Shown here: positions 1 to 64,000 of the stretch, piece by piece | Numbering within the stretch: the first letter of the stretch is position 1 | How the letters are laid out: each line of letters opens with the position of its first letter | DNA from: Myxococcota bacterium | GTDB lineage: Bacteria > Myxococcota_A > SURF-8 | Direction: 5' to 3' | NCBI GenBank assembly: GCA_965140415.1 | Contig: OZ223209.1 | Span: 864,001 to 928,000 of the forward strand | Length of the DNA: 64,000 nt | The notes under the pieces: model-generated | The model's database searches: none | Told to the model about the DNA's origin: nothing | Seen by the model: the letters and a program-made list of their open reading frames with translations, nothing else | Position numbers and translations under genes: made by a program

Positions 1-2
1 AG

Positions 3-545
3 GCCGGTGACGTTTCCGCCTACATTCCGACGAACGTCATTTCGATTACGGATGGCCAGATCTTCCTGGAGACGGACTTGTTCTACTCCGGTATGCGCCC
101 CGCTGTGAACGCCGGTCTGTCGGTGTCCCGCGTCGGTGGTAACGCTCAGATCAAGGCCATGAAGTCGGTTGCCGGTAAACTCCGCCTGACCTTGGCACAA
201 TACCGCGAGTTGGCGGCGTTTGCCCAGTTCGGTTCCGATCTGGACAAGGAAACCCAGCGCCAGTTGCACAAAGGTGCACGTCTGACGGAAATCCTGAAGC
301 AGAAGCAATATACACCGTTGTCTGTCGCCAAGCAGATTCTGATCATTTTCGCCGCCAACCGCGATTATCTCAACGATTATGAGTTGAGTGCGATCGGCAA
401 ATATGAAGAAGAACTGTATACGTTTGTCGACGACAATCATCCCGGACTGCTGCGTGAAATCTCGGACAAGAAGGTTCTGACCGACGAAATCGAAGCGCAG
501 ATCATTAAAGTTCTGGATGAGTTCAAGGCCATTTTCCAACCCTAA
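3..545 (+). CDS. atpA: F1 ATP synthase subunit alpha, C-terminal part (5' end outside window)
   Basis: Frame open from base 3: [23 protein letters not shown]...[18 protein letters not shown]...[15 protein letters not shown]; followed by atpG. Confidence 0.98.
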
Positions 546-573
546 CGGGACTGCTTAACCGGGTAGAGGCGCC

Positions 574-2909
<2,336 letters not shown>

Positions 2910-2931
2910 CTAACCGAAAGAGGCGACGACT

Positions 2932-3348
2932 ATGGCTGAAAAGCTGAAACTTGTCATCGTGACGCCCGCCGGGGAAAAACTGGCGGGGGAAGCCGATGAG
3001 ATTGTAGCGCCGGGATACAACGGACAGTTCGGAGTCATGCCGGGGCACATCGAATTTTTCACGACCAATCCGCCGGGTGTATTCAAAGCCACCGATGGCG
3101 GCAAAGAATCGATCTGGGCCGTGGGCAAGGGCTTCATCGAAGTCTCCAACGACGAGGTACAACTGCTGGTGCAGTCTGCCGAACCCGCCGAGAAGATCGA
3201 CGTTTCGCGCGCGGAAGCCGCAAGGAAACGCGCCGAAGAGAGCTTGGACAAACTGGAAGGCAACCAGTCCGATGAAGATTGGGAGCACCAGAACCTGCGC
3301 CTGCAACGCGCCGTAGCGCGACTGGAAGCGGTAGGAGCGGCCAAGTAG
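2932..3348 (+). CDS. atpC: F1 ATP synthase subunit epsilon
   Basis: IVTP...PGYNGQFGVMPGH...GFIEV, C-terminal helical hairpin; last gene of the atp operon. Confidence 0.96.
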   Translation: MAEKLKLVIVTPAGEKLAGEADEIVAPGYNGQFGVMPGHIEFFTTNPPGVFKATDGGKESIWAVGKGFIEVSNDEVQLLVQSAEPAEKIDVSRAEAARKRAEESLDKLEGNQSDEDWEHQNLRLQRAVARLEAVGAAK

Positions 3349-3372
3349 CTCATCAGATTTTACGAGATCACC

Positions 3373-3403
3373 AAAGCGCCTCCAATCCGGGGGCGCTTTT
3401 TTT
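3373..3403 (+). terminator. Rho-independent terminator of atp operon
   Basis: Stem AAAGCGCCTCC / GGGGGCGCTTT followed by a T-run, about 25 nt after the atpC stop. Confidence 0.85.
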
Positions 3404-3536
3404 GTGAGTGGGGGAGGGGGGTGTATTCATAATAAAAAATATTGGGACTTGTATTTCTGTTATAAAATCGTGATATACTTTCCAGGCAAAAGCCGGAAAA
3501 TGAAATCGTAAGATCGGACCGAAAAGAAATTGGTTC

Positions 3537-4592
3537 ATGGTAAGGACTGAATCTGTAATGAAAGCTAAAAAGGCTTATAAGAATATACATTTACTGTGGA
3601 TCTGCTTAATGGTGTTGTTGGGTGTCGTTCTTGTTGTTGGTCTTAAACAGTATTATTGCTGGTTTACAGGAACAGAATATCCTTTTAAAGACTTTCTAAA
3701 TAGCAATCCCTGGACACTTGTTACTGGATTGGCGGCTGTTCCCGCTTTGTTACTCACATGGTATTGGCGACAGAATAATCGCAGGGAAGATCTGGAGATC
3801 GCCCGTGATGCGCAATTGACCGATCGTTTTGCTACCGCAGTGAAATTACTGGGAGATCCCAGCATGGAGGTGCGCTTGGGTGGCATTTATGCCTTGGAAC
3901 GGATTTCCAGAAATTCACCCGATGATCACTGGTCCGTTGTTGAAACGCTGGCAGCTTTCATTCGGGAAAACGCACCGATTCGCAAAAAAAGCCATCCGGT
4001 TTCTCACCCATTCAATCTTGGTAGTGAAGCCTTACCGAAACCCGAAGAAAGGGTGAAACCCAGAACGGATATTCAAGCAGCGTTGACGGTGTTGGGAAGG
4101 CGATGGCATACGGAGGACGAAACTCCCGATCAAATCATCGATTTGAGCTATACGGATTTGAGCGGGGCGGATTTAAGAAAGACAACCTTTAAAAAGGCGA
4201 TTTTTATTGGTTCGAACTTGGAAAAAGCGGAAATGTCTGCAGCGAATTTGAGGAAAGCTGATTTTTCAGAATCAAGTTTGAAAAAAGCAAAACTTTTTGA
4301 CTGTAAGTTGTTTAATGCAAAACTTGAATATGTAAATTTTAAAGATGCCAGTTTACAACATGCAAATCTTGCAGCATCTCTCATCATTGGATCATATTTT
4401 CAGGGAACAGATTTGTATGATGTTGATTTACAGGCAAGTATTCTTTTTGGTAGCAATTTCGAAGGGTGCTCTCATTTGAAATTCGCCAAATTAGATGGCG
4501 CTCGTTTTTCTGTAACTGACAAGGTTTACCCAAGAACCATTTTTCCCCAAGGATTCGATCCAGATGAACAAAATATGAAAAGAGGCGATTAG
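3537..4592 (+). CDS. Membrane-anchored pentapeptide repeat protein (alternative start 3558)
   Basis: Two N-terminal hydrophobic helices, DRFATAVKLLG...VRLGGIYALERI block, then pentapeptide repeats (LSYTDLSGADLRKTTFKKAIF...ANLRKADFSESSL); visibly AT-rich. Confidence 0.88.
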   Translation: MVRTESVMKAKKAYKNIHLLWICLMVLLGVVLVVGLKQYYCWFTGTEYPFKDFLNSNPWTLVTGLAAVPALLLTWYWRQNNRREDLEIARDAQLTDRFATAVKLLGDPSMEVRLGGIYALERISRNSPDDHWSVVETLAAFIRENAPIRKKSHPVSHPFNLGSEALPKPEERVKPRTDIQAALTVLGRRWHTEDETPDQIIDLSYTDLSGADLRKTTFKKAIFIGSNLEKAEMSAANLRKADFSESSLKKAKLFDCKLFNAKLEYVNFKDASLQHANLAASLIIGSYFQGTDLYDVDLQASILFGSNFEGCSHLKFAKLDGARFSVTDKVYPRTIFPQGFDPDEQNMKRGD

Positions 4593-4599
4593 GGTTTTC

Positions 4600-4705
4600 C
4601 GTTGGAGCATGGGCTCCCGTCCTGCTCCAAGTGTTTGTCTTCATTGGTCGGGACAGGAGCCCCGACCGGAAACCGACGGTTCAAGACAGGAGCCTTGAAG
4701 CATCA
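4600..4705. repeat. 106-bp direct repeat, copy 1 (three-hairpin REP-like element)
   Basis: CGTTGGAGCATGGGCTCCCGTCCTGCT...TTCAAGACAGGAGCCTTGAAGCATCA; near-identical to 5201-5306. Confidence 0.92.
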
Positions 4706-4709
4706 TGAA

Positions 4710-4736
4710 ATGTCGGGCAGAATCTGCCCGACCTAC
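4710..4736 (-). repeat. GTAG-type REP palindrome
   Basis: Minus strand GTAGGTCGGGCAGATTCTGCCCGACAT: GTAG followed by a hairpin. Confidence 0.75.
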
Positions 4737-4754
4737 TACTGCCCGACTTACAGC

Positions 4755-4780
4755 TGGATTCCCGCCTTCGCGGGAATGAC
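4755..4780 (-). repeat. GTC-terminated REP palindrome (ATTCCC-N8-GGGAAT)
   Basis: Minus strand GTCATTCCCGCGAAGGCGGGAATCCA. Confidence 0.8.
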
Positions 4781-4823
4781 AGGCAACTTGAACAATCAAC
4801 AGTAACCAAGTAATAGGAGAATA

Positions 4824-5171
4824 ATGATGGAAATGCAATCCCTGGCATACTGTGGCCTCGACTGCTTCCAATGTCCGGCCTATCTGGCGACAAAAAACAA
4901 CGATGATCAACTGCGGGCAACGACTGCCGCCCAATGGTCGGCCATGTTCCAGGCAGAGATCAAGGCAGAGCAAATCAACTGCGACGGCTGCAAGAGCGGA
5001 ACGGAACGGAAGTTTTTCCACTGCTCGCAATGCGAGATTCGCTCCTGCGCGGAAGGGAAGAAATACGAGACCTGCGCCGAATGCGCCGATTTCGCCTGTG
5101 AGAAGGTGGCGTTTGTTGTGGACAACGTCCCGGAAGCCAAAGCGGCATTGGAAGCGCTTCGAAAAGCGTAG
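4824..5171 (+). CDS. DUF3795-family small Cys-rich (probably metal-binding) protein
   Basis: AYCGLDCFQCPAY...CDGC...CSQCEIRSCA...CAECADFAC; AGGAG RBS upstream. Confidence 0.85.
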   Translation: MMEMQSLAYCGLDCFQCPAYLATKNNDDQLRATTAAQWSAMFQAEIKAEQINCDGCKSGTERKFFHCSQCEIRSCAEGKKYETCAECADFACEKVAFVVDNVPEAKAALEALRKA

Positions 5172-5200
5172 GAAATTGTCGGACAGAATATATGACTCTT

Positions 5201-5306
5201 CGTTGGAGCATGGGCTCCCGTCCTGCTGCAAGTGTTTGTCTTCATTGGTCGGGACAGCAGCCCCGACCGAAAAGCGATAGTTCAAGACAGGAGCCTTGAA
5301 GTATCA
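5201..5306. repeat. 106-bp direct repeat, copy 2
   Basis: Matches 4600-4705 with only a handful of substitutions. Confidence 0.92.
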
Positions 5307-5341
5307 ACAGGTTTTGCCCATCGATCCAATCGTCTAAATAA

Positions 5342-5368
5342 GATGGGCATGGCAAATGCCCATCCTAC
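5342..5368 (-). repeat. GTAG-type REP palindrome
   Basis: Minus strand GTAGGATGGGCATTTGCCATGCCCATC. Confidence 0.72.
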
Positions 5369-5733
5369 TCTAGGCTTCTCCTCCCAGAATATGACCAAAA
5401 TCCGGGATTGAATTCCTACCGAAGTTCTGCGTTTTTTGTTTTCAACTGGTTCGAAATTCCCCACTTAAATCATTAACAATCTATTAAATAGAATTCATTA
5501 TTAAACAATATTTTGTAAATTTTATTGAAAATTTGCCGAATTTAGGTTAGAAATAAGAGAACGATTCTTGTCAGAGTGTGGTTGAGGCGTTTTTCCCTAC
5601 CAGGTGGGTTGCTATCTAAGGAGGGAAAAGCAAGCAAAAAAGGATCGATTTAAAGACTTATGAATAAATGCAGGGTGATTGCTGTAGTGTGTGCTGCGGT
5701 AGGTACCTTTTTGTATGCTAAGGAAAAACGTAT

Positions 5734-6786
5734 ATGAAAGCCGTAACCGTTATCGGGACGCGACCCGAAATCATCAAGATGGCTCCCCTGATTCCGTTGC
5801 TGGATGACAGCTTCGAACATACATTTCTCTTTACAAGCCAGCATTATTCCAGCAATATGGTCGAGATCTTTCTAAACGAAATGGGGGTTCGTCGTCCTGA
5901 CCGGTTTTTGAATGTGGCCGACAGCGATGTCAATAAGCTGGAGGCGGCCATTCGTCCGGCGCTAGAGGAACTGAACCCGAAATGGTTGTTGATTTACGGC
6001 GATACGAACTCGACGCTTGCGGCGGCTCGTGCGGCAGGACCGGATACGGCCATCGTGCATATCGAGGCGGGCATTCGCAGTTTCGATGAACGCATGCCAG
6101 AAGAGCGCAACCGTATCGAGACCGATGGTCTGTCCAAATGGCGGCTGGCGCCGACCGGACTGGCCAAGTATTTCCTTACGGACTACGAAGGCTACCCGGC
6201 TCAGAGCATCGAAGTGGTCGGGAATCTGGTGGTGGATGCCTACTACCGGAACCGGGATCGTATCCTGGCTGCTCCATTGCCTGAAGGTTTGACGGCGGGT
6301 CAGTATTGCCTGCTGACCATGCACCGGGCGGAGAATGTCGATGATCCGGAACGTTTGAAGGACATCATGGAAAGCCTGGCGCAGATTCCGATGACGGTGG
6401 TTTTCCCGGTGCATCCGCGCACCGAAAAACGAATGCGTGATTTCGGTTTGACGTGGCCCGAAAATTTGCGTACGTCAGAGCCGATTGGATACTACCCCTT
6501 CATGCGCATGATGGCTGACTGTTATGTGATTATCACCGATTCGGGCGGTGTGCAGGAAGAGGCGATTACATTGGGTGTGCCCTGTGTCACGTTGCGAGAC
6601 AACACGGAGCGCATGGAAACGGTGTTTTTGAAAGCGAACCAGTTATACGATGCGGCCCACCGACGCGACCTGCATGAGGTCGTGCAACAGATGGCCGGGC
6701 AGCGTGAGCGAATTCAGAAATTGACGAATCCCTTCGGCAACGGCGACAGCGCCGAGCGGATTCTGGCATTTTTACAGTCGCACTGA
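5734..6786 (+). CDS. wecB: UDP-N-acetylglucosamine 2-epimerase (non-hydrolysing)
   Basis: GTRPEIIKMAP, GDTNS, HIEAGIRS, PEERNR, HRAEN, TDSGGVQEEA, RDNTER, NPFGNGDSA. Confidence 0.95.
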   Translation: MKAVTVIGTRPEIIKMAPLIPLLDDSFEHTFLFTSQHYSSNMVEIFLNEMGVRRPDRFLNVADSDVNKLEAAIRPALEELNPKWLLIYGDTNSTLAAARAAGPDTAIVHIEAGIRSFDERMPEERNRIETDGLSKWRLAPTGLAKYFLTDYEGYPAQSIEVVGNLVVDAYYRNRDRILAAPLPEGLTAGQYCLLTMHRAENVDDPERLKDIMESLAQIPMTVVFPVHPRTEKRMRDFGLTWPENLRTSEPIGYYPFMRMMADCYVIITDSGGVQEEAITLGVPCVTLRDNTERMETVFLKANQLYDAAHRRDLHEVVQQMAGQRERIQKLTNPFGNGDSAERILAFLQSH

Positions 6787-6805
6787 ATCTGGGGAAGCGG
6801 GCACG

Positions 6806-8521
6806 TTGAAATTAAAGCAACGATTTTCGGCTAAGATTTCACTTGGTCTGGCTATGGGGCTGCTGGCCATGGTGGTATGGGCACTCTTGTGCTCGTCTCC
6901 CGCGCTGGCAGGCACGTCCAAATACGCCGTGCGTCAGTCCATCGAGCAGCGTTATAAGCTGGTTTCCGAAGGCTTCCAGGCGATGGAGCAGAAGGACTAC
7001 GACCGCGCGTCGCAGCTTTTCGATGATTCCTTACAGGTCTATCTGCCACCCGAGCAGGAAGAGAACGTTTCGCCTTCGCGGCTGGAGTTGCAGAAATACC
7101 ACTATTACTCGCTCAAGTCCGGTGGTCACGAGGAACTCTCCTATCGCAAGCTGCGCATGCTGGAGGACGTGTTCCCGCAAGACGAAGACATTCACCGCGA
7201 GTTGGGGTACTACTATCTCTCCAAATACGAGTTGCGCTATGCCCGCGACGAATTCGTGATTTTATGCGAGCGCAACCCGGAAAACCTGGATTACTGCCTG
7301 CAAAAAGCCTATCTCTACCTGCAATTGGGAGATAGTCCGGCGGCGATTGTGGCTTTCAGCGACATTCTGCACCACCATCCCGAGCATTCCGTCAGCCGCT
7401 CCGAGTATGCCTATTTGATGTTCGAAGCGGAGGATTACGAAGAGGCGGCCACGCAGTATGAGTTACTGCGCATGGAAGATCCGGAAAATCCCAAAACCTT
7501 GTTGATGCTTTACTATTGCTTCCGGCGTCTGGATCGCCCGGAAGATGCCAAGGAATACCTGCTGCATCTGTTGGAAATCCAGCCTTACCGCTGCGACTTG
7601 TGGATGGAGCTTGGCTATCTGTATTTCTCGCAGAAGGAATACGATCAGGCCGAGGAAGTCTTTAAAAAGGTCGAAAAAGACTGTGAAGACGAGGAAGTTC
7701 GAGAGTCGGCGAAGGCGGCGGCGGAAAATGTCGGGATCTCCAGACCCAAATGGTGGTTTGCCGATGTCTACGCGCATTCGTTCTTCACGGCGCGTTTCCC
7801 CAACCTGATCAACACGGGGCGGGCGCGTATCGGGCTGGTTCCCCCGCTTGTTCCGCTGAAGTTTTATCTTGGGTTGCGCCTGACGCGCGATATTCGCAGC
7901 AAAGGCGTTGCAACCGACAAGATCTACGAGGACAACGTGGGTATTCCGCATGTCGGTATGGATTTCACTCCGGGTGCGGACTTGTTCCCATACCTGACAC
8001 TCTTTTTCGAAATCGGACCGGCCATCTACTTATATGACCGAGATCCGCAGGATCAGGTCGTGTTGGATATGCGCGCCGGGGCGGCATTCGGCATCGATTG
8101 GCAGCAGAACGGACCGGTGCCCAATGCGGAAAAGAACTGGCTGGTGCCGTTGCAGCAGGATGATTTGTCGAAAGCGTTTTTCGGTGAATTGTATACGGAT
8201 CTGATCTGGTTCTACCGCTTCAACAATAACTGGATCGGGACTTTCCAGATCAAGGAAGGTATCAACCTGTTCCAGTATGGCATGCTGCTGGATCAGCTTT
8301 ACCTGCGGTTCAACTTGGGTTATGATGTCGATGGCGTTTTCTACAACAACTATGCGGAGTTGGGAGCAGGCATGAGGGTCATGCCCTGGGACTGGCTCGG
8401 TTTTCAGTTTTATGCAGAGTACATTCTCGGGTTTTACATTCCACGTACGAACTCGGGTAATCCGTACTCGACCGTGTACAACGATGGCCGCATCGGCGTG
8501 TTGTTTTCTCATTACTGGTAA
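6806..8521 (+). CDS. TPR-repeat plus C-terminal outer-membrane beta-barrel protein (NfrA/BcsC/PgaA-like export pore)
   Basis: Signal peptide (..SSPALA), TPR-like helices (ELGYYY, EYAYLM, ELGYLY), aromatic alternating beta-strand C-terminal half ending in W; directly upstream of the NfrB-like GT. Confidence 0.72.
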   Translation: MKLKQRFSAKISLGLAMGLLAMVVWALLCSSPALAGTSKYAVRQSIEQRYKLVSEGFQAMEQKDYDRASQLFDDSLQVYLPPEQEENVSPSRLELQKYHYYSLKSGGHEELSYRKLRMLEDVFPQDEDIHRELGYYYLSKYELRYARDEFVILCERNPENLDYCLQKAYLYLQLGDSPAAIVAFSDILHHHPEHSVSRSEYAYLMFEAEDYEEAATQYELLRMEDPENPKTLLMLYYCFRRLDRPEDAKEYLLHLLEIQPYRCDLWMELGYLYFSQKEYDQAEEVFKKVEKDCEDEEVRESAKAAAENVGISRPKWWFADVYAHSFFTARFPNLINTGRARIGLVPPLVPLKFYLGLRLTRDIRSKGVATDKIYEDNVGIPHVGMDFTPGADLFPYLTLFFEIGPAIYLYDRDPQDQVVLDMRAGAAFGIDWQQNGPVPNAEKNWLVPLQQDDLSKAFFGELYTDLIWFYRFNNNWIGTFQIKEGINLFQYGMLLDQLYLRFNLGYDVDGVFYNNYAELGAGMRVMPWDWLGFQFYAEYILGFYIPRTNSGNPYSTVYNDGRIGVLFSHYW

Positions 8522-8530
8522 GCGGAATCA

Positions 8531-11500
8531 ATGGACGGTAACTGGTTGACAGGTTTGTTTGCTGCGATTTTCTCCGATGAGGTTTTCGGAGTGCTCGCAA
8601 TTATCGCTACCTGGGGATTTTTTATCTCCGGGCTTGATGACCTGTTCATCGATCTGCGCTATACGGTTGCCGCCGTTTTCAGCCGTAAGCCGGACCGAAT
8701 CCGCATGGCGCTGGCCGACAAGCATCCACAAAAGCCGATTGCCGTTATGGTGCCTGCCTGGCAGGAGGCCAACGTCATTCAGCAGATGCTGATGCGTAAC
8801 ATTGCCAATATCGACTACCTGAATTACCACCTGTTCGTAGGTACTTATCCCAACGATCAGGCTACCCAGGATGCCGTGGACCGTGCCATCGAGTTTTATC
8901 GGCGTATGCGCTTTAACGGCAAAGAAAATGGAAAGGGGCGTGTACATAAGGCGCCCATCGATTTCATTCATAAAGTGGTGACGGCAAGGCCCGGTCCTAC
9001 CAACAAAGCAGACAACCTGAATTGCGTGTTCGAGCATATCAAAAAGGTCGAGCGCGCGCTGCTGGACAAAGGGCATTTAAGTCAGCCCTTCGAAGTCTTC
9101 GTCATGCACGACAGCGAAGACGTGATCCATCCCAAGGAATTCAAGGTTTTCAACTACCTGATTTCGGATCGGCCCGAACGCGAGCGACCTCGCAACGAAA
9201 CCTTCTGCGAGCAGTTCGATTTCGTGCAACTGCCCGTTTTCCCGTTGGAAATCAGCATTATTCCCACTCGCGAACAGCGTTTGAAGCAGATCGAAGCCTG
9301 GGAACGATTTACCAAGGGAGGGATTTCCGTTAAGGTCAAGGAAACCCCGGTGGTGATGTACGAAACGATGCGGGCGGTTTCCACCTACTTCACGAACGTA
9401 TGGCGTTATTGCGTTTCTGCAACGTACATGGACGAATTCGCCGAGCATCACACCAAGGATATGGTGGTGCGGCGTGCCATTCGCGGCCTGGTGCCTTCGG
9501 CAGGAACCGGCACGGCGATGAACCGGCGCTCGTTACTGAAGTTAGAGGAGATGAACCCGAAAAAGTCCATCTTCAACGACATCCACTTGACCGAAGATTA
9601 TGAAATCAGCCTAGCGCTGAAGAATCTGGGCGCGAAGCAGTTCTTCCTGGTCGAGCCGGTGCGTATGGAGAAATATCGCGGCGGACGTATGGATCTGATC
9701 ACCGAAGAAGACGAGTTCGTCGCCACCAAAGAATATTTTCCGGACTCCTTCCAGAAGGCGATTCGCCAGAAATCGCGCTGGGTTATGGGTATTACTTTCC
9801 AGACCATGTTCCCCGGTAAGAGTAAAAACCTGCTGGTGGACTTTATGAAGGGCTGGGAAGGCAATATGGTCACGAAGTACACGCTGCTGCGCGACAGAAA
9901 GTCGCTGGTGACCAACTACATTAATATGTTGGGTTACATCGTTTTCATTTACTGCGTGGCGCGACTTTTCATGGTGGAAGTGTACGATGACGATTGGTCC
10001 TTCTCCAACATCTTCCCGCCCAACTCCGTGTTGTGGTGGCTCTTGTTGTTCAACATCGTCGTCATGGTGGAGCGCTACCTGCAACGTTACCACGCCATCA
10101 GCAAGATTTACGGTGTTAAACAGGCGGTTTACTTCCTGATCCGATCGATCACCTTGGTCGGTTTGTTCCTGGGTAACTTCATCAACTTCGTATCTACCTT
10201 AAGCGCGACCAAGCGCTATTTCAGCTATGTCTGGCAGGCGTTATTGGATCGCTTGTTCCCCAAACGCAAAACGAAGACAGTGGTGCGCAAAACCGCAGAA
10301 GGCACGGAAGAAACCGTCGTGACGCGCAAAAGCGCCGAACCGGCCTGGGGCAAAACCGACCACAGTTATCTGTCCGACGAGCAGATGCGGGAATACGTCA
10401 ACCGTATCGGGCAATTGGCCATGCGTACGCGACTGATGCAGGTGGAAGAGTTGGAAGAGGCCCTGCGGCGGCAACGGGAAGAGCATCAGCGGTTGGGTGA
10501 AATCCTGAAAAACATGGGTGTTGTCGATGATGTCGGGTTTTCCATGTTGTACGCTCAACAGCTTTCCGTACCCATGCATGAAATCGATTTCTTCCAGGTC
10601 GATCCGGAGGTGCTGAAACAGGTGCCGGAGAGTATCGCCTCGGAGTTCGGACTGGTTCCGCTGTTCATCGATGAAGGTGGAAACCTGATCGTGGCGGTGA
10701 GTGAACCGATACACGAGGACAACCGGCGACGCATCGAGCAACGGCTGGGCAAGCCGGTCAAGTTTGTTATTACGTACCAGTCGGATATTGAATTCTCGCG
10801 CCAGCGCGCCTATGGTCACATGGTGCAACGTCAGGCATCGCAGATTCCCAAGTTAGGTATTCTGCTGTTAGGCCAAGAGGCGGTAACGGAAAAACAATTG
10901 GGCGAGGCGCTCAAATTGCAACGTGAAAAGCGCCAGCCGCTAGGCCGCATTTTGGTGCAGATGGGCGCCATCGACAAGGAGACGCTTTCTCAGGCGCTTT
11001 TCAAGCAGAAGCAGTCTCGCTTGACTTTGGGTGAAAGCTTGCTTGAAAAGGGGCGTATCAATTACGACCAGTTGCAGCAGGCGCTTTACCAGCAGAAAAT
11101 CAATCGCAAGCCGCTAGGTGAAATCTTGTTGGAAATGAAGGCGGTTGATGAAAGTGACCTGGACGAGTTCTTCCGCGCTACCTTGAACATCGGCTATCGG
11201 GATATACGTCCCGAAGAAATCGATTTCGGAGTACAACAGCGGTTCTCCCCGGCTTTTTGCCGCATTTACCGCACGATACCGATCTGTCAAAGCGAGGATG
11301 GTGAAGTCGTCACGTTCGCCTTGGCGACGACTGCGGTGCGCGGTGCGATTGCGAGCCTGGAAGAACGTATGGGATTTACGGCGGAAGTATTCCTTGCGCC
11401 GGAAGCGAGTATCCGCAAAGCGATCGAAACCTGTTTCGACAAACTGGATGTGGTTACTCAGCAAGCCCACTTACTGGGAAATCGTCTGGTGGCGGAAGGA

Positions 11501-11938
11501 ATCATCGACGAGCACATCCTGCAAGAGGCGCTCAAGCAGCATCGCGAAGAAGGCTCGCGACTGGGCGAGGTGCTGGTCAACTATGGCTACTGCGACGAAG
11601 AGAGCTTCTTGGAAGTGTATTCCGGCGTGTTACAGTTGCCGGTAATCGAGTTACACCGCGACGAGGTGGACCCGTCGCTTGCGCCGACATTCATGTATAT
11701 GGAGGCGGTCAACCGAACCGTGGCGCCGGTGGCGCAGGATGGCGACACGTTGACCTTTGCGCTGCCGTTCGATTTCAAGGTGGAGGATATCCGCTTTATC
11801 GAGGAGCGCTTCCCCAATATGCGGCTTTCTTATGTATTGGCGAAAAAAGAAGATATCCGACGCGTGATCAGCGCTATCTATACTCCCGGTGGCCGGCATG
11901 AAATGACGAGAAGCGAGGAACGCCTGGCTGCAACATAA
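8531..11938 (+). CDS. nfrB: NfrB-like processive GT2 glycosyltransferase with C-terminal MshEN/T2SSE_N c-di-GMP-binding domains
   Basis: ISGLDDLFID, VPAWQE, FVGTYPND, GPTNKADNLN, HDSED, FAEHHTKD, VPSAGTG, LTEDY, QKSRW (QxxRW), WGKTDH; then repeated (R/K/P)LGxxLxxxGxxxxxxLxxAL motifs. Confidence 0.9.
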   Translation: MDGNWLTGLFAAIFSDEVFGVLAIIATWGFFISGLDDLFIDLRYTVAAVFSRKPDRIRMALADKHPQKPIAVMVPAWQEANVIQQMLMRNIANIDYLNYHLFVGTYPNDQATQDAVDRAIEFYRRMRFNGKENGKGRVHKAPIDFIHKVVTARPGPTNKADNLNCVFEHIKKVERALLDKGHLSQPFEVFVMHDSEDVIHPKEFKVFNYLISDRPERERPRNETFCEQFDFVQLPVFPLEISIIPTREQRLKQIEAWERFTKGGISVKVKETPVVMYETMRAVSTYFTNVWRYCVSATYMDEFAEHHTKDMVVRRAIRGLVPSAGTGTAMNRRSLLKLEEMNPKKSIFNDIHLTEDYEISLALKNLGAKQFFLVEPVRMEKYRGGRMDLITEEDEFVATKEYFPDSFQKAIRQKSRWVMGITFQTMFPGKSKNLLVDFMKGWEGNMVTKYTLLRDRKSLVTNYINMLGYIVFIYCVARLFMVEVYDDDWSFSNIFPPNSVLWWLLLFNIVVMVERYLQRYHAISKIYGVKQAVYFLIRSITLVGLFLGNFINFVSTLSATKRYFSYVWQALLDRLFPKRKTKTVVRKTAEGTEETVVTRKSAEPAWGKTDHSYLSDEQMREYVNRIGQLAMRTRLMQVEELEEALRRQREEHQRLGEILKNMGVVDDVGFSMLYAQQLSVPMHEIDFFQVDPEVLKQVPESIASEFGLVPLFIDEGGNLIVAVSEPIHEDNRRRIEQRLGKPVKFVITYQSDIEFSRQRAYGHMVQRQASQIPKLGILLLGQEAVTEKQLGEALKLQREKRQPLGRILVQMGAIDKETLSQALFKQKQSRLTLGESLLEKGRINYDQLQQALYQQKINRKPLGEILLEMKAVDESDLDEFFRATLNIGYRDIRPEEIDFGVQQRFSPAFCRIYRTIPICQSEDGEVVTFALATTAVRGAIASLEERMGFTAEVFLAPEASIRKAIETCFDKLDVVTQQAHLLGNRLVAEGIIDEHILQEALKQHREEGSRLGEVLVNYGYCDEESFLEVYSGVLQLPVIELHRDEVDPSLAPTFMYMEAVNRTVAPVAQDGDTLTFALPFDFKVEDIRFIEERFPNMRLSYVLAKKEDIRRVISAIYTPGGRHEMTRSEERLAAT

Positions 11939-12029
11939 GGGAGTGGGTGCGAAGAATAGAGGGACAAAGGACAACCGAAACGGTTGCATTCGGACGATAC
12001 AGGGCGAAAAAGGAATAGCGAGGTGGACG

Positions 12030-14330
12030 ATGCGAAAAACAAACACAACGGGAAGGCTCCTGGGGCTGGTGCTTGCACTGATGCTCGTGCTCGGCAGTCT
12101 TCCGATTGCCGAGGCTGCTGAAACAGCCAGAATCGAGGGGCGTTATTACAACGGGCGCGCACCCAGTATTCAGAAACTGGAAGAGCCGCGTTGGGGCGTT
12201 ATCGATTTGGAAGAGCACCTGTTTATTGCCAAAGACCTGACGTTGAACGGTATCGCAGGTTACTATCGGCTTGATTTCTCGATTCCGAGAACCTGGAAGC
12301 CGGTGGATGGTAGCAAGCTGGAGCTGGTTTTGTCGCATAGTCCTTCCTTGATTCCCGCGCTCAGTTCCGCGCGCGTGATTCTGAACGGTACCGTGATTTA
12401 CACGGTGCGACTGGACGAGGGAAATCAACTCGCCACCAAGTACATCATCGAAATTCCGACGGATCAGCTGAAGGAATTCAACGCCCTGGAATTGGTTGCG
12501 AATCAGCACTACATGATCGAGTGCGAGGATCCGTTCGATCCGACGTTGTGGACGGCTGTGTCCAAGAACAGCAAAATTCACGTTCATTATCGTCCCGTGG
12601 CTCCGTTTGTGGACCTGGCCGCTTATCCCTACCCGATTTTCGACGAGTGGGATTTCTCGCGCACCATGTTGCACTTTGTGTTGCCTTCGCAGCCTTCCGC
12701 CCAAACGCTGCGTTCGATTGCCCGTTTGCAGGTCGCCTTGGGGCGTCAGATCAACTGGCGCAAAGTCGATTTCGATGTCACTACCGTAACACCGACAACT
12801 TATAATGGACATACGGTGCTGGTGGGAACGCCGGATGAGAACCCGGCCATCATGGCCTTGATGGATCTACCTCCGGAAAAACAGTTCCCATTGATGTTGG
12901 AACGCGGGCGCGGGTTCTCCACCCCAGGCGGAACCCGTGTGGGCGACAGCGAAGGTGTGTTGATCTTTACCTATCATCCTGAAAATCCTGATCTTTCCTT
13001 GCTGATCGTTTCGGGTAACACGCCCGCCGGTGTCGAGAAAGCCATCGAAGCCTTGGCGGTGCTCCCCTACGAGCGTGGCATCAACGGTCAGGCGCTGGTC
13101 GTGCAGAGCGTGCAACCGCGCCCGCAAGTTGAGGAACGTATAAAGGAAACCCACATTCCTTTGAAAGACGAGTTTACACTTGAAGAGATCGGCTTCGATG
13201 ATTTGACCGTACGCGGTTTCTATGCCTCGCCGATTATGTTGGATCTGCTGGAACATGCGGATGCGCATCCCGTCGATTTCAAGCAGAAATTCAAGCTGGT
13301 GTATTCCTACGGCGCACAGTTGCAGAACCGCTTGTCTTCGTTGGAAATCGTGTTCAATGGAGTCTCGATCGGGTCGAAAAACCTGAACAATCCCGAAGGT
13401 GAAAACCTGGCCGAACTGACGGTGGATATTCCGGCACGATTGATTGCGCCGCACAACCGCCTGGTCATCCGTTTCCACCTGTACCCGGACAACTTCTTCT
13501 ATTGTGGCCGCACCGGCGACCGGCATCTGTGGGCGACCGTACACAAGACCTCTACACTTACCATGCCGCGTAACTTCTACACCCATCTGCCGGATCTGGG
13601 ACTGTTACGTTACGAATGGTTCCCCTACACGATGTATCAGGATTTGCAGCAGACCACGATTGTGGTGCCCGATCATCCCAGTGCAATGGACTGGGCGGGC
13701 TTGTTGACCGTTTCCAACGAACTGGGTCGCGCCACCATTTCCGATGGCATTCTGCTGGATGCTTACACCTTCTCCAACCTGCCGAGTGAAGCGAAAGCCA
13801 ACGATCACCTGATCGTGATCGATTCCAGCCCGAGCGCGGAAGTGGTTAAGAAACTGGTTGGAAATACAAGGCTCTACTACAATTCCGAAACCAACCGCGT
13901 GATGAAGACCATCGAAGACCGCGAGCTGAAATCGATCCATTTCGCCACGGCGGGTATCATCGAGCAGATTGTGTCCCCGTTCAACGAGGAACGCACGGTG
14001 TTGTTGCTGCGCGGACAGGATGACGAATCCTTGAAGCAGGCGTTGGAATCGGTTGCCGATCCGGCCAAGCGCGCCAAACTGGAAGACAACCTGGCTTTCG
14101 CCTATTCGGATGAAAACCTGAAATCGGTGAAAACCGCAGATAAAAAACTCTTTGGAAAACTGCCGGTTAAAGAAGAAACGCAACGCTGGGTTTACTTGAA
14201 TTTCTGGCAGACGGCGTTATTGATCATCGTCGCCTTTATCCTGATTTACATCATCGTGGCCGTCATTCGTCTGATTGCCCGCCGCCGCCGTGAAAGCCGT
14301 CGGAGAATCAGCGATAAAGATCTTAGATAA
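12030..14330 (+). CDS. BcsB-like periplasmic co-polymerase with C-terminal membrane anchor
   Basis: ATG 12030 after GAGG; signal peptide MRKTN..PIAEA; duplicated jelly-roll + flavodoxin-like units (SHSPSL..S..LNG; CEDPFDPTLW; DLAAYPYP; second unit LPDLG..FPYT); single C-terminal TM helix followed by RRRRESRRR. Confidence 0.8.
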   Translation: MRKTNTTGRLLGLVLALMLVLGSLPIAEAAETARIEGRYYNGRAPSIQKLEEPRWGVIDLEEHLFIAKDLTLNGIAGYYRLDFSIPRTWKPVDGSKLELVLSHSPSLIPALSSARVILNGTVIYTVRLDEGNQLATKYIIEIPTDQLKEFNALELVANQHYMIECEDPFDPTLWTAVSKNSKIHVHYRPVAPFVDLAAYPYPIFDEWDFSRTMLHFVLPSQPSAQTLRSIARLQVALGRQINWRKVDFDVTTVTPTTYNGHTVLVGTPDENPAIMALMDLPPEKQFPLMLERGRGFSTPGGTRVGDSEGVLIFTYHPENPDLSLLIVSGNTPAGVEKAIEALAVLPYERGINGQALVVQSVQPRPQVEERIKETHIPLKDEFTLEEIGFDDLTVRGFYASPIMLDLLEHADAHPVDFKQKFKLVYSYGAQLQNRLSSLEIVFNGVSIGSKNLNNPEGENLAELTVDIPARLIAPHNRLVIRFHLYPDNFFYCGRTGDRHLWATVHKTSTLTMPRNFYTHLPDLGLLRYEWFPYTMYQDLQQTTIVVPDHPSAMDWAGLLTVSNELGRATISDGILLDAYTFSNLPSEAKANDHLIVIDSSPSAEVVKKLVGNTRLYYNSETNRVMKTIEDRELKSIHFATAGIIEQIVSPFNEERTVLLLRGQDDESLKQALESVADPAKRAKLEDNLAFAYSDENLKSVKTADKKLFGKLPVKEETQRWVYLNFWQTALLIIVAFILIYIIVAVIRLIARRRRESRRRISDKDLR

Positions 14331-14362
14331 GTCGAGAGACTCATTGCATTAGGTCATTTTGG

Positions 14363-14399
14363 GCGACGGTTCCTCTGGCAGGAGCCGTCGCTTTTTTTT
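14363..14399 (+). terminator. Rho-independent terminator closing the wecB-bcsB-like operon
   Basis: GCGACGGTTCCT / AGGAGCCGTCGC stem followed by T8. Confidence 0.88.
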
Positions 14400-14570
14400 C
14401 GGTGATGCTTCACGTTGTTTCGTGGTGTAGCGTACTGCATTTTGGAATATCACGACGCAACTTTTCGCTTGACGCAAAGTGAGAAAATCCGCGTTTTTCC
14501 CTCATTTTTTCCTTGATTTTTGCTGCTTGCTGACTACAATATTTTTGCATCTAGGTCTGGTGTTGAGATC

Positions 14571-14596
14571 AGGTGGGCTTTCAGGCCCACTTTTTT
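14571..14596 (+). promoter_or_regulatory. rimP leader hairpin / attenuator
   Basis: GTGGGC-TTTCAG-GCCCAC-TTTTTT about 30 nt upstream of rimP; matches the hairpin-plus-U-tract commonly found before rimP-nusA-infB. Confidence 0.7.
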
Positions 14597-14627
14597 ATTG
14601 GGTTTCACACCGTTTTGGGAGAAGGTG

Positions 14628-15128
14628 TTGGCATCGCAGGCTCACAATTTGACGGAGCGACTTACACAGTTGCTCGAACCGACGATACAGGCCGAAGGAT
14701 TGGAACTGTGGGCGTTGGAGCATAGCGGTGGAAGTGGCCGATTGACGTTGCGGGTATATCTGGAAAGCCCCAACGGCGTTACGGTCGACGATTGCGCCCG
14801 TATCAGCCGGGCGCTTGGTGCCTTGCTGGATGTGGACGATCCCATCGCCGGGCGTTACAACCTGGAGGTGTCGTCTCCCGGTATCAATCGCGTTCTGGTC
14901 AAGCCGGAGCATTTCAAGCGATTTATCGGCGAGCGGGTGCGCGTTAAAACACGACGCCCGGTGTTGGATAACATGAAGAATTGTTTGGGCATCCTTTCCG
15001 AGTTTCATGAGGAACCGCCCGCAATCACGGTGCAGACCGAGCAAGGAGATGCTCGGATTAACCTTGGCGACATCGTCAAGGCTATGATTGATTTTCCGTT
15101 CGAAGACGTGCCGGTGCCAAAACGATAA
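14628..15128 (+). CDS. rimP: Ribosome maturation factor RimP (start TTG 14628 or GTG 14625)
   Basis: GVTVDDCARISR, YNLEVSSPGINRVL; GGAGA RBS at 14618. Confidence 0.93.
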   Translation: MASQAHNLTERLTQLLEPTIQAEGLELWALEHSGGSGRLTLRVYLESPNGVTVDDCARISRALGALLDVDDPIAGRYNLEVSSPGINRVLVKPEHFKRFIGERVRVKTRRPVLDNMKNCLGILSEFHEEPPAITVQTEQGDARINLGDIVKAMIDFPFEDVPVPKR

Positions 15129-15156
15129 ACCGGCGAAGCATTAGGAGATAACAACG

Positions 15157-16887
15157 ATGCTGCCTAACCTCAACTATCTGATCGAGCAGGTCGGGAAAGA
15201 CAAAGGCATCCCCAAGGATATCATCATTCAAACCCTTGAAGAGGCGATGCTCAAGGCGGCCCAGAAGAAATACGGACTGGAAGAAGACATCGAAGCCCAG
15301 TTCAACGAGGAACTGGGCGAGGTGGAGTTGTTCCATTTCAAAGCGGTGGTTGACATTGTTGAAGACGAGCACACGGAAATCGCCGTAGCCGAAGCCCAAC
15401 AGCTCGATCCGGATGCCATGGTCGGTGATTCGATCGGTATCAAATTGGATAATGAGGATTTCGGGCGTATCGCAGCGCAGGTGGCCAAGCAGGTCATTAT
15501 TCAGCGAGTGCGTGCCGCCGAGCGTGAACATATTTTCAACGACTACAAAGATCGCAAGCACGATCTGATCGCCGGTACCGTGCGGCGTGTGGAACGCGGC
15601 AACATCATTGTGGATCTTGGACGTACGGAAGGCATTCTGTATGCCAAGGATCAGTCTCCGCGCGAGACCTTCCGTCAGCATGACCGCATTCTGGCGTTTG
15701 TGTTGGATGTCACGACAACCACAAAAGGACCGCAGATCATCCTGTCCCGCACCGATATCGGTCTGCTGATGAAACTGTTCGAAATGGAAGTTCCCGAGAT
15801 CGCCGAGGGTATCGTGCAGATCGTAAGCGCGGCGCGTGAACCGGGCAGCCGCAGCAAGATCGCCGTTATTTCGCGTGATAGCGATGTCGACCCGGTCGGC
15901 GCCTGTGTCGGTATGAAGGGAACGCGCGTTCAGAATATCGTGCAAGAACTGCGCGGAGAGAAAATCGATATCGTTACCTACAACTCCGATCCCGTTCGTT
16001 ACGTCTGTAACGCCCTGGCCCCCGCTGTCGTCAGCCAGGTGCTGATCGATGAAGAAGCGCATGCCATGGAAATCACCGTGCCCGATGACCAGCTTTCACT
16101 GGCGATCGGTAAGCGCGGTCAGAACGTGCGCCTGGCTTCGCAGTTGAGTGGTTGGAAGATCGACATTCAGAGTGAGTCCAAGGTCGAGAAGATGGCCGAG
16201 CAGGCTCGCGAGACCTTCCAGCGCATCGATGGTGTGGACGATGAACTGGCCAGCACCTTGACACGGCTCGGGTTCTTGTCCCTCGAAGATATCATTCGGG
16301 CGGATATGGACGATTTGCGCATCATCCCCGGCTTGAATGACAACAGGGCGGATGATTTGGTTGCATTGGCTACTGCCTTGCAGGAAGAAATGCGTGCGAA
16401 CCGTGAAATCGTTGATGACGAGCGCGGTGGTGAACGACGCAAAGCGGCTGCGGCCAAACCCAAGTCCGCTTCCGCTCCGAACGACGGTCGCCCGGAATTG
16501 ATGCGATTGAAGAACATGGACGAGGAATTGATGGAGCGGCTCAAAGAAGCCGGCTACTACACCATCCAGGATGTTATTGATGCCGACTTCGATCCGAAGG
16601 ATTTTTCGGAGAAGTTCGATGTTTCCATGCGCAAGACGCGCGCGATTCTGCATTCCGCCAAGCAGAGAACCGATTCTCCGGATGCGGATGCTGCTGAAGA
16701 CGGCGCTGAGGACGCGAAGCAAGATGCGACTGCGGAAGCTACGGAAGCAGCGGTAGCCGAAGAGGCTTCGGCAGAGGAAAGCGCCGAGGCTGCGGAAACG
16801 GAAGCCGCCGAGGAAAGTCCCGTTGAAGATGCAACGGAACCGACCGAGTCGGATGCTTCTGAGGCGACGGAGAAGGAAGAGGCGTAG
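15157..16887 (+). CDS. nusA: Transcription termination/antitermination factor NusA
   Basis: [14 protein letters not shown]1 and KH domains ([34 protein letters not shown]), two HhH-like domains, acidic tail. Confidence 0.98.
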
Positions 16888-17532
16888 ATGTCTTCCGGGA
16901 AGCGACCGGTTCCGCAGCGTACTTGTGTGGGTTGCGGAAAGGAATTCGACCAGGATCGACTGATCCGACTGGTTGCTTCGCCGGAAGGTGTGATAGAAAT
17001 CGATTATGGGCGAAGGCTGCCCGGGCGTGGAGCGTATCTGTTCCCCAACCGGCGCTGCTTTGAACGTGCCCAGGGTGGCAAAGGTTTTTTTCGATCGTTG
17101 AGACAAAAAAACCTGGTCTTTGAAACTGAACGCTTGTGGGACAACCTGAAGCGGATCAATCGTGAGCGATTGTTGCAGGATCTGGCGCTGGCGAACAAGG
17201 CTGGTGCCGTGATTTCGGGCGGCAATAACGTATCGGTTGAATTGAAGCGAGGAAAACGTGGCGTACTGCTAATTGCCGAGGATGCCTCGGACAATAGCCG
17301 CGATCGCTTTGAAAGCAAAGGGCGGGGTCTGGAATTGACCGTTCTGCGAGCTTTGAATAGGGACGAAATCGGCCATGTGTTGGGGAAAGCCCCACGCGCG
17401 GTCGTACTGGTGGTGCAGCAGGCATTCGCCGATAAGATCATACGGGATGGCGCGATTTACGAAGCGATTAGCCATCGTGTGGATTGCCAATTTGAAAGAG
17501 GTAGGGCGCATGGGCAAACGGCGAGCATATGA
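16888..17532 (+). CDS. YlxR (DUF448/RnpM)-L7Ae (YlxQ) fusion protein
   Basis: PQRTCVGC...LIRLV...PGRGAY followed by LALANKAGAVISG...LLIAEDAS...IGHVLGK; between nusA and infB. Confidence 0.88.
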   Translation: MSSGKRPVPQRTCVGCGKEFDQDRLIRLVASPEGVIEIDYGRRLPGRGAYLFPNRRCFERAQGGKGFFRSLRQKNLVFETERLWDNLKRINRERLLQDLALANKAGAVISGGNNVSVELKRGKRGVLLIAEDASDNSRDRFESKGRGLELTVLRALNRDEIGHVLGKAPRAVVLVVQQAFADKIIRDGAIYEAISHRVDCQFERGRAHGQTASI

Positions 17533-20473
17533 GCTCATCAAGGAACTTGGGATCGAATTCGACGAACTGACGACGATCGCCGACAAGGCCGGAGTGGTCA
17601 TCAAAAACAAGATGGCCGGCGTGCAGGACGATGAAGTCGATAAGATCATGCAGGTGATCGAACAGGCCAAGAGCGAGCAGGTCGTTGAGAAGCGGGTAGC
17701 CAAGGGTGTCATTCGCCGTAGAGCGGTGGTGCGCAAGGCAAAAGCCGTTCCCAAGCCGGTGGTGGAAGAACCGTCTGTTTCGGAAGAAGAAACGGATGAA
17801 GTGGATTCGTCTGCCGAAATGGCTGTGACCGAATCCGATACATCGGAAGAGCAGGCAACGGAAGTCGCCACCGAGCAGCTGGACGAAAGTGTCGACAGCT
17901 CGGAGGAAGAACCTTCTGATTCCGAACAAGATTCTACGGAGCCGACAGAGGCGGAAACCGCAGAAGCCACAGAAGCTGTCGAGCAAGTGCAAGAACCCGA
18001 GCCGGTTGAGCCTCCGGAGGTTGCGCCGGTATCGGAAGAAGCGCCGAAGCCGGAACCGGAGAAGGAAGAAGCTGCTGCTCAGGTCACTTCCGAGGACGAG
18101 GCCCAGGTTGAAAGCGTAGAAGAAGAGAAATCGGAACCGGTTGCCGAGCAAGAGGCGAAACCGGAAGCCGAGGCTGCTGCTGAACCGAAGAAGAAAACCA
18201 AAGCGGATAAAAAAGCGAAAGCCGATACCAAAGAGTCGGCAGAAGAAACGAAAGAAGAACCCAAGAAGCGCAAGCCCAAGAAAACCCGCACGATTTCTAC
18301 AATTGTCAAGCGTATCGATCTGGACGATCTGGAGCCCGCGCAAAGAACGCCGCTCAATCGTCGTCGTCCGGGTCCTGGCGGGGGACGGCCACAGCAACGC
18401 CCCGGTGCTTCTTCCAATGCTCCTTCGAGATCGGCATCGCGTAACAACGTGATGAACGGTCCGGTCGAGATTGCTCCCCCGATCATGGATGGGGGCAGAC
18501 GGCGTGGTAAAGACTTCGGTGGAGGTGATCCCTTCTCACGCGATGACCGTCGTAAAAGAGGCAAAGGGACTCGCAAGCGACAGGTGATCGACGATAGTTA
18601 TCTCAATCGTCGTGGTCGCGGCGGTAAAGGCAAAAGGGGACGTTACGTTGAGGATGAGTTCGTTCAAACTCAGATCACCGTTCCCAAGGCCAGCAAACGT
18701 ATCATCAAGTTGGCGACGGATACGATTATTGTTTCCGAACTGGCCAAGCGCATGGGAATCAAGGCGACGGCCATTATCAAGGCGTTGATTCAGATGGGCC
18801 TGCAAGTGAATATGAACCAGGCTATCGATCTGGATACGGCAATGCTGGTTGCCAATGACTTCGGCTACGAAGTCGAAAACGTGGCTTTCGAGGAAGACCA
18901 GATTCTAAGCATTTCCGAGCAGGACGATTCGGGCGAAATGCTTCCTCGGTCCCCGGTCGTTACGGTAATGGGCCACGTCGATCACGGAAAAACCAGTATT
19001 TTGGATTATATCCGCAAAGCGAATGTTGCCGGTGGTGAGGCCGGTGGTATCACGCAGCATATCGGTGCGTATGTGGTACGCCGCAGCAGCGGAAGCATTA
19101 CGTTTATCGATACGCCGGGGCATGAGGCGTTTACCTCCATGCGTGCTCGCGGTGCGCAGGTAACGGATATTGTCGTGTTGGTTGTGGCGGCGGATGATGG
19201 CATCATGCCGCAGACGATCGAGGCGATCAATCACGCCAAGGCGGCCAAGGTTCCGATTATTGTCGCCATTAACAAAATCGACAAACCCAATGCCAATTCG
19301 GCTCATGTACGTCAGCAGTTGATGATGCACGAACTGATTCCGGAAGACTTGGGTGGCGATACGATTATCGTGGAAGTGAGCGCCAAAACCGGGCAGAACA
19401 TCGATCAGTTGCTGGAGATGATTCTGCTACAGGCGGAAGTGCTGGAATTACAGGCCAATCCCAAGCGCGAGCAGGGTGAAGGTATCGTGATCGAAGGTAA
19501 GTTGGATCGCGGTCGCGGACCCGTTGGTACCGTGTTGGTTCAGCAGGGTACATTCCGCGTAGGCGATTACTTCGTGAGCGGCGCGCAGACCTCCAAGATC
19601 AAGGCCATGATCGACGATCTGGGACAGCGTGTGGAAGAAGCCGGTCCGGCTACTCCGGTTGAAATTTTAGGTTTCAATGAAGTGCCGACTTCCGGTGAAA
19701 TGTTCAATACGCTTAAAGACGAGAAGCAGGCCAAGATGATCGCGGAAAACCGCTATCGCAAGAAGCGGGAGCAGGAACTGGCCAAGACTTCACGCGTGAG
19801 CCTGGAAGAACTGGTGCAGCGCGCCAAAGAGGGTGAACTGACCACCTTGTCCCTGGTTGTCAAAGGTGACGTGCAGGGAACGGTTGAAGCGTTACGCGAT
19901 ACGTTGGAGAAAGAAAGCAGCGACGAAGTCAAAGTGGACATCATTTCCACGGGCGTCGGCGGCATCACCGAAAGCGATGTGCTCTTTGCCAGCGCTTCCA
20001 AGGCTTTGATCGTCGGTTTCAATGTACGTGCGGAATCCAAAGCCCAGGTGCTGGCCGAATCCGAAGGTGTGGAGATTCGAAACTATTCGGTCATTTACGA
20101 TGTCGTCGAAGACATCCGTGCCGTCGTGCTCGGCCTTGCGGCTCCGAAACTGCGCGAAGAGGTTGTGGGTCACATCGATGTGCGCGAAACCTTTACCATT
20201 CCGAAGATCGGAACCATTGCGGGTTCCTATATTCTGGACGGCAAAGTACATCGCGACAGCCAGGTGCGCTTGTTGCGCGACAACGTGGTCATCTACACCG
20301 GCAAGATCGGTTCGTTGCGGCGCTTCAAGGAAGATGTGGCGGAAGTCGCATCCGGTTTTGAGTGCGGCGTCGGTATCGACGGATATAACGATGTTCATGT
20401 GGGTGACAAGATCGAGGTTTTCCGCACGGTGGAAGTGCCTCCCTCGGCCAAGCTTCCCCAGAACATAGGATGA
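17510..20473 (+). CDS. infB: Translation initiation factor IF-2
   Basis: ATG 17510 after [34 protein letters not shown]. Confidence 0.98.
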
Positions 20474-20477
20474 TGTA

Positions 20478-20855
20478 ATGACCAGACGGCCCGATTTCAA
20501 GCGCAATCAGCGGTTGAACCGCCTGCTTAAAGAAGAGTTGAGCTCCTTATTGGGTCGGGAAGTGCGAGATCCGCGCGTGATGGATATCGTGCTTACCGAT
20601 GTCGAATGCACTGAAGATTTAAAGCACGCCAAGATTTACTACTCTACCCATCATAGTGACAAAGAAACGCGCGAGCGCATTCAGCAGGGGCTCAACAATA
20701 CGGCTGCGTTTCTGCGCGGGCGACTGGGCGCGAATTTGCGCATCAGGCGCGCACCGGAACTGGCATTTATTCTGGACCCCGCATTAGACTATGGGGAACG
20801 TATCGAAAGCACGCTTCGTAAGATCAAAGAGGAGACCAACGATGACGGTGCCTAG
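20478..20855 (+). CDS. rbfA: Ribosome-binding factor A
   Basis: VRDPR, DLKHAKIY, FLRGRLG..LRIRRAPELAF..D. Confidence 0.95.
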   Translation: MTRRPDFKRNQRLNRLLKEELSSLLGREVRDPRVMDIVLTDVECTEDLKHAKIYYSTHHSDKETRERIQQGLNNTAAFLRGRLGANLRIRRAPELAFILDPALDYGERIESTLRKIKEETNDDGA

Positions 20856-21852
20856 AGGGTTGGTTGAACGGCTGCGCGAGGCTAAACGAGTATTATTGCT
20901 GAGTCACCTCAACCCTGACTTCGATACCGCTGCCAGTACCCTGGCCATGATGTTAGCGCTACAGAAAATGGGGAAGGAAGTTGTGGCCTACAATGGCGAC
21001 GGCCTACCTCCGAACATGGGCTTTCTGCCGGGTAGCGAGCAGATGGTTTCCAAGCTGCACCCCAGAAAACGTTTCGATACCACCGTTACGCTGGATGCTT
21101 CCAGCCCCGACCGTTTCGGCGAGCATCTGTTTAACGGTGACAGCCGGGAACGGCTGGGTACGATTTTAAAGGTCGATCATCATTTGAATGGCGACTCGTT
21201 CGGCGATCACGATTACGTGGATTCCAACCGTGCTTCTACCGGTGAACTGGTGGTGGATGTGCTGCATGCCTATCCGGTAGAGATCGATTACGATATCGCC
21301 CTGAATCTGTACGTGGCCATCGTCAGCGATACGGGCGGGTTCCGGTATTCCAACACCAATAGCGATTCTTTCCGTTGCGCCGGTGAAATGCTGGAGCACG
21401 GCGTCAATCCCTGGGATGTAACGACCAAGCTGTTTGAAAGTCGTCCGTTGGCGGAATTGAAGCTGTTATCCTTGGCGCTGGATACCCTGAATGTGTCCGA
21501 TTGCGGCCAGTACGCGACGCTGTTTATCAGTCGAGAGATGTTCGATAAGAGCGGGGCGCAAGAATGGATGACCGACGGCTTCATCAATTACGCTCGCGCC
21601 ATCGACGGCGTAGAGGTGGCGGTGTTGATTCGCGATACCAAGACCCCGGGTACGCTGAAAGCCAGCTTCCGTTCGAAAGGCTCGGTCAACGTGGCGGCCA
21701 TCGCAAAATCACTGGGCGGTGGCGGACACCATAACGCGGCGGGTTGCTCGATCAAGGGTGATTTCGCTACGGTTCAGGCCAAGCTGAAAAAGAAAATCGA
21801 AGCCAAACTTCCCAAACCCTGCAAGAACGGCAGCAAAAGCAAGAAGGCTTAG
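20842..21852 (+). CDS. nrnA: DHH/DHHA1 phosphoesterase (bifunctional oligoribonuclease/PAP phosphatase)
   Basis: SHLNPDFD, VDHH, SDTGGFRY, SFRS, GGGGHHNAAG; ATG 20842 after GAGGAG. Confidence 0.9.
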   Translation: MTVPRGLVERLREAKRVLLLSHLNPDFDTAASTLAMMLALQKMGKEVVAYNGDGLPPNMGFLPGSEQMVSKLHPRKRFDTTVTLDASSPDRFGEHLFNGDSRERLGTILKVDHHLNGDSFGDHDYVDSNRASTGELVVDVLHAYPVEIDYDIALNLYVAIVSDTGGFRYSNTNSDSFRCAGEMLEHGVNPWDVTTKLFESRPLAELKLLSLALDTLNVSDCGQYATLFISREMFDKSGAQEWMTDGFINYARAIDGVEVAVLIRDTKTPGTLKASFRSKGSVNVAAIAKSLGGGGHHNAAGCSIKGDFATVQAKLKKKIEAKLPKPCKNGSKSKKA

Positions 21853-21909
21853 TGGGGGATGTGAGCATCGCTCTCCGTTTTCTCTGTAATTTTTAATGTC
21901 AGTCGATGG

Positions 21910-22493
21910 GTTTAAATCCCTCGCCTTTAGGCGAAACCTTGAGGTTTTTCAATTGAGCGTGATAATGTCTTTGTCATGGAGAAATATCGCACCAGTTCGC
22001 ATTCGCGTTTCGACCTGAAGTATCACTTTGTTTGGATAACGAAGTATCGGAAACCCATTCTTTCCGGCGCGGTAGGCAAGCGACTAAGGGATTTGGTAAT
22101 TGAAGTTTGCAAGGCGAATGAGATCGAAATACTGCAAGGGCATGTAGCCAAAGATCACGTTCATCTGTTCGTGTCGTGTCCTCCGAATTTGTCTCCAAGC
22201 AAGATCATGCAGAAGATCAAAGGAAAATCGTCACGGAAACTGATGATGGAGTTCAAGCACGTGCAAAAAGCTTTCTGGGGTCGTCATTTGTGGGCGCGAG
22301 GCTACTTTGTTGCGAGCAGCGGTAATGTGACGGATGAGACGATTCAGGAATATATCCGATTGCAGGAAGAAGGGGAACCGCCGGACGGTGGAGCCAATTT
22401 CAGAGTTGAGGGCGAAGATGCGTGACGACTTGAGTCGTCACGCCGTTGAACGACCACCCATAAATCCTTCGCCTTTAGGCGAAGGTAGTTTAA
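21910..22493 (+). mobile_element. IS200-like element (TnpA only); ends approximate
   Basis: Subterminal hairpin TAAATCC(C/T)TCGCCTTTAGGCGAA present at both 21913-21935 and 22461-22483, bracketing tnpA. Confidence 0.8.
21976..22425 (+). CDS. tnpA: IS200/IS605-family HUH (Y1) transposase
   Basis: YHFVWITKYR, DHVHL (HUH), KGKSSR, LWARGYF, YIRLQ (catalytic Tyr). Confidence 0.96.
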   Translation: MEKYRTSSHSRFDLKYHFVWITKYRKPILSGAVGKRLRDLVIEVCKANEIEILQGHVAKDHVHLFVSCPPNLSPSKIMQKIKGKSSRKLMMEFKHVQKAFWGRHLWARGYFVASSGNVTDETIQEYIRLQEEGEPPDGGANFRVEGEDA

Positions 22494-23146
22494 TTCACAA
22501 TAAAAGCAAATATATCCAGCCTGTTATGAGTAACGTGTCAGGATTGGGGCCAGGTGCTTAAACTTTTAGTGTTGGAGAACAAGTCTCCAGCAATAAAAGA
22601 GATTTGTGAGCATACAACACGCTGTTACCGGTCTTGATGTAATCTCTCCATTTCCCGATCTTCAGAAAGAATAAGAATTACATGTACAAGTTAGTGCGAT
22701 TCAAACAAAGGGTTGGAATTTATGATCCATCCACAACCTAAAATCGTTGTCTCTTGCAATATTGTGAATTGTTTGTATGATTAGAAAGGGGTTGCTGTTT
22801 TATTTCGGCGGTTGAATGAGACTGTTATTCTGAAGTGAATCGGAAGAATCCTAAGTGATTTCTTCAAAGTTTTTGATTCTTTGCCAAAGCGTGGAATGAC
22901 GGTTGTTTCGTGCGAGGAAAAGCAATTTGCAACCCGGTATATATTTTAGGGACTGTTCCATCCTTTTCTGTGTCGTGTGGTAGAAGTAAGTAGTTCACAG
23001 CTAACAAATTCAGAAGTGTCAGGGAAGTGAAACCGAATTCAGCTTTCGAGCGGTTGGTTTCTTCTATCGAAGCTGAAGTACAGTAACTGGTCTCTGGTAG
23101 TTGTTTTTCGGCGAATGATCGAATCTACTGTGGGAAAGGATAGCCC

Positions 23147-26100
23147 GTGATTCGTCTGGATGAAGCTTCAATCTACCGAAAACTGGGAATTAAAAAAGCC
23201 TTTGTTTTTATCCTGCTCTTTCTGTCATTTTGTATGATCCCAACTGCTGCACAGGCAGAATCCAAGAACATCTTGATTTTGCATTCCTATCACAAAGGTC
23301 TTTCCTGGACGGACAGCCTGTCCAGTGGTTTGGCCGAAGGTCTGTCCGAAAGATCGGATTTGGTCATTCACAACGAATACCTGGACTCCAAGCGCTATCC
23401 ACAAGTCGATCAAATGGAAACGATGGCTCGTTTTCTTAAATCCAAATACCGGGACATTCGTATCGATATCCTGGTTCTGGTCGACAATAATGCATTGACG
23501 TTTATATTGGAGCGGCGTTCCACACTTTTCCCGAACGTACCGATTGTTTTTGCCGGTATCAATGGTTTTTCTGACGGCATGATTGCCGGTCAGAAAAATA
23601 TAACAGGGGTACTGGATGAAACGGAAGGTTTGGAAACCCTAAAAATCGCTTTGCAGTTACACCCACAAGCGAAAGCGATTCATGTTATCCACGATCGAAC
23701 CGTCACCGCTCTTTTGGAACGCAAGCGACTTCAGAATCAACTCGCCGAATCTCCGCTGGACAAGCCGATTCGTTATTATAGCAACATGGACACTTCTGCC
23801 CTGTTGCAAGAGGTCAAGCGAATTCCAGCATCGGATATCGTTCTTCTCATTGCCTGGAACCGAGATAAACTTGGGCACTATTATGATTATGAAGCAAGCT
23901 CGGAATTGATAACCAAGGCAAGCCAGGCCCCGGTTTTTGCTCTTTGGGACTTCTATTTAAATTATGGTGTCGTCGGCGGAAAGATGGTTCACGCCAGAAC
24001 TCAGGGGCTATCAGCCGCCAAGCTTATCCTACGAGTTTTGGAGGGACAATCCGCCTCTTCCCTGCCGATTATTCGGGATAACCAAAATCGCTTGCTGTTT
24101 GATTTCAGACAACTCCTCCTGTTTGGCATTGATAAAAAGCTGCTTCCAAAAGGCAGCATGGTTTTGTTCGATCCCATGGACTATGACCCGACGAAAATGC
24201 AGGATCATCCGTCTACCTACCGAATCGGCGTACTGGCCAATCGGGGCGAAACCGATTGTCTGAAACGATGGCATGCTACTGCGGACTATTTATCCAGGAA
24301 CATCAAAAACTCACATTTCAAGATCGTTCCTTTGGATTTTGACGATTTACTCACTGCGGTAAAGGATCGTACGATTGACTTTGTTTTAACGAATCCCGTT
24401 CATTATATCGAACTGGAATATGAATACGGCATTCGACGTATCACAACCATCGTCAGTCAAATGGGGGACACACAAACCGTCTTTTTTGGTGGAGTGATTT
24501 TCACCCGGTCGGATATGGCCAATCTTTTTGAACTTAAAGATTTAGTCGGGAAACAATTTGCAGCTGTAGATGCCTCCTCCCTGGGAGGATGGCTTGCGGC
24601 AAAAGTTGAATTGAAGCAAAACGGCATCGATGCAGAAAAAGACTTTAAGACTTTATCCTTCGGCGGTTCACATTATGCAGTAGTGAATGCCGTACTTGGC
24701 GGGGAGGCGGATGCGGGTACCGTCCGAACGGACACGCTGGAACGTATGGCGAAAGTTGGCAAGATTCAAATGTCGGACATACGCGTCCTAAATCCTAAAA
24801 GCCACATGACATTTCCATTTGTTCATTCTACAGCACTTTATCCGGAATGGCCGTTTGCCGCACTTTCACATGTTCCACTAAAGATCATGTCCCTTGTTGC
24901 TGCCGCACTGATGAATATCGATAGCAACGACAAAGCCGCGACAGATGCCCAAATTGCAGGTTGGACTGCACCATTGCATTACGAGAGCGTAAGCTCATTA
25001 CTTAGGAATGTCCGCTATGGACCATTTCGCGATTATGGCAAAGTCTCGATGTGGGAGGTGATCAAGCAAAATTGGTTAGCCGGAGTGTTTGCGATTGCCT
25101 TGTTGATGATTCTTCTTGTTTTCTCGATTCGCTTGACCATTTCGAATCGAAATCTGATGCATACCACGGATGAATTGAAGACAAGCCGTGAGCAGTTCAT
25201 GCTTGCGGTAAATGGATCGCAAGATGGAATCTGGGATTTGGATCTTCGTACAGATGTCTTGTTTCTTTCCAGCAAATGGAAAGAGATGCTTGGGTATCGC
25301 GACGACGAATTGGCCAATCTGTATAAATCCTTACTTGATAATATTCATCCGGATGACATAAAGCCCTTTAACGAAAATCTGGATGACTATCTAAGAGGAA
25401 AAAAAGATCGATATTCCATTGAATTTCGGATGAAGCACAAAGATGGTCACTATGTGGACATTCACTCGCGCGGAGAGGCGATTCGCGACGAAGAGGGACG
25501 CCCATATCGAATGGCAGGGTCGCATACGGACATCTCCGAGCGTAAAAAGGCAGAAAAGGCGCTTGAGGAAAATGAAGCCCGCCTTGCCGCCATTACCAAT
25601 GCCGCTCAAGATGCCATTATCATGATCGATACCGATGGGAACGTCGCCTTTTGGAATCCATCTGCGGAAAGTATTCTGGGTTACAGAGCAGAGGAAATGA
25701 TCGGTAAGAATTTTCATGAAATCATCGCGCCCAAGAAATACCTTGCGGCTCACCATTCTGCATTTCAAAAATTCAAGAAGTCCGGTCAAGGAGATGCAGT
25801 AGGAAAAACACTGGAACTGGAAGCCATTCGGAATGATGGAAAGGAAATCTCCGTTTCGTTATCGCTTTCATCCGTGTTGATTGAAGACCAATGGCATGCA
25901 ATCGGCCTAATTCGGGATATTTCGGATCAGAAGCGCGCTCAAGCGCAATTGTTAGAGACGAATCGCCAATTGGAAAACGCCAATATTGAGGCCCATGAAT
26001 TGGCAATGAAAGCTGAAGTGGCCAATACGGCAAAGAGCCAGTTCCTTGCGAACATGAGCCACGAAATCCGTACACCAATGAATGCCGTTGTGGGTATGGC

Positions 26101-27997
26101 GGACTTGTTACTGGATATGGATCTTTCGCAACGGCAGCAGGAATACGTTTCGGTAATCGCGAAAAGCGCGGATTCGCTTTTAAGCCTGATCAATGACATC
26201 CTGGATTACTCCAAAATCGAGGCCGATCGGCTGGACATCGAAGAAATCGAATTCAACTTGAGAACCTTGGTAGAGGATATTAGTGATATTGTTGCCATTA
26301 GAGCCTATGAGAAGCGGCTGGAATTTGTTAGCTTCCTGCCGCCAGAAGTTCCAACCCGATTGATTGGAGATCCTGGGCGACTTCGGCAGATTCTTACAAA
26401 TCTGGCCAACAATGCGGTAAAATTCACGAATGAGGGAGAGGTCTCCATTCATGTTCGTGCGGTAGAACAAAACGATCCAAATGTCCTGCTTCGGTTTGAC
26501 ATTCGCGATACCGGCATTGGCCTGTCTCTCTCGGAAAAGGAAAAGTTGTTCCAGCCGTTTACTCAGGCGGATTCTTCTACCACGCGACGTTTTGGTGGGA
26601 CGGGGCTTGGTCTTTCGATCTCCAAGCGGTTATCCGAATTGATGGGAGGAGAAATCGGGGTGGATAGCCAACCTGGCCATGGCTCAACGTTCTGGTTTAC
26701 CGTGCGCATGAAAATGCAAGCGGATCAGCCTCCTGATAAAATGGAACAACTTCCAGGCGACATTCGATCGGTTCGTATTCTCGGAGTTGACGACAACGAT
26801 TCCAATCGTATGGTGCTACAAGCGATGCTGGAATCCTGGGATTGTCGATTTGAGATCGTAGAAAACGGTACAGAAGCGCTGCGTCGTTTGGAAGAAGCTC
26901 AACTGAAAAACGATCCTTATGGGATCGTCTTGCTGGACATGGCAATGCCCGATGTGGATGGCGCGGAGATCGGAAGAACTATTCGCAATTCCACGAATAT
27001 GGGAAATCCCATCCTCGTAATGTTGACTTCAGTGGGGCGCAAAGGGGATGCTGCGATATTGAAAGACATCGGATTCAATGCGTACCTTACCAAACCCATT
27101 AAGCGCTCCCAGTTGTTTGATTGCCTAGTGACAGCTATCAGTGAAAACAATATAGATGGAAAACAGCCAAAGACAGACAAACTCATCACGCGGCATTCTT
27201 TGGCCGAAAAGAAAACGTATGAGATGAAGGCGCTGTTGGTGGAGGATAACCCATTCAATCAAATGGTTGCACAGGAAATTCTTGGGAAAATGGGGTTCAC
27301 TGTGTCTACAGCGGATAATGGGAAGATCGCGGTCGAACGACTTTGCAACAACCGTTTCGATTTAGTATTCATGGATATGCAAATGCCGGAAATGGATGGG
27401 CTGGAAGCAACTCGTCTGATCCGTTCGGAGGCTTCCTCTGTTCTGCAACATGATATTCCAATTATCGCGATGACCGCCAATGCAATGAAAGGCGATAGGG
27501 AAGCTTGCATGGAAGCTGGCATGGATGACTATCTCTCCAAACCGATTAATAAAGGAGAGCTTAAGCATATTATCAATAAAGTCATAGAGAAAACGAAACG
27601 GGCCCACAAGCAGCCTAATGGATTAAACCAAGAGAATACCTCTCTGGTAGAAGATTCGTTGTTTGACGAAAGTGCTTTGTTGGAGCGTTTAAGTGGGGAT
27701 GAGGAATTGATGCGAACAATCTTGACGGCTTTTGTTGAAGATGTGGGCGCTCAGATTCAGAAATTGAAAGATCTATTCGAAACGACTGATTTGGTAGCGA
27801 TTAAACGCCAGGCTCATTCGATCAAAGGTGCCGCCGGCAATGCAGGTGCGATGGCGCTCTACGAAATGGCACTGAAAATCGAAAATTACATGAAGGATGG
27901 CGACAGCGATAAAGCCTATGAATCTTTTAATGGGCTGACAAATGAATTCGAACTTGTGGTTCACCTTTTAGAAAAGAAAGGCTGGATCAATGCTTGA
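23147..27997 (+). CDS. Hybrid sensor histidine kinase: ABC-type and phosphonate-type substrate-binding sensor domains, TM, 2 PAS, HisKA/HATPase, 2 REC, Hpt
   Basis: [68 protein letters not shown]. Confidence 0.93.
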
Positions 27998-28934
27998 CAA
28001 CAAAGCAGATCGATTGGAAATCGTCATAGCGGAAGATGACCTCACGTCTCGTATGGTCATGGAAGGATTCGTCGCCAAACTGGGTTACAAAGCGCTTCTG
28101 GCTGAAAACGGCATGCAGGCTTTGCAGATATTGCAGCAACCCGATGCCCCGATGCTGGCGTTGATCGACTGGGAAATGCCGGAAATGGACGGCTTGGAAG
28201 TGATCAAGACACTTCGTTCCGACAATGATGATTTGTTTCGATATTTGATTATGTTGACAGGTAAAAGCGCCCGAGATGAAATCATCGAAGGCATCAGGCA
28301 AGGTGCGGATGATTACATTACCAAGCCATTTGACAGCAAGGAACTGGAAGTTCGCATTCGTGCCGGGCAGCGGATAGTCGATCTGCAAAGGCAACTGCTC
28401 GATGCCAATAGAAAACTTGATGAATTGGCACAAACGGATGAGCTTACCGGTTTTTACAATCGTCTTGCCTTGCATCGCAATTTAAAGCGTCAATTTGAAG
28501 AGACGGAGTATTCTCCACCTCCTGCCACTTTCATTATGGTCGATATCGATCATTTTAAAAGGGTTAATGACAATTTCGGTCATGATGCCGGGGATGCTGT
28601 CTTGAAGCAATTCTCCAAGCGGGTAAAGAAACTTCTTCGCATAGGAGACATCGTTTGCCGAATGGGCGGGGAAGAGTTTTTGATCATTGCCCCCGAAACC
28701 GATGAAACAATGGGAGAAAAGGTTGCACAGCGTGTGCTCCTTACTACAGGTGAAACTCCATATGAGCTTTCCGATGGACAGCGAATTACTGTAACCTGTA
28801 GTCTGGGCGTTTATACGGCTAGTGTCAGTCACACTAATGAGAATTTCGATGAACAGATCAAGAAGGCAGATGCTGCTTTATATCAATCGAAAGAAAACGG
28901 TCGAAATCGTGTAACCGTGTATCAGGAATCTTAA
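27990..28934 (+). CDS. REC-GGDEF diguanylate cyclase
   Basis: AEDD..IDWEMP..K receiver; DIDHFKRVND.FGH..GD; RIGD I-site and GGEEF. Confidence 0.94.
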   Translation: MLDNKADRLEIVIAEDDLTSRMVMEGFVAKLGYKALLAENGMQALQILQQPDAPMLALIDWEMPEMDGLEVIKTLRSDNDDLFRYLIMLTGKSARDEIIEGIRQGADDYITKPFDSKELEVRIRAGQRIVDLQRQLLDANRKLDELAQTDELTGFYNRLALHRNLKRQFEETEYSPPPATFIMVDIDHFKRVNDNFGHDAGDAVLKQFSKRVKKLLRIGDIVCRMGGEEFLIIAPETDETMGEKVAQRVLLTTGETPYELSDGQRITVTCSLGVYTASVSHTNENFDEQIKKADAALYQSKENGRNRVTVYQES

Positions 28935-28948
28935 GTTCGGAAAGTACT

Positions 28949-31900
28949 ATGTCAGTAACCAATGAGGTCAAGGCACATATTGTCATTGTAAATGATACTC
29001 CCTTCCAGCTAAGAATGATGCGTTCCATTCTTGAAAAGGAAGGGTATGCCGTCGATTGCTTCGAAAGCGCAGAAGAAGCGCTTGCGCAAATGACGAAGCC
29101 AAGTGACAACGTACCGCATTTGATCGTCACGGATCTCCATATGCCTGGTATCGATGGCTGGCGCTTTTGCCGATTGTTGCGCTCGCCGGAATATAGGCAT
29201 TTAAACGAAGTTCCGATTCTTATTAATTCGGCTACATTCGCCGGAGAAGATACGAAGACGATTTCCGATCAAGCTGGAGCAAACGCTTTTCTGGGATCTC
29301 CCTATAAGGCTGACGATCTGCTACGCTTCGTTCGGGAACTTATTTCTGGAGGAACGCCGTTTATCAAGTCTCGGTTACTGATCGTGGAAGACAGTAAATC
29401 GCTGGCGAACAATCTAGGGCGTGTGTTGAATGAAGTCGGTTTCGATATTCAAGTCGCTTATGATGGAGACAGCGCTCGTAAAATGTTCAAGGCTCACAAG
29501 CCGGAAACGGTGATACTGGATCATCACCTTCCAGATTCCACTGGTATGCAACTGTTGCAGGAATTCGAAGTTGTCAATCCGTTGGCGGTATATATCATGG
29601 TTACGGGGGATGAAGAACCGGAACTGGCGGTACAAGCCATGAAACTGGGGGCCAGCGCCTTCGTTCGCAAGCCCTGTTCTCACGATTACCTGATTGAGAT
29701 CATACGCAAGGCACATCGGGAAAACAGCCTGTTGGCAGTAGAACGTTTACTAGAAAAACGTACCCAGACTTTATTGGAACAAGAACGCAGGCACAAAGCT
29801 GCCATGGATGCCGCTCACGAAGGCTTTTGCATTTCAGTCGATGCACAACTTCGCTACGTTAATCCCGCGTTTTCACAAATGATAGGCCACCCAATTGAGC
29901 AAGTGATCGGTACAAGTCTATTCGATTATGTGGAGGAAGGGGACCGGGCTGAATTAATGGAAGTCTATCGTTCCTACCAGCGCGGAGATAGGTCGATCAA
30001 ATTACAGCGAGTTCGCTTGAAGACAAACCAGAACGACCATTGTCTTGTCGAAGCATCCGGCAGCCGAATTTATTATGAAGGTGAGCAAGCGCTTTTATGC
30101 GTCGTACGGGACATAACCGAGACTCATCGAATGCGCCAGGAAATGGAACATTCTCTGCGCGAAAACGAGCAACGCTTTCGCTTGGCGGCGGAAAGCAGTT
30201 CGGATGTGGTTTATGAATGGAATTATCAAACCGGGAAACTTTCCTGGTTCGGTGATTTACAGAAACTTCTGAATATAGAAAAGCTACCTGAAAGGATAGA
30301 AGAGTTATCCGGATTCATCCACCCTGAAGATCGAGAAAGGATAATCAGTACAACGAGAGCAGGTATTGCAAACCATACTCGCTGGCAAGAAGAATACCGT
30401 ATCATCGATGGCACAGGAGCTATTCGCTATTGGTATGCAACCGGGAAAGGATTTTATTCGTCGTCGGGAGACATGCAACTTGTTATCGGTAGCGTACAAG
30501 ACATTACGGAAAGGAAACGGATAGAAGAGGATCTCCGTTTCAAATCTCTGGTACTCGATCAGATTACGGATCATGTTACAGTTACCGACTTAAATGGCAT
30601 CATCACGTATGTCAATCAAGCTCAATTAGAGCTTTTTGGAAAATCCGAAGAACAGATGATCGGACAATCCATCCATAGTTTCGGAGAAGATCCGAATTGT
30701 GGCGCGACTCAACGAGAAATTGTCGACCAAACCAAACAAAACGGCCACTGGCGCGGCGAAGTGGTTAATTACTCCAATGATGGAGAAGCGCACATTATGG
30801 ATTGCCGTACACAGTTGGTTCATGACAAACAAGGCAGACCGATCGCGCTTTGCGGAATTGCGACCGATATTACGGAAAGTAGGAAAATCACATCTGCTTT
30901 ACAGGAAAGCGAAAGTCGTTATAGGCTGGTTGCCGAGAATGCCAGCGATAATATCTGGATTCTCTCGCTGGAATCGATGTGTTTCACCTATATCAGTCCA
31001 TCCATTGAAAAACTTTTCGGCCATTCCATTGAGTATGCAATTGAAACCCCATTAGAAGGGCACATGACGCCGGAATCATATGAAATCATTGTAAATGCCC
31101 TGGCGGAAGAGTTGGCCAGGGACAACGATCTTACCTTGGAGCGGGATCGCTCTCGCGTGTTTGAGTTGGAACAGTACGTTCATGATGGAGGAACGATCTG
31201 GACGGAGGTGACGGCATCCTTTGTTCGAGATGACGACGGGAATCCTATCAGTGTGTTGGGCATTACTCGAGACATCAGTGACCGGAAGCGCGCTCAGGAT
31301 GCCCTGAGTCAAAGCGAACAGAAATTCCGATCCATTGCCGAGCAATCCTCGGATTTGATTGCCCTGCTCGGTCAGGAGGGACAAATCCTATATGCTTCTC
31401 CAATCTCCACAAGTATGTTTGGGATTGAACCGGAAGACATGATTGGACTGCACTATAGTCTGTTTTTGCTGGACCAGGATATTGCATTGGCGGCTGCCGC
31501 TTTAGAAGACACAATTCTTAAGCGCCAAAGAATCAAGAGTTTGGAACTTAGGATGAAGCGAAAGGACGGTAGTTCCTTTTTCGGAGAGGTCAATAGTTCT
31601 CCGCATAAAACAGGCGATCAAATTGGATCGCTCATCATGATTCGGGACATCAGTGAACGCAAAGCTGCGGAGAAGGAGAGGGAACGTCTGGAACAACAGC
31701 TAATGCAGTCGCTGAAAATGGAAGCGATCGGGCGCCTTGCCGGCGGCGTCGCCCATGACTTCAATAATCTCCTTACCGGGATATCCGGTCATGCTTCTCT
31801 GGCGATGATGAGCTATTCCGACATACCGGATCTTATGGACTCATTACAGGAAATTAGCGAAGCGACCAATCGAGCAGCGGGATTGACGCGCCAACTTCTG

Positions 31901-32851
31901 GCCTTTAGCCGAAAGCAGATTCTGGAACCTAAAGTGATCAGTATCAATCGACTGATCGAAGACTTGCTGAAAATGCTGGTTCGTTTGATTGGAGAAGATA
32001 TTTCCTTCGTGTTTACACCGAAACGAAATCTGCCGCGCGTTCTTGCGGACCCTGGACAGATCGAACAGGTCGTAATCAACCTTTGTGTCAATGCACGCGA
32101 CGCCATGCCGGATGGCGGAGTCCTGACGATCGAGACCGCGAATGTGGAGCTGAATGAAAGCTATTGCGAACACCATCAATATGTTTCGCCCGGAAGCTAT
32201 GTCATGTTGATTGTCAGCGACACCGGAATCGGAATGGATGAAACAACGAAGCAACGAATATTCGAACCGTTTTTCACCACCAAGCCTAAAGATCGAGGAA
32301 CCGGCCTGGGACTGGCTACGATTTACGGTATTGTGAAGCAGCATGAAGGTCATGTTGAAGTTTATTCAGAACCTGGTGAAGGAACCTGTTTTAGAGTCTA
32401 TCTACCTCAGACGGAGAAGTTGGAAGAAACGCCCGCGCAGAAACTTTCTGCCGAACTTCCGGGTGGGACGGAAAGCATTTTGCTGGTAGAGGATGAGACT
32501 GTCGTGCGTTCGATTGCAGCAAAGATGTTGAAGCGCTTGGGATATACCGTATTGGAGGCGGCATCGGGTGCGGAGGCCAGAATCATTTCGGACGAACTCA
32601 CTCAAAAAATCGATTTACTGATGACCGATGTGGTGATGCCGGGAGAAAATGGACACGAACTCGCCCTGTATATCTTGCAGACGCGTCCAAGGGTAAAGGT
32701 GCTGTATACCTCGGGTTATACGGAAGACACCATTGCGCACCACGGTGTGTTGGATAAGGGGCTTCAGTTTCTTGGCAAGCCGTTCACTCCTAAACTGCTC
32801 GCCAAAAAGATCAGAGAAGTTCTGGATAACGGATCATCGTTGGATACCTGA
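28949..32851 (+). CDS. Cytoplasmic hybrid histidine kinase REC-REC-PASx5-HisKA-HATPase-REC
   Basis: TDLHMP and LDHHLP receivers; five PAS/PAC units ending RDIT/QDIT/TDIT/RDIS; AGGVAHDFNNLL; EPFFTTK..GTGLGL; TDVVMP. Confidence 0.93.
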   Translation: MSVTNEVKAHIVIVNDTPFQLRMMRSILEKEGYAVDCFESAEEALAQMTKPSDNVPHLIVTDLHMPGIDGWRFCRLLRSPEYRHLNEVPILINSATFAGEDTKTISDQAGANAFLGSPYKADDLLRFVRELISGGTPFIKSRLLIVEDSKSLANNLGRVLNEVGFDIQVAYDGDSARKMFKAHKPETVILDHHLPDSTGMQLLQEFEVVNPLAVYIMVTGDEEPELAVQAMKLGASAFVRKPCSHDYLIEIIRKAHRENSLLAVERLLEKRTQTLLEQERRHKAAMDAAHEGFCISVDAQLRYVNPAFSQMIGHPIEQVIGTSLFDYVEEGDRAELMEVYRSYQRGDRSIKLQRVRLKTNQNDHCLVEASGSRIYYEGEQALLCVVRDITETHRMRQEMEHSLRENEQRFRLAAESSSDVVYEWNYQTGKLSWFGDLQKLLNIEKLPERIEELSGFIHPEDRERIISTTRAGIANHTRWQEEYRIIDGTGAIRYWYATGKGFYSSSGDMQLVIGSVQDITERKRIEEDLRFKSLVLDQITDHVTVTDLNGIITYVNQAQLELFGKSEEQMIGQSIHSFGEDPNCGATQREIVDQTKQNGHWRGEVVNYSNDGEAHIMDCRTQLVHDKQGRPIALCGIATDITESRKITSALQESESRYRLVAENASDNIWILSLESMCFTYISPSIEKLFGHSIEYAIETPLEGHMTPESYEIIVNALAEELARDNDLTLERDRSRVFELEQYVHDGGTIWTEVTASFVRDDDGNPISVLGITRDISDRKRAQDALSQSEQKFRSIAEQSSDLIALLGQEGQILYASPISTSMFGIEPEDMIGLHYSLFLLDQDIALAAAALEDTILKRQRIKSLELRMKRKDGSSFFGEVNSSPHKTGDQIGSLIMIRDISERKAAEKERERLEQQLMQSLKMEAIGRLAGGVAHDFNNLLTGISGHASLAMMSYSDIPDLMDSLQEISEATNRAAGLTRQLLAFSRKQILEPKVISINRLIEDLLKMLVRLIGEDISFVFTPKRNLPRVLADPGQIEQVVINLCVNARDAMPDGGVLTIETANVELNESYCEHHQYVSPGSYVMLIVSDTGIGMDETTKQRIFEPFFTTKPKDRGTGLGLATIYGIVKQHEGHVEVYSEPGEGTCFRVYLPQTEKLEETPAQKLSAELPGGTESILLVEDETVVRSIAAKMLKRLGYTVLEAASGAEARIISDELTQKIDLLMTDVVMPGENGHELALYILQTRPRVKVLYTSGYTEDTIAHHGVLDKGLQFLGKPFTPKLLAKKIREVLDNGSSLDT

Positions 32852-32958
32852 ATGAATTCCTTGTGTTCGCCTTGACCCTGTCCCTAAATGGTTTCTCTTT
32901 GTATGTGGGAATTGCCATGCTACACTATGTAAAATCTCAAGTTTATCGAGGGTGAGGC

Positions 32959-34071
32959 ATGGCAAGTCGGGAGCACATCGCACGTGCAGCAAAGGTTTTG
33001 GTCGAGCTGAGCGGACAGCTTCATGACTTGCGCGACTTTCACGAGTTTCCGGCGTTATTGCACCAATTTCTTAAAAAGCATATGCCGGTGGACTGGTTGT
33101 TCGTTGGGATTCCCAATCCTCGCAAAGACTGCCCTGCTGGATACGACTTTCTCGGTCATAATATCGATTTGACCAGTCCCTGGTGGGAGGAATACCCCAA
33201 GATCTGTCAGTATGATTATCTGCTGAAACAGATCTTGATTGTCCCGGAGCGCCATCTCGTTTACGATCGATTCATTCACGATTCTCGTAATGAAGAGCAC
33301 GAATTCATCAAGAGTCAGGCGAACCGCTATACCGACACCCAGTATTGCCTTGCCGCTTCACTACATAAAGCGCCAGGAGCTTTGATTTCTCTGAGTTTGC
33401 ATCGCACGGATAAAAAGCATCCCTTTTCCGAACAGGACCGTGAATTTCTCTCTGCCTTGTTGCCGTTGATGTCGATCGAAACCAAGAATTGGTTACTGTA
33501 CGCACAAAACAACCTGGTTAAGCAGTCCATCGAAGAACTACTGCACCAGCATCATGATGAAGCCATTATTCTCAACCACAATTTGAATGTTGTATATCAT
33601 GATGAGATATTCTTGTCGAAGCTGCAACCAGGTAAAGGCAAGCACAACACAGGCGACATGCCGATTTCGATTCTGCGCTGGATTCATGAAGAGATCGCCC
33701 CGCAGGAGCATTTACCTGCTTTGGGTGGCCCTTGGTATTTGAAACGCAGTTTAGCAAACCCCACCATCGAACTGGTTGCCCATCTGATAGGCAGCCGAGA
33801 TGGCGCTAAGCGCTACTTGCTTGTTACAAAGAATTCGGACCAGCGGGAATCGGATTTTAGTTCGCTTGCACGTATCGGGCTTACCGAGCGAGAGATTGAA
33901 ACACTGACCTATCTTCCTTTTGGATACACAAACTCACAAATCGCCGGAGCAATGAATCTTCGTGAGATCACGATAAAGAAGCATTTTCGTCATATTGGTA
34001 GGAAGCTGAAAGCGAAACGGAAAACGGAAATTCTTTCTAACGCATTGTTGCAAGTGCAGGAGTTGAAGTAG
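32959..34071 (+). CDS. LuxR-family transcriptional regulator with GAF-like N-terminus
   Basis: C-terminal GLTEREIETL...GYTNSQIA..M...TIKKH..HI.RKL; N-terminal LSLHR....FSEQDREFL. Confidence 0.85.
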   Translation: MASREHIARAAKVLVELSGQLHDLRDFHEFPALLHQFLKKHMPVDWLFVGIPNPRKDCPAGYDFLGHNIDLTSPWWEEYPKICQYDYLLKQILIVPERHLVYDRFIHDSRNEEHEFIKSQANRYTDTQYCLAASLHKAPGALISLSLHRTDKKHPFSEQDREFLSALLPLMSIETKNWLLYAQNNLVKQSIEELLHQHHDEAIILNHNLNVVYHDEIFLSKLQPGKGKHNTGDMPISILRWIHEEIAPQEHLPALGGPWYLKRSLANPTIELVAHLIGSRDGAKRYLLVTKNSDQRESDFSSLARIGLTEREIETLTYLPFGYTNSQIAGAMNLREITIKKHFRHIGRKLKAKRKTEILSNALLQVQELK

Positions 34072-34487
34072 AGCTGTTACGAGATTCCGATTGGATTCAC
34101 TTCGGCTAGCCGGAAATGTCTCCGCCGCCTACTGATCGGTCGTTTGCATCTTGTATGTAGACTCTGCCCATATGGGAACCGGTTACACCTATCATCGCTG
34201 TTTACCCCAATGCTAATGATTTAAATAAGGGTTCAGTCGAAAGGCACCCTGTCCAAAAAATCACGTTCAGAATCTTACAGGACGTAAAAATTTCTAGGTA
34301 GTACCCAAAAGGATAACTTACTCGCTGAAAAATATTGATAAAAACCAGTAAATACGGGTAGATAGGAGCGTGACAGATTAGGTCGTGTTTGTGGTGTGAA
34401 GTTTGGGGTGGTTAAGTTCTTGGGTCGGATGCTACGCTGCCAATGCCAGTTAAAATTATTTTCACATTGGGTTACGAGCAACCTGGT

Positions 34488-34557
34488 GTCATCCTGAGCG
34501 TTAGCGAAGGATCTATCTGAAATAATAAGAGATTCTTTGGCTGCGCCTCAGAATGAC
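34488..34557. repeat. GTC...GAC REP doublet
   Basis: GTCATCCTGAGCGTTAGCGAAGGATCT ... AGATTCTTTGGCTGCGCCTCAGAATGAC, an imperfect inverted pair. Confidence 0.75.
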
Positions 34558-34607
34558 GAGTCGCATTCGGTAAAAATGATTATGAGCCGAACGATGATCC
34601 TGAAATG

Positions 34608-34634
34608 AAAAAGACCGCGATTGCTCGCGGCCTT
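34608..34634 (-). terminator. Rho-independent terminator for the minus-strand lipoprotein gene
   Basis: Minus strand AAGGCCGCGA-GCAA-TCGCGGTCTTTTT, about 35 nt after the stop at 34669. Confidence 0.7.
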
Positions 34635-34668
34635 AACTGTCCAAATGGACGATTATCGTTTTAGAATG

Positions 34669-36114
34669 CTATTTCTCAGAAGTTACCGGCGGGGTCCATT
34701 CCGGGTCCATGCCGATGGAGAAATTAAGCCAGCTGCCATCCTTTTCCTTTTCCGCCAGGACATCCTCGCAGGTGGCATCTTCTGTCATACGCAACATGCG
34801 GAAATAACTACGTTCCTCTTCAGGATAGGGCACCGTCTCAATTTCATACACAAGCTGCGGGTTACTGGCGCTCACCTGATACTGCTCGTTCGTATGATTG
34901 TTGATGGCCCAAATGCGATCTTCATCGACAACTTCGGCCTCGATCACCGACGACCAGATCTGAGCCGAGTAGACTTCACCGTTCAAGGCGCCAGTCATGC
35001 GCGTCGTCATGGCTACCAGTCCATCTTTGTCCTGATCGAAGAACAGGGCATCGATGCAGGCCTGATCGCCTTCGCAATTGTTATATTCTTTCATACCTGG
35101 AAGCACGCCTTCTTTGGTAGGATCGTCGATCCACGCGCCACGCACTTCCCAGAAGCGATCGCTTTCAAACGTTGCACCCGCTTCCAGTTTGGGCATCGAA
35201 TCCGTATGCTGTACGATCGTCGCCACGTTTTTGTAATACGGTTCGGGGATCACCATGTAGGCGACATCCGTATCGAACACCTTGTCATCCTTGAAATTCT
35301 TGATGACCAATGTGCACAGCTTGTGCTTCAACGTGACGCCTTCGTCCTCTTGTGAGACCCTGGTCAGCATGTAGTGAATCGAAACCGTGTCCTGATACGG
35401 CACCAGTGGCAAGCCTTTGGTACGCACCGCCGTAGTCATGACCGTACCCCACACGCCGGTATATGCCGCCGCGTTTTTGCTGTCGTCTACCGTACCCAGA
35501 TCCAGACCGGTGTCTACGCAGAGATTGTCTTCCCCGCAGGTATACTGCCAACCGTATCCGGCACACTCACGATCGCCACAGCCGCTCATCCAATGATGCG
35601 AGGAACAGACATCGTCGGTCATGTAGTTGCAACTCCAGTCGGTGGCGATGATCGCCGGGCAACCCATTATGGCATCTTCAGGCAGGCTTTCAGGTAGCTG
35701 GCACATGCAGTTGGCGCAGATCTTGCCACCTTCGCCGTCACCGTCTACACCGTCGTTGAACAACCAGCAGTCGTCATCAACACGGCACTGCGCCATGCAG
35801 TGACCTTCCTCGTTGCAATATCCGAAAGGTGTACAATCATCGTTTTCGGCGCAGGCGCGGTAATGCTTGTTGCTGATGCAGATTCCTTCGTCGTTGCAAT
35901 AACCAAAGGCATCACAATCGGCATTGCTGGTGCAGTCGCACTGGCCCTGATCGTTGCAGCTTCCACTGCCGTTATCCGAACAATCGGCATTTTCCGCGCA
36001 GGTTTGCGGCAGGTTGGCCAATTCCAGCAATTCTCCATCGGTTTTCGAACAACCAAAAAGACTGATTCCGGCCACCACGATTATGGCGACACAGAGAATA
36101 GACGTAACTTTCAT
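34669..36114 (-). CDS. Lipoprotein with Cys-rich N-terminal repeats and uncharacterised C-terminal domain
   Basis: Lipobox LFGC; repeated CxxNxDCxxFGYCNxxGxC units; AGGAGG RBS. Confidence 0.8.
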   Translation of the reverse strand: MKVTSILCVAIIVVAGISLFGCSKTDGELLELANLPQTCAENADCSDNGSGSCNDQGQCDCTSNADCDAFGYCNDEGICISNKHYRACAENDDCTPFGYCNEEGHCMAQCRVDDDCWLFNDGVDGDGEGGKICANCMCQLPESLPEDAIMGCPAIIATDWSCNYMTDDVCSSHHWMSGCGDRECAGYGWQYTCGEDNLCVDTGLDLGTVDDSKNAAAYTGVWGTVMTTAVRTKGLPLVPYQDTVSIHYMLTRVSQEDEGVTLKHKLCTLVIKNFKDDKVFDTDVAYMVIPEPYYKNVATIVQHTDSMPKLEAGATFESDRFWEVRGAWIDDPTKEGVLPGMKEYNNCEGDQACIDALFFDQDKDGLVAMTTRMTGALNGEVYSAQIWSSVIEAEVVDEDRIWAINNHTNEQYQVSASNPQLVYEIETVPYPEEERSYFRMLRMTEDATCEDVLAEKEKDGSWLNFSIGMDPEWTPPVTSEK

Positions 36115-36129
36115 GATATCCTCCTGCCC

Positions 36130-37671
36130 TTAAAACTTATAGCCGATGGAAAGCGACGCCACGAGCATCCAGCCCTTCTGCGTAAATCCAGGATATCCGG
36201 GATTGTTCGTTTGCAGACCCTGGGTGGAACCAAAGGGATCATCCGTCTGACCCAGCAGGTGCAGCGAATCGTCCGGTACTTCGTCTTTGAGGGCGTCCGG
36301 ATCTTTGTAGGTGGTCCGTTCGTTAAGCATCCAGAATTGGAATCCCAGCTCGGCATAAAAATTCTTGCCCATCACGGGGAAGTCGAAACGATGTCCCAGC
36401 GCGACACACCAGGTGTCGTTGTCGACGTAGTTCGTACGTCCGATCTGTGCGGGAACCGGTGTCGGATAAAAACCGAATCCGGTTTTGACGGTATAGTAAT
36501 CCAGGTATTTGTAGCTGAGACCCAGGTTGAACGAAATCGTGTCGGAGAATTTAAACGCATCGCCATCAATGGACGGGATATTGTCTTCGTAGGTGGCGCT
36601 GTCTTGCGGATGAATGTTTTGCAGATCGCGATAGCGCGACCAGCGATTCCAGGTCACGTTACCCTGGACGTTCAAACCCTTGTAGTTGAATCCCACACCA
36701 CCGGCAACTTCCATCGGCTCAAAATCGAGGGCATATTTGAAATCCACCGCGATCTGTTCCGGCATGGTTTTGGAGTCCGGAGTGGTGTCGTTTTTCCACA
36801 GTGTCATGTTGCCCTTGCCGTCGATGGCCATATACGACTCGTTACGCCATACCAGGCTCAACGCCATGAAGTCGGTCGGCTCGATCGACACAGAAGCAAT
36901 GGGACGTACGGTGCCGGTCATTTTGGTATCGACATTTACCAGCATGTAATCCTGCACGGTCGCTTCCGGGATGTAAATGTCCATCACCGCCACGGTAGCC
37001 GCTGATACTTGCAAAGCCATACCCAGCGAGATGTATTTCACCGGCATGTAAGACAGCGCCAGCATACCATTGATGATGGGTGACCATTCACCGAAGCGCG
37101 AGAAATGCAGTTGGTTGGTGAAGAACTGCTCGCGCTCATCGAAGTAATAGGTGTTGATGGAAATGGCGTTACGCAGCGGCAACATGGCCAATAATCCCAG
37201 GCGAAAGCCCTTAAGACCGAACGAATACGTAAATCCGGCGCTCAAGAAGGTTTCGACATCACTTACGCTGGTGTTGCTGCGTTGATTGGGTAGCTCCACC
37301 GTCGGCAACGGGCGGTCGGGATTGTTCGGGTATTTCTGCACGTCCGTATCGTAGTAGGTGTAGGGAACGTCTGCCGCGGCGGGACGATCCATCAGGGTGA
37401 TATCCAGTTCCGGTTTGTACAAGATCAATCCGGCACCGATTTGTTCTTCCATTCTCGAAAGCAGCGCCGGGTTTGTAAACATTACGCCCAGCCCATCGCC
37501 ATAGGTCATTTGGCTGTTGCCGCTTCCGATTGCGCCGGCATCGTATCCGATCATGCGCCAGGGAGATGCCAAGGCTACAGAGGGCAGCAGCAAGCAGACG
37601 AGAAACAATCCTGTCATCCACGGCACGAAAGGCCGTTTACACCAATACTTCATGCACGGATTCATCAGCAT
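36130..37671 (-). CDS. FadL/OmpP1/TodX-like outer-membrane beta-barrel transporter
   Basis: Signal peptide ..VALA; hatch-like GYDAGAIGSG...NPALL; WNRWS; GFGFYPTPVP..TNYVDND; C-terminal IGYKF. Confidence 0.72.
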   Translation of the reverse strand: MLMNPCMKYWCKRPFVPWMTGLFLVCLLLPSVALASPWRMIGYDAGAIGSGNSQMTYGDGLGVMFTNPALLSRMEEQIGAGLILYKPELDITLMDRPAAADVPYTYYDTDVQKYPNNPDRPLPTVELPNQRSNTSVSDVETFLSAGFTYSFGLKGFRLGLLAMLPLRNAISINTYYFDEREQFFTNQLHFSRFGEWSPIINGMLALSYMPVKYISLGMALQVSAATVAVMDIYIPEATVQDYMLVNVDTKMTGTVRPIASVSIEPTDFMALSLVWRNESYMAIDGKGNMTLWKNDTTPDSKTMPEQIAVDFKYALDFEPMEVAGGVGFNYKGLNVQGNVTWNRWSRYRDLQNIHPQDSATYEDNIPSIDGDAFKFSDTISFNLGLSYKYLDYYTVKTGFGFYPTPVPAQIGRTNYVDNDTWCVALGHRFDFPVMGKNFYAELGFQFWMLNERTTYKDPDALKDEVPDDSLHLLGQTDDPFGSTQGLQTNNPGYPGFTQKGWMLVASLSIGYKF

Positions 37672-37864
37672 ACCTGTCTGGAAATGGGCTGCATATACAG
37701 CCGGTTAACAATCGCTTTGAAAACGAGTTCACTTTTTGCGGTGCAGATTTTGATCACTAACACTAACGGGGGTCATCATAGAAAATGGAGCAATACTTGG
37801 CAAGGAATTTAATCGAATTCTGACATTCAAAGGACCAAGCTAAAAAGCTGTAGATCTAAAGAGT

Positions 37865-37906
37865 TCCCGACCTCTTCCTTCCAATAACTGAAGAAAGAGG
37901 TCGGGA
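37865..37906 (-). terminator. Hairpin (probable terminator) after the giant lipoprotein gene
   Basis: TCCCGACCTCTT / AAGAGGTCGGGA 12-bp stem, about 17 nt beyond the stop; weak U-tract. Confidence 0.55.
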
Positions 37907-37922
37907 TTCCCTTACAAAAGAC

Positions 37923-40900
37923 CTAATAGGTCCGTACGTTGCTCTTATAACCGGTGCAGCCGGTCTGCCCGCTCGTGGCCTGAGAGCCATCGCCGCCGGT
38001 GCGACCACCCGCGCCGCCAGCACCACCGCTTCCGCCGCTGCCACCGGAATAGCTTACATTGATGGTTGCGATAGACGAACTGCTTACCAGCGCCGTGCCG
38101 ATGGATGGACCGCCGCAGCCGCCAGCCGAGCCACCTGCGCCACCGCCGTCACCGCCCGAATTGCCGCCGCCGCCGGTACCGGCTTCGTCACCGCTGGGAT
38201 TGTATCCCGCGCCGCCGCCTTTGCCGACACCGCCGTTTCCACCGGCGCCACCCGACCCGCCGTTACCGCCGTCACCGAGTTCGATATCCGTGTTGGTCAC
38301 TCGAATCGTGGAACCGATCAGCACGATGCCGAAGGAGCCGCCGCCCTGACCGCCACCGGTGCCGGGTAAGCCGCCGCAGCCGCCCGCGCCGCCGCCGCCG
38401 CCGCCGCCGCCGATCTGCGTACCCGACCAGAAGACGCAATACCAGGGGTCGATGTCGGTTCCACCGCCACCGCCGCCACCGCCACCGGTACCGTTTTTAC
38501 CTCGGTAGCCTGAGCTACTAGTGGCACCATACCAGTAACCGCTGGAGAAATAGCCGTCTGAGTCGCTGGAGGTGCTGCCTCGCGATCCGGTTGCTCCGGC
38601 ATATCCGGCTCCGCCGCCACCGCCGTTACCGCCGGTATCGTCACAACCGCTGCATTTGTTTGAACCGGCGGAACCGCCGCCGCCACCGCTGGCGGTATCC
38701 GTTCCTGCCGAGCCTGTTCCTCCACCGCCGCTGCCGCAATCCCAGGAGCCGCCACCGGTGCCTCCATTGGCGCTACCGTAAGGGCTACAATTGACGGTGC
38801 CTCGCGATCCGCCGGAGCCGCCGGAGCCATTACCACCGTTGCTACCGGTGGCTCCGGTAGAACCGCTGGATCCATCGACGCCGCGACCACCGTTTCCGGC
38901 TTGAATCAAGCAGTTATCCACCAACAGGCGCTCCGACAAGGTGTTGTTAACCCACAAAGCGTAGGTGGCTGTACCGCTGCTGGAGTAATTCTTGCCGCGA
39001 ATGGTCAAGCCCTGCAACTTGGTGTCGCTGCTCAAGCCGTTGGCGATGACCGCTCGTGTTGTGCTTCCTACAATTACTGTTTGAATGGACAGATTGCGCG
39101 CCCAGGTGCTGGGATCGTAACCGCCGAACAAGTCTACTCCTGCAACCAGCGTAACGCTGGCGGTATAGGTGCCGCTGCTGATCAGCACATCGCATTTGGG
39201 TGAGCAGCTATTGGCCAGCGTGATGGCATGGGCGATGGTTGCGACCGGATCGCCGAATGCACCACTGTTGGAGTCGCTGCCGCCATTGGCCGGAGTCGCC
39301 ACAAAGATGGATGTCGCCTTGACGCCATCGACGCCGTCACAGTTGGAATCGATGCCGGAGGAATCCGGGGCATCGGTGGATTGCGGTGTCTGCTGTCCGA
39401 CACAGCTTCCATAGCTTCCACCGGAGCAGGTTTTCATGCCGCCGTGACAAATACCTACATCCTCGGTGCCCGACGGACCGGTGTAGCAGTCGGCGGTAAG
39501 GGGATTGCCTGCATCGTCTTCATCGGTGTAACCGTCGCAGTCGTCATCCGAACCGTTGCAGGTCTCGGTTGTGCTGCCGGTGGAGTCGGTACAGACCTGA
39601 TGACTGGACTGGCACAGGTTCACACCTTCCATGCACAAGTCGCTGTCCGGGCCGTCGCAGGCGGTGTTGTACCAGGATTCATCCGAACCGTCCGGGGTGG
39701 CACCGTTGCAGTCGTCGTTGACGCCGTTGCATAGTTCCAGGTTATTGCCGGTCGTGTCGGTACAGGTTTGATTGCCGCCGGAGCAGACGGAAATTCCCTC
39801 CGTGCACAAGTCGCTGTCGGGACCGTCGCAGCTGTTTCCAAGCCAGGATTCATCTGCACCGTCGGCGCTGCTGGGATCGCAGTCATCGTCGATGCCGTTA
39901 CAGATTTCCACGTTATTCCCACTGGTGTCCGAACAGAGTTTGCTGCCGGAGGAACAATAGAAATTGCCTTCCGCACAGAAATCGGAATCCGTACCGTCGC
40001 AGGCATCGCCCAGCCAGGATTCATCCGCGCCGTCTGCGGTGGCGGGGTTACAGTCGTCATCGTTGCCATTGCACAATTCGAGATCGTTGCCGCTGGTGTC
40101 GCTGCAACTCTGGTTACCGTTGGTGCACGAGTAGGTTCCTTCCTTGCACAGATCGCTGTCTGCGCCGTCGCAGGGATCGCCCAACCAGCTGGCATCCGTG
40201 CCGTCGGCGGTGGCGGGATTGCAGTCGTCGTCCACCCCGTTACAGATTTCCGCATTGTTGCCGCTGGTATCGCTGCAACTCTGAGATCCACCGCTACAGG
40301 TATACACGCCTTCGTGGCACAGATCCGTGTCGGAACCGTCGCAGGTATCACCCAGCCAACTGGCATCCGCACCGTCTGCGGTGGCGGGGTTGCAGTCGTC
40401 GTCTGCGCCATTGCACAGATCCAACGTGTTGCCGGTCGCGTCGTTACAGGTTTTGCTGCCACCATCGCAGATGAACGAGCCCTCCTGGCACAGGTCCGTG
40501 TCGGGACCGTCGCAGGGATCGCCCAGCCAGGTGGCGTCGGTACCGTCTGCGGTGGCAGGGTTACAGTCATCGTCTACGCCGTTGCACAGATCCAGCGAAT
40601 CGCCAGTGTTGTCGCCACAGGTTTTGCTTCCACCGCTACAGATGAAGCCGCCTTCCTGGCACAAGTCGCTGTCGGGACCGTCGCAGGGATCACCCAGCCA
40701 ACTGGCATCCGCGCCATCGGCGGTAGCCGGGTTGCAGTCGTCGTCCGAACCGTTGCACAGATCCAGCGTGTCGCCGGTCGTGTCGTTACAGGTCTGGCTG
40801 CCATTGTTACAGATGTAGCTTCCTTCCTTGCACAGATCGCTGTCCGCGCCGTCGCAAGCCGTGCCCAGCCAACTGGCATCCGCACCATCCGGGGTGGCGG

Positions 40901-43900
40901 GGTTACAGTCGTTGTCCAATCCGTCACACAGTTCAAGAGACGAGGTGCTGGTATCGGTACAGGTCTGACTGCCTCCGCTACAGACGTATACGCCCTCCTC
41001 GCAGAGATCATCGTCCGGGCCGTCGCATACGTCGTTCAACCAGCTTTCCTGGGAGCCGTCTGCGGTGGCCGGGTTGCAGTCGTCGTCGGTGCCGTTGCAA
41101 AGTTCCACGTTGTCGGCGGTTGTATCGTTACAGGTCTGGTTGCCATCCTGACAGATGTATTCGCCTTCCTTGCACAAATCCGTATCCACGCCGTCGCAGG
41201 TTGTTCCCAGCCAGGTTGCATCTGCGCCGTCAGCAGTGGCGGGGTTGCAGTCGTCGTCTACGCCGTTGCAGGATTCAACATTATTCGACGTGGCGTCGGT
41301 GCAGGTTTTGACCGAATCCGTACAGGTGTAGCTGCCTTCCTCGCACAGATCCGTGTCGGGACCGTCGCAGGAATCGCCGAACCAGCTTTCATCCCGGCCA
41401 TCCAGGGTGGCGGGGTTGCAGTCGTCATCGTTGCCGTTACAGAGTTCCAGATTGTCACCGCTAGTGTCCGAACAGGTTTTCGAGCCAAACGCGCATTCGA
41501 ACACGCCTTCCAGGCACAGATCGGCGTCGTTGCCGTCGCAGGCCGTACCAAGCCAGGTTTCATCGGCGCCGTCGGGAGTGGCGGGGTTGCAGTCGTCATC
41601 CACGCCATTGCATAGCTCCGCACCGAAACCGGGATCATCCACACACTGCTGACCGCCGCTGATGCACTGATAGCTGCCGTCCTCGCACAAATCCGCATCG
41701 TTTCCGTCGCAGGCCGTGCCGAACCAGGCTTCATCCGCGCCATCGGAGGTGGCGGGGTTGCAGTCGTCGTCCTGCCCATTGCACAGATCCAAAGTGTCCG
41801 CGCTGTTGTCGTTGCAGGTTTTGGCGGCACCCGAACAGATATACACACCCTCCTCACACAGATCCGAGTCGTTACCATCACAGAGATCGCCTAGCCAGGT
41901 TGCATCCGCACCGTCGGCGGTGGCGGGGTTACAGTCGTTGTCCAAGCCGTCGCAAAGTTCGGGATTTTCTCCGCTGGTATCCGAGCAGCTCTGCCCGCCA
42001 TCGACGCACTGGAAAAAGCCTTCTTCGCACAAATCGCTGTCGCTTCCATCGCAGGCCGTGCCCAGCCAGCTCTCGTGTGCACCGTCCGGCGTGATGGGAT
42101 TGCAGTCGTCGTCCTGGCCGTTACACAAATCGGGGGTGTCGCCGCTCTCGTCATTACAGGTTTTTGCGGCACCCGAGCAGACGTACACTCCTTCCTGGCA
42201 CAGATCCGCATCGTTACCGTCGCAGGCATCGCCAAGCCAGGTTGCGTCGGCGCCGTCGGCGGTAGCGGGGTTGCAGTCGTTGTCCAGCCCGTCGCACAAT
42301 TCCAGGTTCGCGCCGGTCGTGTCCGAGCAACTCTGCCCGCCATCGACGCAGCGCAGGAAACCTTCTTCGCACAAATCGCTGTCCTCGCCGTCGCAGGCGT
42401 CACCCAACCAGCTTTCGTCGGCTCCGTCCGGGGTGTAGGGATTGCAGTCGTCGTCCTGCCCGTTGCAGAGATCCGGTGTGTCGTCGCTGGCATCGTTGCA
42501 GGTTTTCACACTGTCCTGGCAGGTAAAGTTCCCCTCGTTGCACAAGTCGCTATCGGGTCCATCGCAGGGAGTGTCATACCAGGCTTCATGCTGGCCATCG
42601 ATGGTGGCGGGGTTGCAGTCGTTGTCCTCGCCGTCGCAGAGATCCAGCAGGTTGCCGGTGGTATCCGAGCAGCTTTGCGCTGCATCGACGCATTGGAAAA
42701 TTCCCTCTTCGCACAGATCGGTATCTTCGCCGTCGCAGGCATTGCCAAGCCACTCTTCATCGTTGCCGTCGGCTGTAAAGGGATTGCAGTCGTCGTCTTC
42801 GCCGTTACACAATTCCAGGTTGTTTGACGTCGTATCGTCGCAGGTTTTGTCTCCGTTTACACACTGGAAAACGCCTTCCTCGCACAAGTCGGCGTCTTCG
42901 CCGTCGCAGGGATCGCCCAGCCAAACGGCGTCCGCGCCATCCGCCGTATTCGGGTTGCAGTCGTTATCCTGGCCATCGCAGTATTCCAGGTTGTCGGTGG
43001 TATTGTCGCTACAGATCTGCGCACTTTCGGAGCACAGGAAAATTCCTTCCGCGCATAAGTCGGCGTCCTCGCCATCGCATTCGTTGCCGTACCAGTCTTC
43101 ATCTCGTCCGTCCAGCGTAAAGACGTTGCAGTCGTTATCCACGCCGTCGCAGAGTTCCAGATTGTCGCCGGTATTATCGGAGCAGCTCTGTTGCGCGTCG
43201 ATACAGGAGTAAATCCCTTCCTTGCAGTTATCCGAATCCTCGCCGTCGCAATCCGTGCCGTACCAGCTTTCATCCGATCCATCGGGTGTGTCGGGGTTGC
43301 AGTCGTTATCCTGACCATCGCAGATGTCGCGGGTGTTGTCGGTAGTGTCGGTACAGACCTGATTGCCTCCCTGACAGATGTACAGACCCTCTTCGCACAG
43401 ATCGGTGTCCGTTCCGTCGCAGGCGGTCTGCAACCAGCTTTCACCCGAGCCATCTGCGGTCAATGGGTTGCAGTCGTCGTCTTCGCCGTTGCAAAGGTCC
43501 AGGTTGTTTTCGCTGGTGTCGGTACAGACCTGGCTGCCATCCTGGCAGATATACTGTCCCTCTTCGCACAGATCGGTGTCCGTTCCGTCGCAGGCGGTGG
43601 AGAGCCAGCTTTCATGCGTGCCATCGGGAGTATCCGGGTTGCAGTCGTCATCTTCGCCATTGCATAGATCCGGCGTATCCGAGGAAATATCGGTACAGAT
43701 CTGCTCACCGAGTTCACAGGTGAACACGCCTTCCTCGCACAAATCCGCGTCGTTGCCGTCGCAGGGTTGGCCGATCCATTCCAGTGGATCGCCGACGCAG
43801 GCGCCATCTTCGCCGCAACGGTCGTTGTCCGTGCAGGGATCGCCATCGTCGCAGCCTTCGCCGACGTTTGCCGGCAGCGCGATGCAGGAATCGTGCTCTT

Positions 43901-46900
43901 CATCACAATCGGGAACCTGACATTGCGGCTCAACAATGGCTTCGGAGCAGTCGCGCGGCTGCGTGTCGGTGCAATCACCCGCCGAGCAGGCATCATCCAC
44001 GGTGCAGAATAGACCGTCATCACACAGTGCGCCGTCTTCGATATCGCTCCAGCTTGTTGGATCGAAGAAAGGCAGGCAGATCCGGCAGACATTATCCGGG
44101 TTCGAGTCGCGATATTCATAGCAATCATGATCGATCAGGCATTGGTTCTCTTCGATCTGATGACCGCACATCCCCTGTTCACACACATTAAACGTACACG
44201 TATTGCCATCATCCTGACACTCCAGACACCCAGAGCCGCAGTGCATGGGATCATCGTCGGGATAACATTGTTCGCCGCAGCGGTGGTAGCCTTGCAGACA
44301 TTCAAAGTCGCAGAATCCATAGGGGCAGATGGCCAGTGCATAGTCGGGCGGCGTGCAGTTGCTGGTTACGTTCGCACCGTCGTCGGTTTCTCCGTTGCAG
44401 TCGTTGTCCAGATCGTCGCAGATTTCCACGCCGTAGTTGCTGATATCGCAGGGATATTCGCAGTCGCTGGGATCGTCGTCCAGATCCCACCAACCTTCCG
44501 GGCAGGGAACGCCGCGCCCGGCCAGTTCGTAATCGCTGGTTGTGGAAAGATACGAGTTGCTGGTGATCTGCACGGTGGCATTGAAATCGAAGGGTTCTTC
44601 GCTGCTTTCGCCTTCGGGAACGACCGGCAAAAATGCGATATCAACCGCAAGCGTATTGGCTTCGCCGGGATACAACTCAAAGGGCAAACCTTGTTCTGGC
44701 GGCAGAATCACAAAGACATCCGAATAGAATCCGGGCAGTACTTCCAGCGAATCGACGACCAATACGCCTAAAATTCCGGAGTTGCGCAGGCGGATGCGCT
44801 GCACGTTCTGGGCGGCGAAGTGCGTATCGGGAAATTCCAAAGGCGATACGGGCGCCACGCTCAATCGCTGGTCCGTACCGATTCCGAACAACCCAATGGC
44901 TACCTGGGGAGAGAAGGGATCGTCTCCGGTGATCAGGAAACCGCCGATGTCCTCGCCCGGATAGGTAATCGGGCTGTAGCGCAGGGTCACTCCGACGTGA
45001 CCGCCGGCGGCGATCTGGATCGAACCGGTATCTTCGAAAGAGAATTCCTCTAACGTGGAATTGGTGGTGATCTGCAAGGACTGAATGGTCAACACGGCAT
45101 CGCCTTGATTGGCCAGATCCAGGACACGCTCTTCCGTGCTGTTCAAACCCACTTCCCCGAAATCGATTTGATCCACGAAATCGGGATTGTCGCGTTCGGT
45201 CACGACCAGCACCGGTGCGATACCCAAGCCGCCTACGGCGATATCCTGCGAAACCGTGACCAGATCGTCGGTCACGATATGAATCAATGCGCTGTAATTC
45301 TGACGCGCCAGCGGCGCGAAGGTGACGTGCAGTTCGTGTGTGCCTTCGCTTTCCAGGACCACATTTTCCAGCACATCGGTTTCATCGAATGAGAAGACGT
45401 CGCTGGTTTCCGCAAATCCGATCGTTACCAGCGTTACCGGCAAGGAACCAGTATTGGTCAATGTCAATGTGCGCGTAACCTGTTGACTGACGCGCGTTTC
45501 CGGGAACTGCAACGCTTCCGGATCGGCCAGCAACGAGGAAGGCACCGCTTCTCCACGCAGATTGACAATGAAGTTCTGCGAACCGAAGGTGTTGTTGTCG
45601 ATTCGGATCTGTCCGCTGTGTTCACCCACCGTCATCGTGTTGAATGTCACCGGCAGCGCCGCATGTTGTCCCGCTTCCAACGCGATCTCGCCATTGGCGA
45701 AAGCGGTCAGATCGAGGCTGAATGCCTCTGAAGAGGTATCCACCATTTCGGGTGGTTGCACGATCAACATACCACCGCCGGAGTTGGACAGGGTCAACTC
45801 GATCGTTACCGGCACACCCGCTCGCTGCTCACCGAAATTCAAAGTGTTCTGTGCCTGTAGTGTTTCCACTTTCAGAACGGGAGCAACACCGGTGCAACTC
45901 AATTCCACGACATAGGTGGATTCGTCGATATCGTTGCTTTCCACGATCAACCGGTCGCTAAATTCGCCCATTTGCGGCGGATGGCACAAAACCGTGATTT
46001 CCAGTTCCTGTCCTTGGCCGATGCGTAGCGGCAATGTGCTTGCGTTGACCGCAAAGACTTCGGAAGATTCGGATTCCAGATACAGACCATTGATGCGCAG
46101 CACGGCGTTGTCGTTTTCACCGCCTGGCAGGTTTTTAAGAATCAAGGTGCGCTCGGCAGCGGGATCTCCAACGACGACATTATGGAAATCCAACGGATTG
46201 GGGTTGGCGTCGATATCCGCCGTTCCCTTGTATTGGGACCGTAACTGCACCCGGAAGGGACCGTCGGGATCATCGGAGCTGATGACCAGTTCCGCCTCGT
46301 CGGGACCGGCGTCGAGTGGTTTGTAGCTGATATCCACCTGGATCGATTCGGCAATACCTGTGATCATCGCCGGGAAATCCGGGGGTTGGATCAGGCTGAA
46401 TTCAGTGCTGGTGGAAACGATTTCCATACTCGTAACGGTGAGTGTCCGTCCCTCGCAGAGATTGGAGATGTTGACTGTGCGCACAACCTCGGTGTTATAA
46501 GGGACATAGCCGAAATCCAGGATCTGCTCTGCCAGAATTTCCGGACCCAGTTCGCAGTCGCCCACCGGTTTGTCGCCATCGACGGTGCCGTCATCATCAC
46601 CGCCGCCATCGCCATCGGGAACGTCGCCATCCGTACCGCTACAGGTGCAATCGTCGCCGCAAGCCTCACCTACGGGGCAATCCGTATCGCGGCTGCACTC
46701 CTCGCCTTCCGAACAGGGATTCTGATCGCTGGGGATGCAGTTTCCTTGATGACAAACCGAATCGCTGGGGCAATCCAGATCCAGCAGACAACCCGTTCCG
46801 CCGGATTCCTGATCGGTATCCGTGTCGCCGTCGGTATCCGCCACGCCGGAATCGTCGGCACAAGCCGATAGCAACCCGATTGCAAGCATCACCGCCAAAA

Positions 46901-46934
46901 CCAGCATGAACCATCGATTGATAGAGCTTTTCAT
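37923..46934 (-). CDS. Giant (~3003 aa) surface lipoprotein: 6 Ig-like (ASH/choice-of-anchor D-like) domains, 25 Cys/Asp-rich 57-aa repeats, beta-helix-like and Gly-rich C-terminus
   Basis: ATG 46934 gives MKSSINRW..LLSAC lipobox; LDFG..V..L.I.N.G domains; CNGxDDDC repeats; GGGGGGG-rich end. Confidence 0.88.
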   Translation of the reverse strand: MKSSINRWFMLVLAVMLAIGLLSACADDSGVADTDGDTDTDQESGGTGCLLDLDCPSDSVCHQGNCIPSDQNPCSEGEECSRDTDCPVGEACGDDCTCSGTDGDVPDGDGGGDDDGTVDGDKPVGDCELGPEILAEQILDFGYVPYNTEVVRTVNISNLCEGRTLTVTSMEIVSTSTEFSLIQPPDFPAMITGIAESIQVDISYKPLDAGPDEAELVISSDDPDGPFRVQLRSQYKGTADIDANPNPLDFHNVVVGDPAAERTLILKNLPGGENDNAVLRINGLYLESESSEVFAVNASTLPLRIGQGQELEITVLCHPPQMGEFSDRLIVESNDIDESTYVVELSCTGVAPVLKVETLQAQNTLNFGEQRAGVPVTIELTLSNSGGGMLIVQPPEMVDTSSEAFSLDLTAFANGEIALEAGQHAALPVTFNTMTVGEHSGQIRIDNNTFGSQNFIVNLRGEAVPSSLLADPEALQFPETRVSQQVTRTLTLTNTGSLPVTLVTIGFAETSDVFSFDETDVLENVVLESEGTHELHVTFAPLARQNYSALIHIVTDDLVTVSQDIAVGGLGIAPVLVVTERDNPDFVDQIDFGEVGLNSTEERVLDLANQGDAVLTIQSLQITTNSTLEEFSFEDTGSIQIAAGGHVGVTLRYSPITYPGEDIGGFLITGDDPFSPQVAIGLFGIGTDQRLSVAPVSPLEFPDTHFAAQNVQRIRLRNSGILGVLVVDSLEVLPGFYSDVFVILPPEQGLPFELYPGEANTLAVDIAFLPVVPEGESSEEPFDFNATVQITSNSYLSTTSDYELAGRGVPCPEGWWDLDDDPSDCEYPCDISNYGVEICDDLDNDCNGETDDGANVTSNCTPPDYALAICPYGFCDFECLQGYHRCGEQCYPDDDPMHCGSGCLECQDDGNTCTFNVCEQGMCGHQIEENQCLIDHDCYEYRDSNPDNVCRICLPFFDPTSWSDIEDGALCDDGLFCTVDDACSAGDCTDTQPRDCSEAIVEPQCQVPDCDEEHDSCIALPANVGEGCDDGDPCTDNDRCGEDGACVGDPLEWIGQPCDGNDADLCEEGVFTCELGEQICTDISSDTPDLCNGEDDDCNPDTPDGTHESWLSTACDGTDTDLCEEGQYICQDGSQVCTDTSENNLDLCNGEDDDCNPLTADGSGESWLQTACDGTDTDLCEEGLYICQGGNQVCTDTTDNTRDICDGQDNDCNPDTPDGSDESWYGTDCDGEDSDNCKEGIYSCIDAQQSCSDNTGDNLELCDGVDNDCNVFTLDGRDEDWYGNECDGEDADLCAEGIFLCSESAQICSDNTTDNLEYCDGQDNDCNPNTADGADAVWLGDPCDGEDADLCEEGVFQCVNGDKTCDDTTSNNLELCNGEDDDCNPFTADGNDEEWLGNACDGEDTDLCEEGIFQCVDAAQSCSDTTGNLLDLCDGEDNDCNPATIDGQHEAWYDTPCDGPDSDLCNEGNFTCQDSVKTCNDASDDTPDLCNGQDDDCNPYTPDGADESWLGDACDGEDSDLCEEGFLRCVDGGQSCSDTTGANLELCDGLDNDCNPATADGADATWLGDACDGNDADLCQEGVYVCSGAAKTCNDESGDTPDLCNGQDDDCNPITPDGAHESWLGTACDGSDSDLCEEGFFQCVDGGQSCSDTSGENPELCDGLDNDCNPATADGADATWLGDLCDGNDSDLCEEGVYICSGAAKTCNDNSADTLDLCNGQDDDCNPATSDGADEAWFGTACDGNDADLCEDGSYQCISGGQQCVDDPGFGAELCNGVDDDCNPATPDGADETWLGTACDGNDADLCLEGVFECAFGSKTCSDTSGDNLELCNGNDDDCNPATLDGRDESWFGDSCDGPDTDLCEEGSYTCTDSVKTCTDATSNNVESCNGVDDDCNPATADGADATWLGTTCDGVDTDLCKEGEYICQDGNQTCNDTTADNVELCNGTDDDCNPATADGSQESWLNDVCDGPDDDLCEEGVYVCSGGSQTCTDTSTSSLELCDGLDNDCNPATPDGADASWLGTACDGADSDLCKEGSYICNNGSQTCNDTTGDTLDLCNGSDDDCNPATADGADASWLGDPCDGPDSDLCQEGGFICSGGSKTCGDNTGDSLDLCNGVDDDCNPATADGTDATWLGDPCDGPDTDLCQEGSFICDGGSKTCNDATGNTLDLCNGADDDCNPATADGADASWLGDTCDGSDTDLCHEGVYTCSGGSQSCSDTSGNNAEICNGVDDDCNPATADGTDASWLGDPCDGADSDLCKEGTYSCTNGNQSCSDTSGNDLELCNGNDDDCNPATADGADESWLGDACDGTDSDFCAEGNFYCSSGSKLCSDTSGNNVEICNGIDDDCDPSSADGADESWLGNSCDGPDSDLCTEGISVCSGGNQTCTDTTGNNLELCNGVNDDCNGATPDGSDESWYNTACDGPDSDLCMEGVNLCQSSHQVCTDSTGSTTETCNGSDDDCDGYTDEDDAGNPLTADCYTGPSGTEDVGICHGGMKTCSGGSYGSCVGQQTPQSTDAPDSSGIDSNCDGVDGVKATSIFVATPANGGSDSNSGAFGDPVATIAHAITLANSCSPKCDVLISSGTYTASVTLVAGVDLFGGYDPSTWARNLSIQTVIVGSTTRAVIANGLSSDTKLQGLTIRGKNYSSSGTATYALWVNNTLSERLLVDNCLIQAGNGGRGVDGSSGSTGATGSNGGNGSGGSGGSRGTVNCSPYGSANGGTGGGSWDCGSGGGGTGSAGTDTASGGGGGSAGSNKCSGCDDTGGNGGGGGAGYAGATGSRGSTSSDSDGYFSSGYWYGATSSSGYRGKNGTGGGGGGGGGTDIDPWYCVFWSGTQIGGGGGGGGAGGCGGLPGTGGGQGGGSFGIVLIGSTIRVTNTDIELGDGGNGGSGGAGGNGGVGKGGGAGYNPSGDEAGTGGGGNSGGDGGGAGGSAGGCGGPSIGTALVSSSSIATINVSYSGGSGGSGGAGGAGGRTGGDGSQATSGQTGCTGYKSNVRTY
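39504..43778 (-). repeat. Intragenic tandem array, 25 x 171 bp
   Basis: First Trp codon ends at 43778 and the 25th at 39674, exactly 24 x 171 apart; unit WxGxxCDGxDxDLCxEGxxxCxxGxxxCxDxxxxxxxLCNGxDDDCNPxTxDGxxxx. Confidence 0.95.
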
Positions 46935-47197
46935 GGGATATCCCTTTTTATTGCAGTGGCAATGATGGAACGGCGCAACCGCCCGAAGCACCCCACCCGG
47001 GCCGCTTGCCGATCCAACCTTCATGACCGTTTCGTTTGTACTAATTTCTAACTCACACTTCCTATTATGTTGTGCCAACTAGCCTTTTGTCAACTTGAAC
47101 TGAAGGATTCGTATATTTCAATCAATTTGACTTTTTTCACTAGCTCGGCTATGAGCGAATGAGGATTAAATCAGATATGTATTATGAGGAGCGATTC

Positions 47198-47746
47198 ATG
47201 ATTGAAGCGAAAACCATCAATCTGCGTAACATCGAAGAGGGAGATATCGATCTGCTGCTTGGTGCTTTCCGTGCCATCCAGAAAGTCGGTGACTATTGGC
47301 CGATCAATCTCAAGTCCAAAATCAAATTCAAAGAAGATTTCGAAAAGTCCGGTTTTTGGGATGAGAAGATGGGATCGCTGCTTGTGGAAGACAAGCAGGG
47401 GGGACCGTTGGGAGTGATTACCTATTTCGAAATCGCTAACTTCATAGCCGGATACGAAATCGGTGGTTTCATGTTCGATCCTGAAAAGCGCGGCCAGGGC
47501 GTTATGACCGAAGCGCTCAAGGTTTTCTGCGCCTATCTATTTGAATTGAAACCGATTCCTCGTATTCAGGTCGGACTGATTCAAGGTAACCAGGCAACGC
47601 TTCGTGTAGCGGAGAAATGCGGATTTACCCACGAAGGCACCTTGCGAAACGGTTGCTTCCATCGTGGAGAATATAGAAATCTGGAGCAATATTCACTGCT
47701 TCGCGAAGAATGCCCCTCGCTCAAGCAAACCTTGGCGGATCTGTAA
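47198..47746 (+). CDS. GNAT N-acetyltransferase, RimJ/RimL type
   Basis: EIGG....EKRGQGVMTEA, N.A..RVAEKCGF..EG.LR; ATG 47198 after GAGGAG. Confidence 0.88.
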   Translation: MIEAKTINLRNIEEGDIDLLLGAFRAIQKVGDYWPINLKSKIKFKEDFEKSGFWDEKMGSLLVEDKQGGPLGVITYFEIANFIAGYEIGGFMFDPEKRGQGVMTEALKVFCAYLFELKPIPRIQVGLIQGNQATLRVAEKCGFTHEGTLRNGCFHRGEYRNLEQYSLLREECPSLKQTLADL

Positions 47747-47760
47747 GCCAAATCTGTCGA

Positions 47761-50502
47761 TCAATCGCAGACCGGCACTAGCGAGACCGTATCCAGCGCG
47801 ATATTGTAAGCGTTGGATACGGAATTCTTGCTCATCACTTTCACGATCACGCGATGGGTTCCGGCTTTCAAGTTTTGGTTAGGATAAACCGCCATCAACG
47901 CTTCGGAACCCGTTCCACGATACAAATCGATGGGATCTCGGCCATAGGTTTCTTCTTCCAAAGCGCGATTCAATGGGCTGTCCATGAAGACCCGCACCAT
48001 TGCGGAATTGGCCTGCTGATGGAATCCCAGTTGCAATTCACCAGTGAAATCATGCTCCAACTGCAAGGTAAGCACCAACTGGTCACCCACTTCAAATCCA
48101 TGACCTAGCAGCAGTGAATCATCCGACGAGCCCGATACGTCGATCATTTCCTGATCCTGCGGCGGCAGGCAAAGATCGTGATTTACAACCTCTTCCGCCT
48201 CCCATTCCATGCCGCTATCCAGGCAATCCACTACAGGTGGAGCCGTTTCGCAGGCATCGCCAGGGAAGCTACCGTCGTCGTTGGCCTGATCGGCATTGGG
48301 TGTGTTGATGCAGTTGTCCGTGCAATAAAAGACCTGTCCCGGCAGACAGTAGGCGCTGCCAAGATCGGAAATCCCGTCGCGGTCACGGTCGAACTGGGGA
48401 GACGCGCACCGGAAGCCCAGATCTTCGGCGCTGTTCATCTGCACGACGCTGCGGCGGAAACCGGAGAGGATCGGCCTTGGACCATCCTGATACGAGCCGC
48501 CGCGTATCATGCGCACACCGCCCGAGCGTGTCAGCGGATTGGTGGCGTCGGTGGAATCGTAGGCGGCGTAAGCATCGAAAACCCATTCGGCGACATTTCC
48601 GGCCAGATCGAACACCCCGAAATAGCTGCGGCCATCCTTGGTCTGGTTCGAGCCGTCGTAGCTCCCCACCGGCATCGGATGCGACTTGCAGGGATCGTCG
48701 TCTACGCCATCGCCGTTCTGGTCGCCATAGTTTGTTAACTTGCAGGAAGGTGCATCATCGCCCCAGGGATAATCACGCCCATCCGGGTTGCTGTTGGGGC
48801 CGCGCGCGCCATATTCCCATTCCGCTTCGCTTAGCAGGCGCTTGCCGGTATATCGGCAATAGGCTTCCGCCGCCGACCAACAGATCTGAGTGACCGGCCA
48901 GAGTTCATGACCCACTTCGGGCACGGCGCCGAATTCGCCATAGGTCGTACCACAGGCGTTGTCGGTATGATTTTTCCATTGCGGCAGCGCCGTTACGAAA
49001 CTGTAATAGTCCTGCTCCGTAACTTCGGTGCGATCCACCCAGTAACCTTGGTTTAGAAGCGTGTTGTGAGTCGGGCGGGCGTTATCGCAACTCATTGCCT
49101 CGCAGCTTTCCTGGGACAGTCCCTGGAGGAAGCTGTTGGGTCGGATGTACACCATTTCACTCGTGCTGTTGCCGTTGCCCATGACGTTGGTTGCACAGAA
49201 ACCGAGTTCATCTAAGGGCCAGTCCATACAGTCCGGGTTCACCCCGCGACAGTAGCCACCTTTGCATTGATCGCTTTGCGTACCGGGTAGACCGTCGTTG
49301 CAACTCATTCCATCCTGCACCGGAGAATAGGTACAGGCATGTTGTTCCTGGCTCCATTGGTCCAGGGTGCATACGTTGTCGTCATTACAGACCGGAAGAA
49401 CGTCATCCTCGACTTCATCTCCGTCGATGAGCTCATCCGCATCGCCGTCGCCATCACCGTCGAAATCGCCATCGGGCGACTCCCACAAGCCCATCAACAC
49501 GCTTTCCAGATGTTCCAGAACCAAAACCAGTTCGGCATCGTTGGGACAGATGAAATCGATTAAGCGATCCGTTTCGAAGTCCGTAATATCCTGACCGAAG
49601 AAATACAGGTGGCCGCTCCATCCGTCGCTACAGGGACGCCCGTTGAAGCAGTAATCCAATGACTGCAAATGTCCGACGAGGTAATTCACCAGACTGTCGG
49701 CCTGATCTGTGGACAATACTCCCTGCTGCTGCTCCGTGCCACTATTCGGTGTTGTAAGTTGCATCCAGTAACTACGATCCGGGTCAAGGCGGAAGACCAG
49801 TTCGTTTTCCAGCGGGTTGTTCCGGCGATAGTCGAGCCTGGGCATTTGTTCGTAATCGCCCGGACCGCTGCATTCGCCTTCCCAGTCCAGATCGTCATCC
49901 AAATCGCCGTCTACGGTTGATTCATCCGAATCGCCGGGCAACTCATCGCCATCGGCCTGCATGAAGTGTACGATGTACTGATCCAGCCACAGATGCAGAT
50001 CATCCAGCAGCAACAACAGGCGATCATCAGCGCTGCAACGCCAGCTAAGCTCCGCTTCCGGTGTTCCTCTGAAAATCAGCGAACCGGCCAGACAAGCCCC
50101 CGTATCCACTTCATAATCGCCGGTCAGTTGTGGTAGATGTTCTCCCAGCAGTTCCCGCAGAGCCTGAATCGCTGCCGGTCCCAGTTCACCTTGCTTTTGT
50201 TCGGTGCGCACCGTCATACCGGTGAAATTATAATCTGCCCGGTAGGTTCCATCGGCTTGCAAATTGAGATCCAGACCCAGTTTTTCCGGAATGGTTGTGG
50301 AGAGTTCAACCAGCGCTTCCGTTGCGGCATCCGCAGAATCATTATCACCATCGGGAATGTAAATATCACCGTCCGAGATCTGTGTGTCACTGTCCCCGAT
50401 ATGGTATACGTTCGTTCCGGAATTGCAGGCGTATGATGCCGCCAGCACCATCATCAGGAAAAAACCGGATGCTATCGTTTTAGCCAGGACTTCATTTTGC
50501 AT
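47761..50502 (-). CDS. Multidomain lipoprotein with FGE-sulfatase (SUMF1)-fold domain and TSP3-like repeats
   Basis: Lipobox SYAC; DRTEVT..Y; P.TQI.W..A..YC..GKRL..EAEWEY.ARG; YPWG; DLAGNVAEW; RGGS; GFRC; then DRDRDG..DNC..PNADQ..GDAC. Confidence 0.85.
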   Translation of the reverse strand: MQNEVLAKTIASGFFLMMVLAASYACNSGTNVYHIGDSDTQISDGDIYIPDGDNDSADAATEALVELSTTIPEKLGLDLNLQADGTYRADYNFTGMTVRTEQKQGELGPAAIQALRELLGEHLPQLTGDYEVDTGACLAGSLIFRGTPEAELSWRCSADDRLLLLLDDLHLWLDQYIVHFMQADGDELPGDSDESTVDGDLDDDLDWEGECSGPGDYEQMPRLDYRRNNPLENELVFRLDPDRSYWMQLTTPNSGTEQQQGVLSTDQADSLVNYLVGHLQSLDYCFNGRPCSDGWSGHLYFFGQDITDFETDRLIDFICPNDAELVLVLEHLESVLMGLWESPDGDFDGDGDGDADELIDGDEVEDDVLPVCNDDNVCTLDQWSQEQHACTYSPVQDGMSCNDGLPGTQSDQCKGGYCRGVNPDCMDWPLDELGFCATNVMGNGNSTSEMVYIRPNSFLQGLSQESCEAMSCDNARPTHNTLLNQGYWVDRTEVTEQDYYSFVTALPQWKNHTDNACGTTYGEFGAVPEVGHELWPVTQICWSAAEAYCRYTGKRLLSEAEWEYGARGPNSNPDGRDYPWGDDAPSCKLTNYGDQNGDGVDDDPCKSHPMPVGSYDGSNQTKDGRSYFGVFDLAGNVAEWVFDAYAAYDSTDATNPLTRSGGVRMIRGGSYQDGPRPILSGFRRSVVQMNSAEDLGFRCASPQFDRDRDGISDLGSAYCLPGQVFYCTDNCINTPNADQANDDGSFPGDACETAPPVVDCLDSGMEWEAEEVVNHDLCLPPQDQEMIDVSGSSDDSLLLGHGFEVGDQLVLTLQLEHDFTGELQLGFHQQANSAMVRVFMDSPLNRALEEETYGRDPIDLYRGTGSEALMAVYPNQNLKAGTHRVIVKVMSKNSVSNAYNIALDTVSLVPVCD

Positions 50503-50634
50503 GTCGCACTCCCTGTGCATGATTGTCCGATACGACATTTTACCATTTCCCCGCAACGAAGTGAAACTATTACAGAGAATCCCTCGCCATAGGGTACATC
50601 ACAAGATAGTGCATTGATTCTTTAGGTTTACCAG

Positions 50635-50727
50635 CGCTCATCCCGAGTGTCGTCCGAAGGGCGGAGTATCGAGGGATTTTCGCTATGGTTCGATAGAATT
50701 GGTTTTGCCAATCACTCACCATGAGCG
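50635..50727. repeat. REP-like inverted doublet
   Basis: CGCTCATCCCGAGTG..TCGAGGG ... TGGTTCGATA..CACTCACCATGAGCG; terminal CGCTCAT/ATGAGCG inverted repeat. Confidence 0.6.
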
Positions 50728-50733
50728 GGATCC

Positions 50734-52947
50734 TTGAAAATCGCAATCATTTGTGATGCACCCTGCCAGGCTCCCACATCTGAAATTGACTTTACGTTTC
50801 AAGGGCTTTCGGATACAGTAAGCGCTGTTGCAACAAGGAATGACGTAGTTATGCGCAGAGATTTGAACGATTTCGACACGTTTTCGGCTTTTATTGCGGA
50901 TTTAATCCGTGAACGAAGTCCGTTGGAATCCGTGCGCGTTTCTCCCCAGGCAGACGGATCGTTGCGCTTCGATATCCAGGTGAAATCTCTCGATTTCACT
51001 TTCTTCTGGAGTGAAGATTCTCCGATCACAGGAATCTGCAACCCGTTAAGAGACGGCTATCTCTGCTGCAACGCAGAGCCGAACGAGTCCGATTTGCTTC
51101 GCAAAGCCTGGACCGTTAAATTGACAGCCTTTCTTTCGGAAAAAATCAACCGCTTGCTCGATGGCGAACCGCCCGCCCTGCTGCAATGGCGAAACCGACA
51201 TCATCAAACGATTTCCTGGGGAATCCGACTTTTTCCGTGGTTGTTTTCCGGGTTGATCAAGAAGGGGCGCACCCGCTTCGGGGAATATACCCTGATTGAC
51301 CTCAATGAGTATGAAGGATACCTGAATCTTGTTTTCGAATCGAGACAAGCTCGGGTAGCATTTCGGCTTTCACCAAAAGGAACGGTCAAAGGAAAACCGG
51401 TGTGCTCGCGTGGTCCGCTTGAATTGCATATCATGGAGGATACACGCAGTCATAATGATCTATTGGAGCCTTTCCATGCGATTGAGCAATTCATGGGGTA
51501 CGTACTGGCTCGCTGCCTGCCGAAATCCTTTAGTCTGATCTTCGAAGGCAACGATGTACCTGCCGGGTTGCGGTCACCGGAAGTTCAACTCAATTTTCTC
51601 AATACGGAGCCGCCGGTCGGTTCCTCCATTTATGAAACGATTTTCACTACTTCACCGGATATCGTGACCATTTCGGCCTGCGATCATGAATGCTTCAATA
51701 TGTTTTCTTTTATCGCCGCGCCGCGTGAAAGTTGGCTGACGGTCATGCCTTGGTCGCTTAAACCGCGACTGGATTTCGTCGATCATGGACACAACGTGCT
51801 GCTCTCGAATCGAAGCATTATCATGGGCTCCGATGAAGTGGAGCATTCCCTGGCGCAATTGGACCACCTGAATCCATCGCCGGAAATGGCGATTTTCGTT
51901 GAATCCTGTATTCCGCGTATGATCGGTCTGGACCTGGAAGGTCCGGTCAATCGTTTTCAGAGGAAAAACACCGTTCCTCTCATTCCGTACAAGGTAACGC
52001 TTTCTGAAAAGCAGTATCTGGACACGTTCAGAGAGTTTTGGGTGCATTGCTACGAACAAATGGCCGATAAAGCCGCCGCACCGGAGTCGGATGTTGTCTC
52101 CCTGTTTGGAATCACAGACGATACAGGCGATTTGGTGTATCAACTGCTTGAACAAAACGGCGTTCGCTGCCAATCGAATCTGTTCCCGCTGCTCGACGTT
52201 CCCTCCCTTCGGAATCTACCGAAAAGCTCTCTGCTTGTGGTGAATGAATGGGAGTACATCGAGGTTCTGTTTTCCGATCTGATACAAAAACTGAATCGCC
52301 CGGTGTTGCGCCTGCCACTGCCATACGGTATTGAAGGTTCACTTTTATTCGTGCGCGAAATCGTGAAAAGGCTGCATGATCGGGATCTCATGTCGCTGGA
52401 TCAAAACGAGCAACTGTTGCAATACCAACAGGAGTTTCAAAAGGAGAAGGAGCGTATCGAAGGCGAGCGGGTAGCCATCATTCTGAAAATGGAGGATTTA
52501 CCCGAGCAACTGCTGCCCGGGCGTCGCTTCGGTCTGCCGTTTATCGATTTGCTTCACGAACTTGGTTTGGCAGTCGATTGTCTGGTGTATGTGCCTGATG
52601 CGACTTCAAGCGACCTCGTAGAGCCTTGTAGGGCAGCAGGGTTGAAGTTGGAAAACGGGGATCGTTGCACTGTGTTTCGCCGTTACGACGACCTGACGGA
52701 ACTGCTTCACGACGGTGAATTCAAGCTGGTATACAGTGAGGCGTTTCGGGATCGCAGGATCACGAGTGCAGGGAAGTTTCCAATCAATCTGAAGGCGTTC
52801 CAACCCGGATTCTCGGGAGCCGTAGCGACAGCCAGGCGCATTGCCAAAGCGCTTGAAATGAACTTCTACAAAAATCACGGTTATCGTCTGACTTCGCCGG
52901 TCGCCCATCTGCGTCCATCTGAAAAGGAGGAGCGCAATGGAGAATAA
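50734..52947 (+). CDS. Nitrogenase component-1-like (NifD/E-fold) oxidoreductase subunit with long unknown N-terminal extension (alternative start ATG 50851)
   Basis: IIMGSDEV, ESCIPRMIGLDL (cf. NifD ECPxGLIGDD), LPLPYGIEGS, C-terminal FQPGFSGA; overlaps the next gene. Confidence 0.72.
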   Translation: MKIAIICDAPCQAPTSEIDFTFQGLSDTVSAVATRNDVVMRRDLNDFDTFSAFIADLIRERSPLESVRVSPQADGSLRFDIQVKSLDFTFFWSEDSPITGICNPLRDGYLCCNAEPNESDLLRKAWTVKLTAFLSEKINRLLDGEPPALLQWRNRHHQTISWGIRLFPWLFSGLIKKGRTRFGEYTLIDLNEYEGYLNLVFESRQARVAFRLSPKGTVKGKPVCSRGPLELHIMEDTRSHNDLLEPFHAIEQFMGYVLARCLPKSFSLIFEGNDVPAGLRSPEVQLNFLNTEPPVGSSIYETIFTTSPDIVTISACDHECFNMFSFIAAPRESWLTVMPWSLKPRLDFVDHGHNVLLSNRSIIMGSDEVEHSLAQLDHLNPSPEMAIFVESCIPRMIGLDLEGPVNRFQRKNTVPLIPYKVTLSEKQYLDTFREFWVHCYEQMADKAAAPESDVVSLFGITDDTGDLVYQLLEQNGVRCQSNLFPLLDVPSLRNLPKSSLLVVNEWEYIEVLFSDLIQKLNRPVLRLPLPYGIEGSLLFVREIVKRLHDRDLMSLDQNEQLLQYQQEFQKEKERIEGERVAIILKMEDLPEQLLPGRRFGLPFIDLLHELGLAVDCLVYVPDATSSDLVEPCRAAGLKLENGDRCTVFRRYDDLTELLHDGEFKLVYSEAFRDRRITSAGKFPINLKAFQPGFSGAVATARRIAKALEMNFYKNHGYRLTSPVAHLRPSEKEERNGE

Positions 52948-54253
52948 CAACCGCAAAAATCCTTTGGGAACGCCGATTAACATCGTTGCTCCCTACGTCG
53001 ATGGCGCATACCTGGCTACCAATGCGATATCGGATGCCTACCTGATCTATCATGCTCACGATTGCGGCTATTTCAAAGCGGAAAAAATTGTCGGGCACCA
53101 TGATCTGTTCTCGGATCTATTGAGATACGAGCGGATAGGGAGGGTAGTGCGCAGTAATATCGGCTCGAAGGAATTCGTGTTGGGCGGAGAGGACAGGCTC
53201 TCGCGCCGCATACGGCAAATCACCGAAACTTATCGCTGTGAAGTGCTGTTCGTAGTCAGTTCAAACGTCTCGATTCTTGCCGGCGAAGACCTGCGTCCGC
53301 ATCTGGTTGAGATGGAAGGGAAAACCGGCGTACCGATTGTCACTCTGCCTGAGCGTCACGTTTACAAGGATTACCTGACCGGCTACCTGGATACTGTCAA
53401 GGCGCTGCTTGAACGGGTGCAGTTCAATTCAGACGAGGCGTCGCACGGCGTTGCGATTACAGGTTTTGTGTTCGAACGCAATGAAGCGGATACTGCGGCG
53501 GATATAGAAGAAATCAAATCGATGTTGGCCGCGATGGGCGTTGAAGTGTCGGCGGTGTTTTTGGATGGCGGAAGAGCGCAACGCTGGAAAGAACTTCCGC
53601 CACCGGAGGCGGTGATCGACATCGCTCACGGAGAGGGAGGCGGAGCCACGCTTGCCAATCGCTATGACATTCCCTGCCTGGAGATCGGGGCGCCAATCGG
53701 AATTGAAGGAACAAAGAAATGGCTTGAGGAAGTCGCGGCTTGGTTGAACGCAGAGGCCAAGGCGAAGTCCTATATCGAATGGCAACTGGAAGGGCTGGTC
53801 GATCAACTCGAATGGATCATTCCCCGGTATTTTCTGGGGCGAGGTGCAATTCTGTTTGCCGATCGTCTTAAAATGGTTGCGCTTGCAGATTTTCTTGAAG
53901 AGATTGGGCTGACTGTACTGGGAGCAGAATGCACGTCGCATGAATTCGAAGACGATGCGAAAAACCTTCTCGCCCAGCGCTATGGCAGGCTTCCCGTGAT
54001 GGCCATGGAACTACGCGAATATATTACCGATAACATGAAGAGGGACCGGTTGCATATCGGTCTGGGTACCAGTTTGTTCAACCAGAACGCTGCCGCGCAG
54101 GGACTGCCCTTCGTCGAGATCGGTTATCCTTCGAATTTCCACCATGCTCTTTATCCAAGACCTACATTCGGCTTTGGCGGAGTCCGGGTGCTTATTGAGC
54201 GAATGATCAACGCGATCAATGCCACCGAAATTTATTATGGGAGTAACCGATGA
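52937..54253 (+). CDS. Nitrogenase component-1-like (NifK/N-fold) subunit
   Basis: GA..A...I.DA....HAHDC, FVLGGEDRL, LAGEDL, PIGIEGTKKWL, IGYPS..HH..PRPTFGFGG...LIERMIN. Confidence 0.82.
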   Translation: MENNNRKNPLGTPINIVAPYVDGAYLATNAISDAYLIYHAHDCGYFKAEKIVGHHDLFSDLLRYERIGRVVRSNIGSKEFVLGGEDRLSRRIRQITETYRCEVLFVVSSNVSILAGEDLRPHLVEMEGKTGVPIVTLPERHVYKDYLTGYLDTVKALLERVQFNSDEASHGVAITGFVFERNEADTAADIEEIKSMLAAMGVEVSAVFLDGGRAQRWKELPPPEAVIDIAHGEGGGATLANRYDIPCLEIGAPIGIEGTKKWLEEVAAWLNAEAKAKSYIEWQLEGLVDQLEWIIPRYFLGRGAILFADRLKMVALADFLEEIGLTVLGAECTSHEFEDDAKNLLAQRYGRLPVMAMELREYITDNMKRDRLHIGLGTSLFNQNAAAQGLPFVEIGYPSNFHHALYPRPTFGFGGVRVLIERMINAINATEIYYGSNR

Positions 54254-55071
54254 GAATGATTGCATTTTACGGAAAAGGCGGCATCGGAAAATCGACCCTC
54301 GTTTCTGCGCTTTCCACCTTGTTCGCCAAGAATGGGCATCGAGTGCTTCAGTTCGGTTGCGATCCGAAGAGCGATTCCTGCTTCACACTTTTGGACGGCC
54401 CAATCACCACCGTAATGGAAGAGTGGACAGAGCGCGGCGAGCAGGATTTGACTTTGGAGCACTGCTTGATGACGACACCCAACGGTGTCGATTGCCTTGA
54501 AGTGGGCGGTCCGCAACCGGGAAGCGGATGTGCGGGGCGAGGTATCACGAAGACTTTGGAAATGATAGGAAGCCCCACGGAGTTGAAGAATCGGTACGAC
54601 ATCGTCCTTTTCGATGTGCTGGGCGACGTGGTTTGTGGTGGTTTTTCCGCACCGATGCGTGAAGGCTACGCACAAGAAGTGTACATCGTTACTTCAGGCG
54701 AATTTCGATCGCTGTATGCAGCCAACAATATCGCTTTCGGAGTGAAGAAGAACGCCATCAACGGAACGCGGCTGGGAGGTTTGATCGCCAACTTGCGCAA
54801 TGTTCCGGAAGAAGTGGAAAAAATCGAACAACTGGCAAAGTTGCTAAAAACTCGCGTAGCCGGTGTCATCCCGCGTGACGATGCCATAGGAAAAGCCGAG
54901 TTGATGCGACGCCCGGTCGTCGATACCGACCCGAACTGTCCGGCTACCAAGGCGCTGATGAAGCTCTCCGAAACGATTTCCGCTATCGAGCAAAGCCAGC
55001 TCGTCGTTCCTGCACCATTGCCTCGCATCGAATTCGAAAATCTATTCTTCAATACCAGGTCAACGAGTTAG
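54250..55071 (+). CDS. nifH: NifH/BchL/CfbC-family ATP-dependent Fe protein (divergent paralog)
   Basis: YGKGGIGKS, GCDPKSDS, EVGGPQPGSGCAGRG, DVLGDVVCGGF, SLYAANNI; both [4Fe-4S] Cys present. Confidence 0.92.
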   Translation: MRMIAFYGKGGIGKSTLVSALSTLFAKNGHRVLQFGCDPKSDSCFTLLDGPITTVMEEWTERGEQDLTLEHCLMTTPNGVDCLEVGGPQPGSGCAGRGITKTLEMIGSPTELKNRYDIVLFDVLGDVVCGGFSAPMREGYAQEVYIVTSGEFRSLYAANNIAFGVKKNAINGTRLGGLIANLRNVPEEVEKIEQLAKLLKTRVAGVIPRDDAIGKAELMRRPVVDTDPNCPATKALMKLSETISAIEQSQLVVPAPLPRIEFENLFFNTRSTS

Positions 55072-55292
55072 AACCGGATATTACCCACCTGAAGCCTCTA
55101 CAAATGGACTAGACAAATTCTGAGCGGTGCTTCAATTGAATTCAATAAATTGAAACATTCCTACATAGGAATCAACATATTCGCTCGACGAACGGCTGAA
55201 TTATCGGTACACTGGTTTTGTAAGGAGGGGCTGACAGCAGATCGGTTGTTGTATGCGATCCGCAATCACCTAATTGAGGCGGGGTCTGAACT

Positions 55293-57767
55293 GTGCATAT
55301 CGACGAGCTGGAAAAGCGAAAAGCGGAGTTGCTGCAAGAAATCGAAGCGCTTACCGAGCGTGAGCAGGAGTTGCGTCAGAAGCTAGACGCCCTATCTAGT
55401 TCAAAAAATACCGACTGCTGTTCCGATAGTAATCGATTTCGCCTGTTAGTTGAAGCCTCCAACGATTGGATCTGGGCGGCAGATCGTAACGGGTTCATTA
55501 CCTATGCGAGTCCTCGTGTAAAAGAGGTGCTCGGCATGGACCCGGAAGAATTGGTCGGGAAGACTCCCATCGATTTGCTACCCGCAGAAGTCGCAGAACG
55601 AATTCTTGAAAACTTTTCGTTTTCAAGAGAAACCGGTGCTCCATTAGATCCGTTTGAATTTTCTCTCGAAAACAAATCTGGAAATCTGCAACAATTGGAA
55701 ATCGGGGGGCGCGCTATCCTACAAGCGGATGGCACGTTCTTGGAGTATCACGGATACCTACGTGATATCAGCCTTCGAAAACGTGCAGAGGCGGAACTGA
55801 TTGCTCATCGCGAGAAGCTTGAAAAAGTTGTTGATGAGCGCACTCAGGAAATGGATCATGCCATTCAGGAATTGACTCGGCAAATCAACAAACGCGCCGC
55901 CACAGAGCATGCCTTAATGGAAAGCGAAGCGCGCCTGCGTTCGGTAATCGACCATTCCCCATTGATCTTCTGGACGGTGAATCAGAAAGGTATCCTGACC
56001 TTCATGCAGGGGCAGGCTTTGACAAACCTCGACTGGAATTCGGAAGAACGGATCGGTCATCCCATAAACGAACTTGGCTTATTGGGAAACGAGCAGCAAA
56101 CCCGGAAAAATCTGGACCGTATCATTAGCGGTAAGAATTTGACCGTCGAAGTGGAAATCGACGGGATTACCTTCGAAAATCGCTGTGCGCCTCATTTCGA
56201 TGCCGTTGGCGATATCTCCGGGGCGATTGGTGTGGCTATCGATATTTCCGAGCGACGCAAAGCGGAACGCGCCTTAGAAACCGAACGCGAGCAACTGCTT
56301 TCCATTTTCGACAGCATGGATGAGCCGATCTACATTGCCGATCCAGATAATTACCATCTGCTCTTCGTCAATCAGGCGTTCAGCAAAATCTTCGAAACTG
56401 GTGATAACGGTTTGTGCTACCAGGTATTATACGGTCTGGATTCTCCCTGCGCCTTCTGCACGAATACGATTATTTTGCAAGAAGAACACGGGCGCTCGCA
56501 TATATGGGAATATCGAAATCGCAAAAACATGCGGTGGTATAAATGTATCGACCGAGCCATAAAATGGCCCGATGGTCGTATGGTGCGCTTTGAACTGGCG
56601 ATTGACATCACGGAAAGCAAGCTCGCCGAGATTCAATTGCAGCGCGAAAAGAAAATGTTTATCGCCGGACCGCTGGTGGCATTTAAATGGGTTGCAGATA
56701 GCGATTGGAGTTGCGAATATGTTTCGCCCAATGTCAGTCAATTCGACTATGCTCCCAGTGATTTTACCAGTGGCCTGGTCAAATATTCGGATCTTATTCA
56801 TCCCGAAGACCAGCAGCGCGTCCTCTCCGATGTCAAAACTTTTCTCGAACAGGAAAGCGATTATTCCGAGCGTGATTACCGTTTCCTGACAGGTGCGGGT
56901 TTGGTACGCTGGCTCTACGAATTCTCGGCCAAAGTGCGAGACACCAATGGTGTGGTGACGCATCTGGACAGCTACATTCTGGATATTACCGACCGCAAGC
57001 AGGCAGAGGCCGATCTGATGACCAAATCGGATGCTCTGGTGCGCAGTAATAATGACTTGCAGCAATTCGCCTACGTTGCTTCTCATGATTTGCAGGAACC
57101 GTTGCGTTCGATCGCCGGATATGTGCAATTGTTGGAGAAGAGATACGGAAAAGACTTAGACGACAAGGCCAAGCACTACATCAATCGCTCGGTAGCTGCC
57201 AGCAAACGCATGCAAAGTCTGATCAACAATCTGCTGGAATTTTCCCGTGTGGCCACCAAAGCTAAGCCTTTCGAACCGGTTCGGATTGAAGACGTTGCAT
57301 CTGAAGCTATGGAGAATCTGAAGGCTCGTATCAGCGACAGTGGCGCTAAGGTCATTTTAGGAGCCCTGCCCGAAGTGTCCGCCGACCGGAACCAACTCGG
57401 GTTGTTGATGCAGAATCTGCTTGGTAACGCGATGAAATTTATCGACAAGCGCCCACCCGAAATCCACGTCGATGCCTTGCGTACCGAAGAGACTGACGAA
57501 AATACTCCCGAAATCGCTCGTGTTCCGGGCTGGACGATCCGTGTCGCTGACAATGGTATCGGTATTGAGAAAGACTATTTCGAACGCATTTTCCAACTCT
57601 TTCAGCGTCTTCATACGCGCGAAGAGTATCCCGGTACCGGGATGGGATTGTCGATTTCCAAGCGTATTGTTGAACGTCACGGAGGATATATCTGGGTCCA
57701 ATCGCAAGTCGGCAAAGGAACCACTTTTTACTTCAGCATTCCCGATCACAGAGAGGAAACCACATGA
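55293..57767 (+). CDS. Cytoplasmic PASx4 sensor histidine kinase
   Basis: Four PAS/PAC units; FAYVASHDLQEPLR; NAMKF; DNGIG; FQRLH..YPGTGMGL. Confidence 0.92.
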   Translation: MHIDELEKRKAELLQEIEALTEREQELRQKLDALSSSKNTDCCSDSNRFRLLVEASNDWIWAADRNGFITYASPRVKEVLGMDPEELVGKTPIDLLPAEVAERILENFSFSRETGAPLDPFEFSLENKSGNLQQLEIGGRAILQADGTFLEYHGYLRDISLRKRAEAELIAHREKLEKVVDERTQEMDHAIQELTRQINKRAATEHALMESEARLRSVIDHSPLIFWTVNQKGILTFMQGQALTNLDWNSEERIGHPINELGLLGNEQQTRKNLDRIISGKNLTVEVEIDGITFENRCAPHFDAVGDISGAIGVAIDISERRKAERALETEREQLLSIFDSMDEPIYIADPDNYHLLFVNQAFSKIFETGDNGLCYQVLYGLDSPCAFCTNTIILQEEHGRSHIWEYRNRKNMRWYKCIDRAIKWPDGRMVRFELAIDITESKLAEIQLQREKKMFIAGPLVAFKWVADSDWSCEYVSPNVSQFDYAPSDFTSGLVKYSDLIHPEDQQRVLSDVKTFLEQESDYSERDYRFLTGAGLVRWLYEFSAKVRDTNGVVTHLDSYILDITDRKQAEADLMTKSDALVRSNNDLQQFAYVASHDLQEPLRSIAGYVQLLEKRYGKDLDDKAKHYINRSVAASKRMQSLINNLLEFSRVATKAKPFEPVRIEDVASEAMENLKARISDSGAKVILGALPEVSADRNQLGLLMQNLLGNAMKFIDKRPPEIHVDALRTEETDENTPEIARVPGWTIRVADNGIGIEKDYFERIFQLFQRLHTREEYPGTGMGLSISKRIVERHGGYIWVQSQVGKGTTFYFSIPDHREETT

Positions 57768-58201
57768 ATGAGCGCGCTTTGGAAATCCTGATGATCGAAG
57801 ACAACCCCGATGATGTCGAGTTGGCGATCGAGGCTTTGCAAGAAGCCAAGATGCTGATTCACATCGAGGCCGTTCATGACGGCCTGGAAGCCTTGAAGTA
57901 CCTGCGCAAAGAAGATCCTTACCAAAACAAAACAACTCCGGACCTGATCCTGCTGGATCTCAACATGCCACGCATGGATGGTCGCCAGGTTTTAGCGGAA
58001 ATCAAGCAGGATCACATTCTGCGTCGCATTCCGGTTGTAGTACTGACTACCAGTTCCGCAGAAGACGATATAATCAAAGCATATGAGCATCACGTGAACT
58101 GCTACATCACGAAGCCGGTGGATTTCGAGCAATTTTTAAAAGTCGTGCAAGCCATCGAGAATTTCTGGTTCACGGTCGTACAACTTCCTCCAAAGGAGTG
58201 A
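57764..58201 (+). CDS. Single-domain response regulator (Rcp1-like)
   Basis: EDNPDD, PDLILLDLNMP, IPVVVLTTS, YITKPVDF, FW; ATGA overlap with the kinase. Confidence 0.93.
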   Translation: MNERALEILMIEDNPDDVELAIEALQEAKMLIHIEAVHDGLEALKYLRKEDPYQNKTTPDLILLDLNMPRMDGRQVLAEIKQDHILRRIPVVVLTTSSAEDDIIKAYEHHVNCYITKPVDFEQFLKVVQAIENFWFTVVQLPPKE

Positions 58202-58205
58202 GGAC

Positions 58206-59486
58206 ATGACCAAACCCCAGGTTCGCATTCTATTGGTTGAAGATAATCCGGACGATGCTTTTTTGTTCACCGAAATGCTGGACGAAGACCTGCCATATCA
58301 TGTCAATATCGACCACGTCGAACGGTTGAAGCAAGCCATCAGCCGTGTTGAGACGCAGCGCTACGATGTGGTTTTTCTCGATTTGGGACTTCCGGAGAGC
58401 AAAGGCCTGGACACCTTTCGACTTTTTCAACCCAAAGGCGGTCATTTGCCGGTGATTCTTTTAACCGGCCTGAATGATGAGGATGTCGCATTAACGGCCT
58501 TACAGGAAGGAGCGCAGGACTTTCTGGTTAAAGGCGATGTAGACGGCAAGGAGCTAAGTCGAGCCATCCGCTACAGCATTGAACGGAAAAAAGTGCAGTT
58601 GGCATTTGAGGAAAGTGAAAAACGTTTTCGAATTCTTGCCGATGCCGCTCTGGAAGGATTGTGGTTTCATGATAAAGGCAAGGTGCTTGACGTCAATCGG
58701 GCGCTGTGCACGATGTTCGGTTACAAGGCTTCGGAATTGATCGGAAAGCAGGACTTGAGTTTTTTCTTTGAACCGGAGCCTTCAGAAGAACTGGTGCAGG
58801 CACTCTTTTTTGGCTCTGAAATCCCTTTCGAAGCCACCTGTATGCGTAAAAATGGCGAACCGTTTATCGCAGAAATCAACGATCGACCGATTCCATATCA
58901 TGGAAAAATGGTACGTGTGGTTGTGCTTCGCGATATTACGGATCGCAAGCGTATGGAAGAAGTGCTGCAACAACACGCCACAATGGACAGCCTGACAAAT
59001 TTATTCAACCGGCGCATGATTATGGATCATCTAAGCCGGGAGTTCAAATCGAGTCAACGCCATGATTATCCGTTCAGCGTTTGCCTGATCGATCTGGATA
59101 AATTCAAACAGATCAACGACACCTATGGGCACCAGGCCGGAGACGAAGTGCTGGTGCGTTTTGCCAAATTATTAAAGGAGCAACTCCGCACCGAAAATCT
59201 GGCCGGTCGCTACGGTGGTGATGAATTTATCATCCTCTTTCCACACACCAACGCATCACAGGCCGAGATCGCTTTGGAGCGTGTGCGTAAAGCGCTGGAG
59301 CAAATTGTCTTTCTCGCTGAAGATGGTGAACATTTTTCCGTTACCGGAACCTTCGGTGTGGCTGAAAATTGCCCGGAATTCAACGATCATGAAGAGTTGT
59401 TCAAAATGGCGGATCAAGCTTTGTATGCGGCCAAGGAGCGGGGACGCAACCAGGTTTATAAAATCGAAGCGAAAAACGAAAAATAA
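58206..59486 (+). CDS. REC-PAS-GGDEF diguanylate cyclase
   Basis: EDNPDD..LDLGLP receiver; PAS ending RDIT; DLDKFKQIND.YGH..GD; RYGGDEF. Confidence 0.93.
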   Translation: MTKPQVRILLVEDNPDDAFLFTEMLDEDLPYHVNIDHVERLKQAISRVETQRYDVVFLDLGLPESKGLDTFRLFQPKGGHLPVILLTGLNDEDVALTALQEGAQDFLVKGDVDGKELSRAIRYSIERKKVQLAFEESEKRFRILADAALEGLWFHDKGKVLDVNRALCTMFGYKASELIGKQDLSFFFEPEPSEELVQALFFGSEIPFEATCMRKNGEPFIAEINDRPIPYHGKMVRVVVLRDITDRKRMEEVLQQHATMDSLTNLFNRRMIMDHLSREFKSSQRHDYPFSVCLIDLDKFKQINDTYGHQAGDEVLVRFAKLLKEQLRTENLAGRYGGDEFIILFPHTNASQAEIALERVRKALEQIVFLAEDGEHFSVTGTFGVAENCPEFNDHEELFKMADQALYAAKERGRNQVYKIEAKNEK

Positions 59487-59487
59487 C

Positions 59488-59517
59488 TTGCCAACATGGC
59501 ATTGGATTTTGTAAACT
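59488..59517 (+). promoter_or_regulatory. Candidate sigma70-type promoter of tRNA-Leu
   Basis: TTGCCA-18 nt-TAAACT, 10 nt before the tRNA. Confidence 0.45.
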
Positions 59518-59527
59518 CCGTTCCCAC

Positions 59528-59614
59528 GCCGGAGTGGCGGAATTGGTAGACGCGCTAGACTCAAAATCTTGTATCCGTCAGGGTGTGAGGGTTCGAGTCC
59601 CTCCTCCGGCACCA
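59528..59614 (+). tRNA. tRNA-Leu(CAA)
   Basis: GCCGGAG acceptor stem pairing with CTCCGGC-A-CCA; D-loop GGAATTGGTAGAC; anticodon loop CT-CAA-AA; long variable arm; GTTCGAGT T-loop. Confidence 0.95.
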
Positions 59615-59616
59615 TC

Positions 59617-59664
59617 AAAAAAGACGGTCACTTGGACGATAATCCGGGTGGCCGCTTTTTTTTT
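59617..59664 (+). terminator. Terminator after tRNA (likely bidirectional)
   Basis: A6, stem CGGTCACTTGGA / TCCGGGTGGCCG, T9. Confidence 0.8.
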
Positions 59665-59775
59665 GCAGTAGATTCTATGAACATTGGAGTTATTGGCGGC
59701 TGTTTCGATTTGTGAACAAAATTGATAAATTGTCCGGCTGTGAGGCAATGACAGCGTGATCGGTATCGATACGGG

Positions 59776-60453
59776 TTAAATGTTTTTCGTTTTTTCGAGC
59801 CAGATCGCCAGTAGCGCAGCCAATCCGAACAGCAGAATCGAAATCAGACCTGGCCAATCCAGCGCCTGCCTCCAGTCTCCACTGCTCCAGATCTCCAACA
59901 CACGATCTCCCACCCAGGTCAGCATGAAGATCGCCGGAAAGGTGCCAATGGCAGTGCCGATCAGGTAATCGCGCTTGCGGATGCGACTGAGACCGGCGGA
60001 GATGCAGGCAACCGAGAAGGGAACGAAAGCCAGTCTCATAAAAGCCACTGCCAGCAGACCACGTTCTTCCAGGCGTCGATCCAGGTTCTCCATGCGATCC
60101 GGCAGGAAACGTTGCACCGATTCACGCCCCATGCGGCGTGCTAGAATGAACCAGACTAGCGCGCCGATATTGACGCAAATCACAGACAACACCATGCCCA
60201 GCAAAGGTCCGAAAAGGAAACCGGCGGTAAGGGTCAGTGAAGTAGGTGGAATGAACAACAACAAGACCAGACAAAAAAGCAGTGCGTACAACAACGGTCC
60301 GAAGGCACCGCTCGTCAATGCCCATGTGCGAATTTGATCCGGGTTCAGCAGGTTTTCCGTTACCCCGCTAAACGCCAGTGCGACAATAACCACAATCAGC
60401 GCGACCAATGCGGCTAAATGCCAGCGGCGTTTATGAAGCGGGATCGTCGCCAT
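59776..60453 (-). CDS. TVP38/TMEM64 (DedA superfamily) membrane protein
   Basis: IPPTSLTLTAGFLFG..G, F.LARRMGR, MRLAFVPF...AGLS.I....YLIGTAIG.FP. Confidence 0.9.
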   Translation of the reverse strand: MATIPLHKRRWHLAALVALIVVIVALAFSGVTENLLNPDQIRTWALTSGAFGPLLYALLFCLVLLLFIPPTSLTLTAGFLFGPLLGMVLSVICVNIGALVWFILARRMGRESVQRFLPDRMENLDRRLEERGLLAVAFMRLAFVPFSVACISAGLSRIRKRDYLIGTAIGTFPAIFMLTWVGDRVLEIWSSGDWRQALDWPGLISILLFGLAALLAIWLEKTKNI

Positions 60454-60533
60454 GCATGGCTCTTTCTGTTCTTGCTACCAGATCTTTTGGACCGTCATAC
60501 CGCGACGGTGAATGATTGTTTTCCGACCGCCTT

Positions 60534-63500
60534 TTATTTTGCCTGCGCCGTAGCTGCCGGATCGGATTTCTGGCGGTAGATCAGCAAGGTCTTCTGACCG
60601 ACGAACTCGTCGTTTTCACGAGCGACGATGTTGATGCGGTTGCTGCCTTCCTTCAGTTCGATCAACGCCGAGAAAGGCATCTGCAAGGGATTGGTGCCGC
60701 GCTTGTTCGATTTGAAATAGGCCTTATCTCCATTGGTTAGAATGTAGAGATCTTGAATGTGATTATCGTCCTGTACCTGACCCTCGATCAACAGGTGATC
60801 TACATCCGTATACAGCACCTTGCTGCTCTCTGCCAAAGTGATTACCGGCGGTCGAATGCCCGGCAATGCTTTCAGGCGAGTGGCTTTCTGACCCATGCTT
60901 TTGGAAACTTCATTTCCAGCGCGAATATAGCCTCGGCGTACCTCTTTCAAGGCGATGCCAAGCCACTCGTTGCCGATGGTTTTAACCTTGAGCAGGCTTT
61001 CTTTTTCGGCACGAGCCAACACCGGTGATTCTTCATCCGGAGAGGCATACACCGGCGTTCCGGCTGCCACGCGCACCAGCTTGCCTTTTTGCGGTGTAAA
61101 TGCCATCGGAGGCTTGATTTTAAAGGTGATTTCCTGGCTCAAAAAATCACGCAGCGTCGGATCCCAGATCGTGATATCCATCGGGAAACTGGATTCCTCC
61201 AGGCCAGGGTCTACACGGAAGGTAAAGGTGACCTCGGTGCTCTGATTTACTTTCAGTGGATCGAATTTCACTCGGCCCGTATTGATGAAGATCGCTTTAA
61301 GATTGTCGCTGTTTCGCAGTGTCGCCAGACCTTCCGCCATGTCGCCGGGACCATTGTTGAAAATGGTAACGACCAGATCCAGGGTTTCTCCGACCTGGAT
61401 CAGGTTGTCCTTGTTCCCTTTGTCGTCCACCAGTTGATAGGTGTAGGAGAAGGACGGATGCACCTGCGAGCGGATATCGAAACGCTGGGTCAGTGGTGCG
61501 GGGATGTTGTTATTGGCTTCGTAGAAACGGAAAACGACATCATCCGCGCTATCCGGGGAATCCTTTGGAATCGGCAGTTTTGCTGTGTAGGTTTTGCTTT
61601 TTCCGGGGGCGACTTTGCCCAGGAAGAATTCCAATCCATCGTAAAGCAGATTGTCCGAATCCGTGATGGCTCGCAATCTATATAGGGGGAAGTTCCCGTT
61701 ATTGGTGACTTTCAGGCTGATGTTGGCTTCGTCTCCGGCTTTTAGAATTTTTTGCGGTTTTACTGAAATCGTTGCGGCGGTCTGAGGAGTTTCGGATTTT
61801 TCCTCTTTCGTGCTCCAATTGATATGGAACTTTTTGAATGCCGCCACCATGTGCGCTTCCTGATCGCTTGCGGTTTTGGCCAAAACGTCGATGGAGCGTT
61901 GCAGCAGGATTTCACGCCGGCTGATGGCTCCTACCGTTTTCAGAATGGTGTGTGCCAACTGGGTCGTGAAATCCTTGACATGTACGTAATCCGCAGGTGC
62001 GTCGATGTCGTATTCGTCGCGTTTCTCGTCGTAGAGATATTGCAGGCTTTCAAAGGGTTTGTCGTGCATCGTGGAGGCATGCTCCAGGTGCTTGTCCAGA
62101 TCGAATTCCCGGCGCATTTTCTCGCTGGTATAAAAGTCGATATTGTCTTTTTCTATAAAGACCGGCAATAGTTCGATATCCGGCACGACACCTACGGATT
62201 GAATCGAGATGTCCCCTGGCGTCAGGTATTGCGCCACGGTCAGTTTCAGCGCTGAACCATCGTCCATCTGGTAGATCACCTGCACCGAACCTTTGCCGAA
62301 GGTACGATCGCCCAGTACGACGGCACGATTGTTGTTTTTCAGCGCTCCTGCCACGATCTCGCTGGCCGAGGCGGAGGAGGAGCCAACCTGTACGATAATG
62401 GGGTATTTGTGTTCGGTTCCCAGGAAAGAGGCTTTCTCCACTTCCAGTGCTTCGTTGCCTGCGCCTACGGTCGTCACAATGACGCCGGAGTCCAAAAACA
62501 GATCGGCCACTTTGACGGCAGCATCCAGCAAACCGCCGGGATTGCCTCGCAGATCCAGAATCAAGCCTTTCAATTTTCCCTGTTTGGACATTTCTTCCAG
62601 GGCCGAGCGGACTTCTTTGTCCGTCGTTTCGTGGAAGTTCAGGATTTGCAGGTAACCGATGTGATTGGCTAACAGCTTGTTCTTGACAGACTGGATTTTG
62701 ATGATATCCCGAATCAGATCGAAATCCTTCGGATTGGTAAAGCCTTTTCTCATCACCGATAATTTGCAGGGAGTACCGGGATCGCCGCGCATCAAACTAA
62801 CAGCCTGATCCAAAGACATGTTGACGGTGCTTTGTCCGTCGATCTTGATGATTGTATCTTTGGCTTTGATGCCAGCCCGCCAAGCCGGAGTACCGGGAAT
62901 CGGAGAGATGATCGTCAGTTTGCCGTCGCGAATGCCGATTTGAATGCCCAAGCCTCCGAACTTGCCGCGTGTGGACAGTTTCAATTCTCTGTACATTTTG
63001 GGACTGATGTGTACGCTGTGCGGGTCCAGTGTGTTGAGCATCCCGTTTATAGCGGCGTATTCCACATCTTTCGGGTCCATGTCTTTTTCGAGGTTCGGCT
63101 GCATAAAACGGAAAATATCCGAAATTCGGTATTGAATCTTCCAAACCGAGTCGATGTCTCCATAGGGGAAAGATTGCTGTTCGGTATCGACTTTTACGAG
63201 CACCTGCTTGGTCTGTTCGTTGTAGTCAACCATGACCGAGGGAACCGAGCGGGCGACTTCGTTCAATGCTGAACGGAACATGTTTTCCGGGTCAATCCGC
63301 CCAGGGTCGTAGTAGTAGTTTTTGATGTAGCTGATGACGCGAGTCATAACCACGATGGAAGACAAATTGTAGTCGGCATTGGCAACCGGTTTGGCTTCGG
63401 CGCGCTGAATACTGATTCGGGAAGGAGACTCATCGCCGTTTCGGGTGTATTGGGAATACACCAGCGCCACACCTGCCAAAACGGCAAACACACCCAAAAT

Positions 63501-63536
63501 TGCCACGATGCGAATCAACTTGGAGAATTTTTTCAT
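60534..63536 (-). CDS. Long S41 carboxyl-terminal processing protease (PDZ + S41 + C-terminal Ig-like domains; resembles the myxobacterial MXAN_5808 type)
   Basis: LDPHS, FGGLGI (PDZ), DLRGNPGG, SASASEI (catalytic Ser), TFGKGSVQ (Lys); N-terminal TM from ATG 63536. Confidence 0.9.
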   Translation of the reverse strand: MKKFSKLIRIVAILGVFAVLAGVALVYSQYTRNGDESPSRISIQRAEAKPVANADYNLSSIVVMTRVISYIKNYYYDPGRIDPENMFRSALNEVARSVPSVMVDYNEQTKQVLVKVDTEQQSFPYGDIDSVWKIQYRISDIFRFMQPNLEKDMDPKDVEYAAINGMLNTLDPHSVHISPKMYRELKLSTRGKFGGLGIQIGIRDGKLTIISPIPGTPAWRAGIKAKDTIIKIDGQSTVNMSLDQAVSLMRGDPGTPCKLSVMRKGFTNPKDFDLIRDIIKIQSVKNKLLANHIGYLQILNFHETTDKEVRSALEEMSKQGKLKGLILDLRGNPGGLLDAAVKVADLFLDSGVIVTTVGAGNEALEVEKASFLGTEHKYPIIVQVGSSSASASEIVAGALKNNNRAVVLGDRTFGKGSVQVIYQMDDGSALKLTVAQYLTPGDISIQSVGVVPDIELLPVFIEKDNIDFYTSEKMRREFDLDKHLEHASTMHDKPFESLQYLYDEKRDEYDIDAPADYVHVKDFTTQLAHTILKTVGAISRREILLQRSIDVLAKTASDQEAHMVAAFKKFHINWSTKEEKSETPQTAATISVKPQKILKAGDEANISLKVTNNGNFPLYRLRAITDSDNLLYDGLEFFLGKVAPGKSKTYTAKLPIPKDSPDSADDVVFRFYEANNNIPAPLTQRFDIRSQVHPSFSYTYQLVDDKGNKDNLIQVGETLDLVVTIFNNGPGDMAEGLATLRNSDNLKAIFINTGRVKFDPLKVNQSTEVTFTFRVDPGLEESSFPMDITIWDPTLRDFLSQEITFKIKPPMAFTPQKGKLVRVAAGTPVYASPDEESPVLARAEKESLLKVKTIGNEWLGIALKEVRRGYIRAGNEVSKSMGQKATRLKALPGIRPPVITLAESSKVLYTDVDHLLIEGQVQDDNHIQDLYILTNGDKAYFKSNKRGTNPLQMPFSALIELKEGSNRINIVARENDEFVGQKTLLIYRQKSDPAATAQAK

Positions 63537-63794
63537 TTTTGCTCCCGAGTCCAAGTGCATAGACCCCTCTATCTTATCAGAAAAACAACTATTTTTACCC
63601 GATTTGTATTGTTTGGGCAATCAATTTCTTCCTCTTCGGGTAAGAAAGGAAGGCATACTTGCACCCTGCGAAAGTAAACTTCCGCATTAATTAGAACCCA
63701 AGCCCCCACCCAATCATTCCCTATTCTTGCAATCTAAGGCAAATAGTCAGGATCGTTTTATCTTGCGAGGAAGAAGTTGCAATCCGGTTTTTGC

Positions 63795-64000
63795 TTATAT
63801 CGAATGGATATTGTCTTCCATCAGATCCATAGAATGAACGATGAATTCGTTAAGGATATCCTGGTGTTCCGATATTACATCCGTGAATTGCACTCCCATG
63901 CCGGAGGGGCGTAAACTGCGTTCCGTGCTCATGCGAGCCCAGCGGGGAACCCCGACCGCGCTAACGGCGCCATCGGGCAGATGAAGTTCCAACTCGATAG
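63795..64000 (-). CDS. PilZ-domain protein, C-terminal part (5' end outside window)
   Basis: IELELHLP...GVPRW...GMGVQF, the typical PilZ C-terminal strands. Confidence 0.65.
   Translation of the reverse strand, partial: IELELHLPDGAVSAVGVPRWARMSTERSLRPSGMGVQFTDVISEHQDILNEFIVHSMDLMEDNIHSI

Follow-up and report, generated by a model that had tools for sequence, protein, structure and literature searches.

A D-K-H operon of a Myxococcota bacterium likely encodes a three-subunit reductase of the Group VI NFL type

The window, a 64-kb stretch of DNA from a Myxococcota bacterium, contains a three-gene operon that likely encodes a complete three-subunit nitrogenase-like (NFL) reductase of Group VI type, acting by the mechanism set out below. 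Group VI, which occurs in Elusimicrobia, Myxococcales and Gracilibacteria, was named in a preprint (Meheust et al., 2020), and the sections of a July 2026 review cited here treat it as the only major branch within the nitrogenase superfamily that lacks a characterised member, and as still uncharacterised (North and Shafaat, 2026). The original prediction of an ATP-driven low-potential reductase, not a nitrogenase, stands, since the analysis found neither a placement in a characterised clade nor nifB or nifEN. Its description of the system as unknown holds for the substrate but not for the clade, which already has a name (Meheust et al., 2020). The operon is therefore less novel than first supposed, belonging to a named, uncharacterised clade in which the long D subunit and D-C277 are variant features.

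The operon consists of three plus-strand genes in the order D-K-H, translationally coupled according to the open reading frame list of the window (Table 1). D and K overlap by 11 nt (52937-52947), with the ATG of K lying 8 nt ahead of the D stop codon (TAA, 52945-52947) and closely preceded by AGGAGG. K and H share an ATGA overlap (54250-54253), so that both predicted overlaps are present. Ribosome-binding sites precede all three open frames. The D frame is open from a TTG, but the true start is probably the ATG at 50851, because the database copy of D (P0137, beginning at residue 40 of the TTG frame) and the alignable homologue sequence begin there. The 39 codons between the two starts are unconserved.

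Table 1. Features of the operon, in window coordinates (residue numbers where motifs are given by residue).
Feature	Position	Strand	Remarks
D-like (NflD-type) catalytic subunit gene	50851..52947	+	698 aa; PF00148
Open frame of D from TTG	50734-52947	+	737 aa
N-terminal extension of D, aa 1-262	50851..51636	+	structure model; without Pfam match
Component-1 (Oxidored_nitro) core of D	51637..52947	+	PF00148
D C277	codon 51679-51681	+	subclade-specific; CxxxC with C281
D C281	codon 51691-51693	+	family-invariant
D C353	codon 51907-51909	+	family-invariant
K-like (NflK-type) subunit gene	52937..54253	+	ATG, 438 aa; PF00148
K C43	codon 53063-53065	+	sole family-invariant Cys of K
H-like Fe protein gene	54250..55071	+	ATG, 273 aa; PF00142
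H P-loop	G8-T16	+	invariant in alignment including verified NifH
H switch I	C37-S43	+	invariant in alignment including verified NifH
H cluster Cys C94	codon 54529-54531	+	invariant; verified NifH in alignment
H switch II	D122-D126	+	invariant in alignment including verified NifH
H cluster Cys C129	codon 54634-54636	+	invariant; verified NifH in alignment

Both D and K have the component-1 fold. D matches PF00148 with 56.3 bits, limited to residues 356-707, and K with 186.1 bits. The full-length AF2 model of D has a mean pLDDT of 92.8, and a Foldseek search with it matched NifD, NifE and MarD with E-values of about 1e-15. H matches PF00142 with 272.9 bits. Judged by its alignment with a verified NifH, a reference scoring above the NCBIfam cut-off, H is a NifH-type ATPase that has stayed intact, including the two cysteines of the [4Fe-4S] cluster. 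These matches and motifs bear out the prediction of two divergent component-1 subunits next to an intact Fe protein.

Against the NCBIfam equivalog models of Nif, Vnf, Anf, DPOR, COR and Cfb, all three proteins stay far short of each cut-off. The best model for H is nifH (286.5 bits, cut-off 394), against 272.6/402 for CfbC, 196.5/345 for BchL and 160.9/331 for BchX. D and K reach at most 27.8 bits on the nifD and nifK models; the best models are BchB for K (89.6/490) and BchN for D (35.2/324), with lower scores on CfbD (31.4/268.4), BchZ (25.8/529) and BchY (11.9/425). An identity as DPOR or COR (Group V) was rejected on the BchL/N/B and BchX/Y/Z scores, and one as CfbCD is ruled out by the CfbC and CfbD scores together with the two distinct component-1 subunits.

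Three of the six P-cluster positions are kept, namely D-C281, D-C353 and K-C43. In the alignment with verified NifD, D lacks one P-cluster cysteine, has glutamate at the FeMo-cofactor cysteine position (NifD C275) and has a gap at the FeMo-cofactor histidine position (NifD H442). K-C43 aligns to the cysteine of ‘HGSQGC’ in verified NifK, whereas the two remaining NifK P-cluster positions are V and N. D-C281 and D-C353 are invariant in all 108 aligned D-like proteins and in 34/34 locus ORFs; D-C277 is found in 10/10 rows of the window subclade and in 20 of the 108 D-like rows overall. The missing FeMo-cofactor ligands and the three missing P-cluster cysteines fit a single [4Fe-4S] cluster at the subunit interface.

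The predicted pairing of D with K follows that of NifD with NifK. The D/K co-model gave an ipSAE of 0.72 versus 0.00 for the best of three controls, passing a mark that 58 of 80 solved complexes attain, compared with 2 of 110 mismatched pairs. The D/K runs share at least 68% of contacts, with a partner pLDDT of at least 82. As NifDK-like complexes have already been solved, this pass may stem from model memory, and the co-model is a likeness to NifDK, not proof of binding. The confident interface includes D residues 278-290 and 353-354 and K residues 33, 41-47, 52-55 and 109-111. The family-invariant cysteines all lie within these stretches, and D-C277 lies one residue ahead of the D stretch. 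From conservation and the predicted interface, rather than from coordinates, we infer a four-cysteine cluster formed by D-C277, C281 and C353 with K-C43.

The wider genome holds none of the partners that a nitrogenase would have. nifB is absent from the 5.98-Mb genome, where the best match reaches 29.1 bits (cut-off 343.65). The genome has four PF00148 matches, two in the operon and two in a second, distant H-D-K set 140 kb away, which leaves no nifEN, bchNB/YZ or cfbD. None of the scanned flanking ORFs is nif, bch, cfb or radical SAM. The operon shares with Mo-nitrogenase (NifHDK with NifEN and NifB) its three-component architecture, folds and predicted D/K pairing, but differs in keeping three of six P-cluster cysteines and neither FeMo-cofactor ligand, in a genome without NifB or NifEN. 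That it encodes a bona fide minimal N2-fixing nitrogenase is exceedingly improbable: H is closest to the nifH model and is placed with NifH in the H tree, but its score is below the cut-off, nifD and nifK are hardly matched, and cofactor ligands and maturation genes are absent. Among 201 genomes sampled from the phylum none has a true nifK. Independence of long-D sets from nitrogenase is supported by the L020 genome, which carries a verified nifHDKENB cluster plus a long-D set.

The absence of a cofactor-dependent enzyme to be served in this genome also speaks against D/K as a NifEN-like cluster-assembly scaffold. Such a scaffold, or else a decaying, non-functional paralogue, is very unlikely. 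NifE does rank high among the sequence and fold matches of D, an exact orthologue of the window D was not found in 5/5 same-family genomes (best D match 24-27% identical), and the D orthologue of one genome (G006) is broken into pieces of 166 and 557 aa. However, the three reading frames are uninterrupted, closely coupled and provided with ribosome-binding sites, H retains every nucleotide-binding and cluster motif, D-C281 and D-C353 are invariant over 108 sequences and D is modelled with high confidence.

Searched against GTDB genomes, the K alignment found 91 relatives in 77 loci, with titles mostly of Elusimicrobia, Myxococcales and ‘Deltaproteobacteria’ MAGs. Among them are GWA2_66_18 (L042) and GWA2_69_24 (L086), the latter named as bearing new nifH-like genes (Meheust et al., 2020). 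In a quick maximum-likelihood D/K tree of 64 rows, with NifD, NifE, NifK and NifN outgroups from a single genome, a single branch sets off all 32 D-like rows (SH-aLRT 99) and another all 28 K-like rows (98), both groups being apart from the verified Nif sequences; rows from GWA2_66_18 and GWA2_69_24 are among them. By sequence, D and K belong with the Elusimicrobia and Myxococcales NFL proteins assigned to Group VI. The predicted position outside the characterised clades is upheld in this tree with regard to NifD, NifE, NifK and NifN, its only outgroups, and by the model scores above for Nif, Vnf, Anf, DPOR, COR and Cfb. The window D lies in a five-row subclade (99) and the window K in a four-row subclade (100), and in the K tree the GWA2_69_24 sequence lies outside the window subclade plus the rest (95). 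In these trees the window copy is part of a deep, well-supported subclade spanning Myxococcota, Binatia and other MAGs, with the traits of D-K-H order, a 698-aa D, an N-terminal double domain, and D C277/C281/C353 with K C43. In a quick, unrooted H tree of 109 rows without group IV or V references, the window H belongs to an 18-row subclade (99) outside the 23-row Elusimicrobia core (98) and inside a 67-row split (95) shared with true NifH-like rows. Since Group VI was originally defined on NifH, the assignment to it is drawn from D and K only.

The operon resembles Group VI in its intact Fe protein, with equivalents of C97 and C132 (Av numbering), in keeping no more than four of six P-cluster cysteines (here three), in lacking the C275 and H442 equivalents and NifB, in the several divergent copies per genome, and in the shared clades of D and K with Elusimicrobia sequences, one from a genome named by Meheust et al. 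(2020). It differs in its D-K-H order, where the Elusimicrobia loci mostly have an H-D fusion followed by K, in the longer D with its two-subdomain N-terminal extension and CxxxC motif, in the position of H outside the Elusimicrobia H clade of the unrooted quick tree, and in the absence of radical SAM neighbours. In the preprint, zero to 13 radical SAM copies occur near Group VI genes, a frequent but not strictly defining feature (Meheust et al., 2020). Here the largest neighbour cluster of the relatives is present at 49 of 79 screened loci, and 77 of its 107 scanned members (128 in all) match Radical_SAM, six B12-binding and five TP_methylase domains. Radical SAM genes are frequent beside relatives, but not at the loci of this genome: its 94 Radical_SAM matches include none within the window, the nearest, at genome positions 807524 and 1249771, being some 107 kb and 189 kb distant. 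Neither locus has a radical SAM, B12 or tetrapyrrole-methylase gene nearby, and no neighbour is common to all loci of the window subclade. The operon is, as predicted, stand-alone. FGE-sulfatase-domain proteins lie near both loci. No photosynthesis or sulfur-assimilation genes were seen.

The published hypothesis for Group VI, derived from a gene context of radical SAM, B12-binding and HemN_C domains, is that the enzyme specifically reduces a tetrapyrrole for a novel cofactor (Meheust et al., 2020). For the present operon this is possible but doubtful. The TP_methylase and B12-binding domains among neighbours of relatives agree with it, as does the fact that the characterised simple-cluster NFLs in the cited review sections, DPOR, COR and CfbCD, all reduce tetrapyrroles (North and Shafaat, 2026). 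DPOR (BchL/ChlL with BchNB/ChlNB) likewise combines an ATP-dependent Fe protein with a heterotetramer that has one inter-subunit [4Fe-4S] and no complex cofactor, as predicted here, although its ligands are three cysteines from N and one aspartate from B (North and Shafaat, 2026), compared with two or three cysteines from D and one from K. CfbCD (Group IV-B) is similar in its simple [4Fe-4S] chemistry and in the CfbC score of H, but CfbD is a homodimer (North and Shafaat, 2026). The gene context of this genome and the lack of a conserved neighbour across the subclade stand against the tetrapyrrole hypothesis, and the 2-4 very divergent copies within single genomes are more readily explained by a range of diversified substrates than by a single cofactor.

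A further alternative, cleavage of C-S bonds in an organosulfur compound for sulfur acquisition as in MAR or ISR (Groups IV-C and IV-F), is improbable. Among solved structures the family profile of D has its best match in MarD (9fmg/9d9u), at only 110 bits, the D folds are similar (TM normalised to target 0.62-0.70), and FGE-domain proteins stand beside both loci. MAR, however, has a P-cluster and an L-like cluster and requires a NifB-type maturase (North and Shafaat, 2026), whereas three of six P-cluster ligands, the cofactor ligands and nifB are missing here. The FGE-domain neighbour has a single homologue, at one other locus (L076), and sulfur-assimilation genes were not seen, as noted above.

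The N-terminal region of D, of about 260 aa, consists of two alpha+beta subdomains (about 4-110 and 115-230) and, modelled by itself, has a pLDDT of 88.5. It belongs to no recognised family or fold: it has no match in a Pfam scan, and with hhalign the probability was at most 0.4% for both the H family and the D core. Structure searches with it gave at best weak hits (Mdm12, SMP/TULIP-type, VIA Z 7.8; DynU16, Foldseek E 1.4e-3), and a ligand-binding role is a guess, because the matches lie below Z 8, the range the tool terms common arrangement. The domain recurs in 64 of the best 150 D-like representatives of an iterated search. The double domain and the 2(+1)+1 cysteine pattern are unmentioned in the cited parts of Meheust et al. 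(2020) and North and Shafaat (2026; sections 2.4, 7 and parts of 10). Together they restrict the possible metal site and substrate.

In the proposed Group VI-type mechanism the H dimer would hydrolyse ATP and send low-potential electrons singly to D/K. The acceptor would be the single [4Fe-4S] between D and K, here with the four-cysteine ligand set given above. D/K would carry no P-cluster, FeMo-cofactor or L-cluster, given the loss of three of six P-cluster positions and of both cofactor ligands, and the absence of NifB. By analogy with DPOR, COR and CfbCD, an organic substrate may be bound in D and then reduced, and the N-terminal double domain may, speculatively, aid its binding or delivery. 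Most speculatively, the substrate would be bulky and largely hydrophobic, with a tetrapyrrole-like ring or another unsaturated natural product as candidates. As there is no conserved neighbour, the three genes may work as a unit complete in itself, drawing on a substrate produced by other parts of the genome.

A bolder reading, which we consider rather unlikely, is that the long-D subclade is a separate kind of enzyme, in which a tandem ligand-binding (helix-grip/TULIP-like) module of D feeds a hydrophobic substrate to an all-cysteine interface [4Fe-4S], encoded by a stand-alone three-gene cassette with diversified paralogues per genome in Myxococcota and relatives. If true, this would be an ATP-driven reductase family for lipids or natural products, not for one cofactor pathway. 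The hosts of Group VI are mostly uncultured, and the locus is a compact candidate for heterologous work, with three coupled genes, no obligatory maturase, a testable ligand set and a high-confidence D model. Its substrate, once found, may reveal further biological uses of ATP-driven, very low-potential reduction.

The window operon consists of three genes that encode a NifD-like, a NifK-like and a NifH-like protein (D, K and H). They are translationally coupled, as the original prediction had it: the D stop codon (TAA, 52945-52947) lies 3' of the ATG of K at 52937 to give an 11-nt overlap, an AGGAGG motif precedes this ATG, and K and H share an ATGA at 54250-54253. Pfam assigns Oxidored_nitro to D at 56.3 bits, over residues 356-707 only, and to K at 186.1 bits, and Fer4_NifH to H at 272.9 bits. 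The likely start of D is the ATG at 50851, giving 698 aa, since residue 40 of the TTG frame is the first residue of its database copy (P0137) and its homologues are alignable from there; below, D residues are numbered from this ATG. A simple scan finds no terminator in the interval from H to the PAS kinase gene downstream, and promoter-like sites are no commoner than in shuffled sequences. A look-up of public sequencing runs lists no RNA data set that holds this DNA.

Coordinates of the window operon, of related nitrogenase-like sets and of the features around them
Feature	Coordinates	Strand	Details
D-like gene, longest open frame	window 50734-52947	+	TTG start, 737 aa
K-like gene	window 52937-54253	+	ATG start, 438 aa
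H-like gene	window 54250-55071	+	ATG start, 273 aa
Upstream flank of operon			GNAT gene; divergently transcribed 931-aa protein with FGE-sulfatase domain
Downstream flank, after 221 nt			PAS histidine kinase, response regulator, response-regulator-PAS-GGDEF protein
Second set in the same genome, H-D-K	L014:8381-12680 = G000:C1:1056380-1060679	-	4-nt overlaps
Aminotransferase fusion near second set	L014:17700-19898	+	732 aa
Split D gene of G006 (same order)	L098:9109-11282		166 + 557 aa frames
H+D single frames, Elusimicrobia loci (examples)	L043:7626-9971; L074:7569-9974; L021:25-2460; L068:7611-9965		
Canonical nif cluster, Desulfobacter-titled MAG G201	L113:3086-11886		nifH-(two small ORFs)-nifDKENB
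Long-D H-D-K set, G201	L020:7264-11368		
Metagenome contig L114, set 1, H-D-K		-	273, 620, 461 aa
Metagenome contig L114, set 2, D-K-H		+	694, 430, 271 aa
Tight Radical_SAM clusters (examples)	G000:C1 4884000-4889873; 3958827-3961941; 2055136-2057589		
Cellulose-synthase-like pair	window 8531-14330	+	1135-aa GT2 protein with MshEN domains, then BcsB (795 aa)
IF-2	window 17375-20473		
Giant ORF	window 37923-47078	-	3051 aa, Ig-like HYDIN/ASH/DUF1573-type repeats

Elsewhere in the window, the giant ORF occupies a stretch of raised G+C content (0.59-0.63 versus ~0.50-0.55 around it). The region 22001-34000 is lower in G+C (0.45-0.48) and encodes a pair of giant hybrid sensor kinases. The one that comes first, of 1616 aa, combines a periplasmic phosphonate-binding domain with PAS, HisKA/HATPase, a pair of receivers and Hpt, and the other, of 1300 aa, contains three receivers and four PAS domains.

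All three proteins score far below the cut-offs of the NCBIfam equivalog models. H reaches 286.5 bits with nifH (cut-off 394), 272.6 with CfbC (402), 196.5 with BchL (345) and 160.9 with BchX (331). The values for K are 89.6 bits with BchB (490), 27.8 with nifK (427) and 31.4 with CfbD (268), and those for D are 35.2 with BchN (324) and 20.5 with nifE (505). By these scores the operon falls outside the characterised nitrogenase-like groups that the models cover, in agreement with the original prediction of a reductase with an unspecified substrate outside the characterised clades. The genome is a single 5.98-Mb contig with four PF00148 matches, of which two lie in the window operon and two make up part of a second set at a distance of 140 kb, and with two strong NifH-type matches. 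Its best nifB match reaches 29.1 bits (cut-off 343.65), so that the lack of a nifB partner, claimed earlier for the window, extends to the whole genome. No nifK match at E ≤ 1e-30 occurs in 201 sampled genomes of this phylum.

The predicted metal ligands of D and K are a reduced set. Positions are given in A. vinelandii numbering, which agrees with the cysteine spacing in the verified NifD and NifK of G201 (locus L113). D retains the positions of α-C88 (C281, in the motif HxDxEC) and α-C154 (C353, in TCxPxxIG), and neither cysteine varies among all 108 aligned D-like proteins or among all 34 locus ORFs. The counterpart of α-C62 is absent, the α-C275 position is occupied by Glu, and α-H442 falls in a gap. 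An extra cysteine, C277, forms a C-x3-C arrangement in the window subclade, the long-D D-K-H group to which the operon belongs (10/10 subclade rows, 20/108 overall). In K the sole position kept is that of β-C95 (C43, invariant in 16/16 and 17/17 rows), with Val and Asn at the β-C70 and β-C153 positions. H keeps all nucleotide-binding and cluster motifs.

A complex predicted from the D core (residues 240-698), K and a riding 4Fe-4S cluster gives an ipSAE of 0.72 versus 0.00 for the best control. Of 80 solved complexes 58 reach the mark set for this score, as do 2 of 110 mismatched pairs. At least 68% of contacts agree between runs, and the partner pLDDT is at least 82. As solved NifDK-type complexes exist, the model shows likeness, not binding. 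The confident interface comprises D 278-290 and 353-354 and K 33, 41-47, 52-55 and 109-111. D-C281, D-C353 and K-C43 lie inside these predicted stretches, and D-C277 is one residue before the first.

The D protein was modelled with AlphaFold2 on a 108-row alignment (mean pLDDT 92.8, pTM 0.86). Its C-terminal ~460 residues match NifD, NifE and MarD at E ~1e-15 in Foldseek, and its first ~260 residues form two α+β subdomains (~4-110 and 115-230), with a pLDDT of 88.5 when modelled alone. This N-terminal double domain has no recognised fold: it has no Pfam match, hhalign gives a probability of 0.1% against the D core, Foldseek on the PDB finds nothing at E ≤ 0.001 (best DynU16, 1.4e-3), a wide VIA search finds no chain at Z ≥ 8 (best Mdm12, SMP/TULIP-type, Z 7.8), and the ESM Atlas gives no usable match. 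Further weak VIA matches are BPI (Z 6.4) and DynU16 (Z 5.7). We take Mdm12, BPI and DynU16 to have lipid- or ligand-binding folds, at scores within the range that the tool calls a common arrangement. As H-D fusions appear to occur in Elusimicrobia, a degenerate Fe-protein domain was considered and rejected (hhalign probability against the H family ≤0.4%). Of the 150 best D-like representatives, 64 carry the N-terminal part according to an iterated search and 53 of these have both subdomains; the median length of the carriers is 695 aa. On this count the double domain characterises a large share of the family, and the second copy in the genome (723 aa) has it too.

A word-indexed protein search with K returns 15 proteins only, the best 51% identical and the last, from an Elusimicrobiota MAG, 26% identical. 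A K-alignment scan of one genome per GTDB species gives 91 relatives at 77 loci. Most are titled as MAGs of Elusimicrobia, Myxococcales/Myxococcota or 'Deltaproteobacteria', a few as Binatia, Desulfobacter, Oligoflexales, Spirochaetes or (two) DPANN archaea, and they include Elusimicrobia bacterium GWA2_69_24 and GWA2_66_18. The D-like and K-like genes on L023 and L045, contigs titled as Nanoarchaeota and Woesearchaeota MAGs, reflect either gene transfer into DPANN archaea or misbinned contigs. An exhaustive representative search with D finds 531 clusters at E ≤ 1e-3, of which 330 remain at 1e-10 and 28 at 1e-30, and the H search finds ~50 clusters at 56-63% identity before dropping to ≤50%; from these counts and this drop, the window subclade is rare but real. 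In the available text of Meheust et al. (2020, bioRxiv 10.1101/765248), GWA2_69_24 is named as a carrier of new nifH-like genes. Group VI is described there as having NifH-like proteins with residues equivalent to C97 and C132, and strongly diverged NifD- and NifK-like partners without some P-cluster cysteines. It is further described as having no cofactor-assembly genes, multiple copies per genome, frequent radical SAM neighbours and homologues in 14 Myxococcales genomes, and the authors propose that it helps to make a cofactor derived from a tetrapyrrole. No later work on Group VI appears in literature listings and abstracts.

A quick IQ-TREE component-1 tree with SH-aLRT support was built from 64 rows: 32 D-like cores (25 loci, 6 H-D fusions and the window) and 28 K-like rows, drawn from 66 D and 79 K matches, plus 4 Nif rows. 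The outgroups of the trees, nifH, D, K, E and N from the single genome of L020 (G201), were checked against NCBIfam; NifH, D, K and E lie above the cut-offs and NifN just below (300.8 vs 326.8). One branch separates all 32 D-like rows (support 99) and another all 28 K-like rows (98). Window D clusters with relatives L015, L016, L017 and L019 (99) and window K with L015-L017 (100). The D subclade is sister to the other D rows (85), and in the K tree the GWA2_69_24 sequence falls outside the window subclade plus the rest (95). With outgroups from one genome, the component-1 tree places D and K in the Group VI radiation as a deep, separate subclade, outside the verified Nif rows. The H tree has 109 rows, including 20 H+D single-frame rows, after removal of 14 near-duplicate NifH-like rows and 4 H ORFs failing the P-loop pattern. 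The window H subclade (18 rows) is monophyletic (99). In this unrooted tree, built without group IV/V references, it lies inside a 67-row split (95) with true-NifH-like and unlabelled rows and is separate from a 23-row Elusimicrobia core (98); the second H of the genome is placed elsewhere.

The second set encodes H' (280 aa), D' (723 aa) and K' (430 aa), which are 40%, 22% and 28% identical to H, D and K of the window. Directly upstream of it is a gene for a 396-aa SGNH/AlgX-type hydrolase, and 5 kb away is a fusion of a class-V aminotransferase (cysteine-desulfurase-like) to AIRS/AIRS_C (SelD-like). At many Elusimicrobia loci a single frame of ~750-870 aa matches both the H and D queries and is followed by K. 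From sequence this looks like an H-D fusion protein, and such fusions may explain reported genomes with 'only NflH and NflD'. In G201 a verified canonical nif cluster coexists with a long-D set, the latter among ORFs of the radical SAM neighbour cluster. Contig L114 carries two family sets back to back (~1-14000) with a 467-aa ORF between them.

The largest neighbour cluster among the relatives spans 49 of the 79 loci screened, and the 107 of its 128 members that were scanned include 77 Radical_SAM, 6 B12-binding, 5 TP_methylase and 3 SPASM matches. At the closest GTDB locus, L015, radical SAM genes make up 3 of the 7 neighbours scanned. This genome differs: none of its 94 Radical_SAM matches falls inside the 64-kb window, the nearest being at genome positions 807524 and 1249771 with the operon starting at 914851. 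Several form tight clusters far from both nitrogenase-like loci, and these are possible partners. Comparison of the neighbours at the window and at the second locus with all locus proteins gives generic matches only and no specific gene shared with other loci, and across 11 window-subclade loci no neighbour recurs beyond one pair of close relatives. A metagenome scan for gene context added 6 loci only. The stand-alone character claimed for the operon is upheld by these neighbourhoods. In G006, a genome of the same order, an orthologous D-K-H set (35%, 42% and 63% identical) lies among unrelated genes; its D gene is split into two frames, which may reflect a frameshift, an error in the sequencing or a genuine split. 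Five genomes of the same family all have D-like genes, only 24-27% identical to window D. Because the context varies, the G006 orthologues sit elsewhere and the same-family genes are so distant, the cassette is self-contained, patchily distributed and multi-copy.

Both parts of the original prediction, the divergent D-K-H operon and its reading as a reductase, not a nitrogenase, hold. The window enzyme fits best among the Group VI nitrogenase-like reductases, as a deep variant with a long D; a single [4Fe-4S] cluster at the subunit interface and an organic substrate are probable. The operon opens no new category of nitrogenase-like enzyme; what the analysis adds is a precise set of predicted ligands, the N-terminal double domain and a cassette that stands alone.
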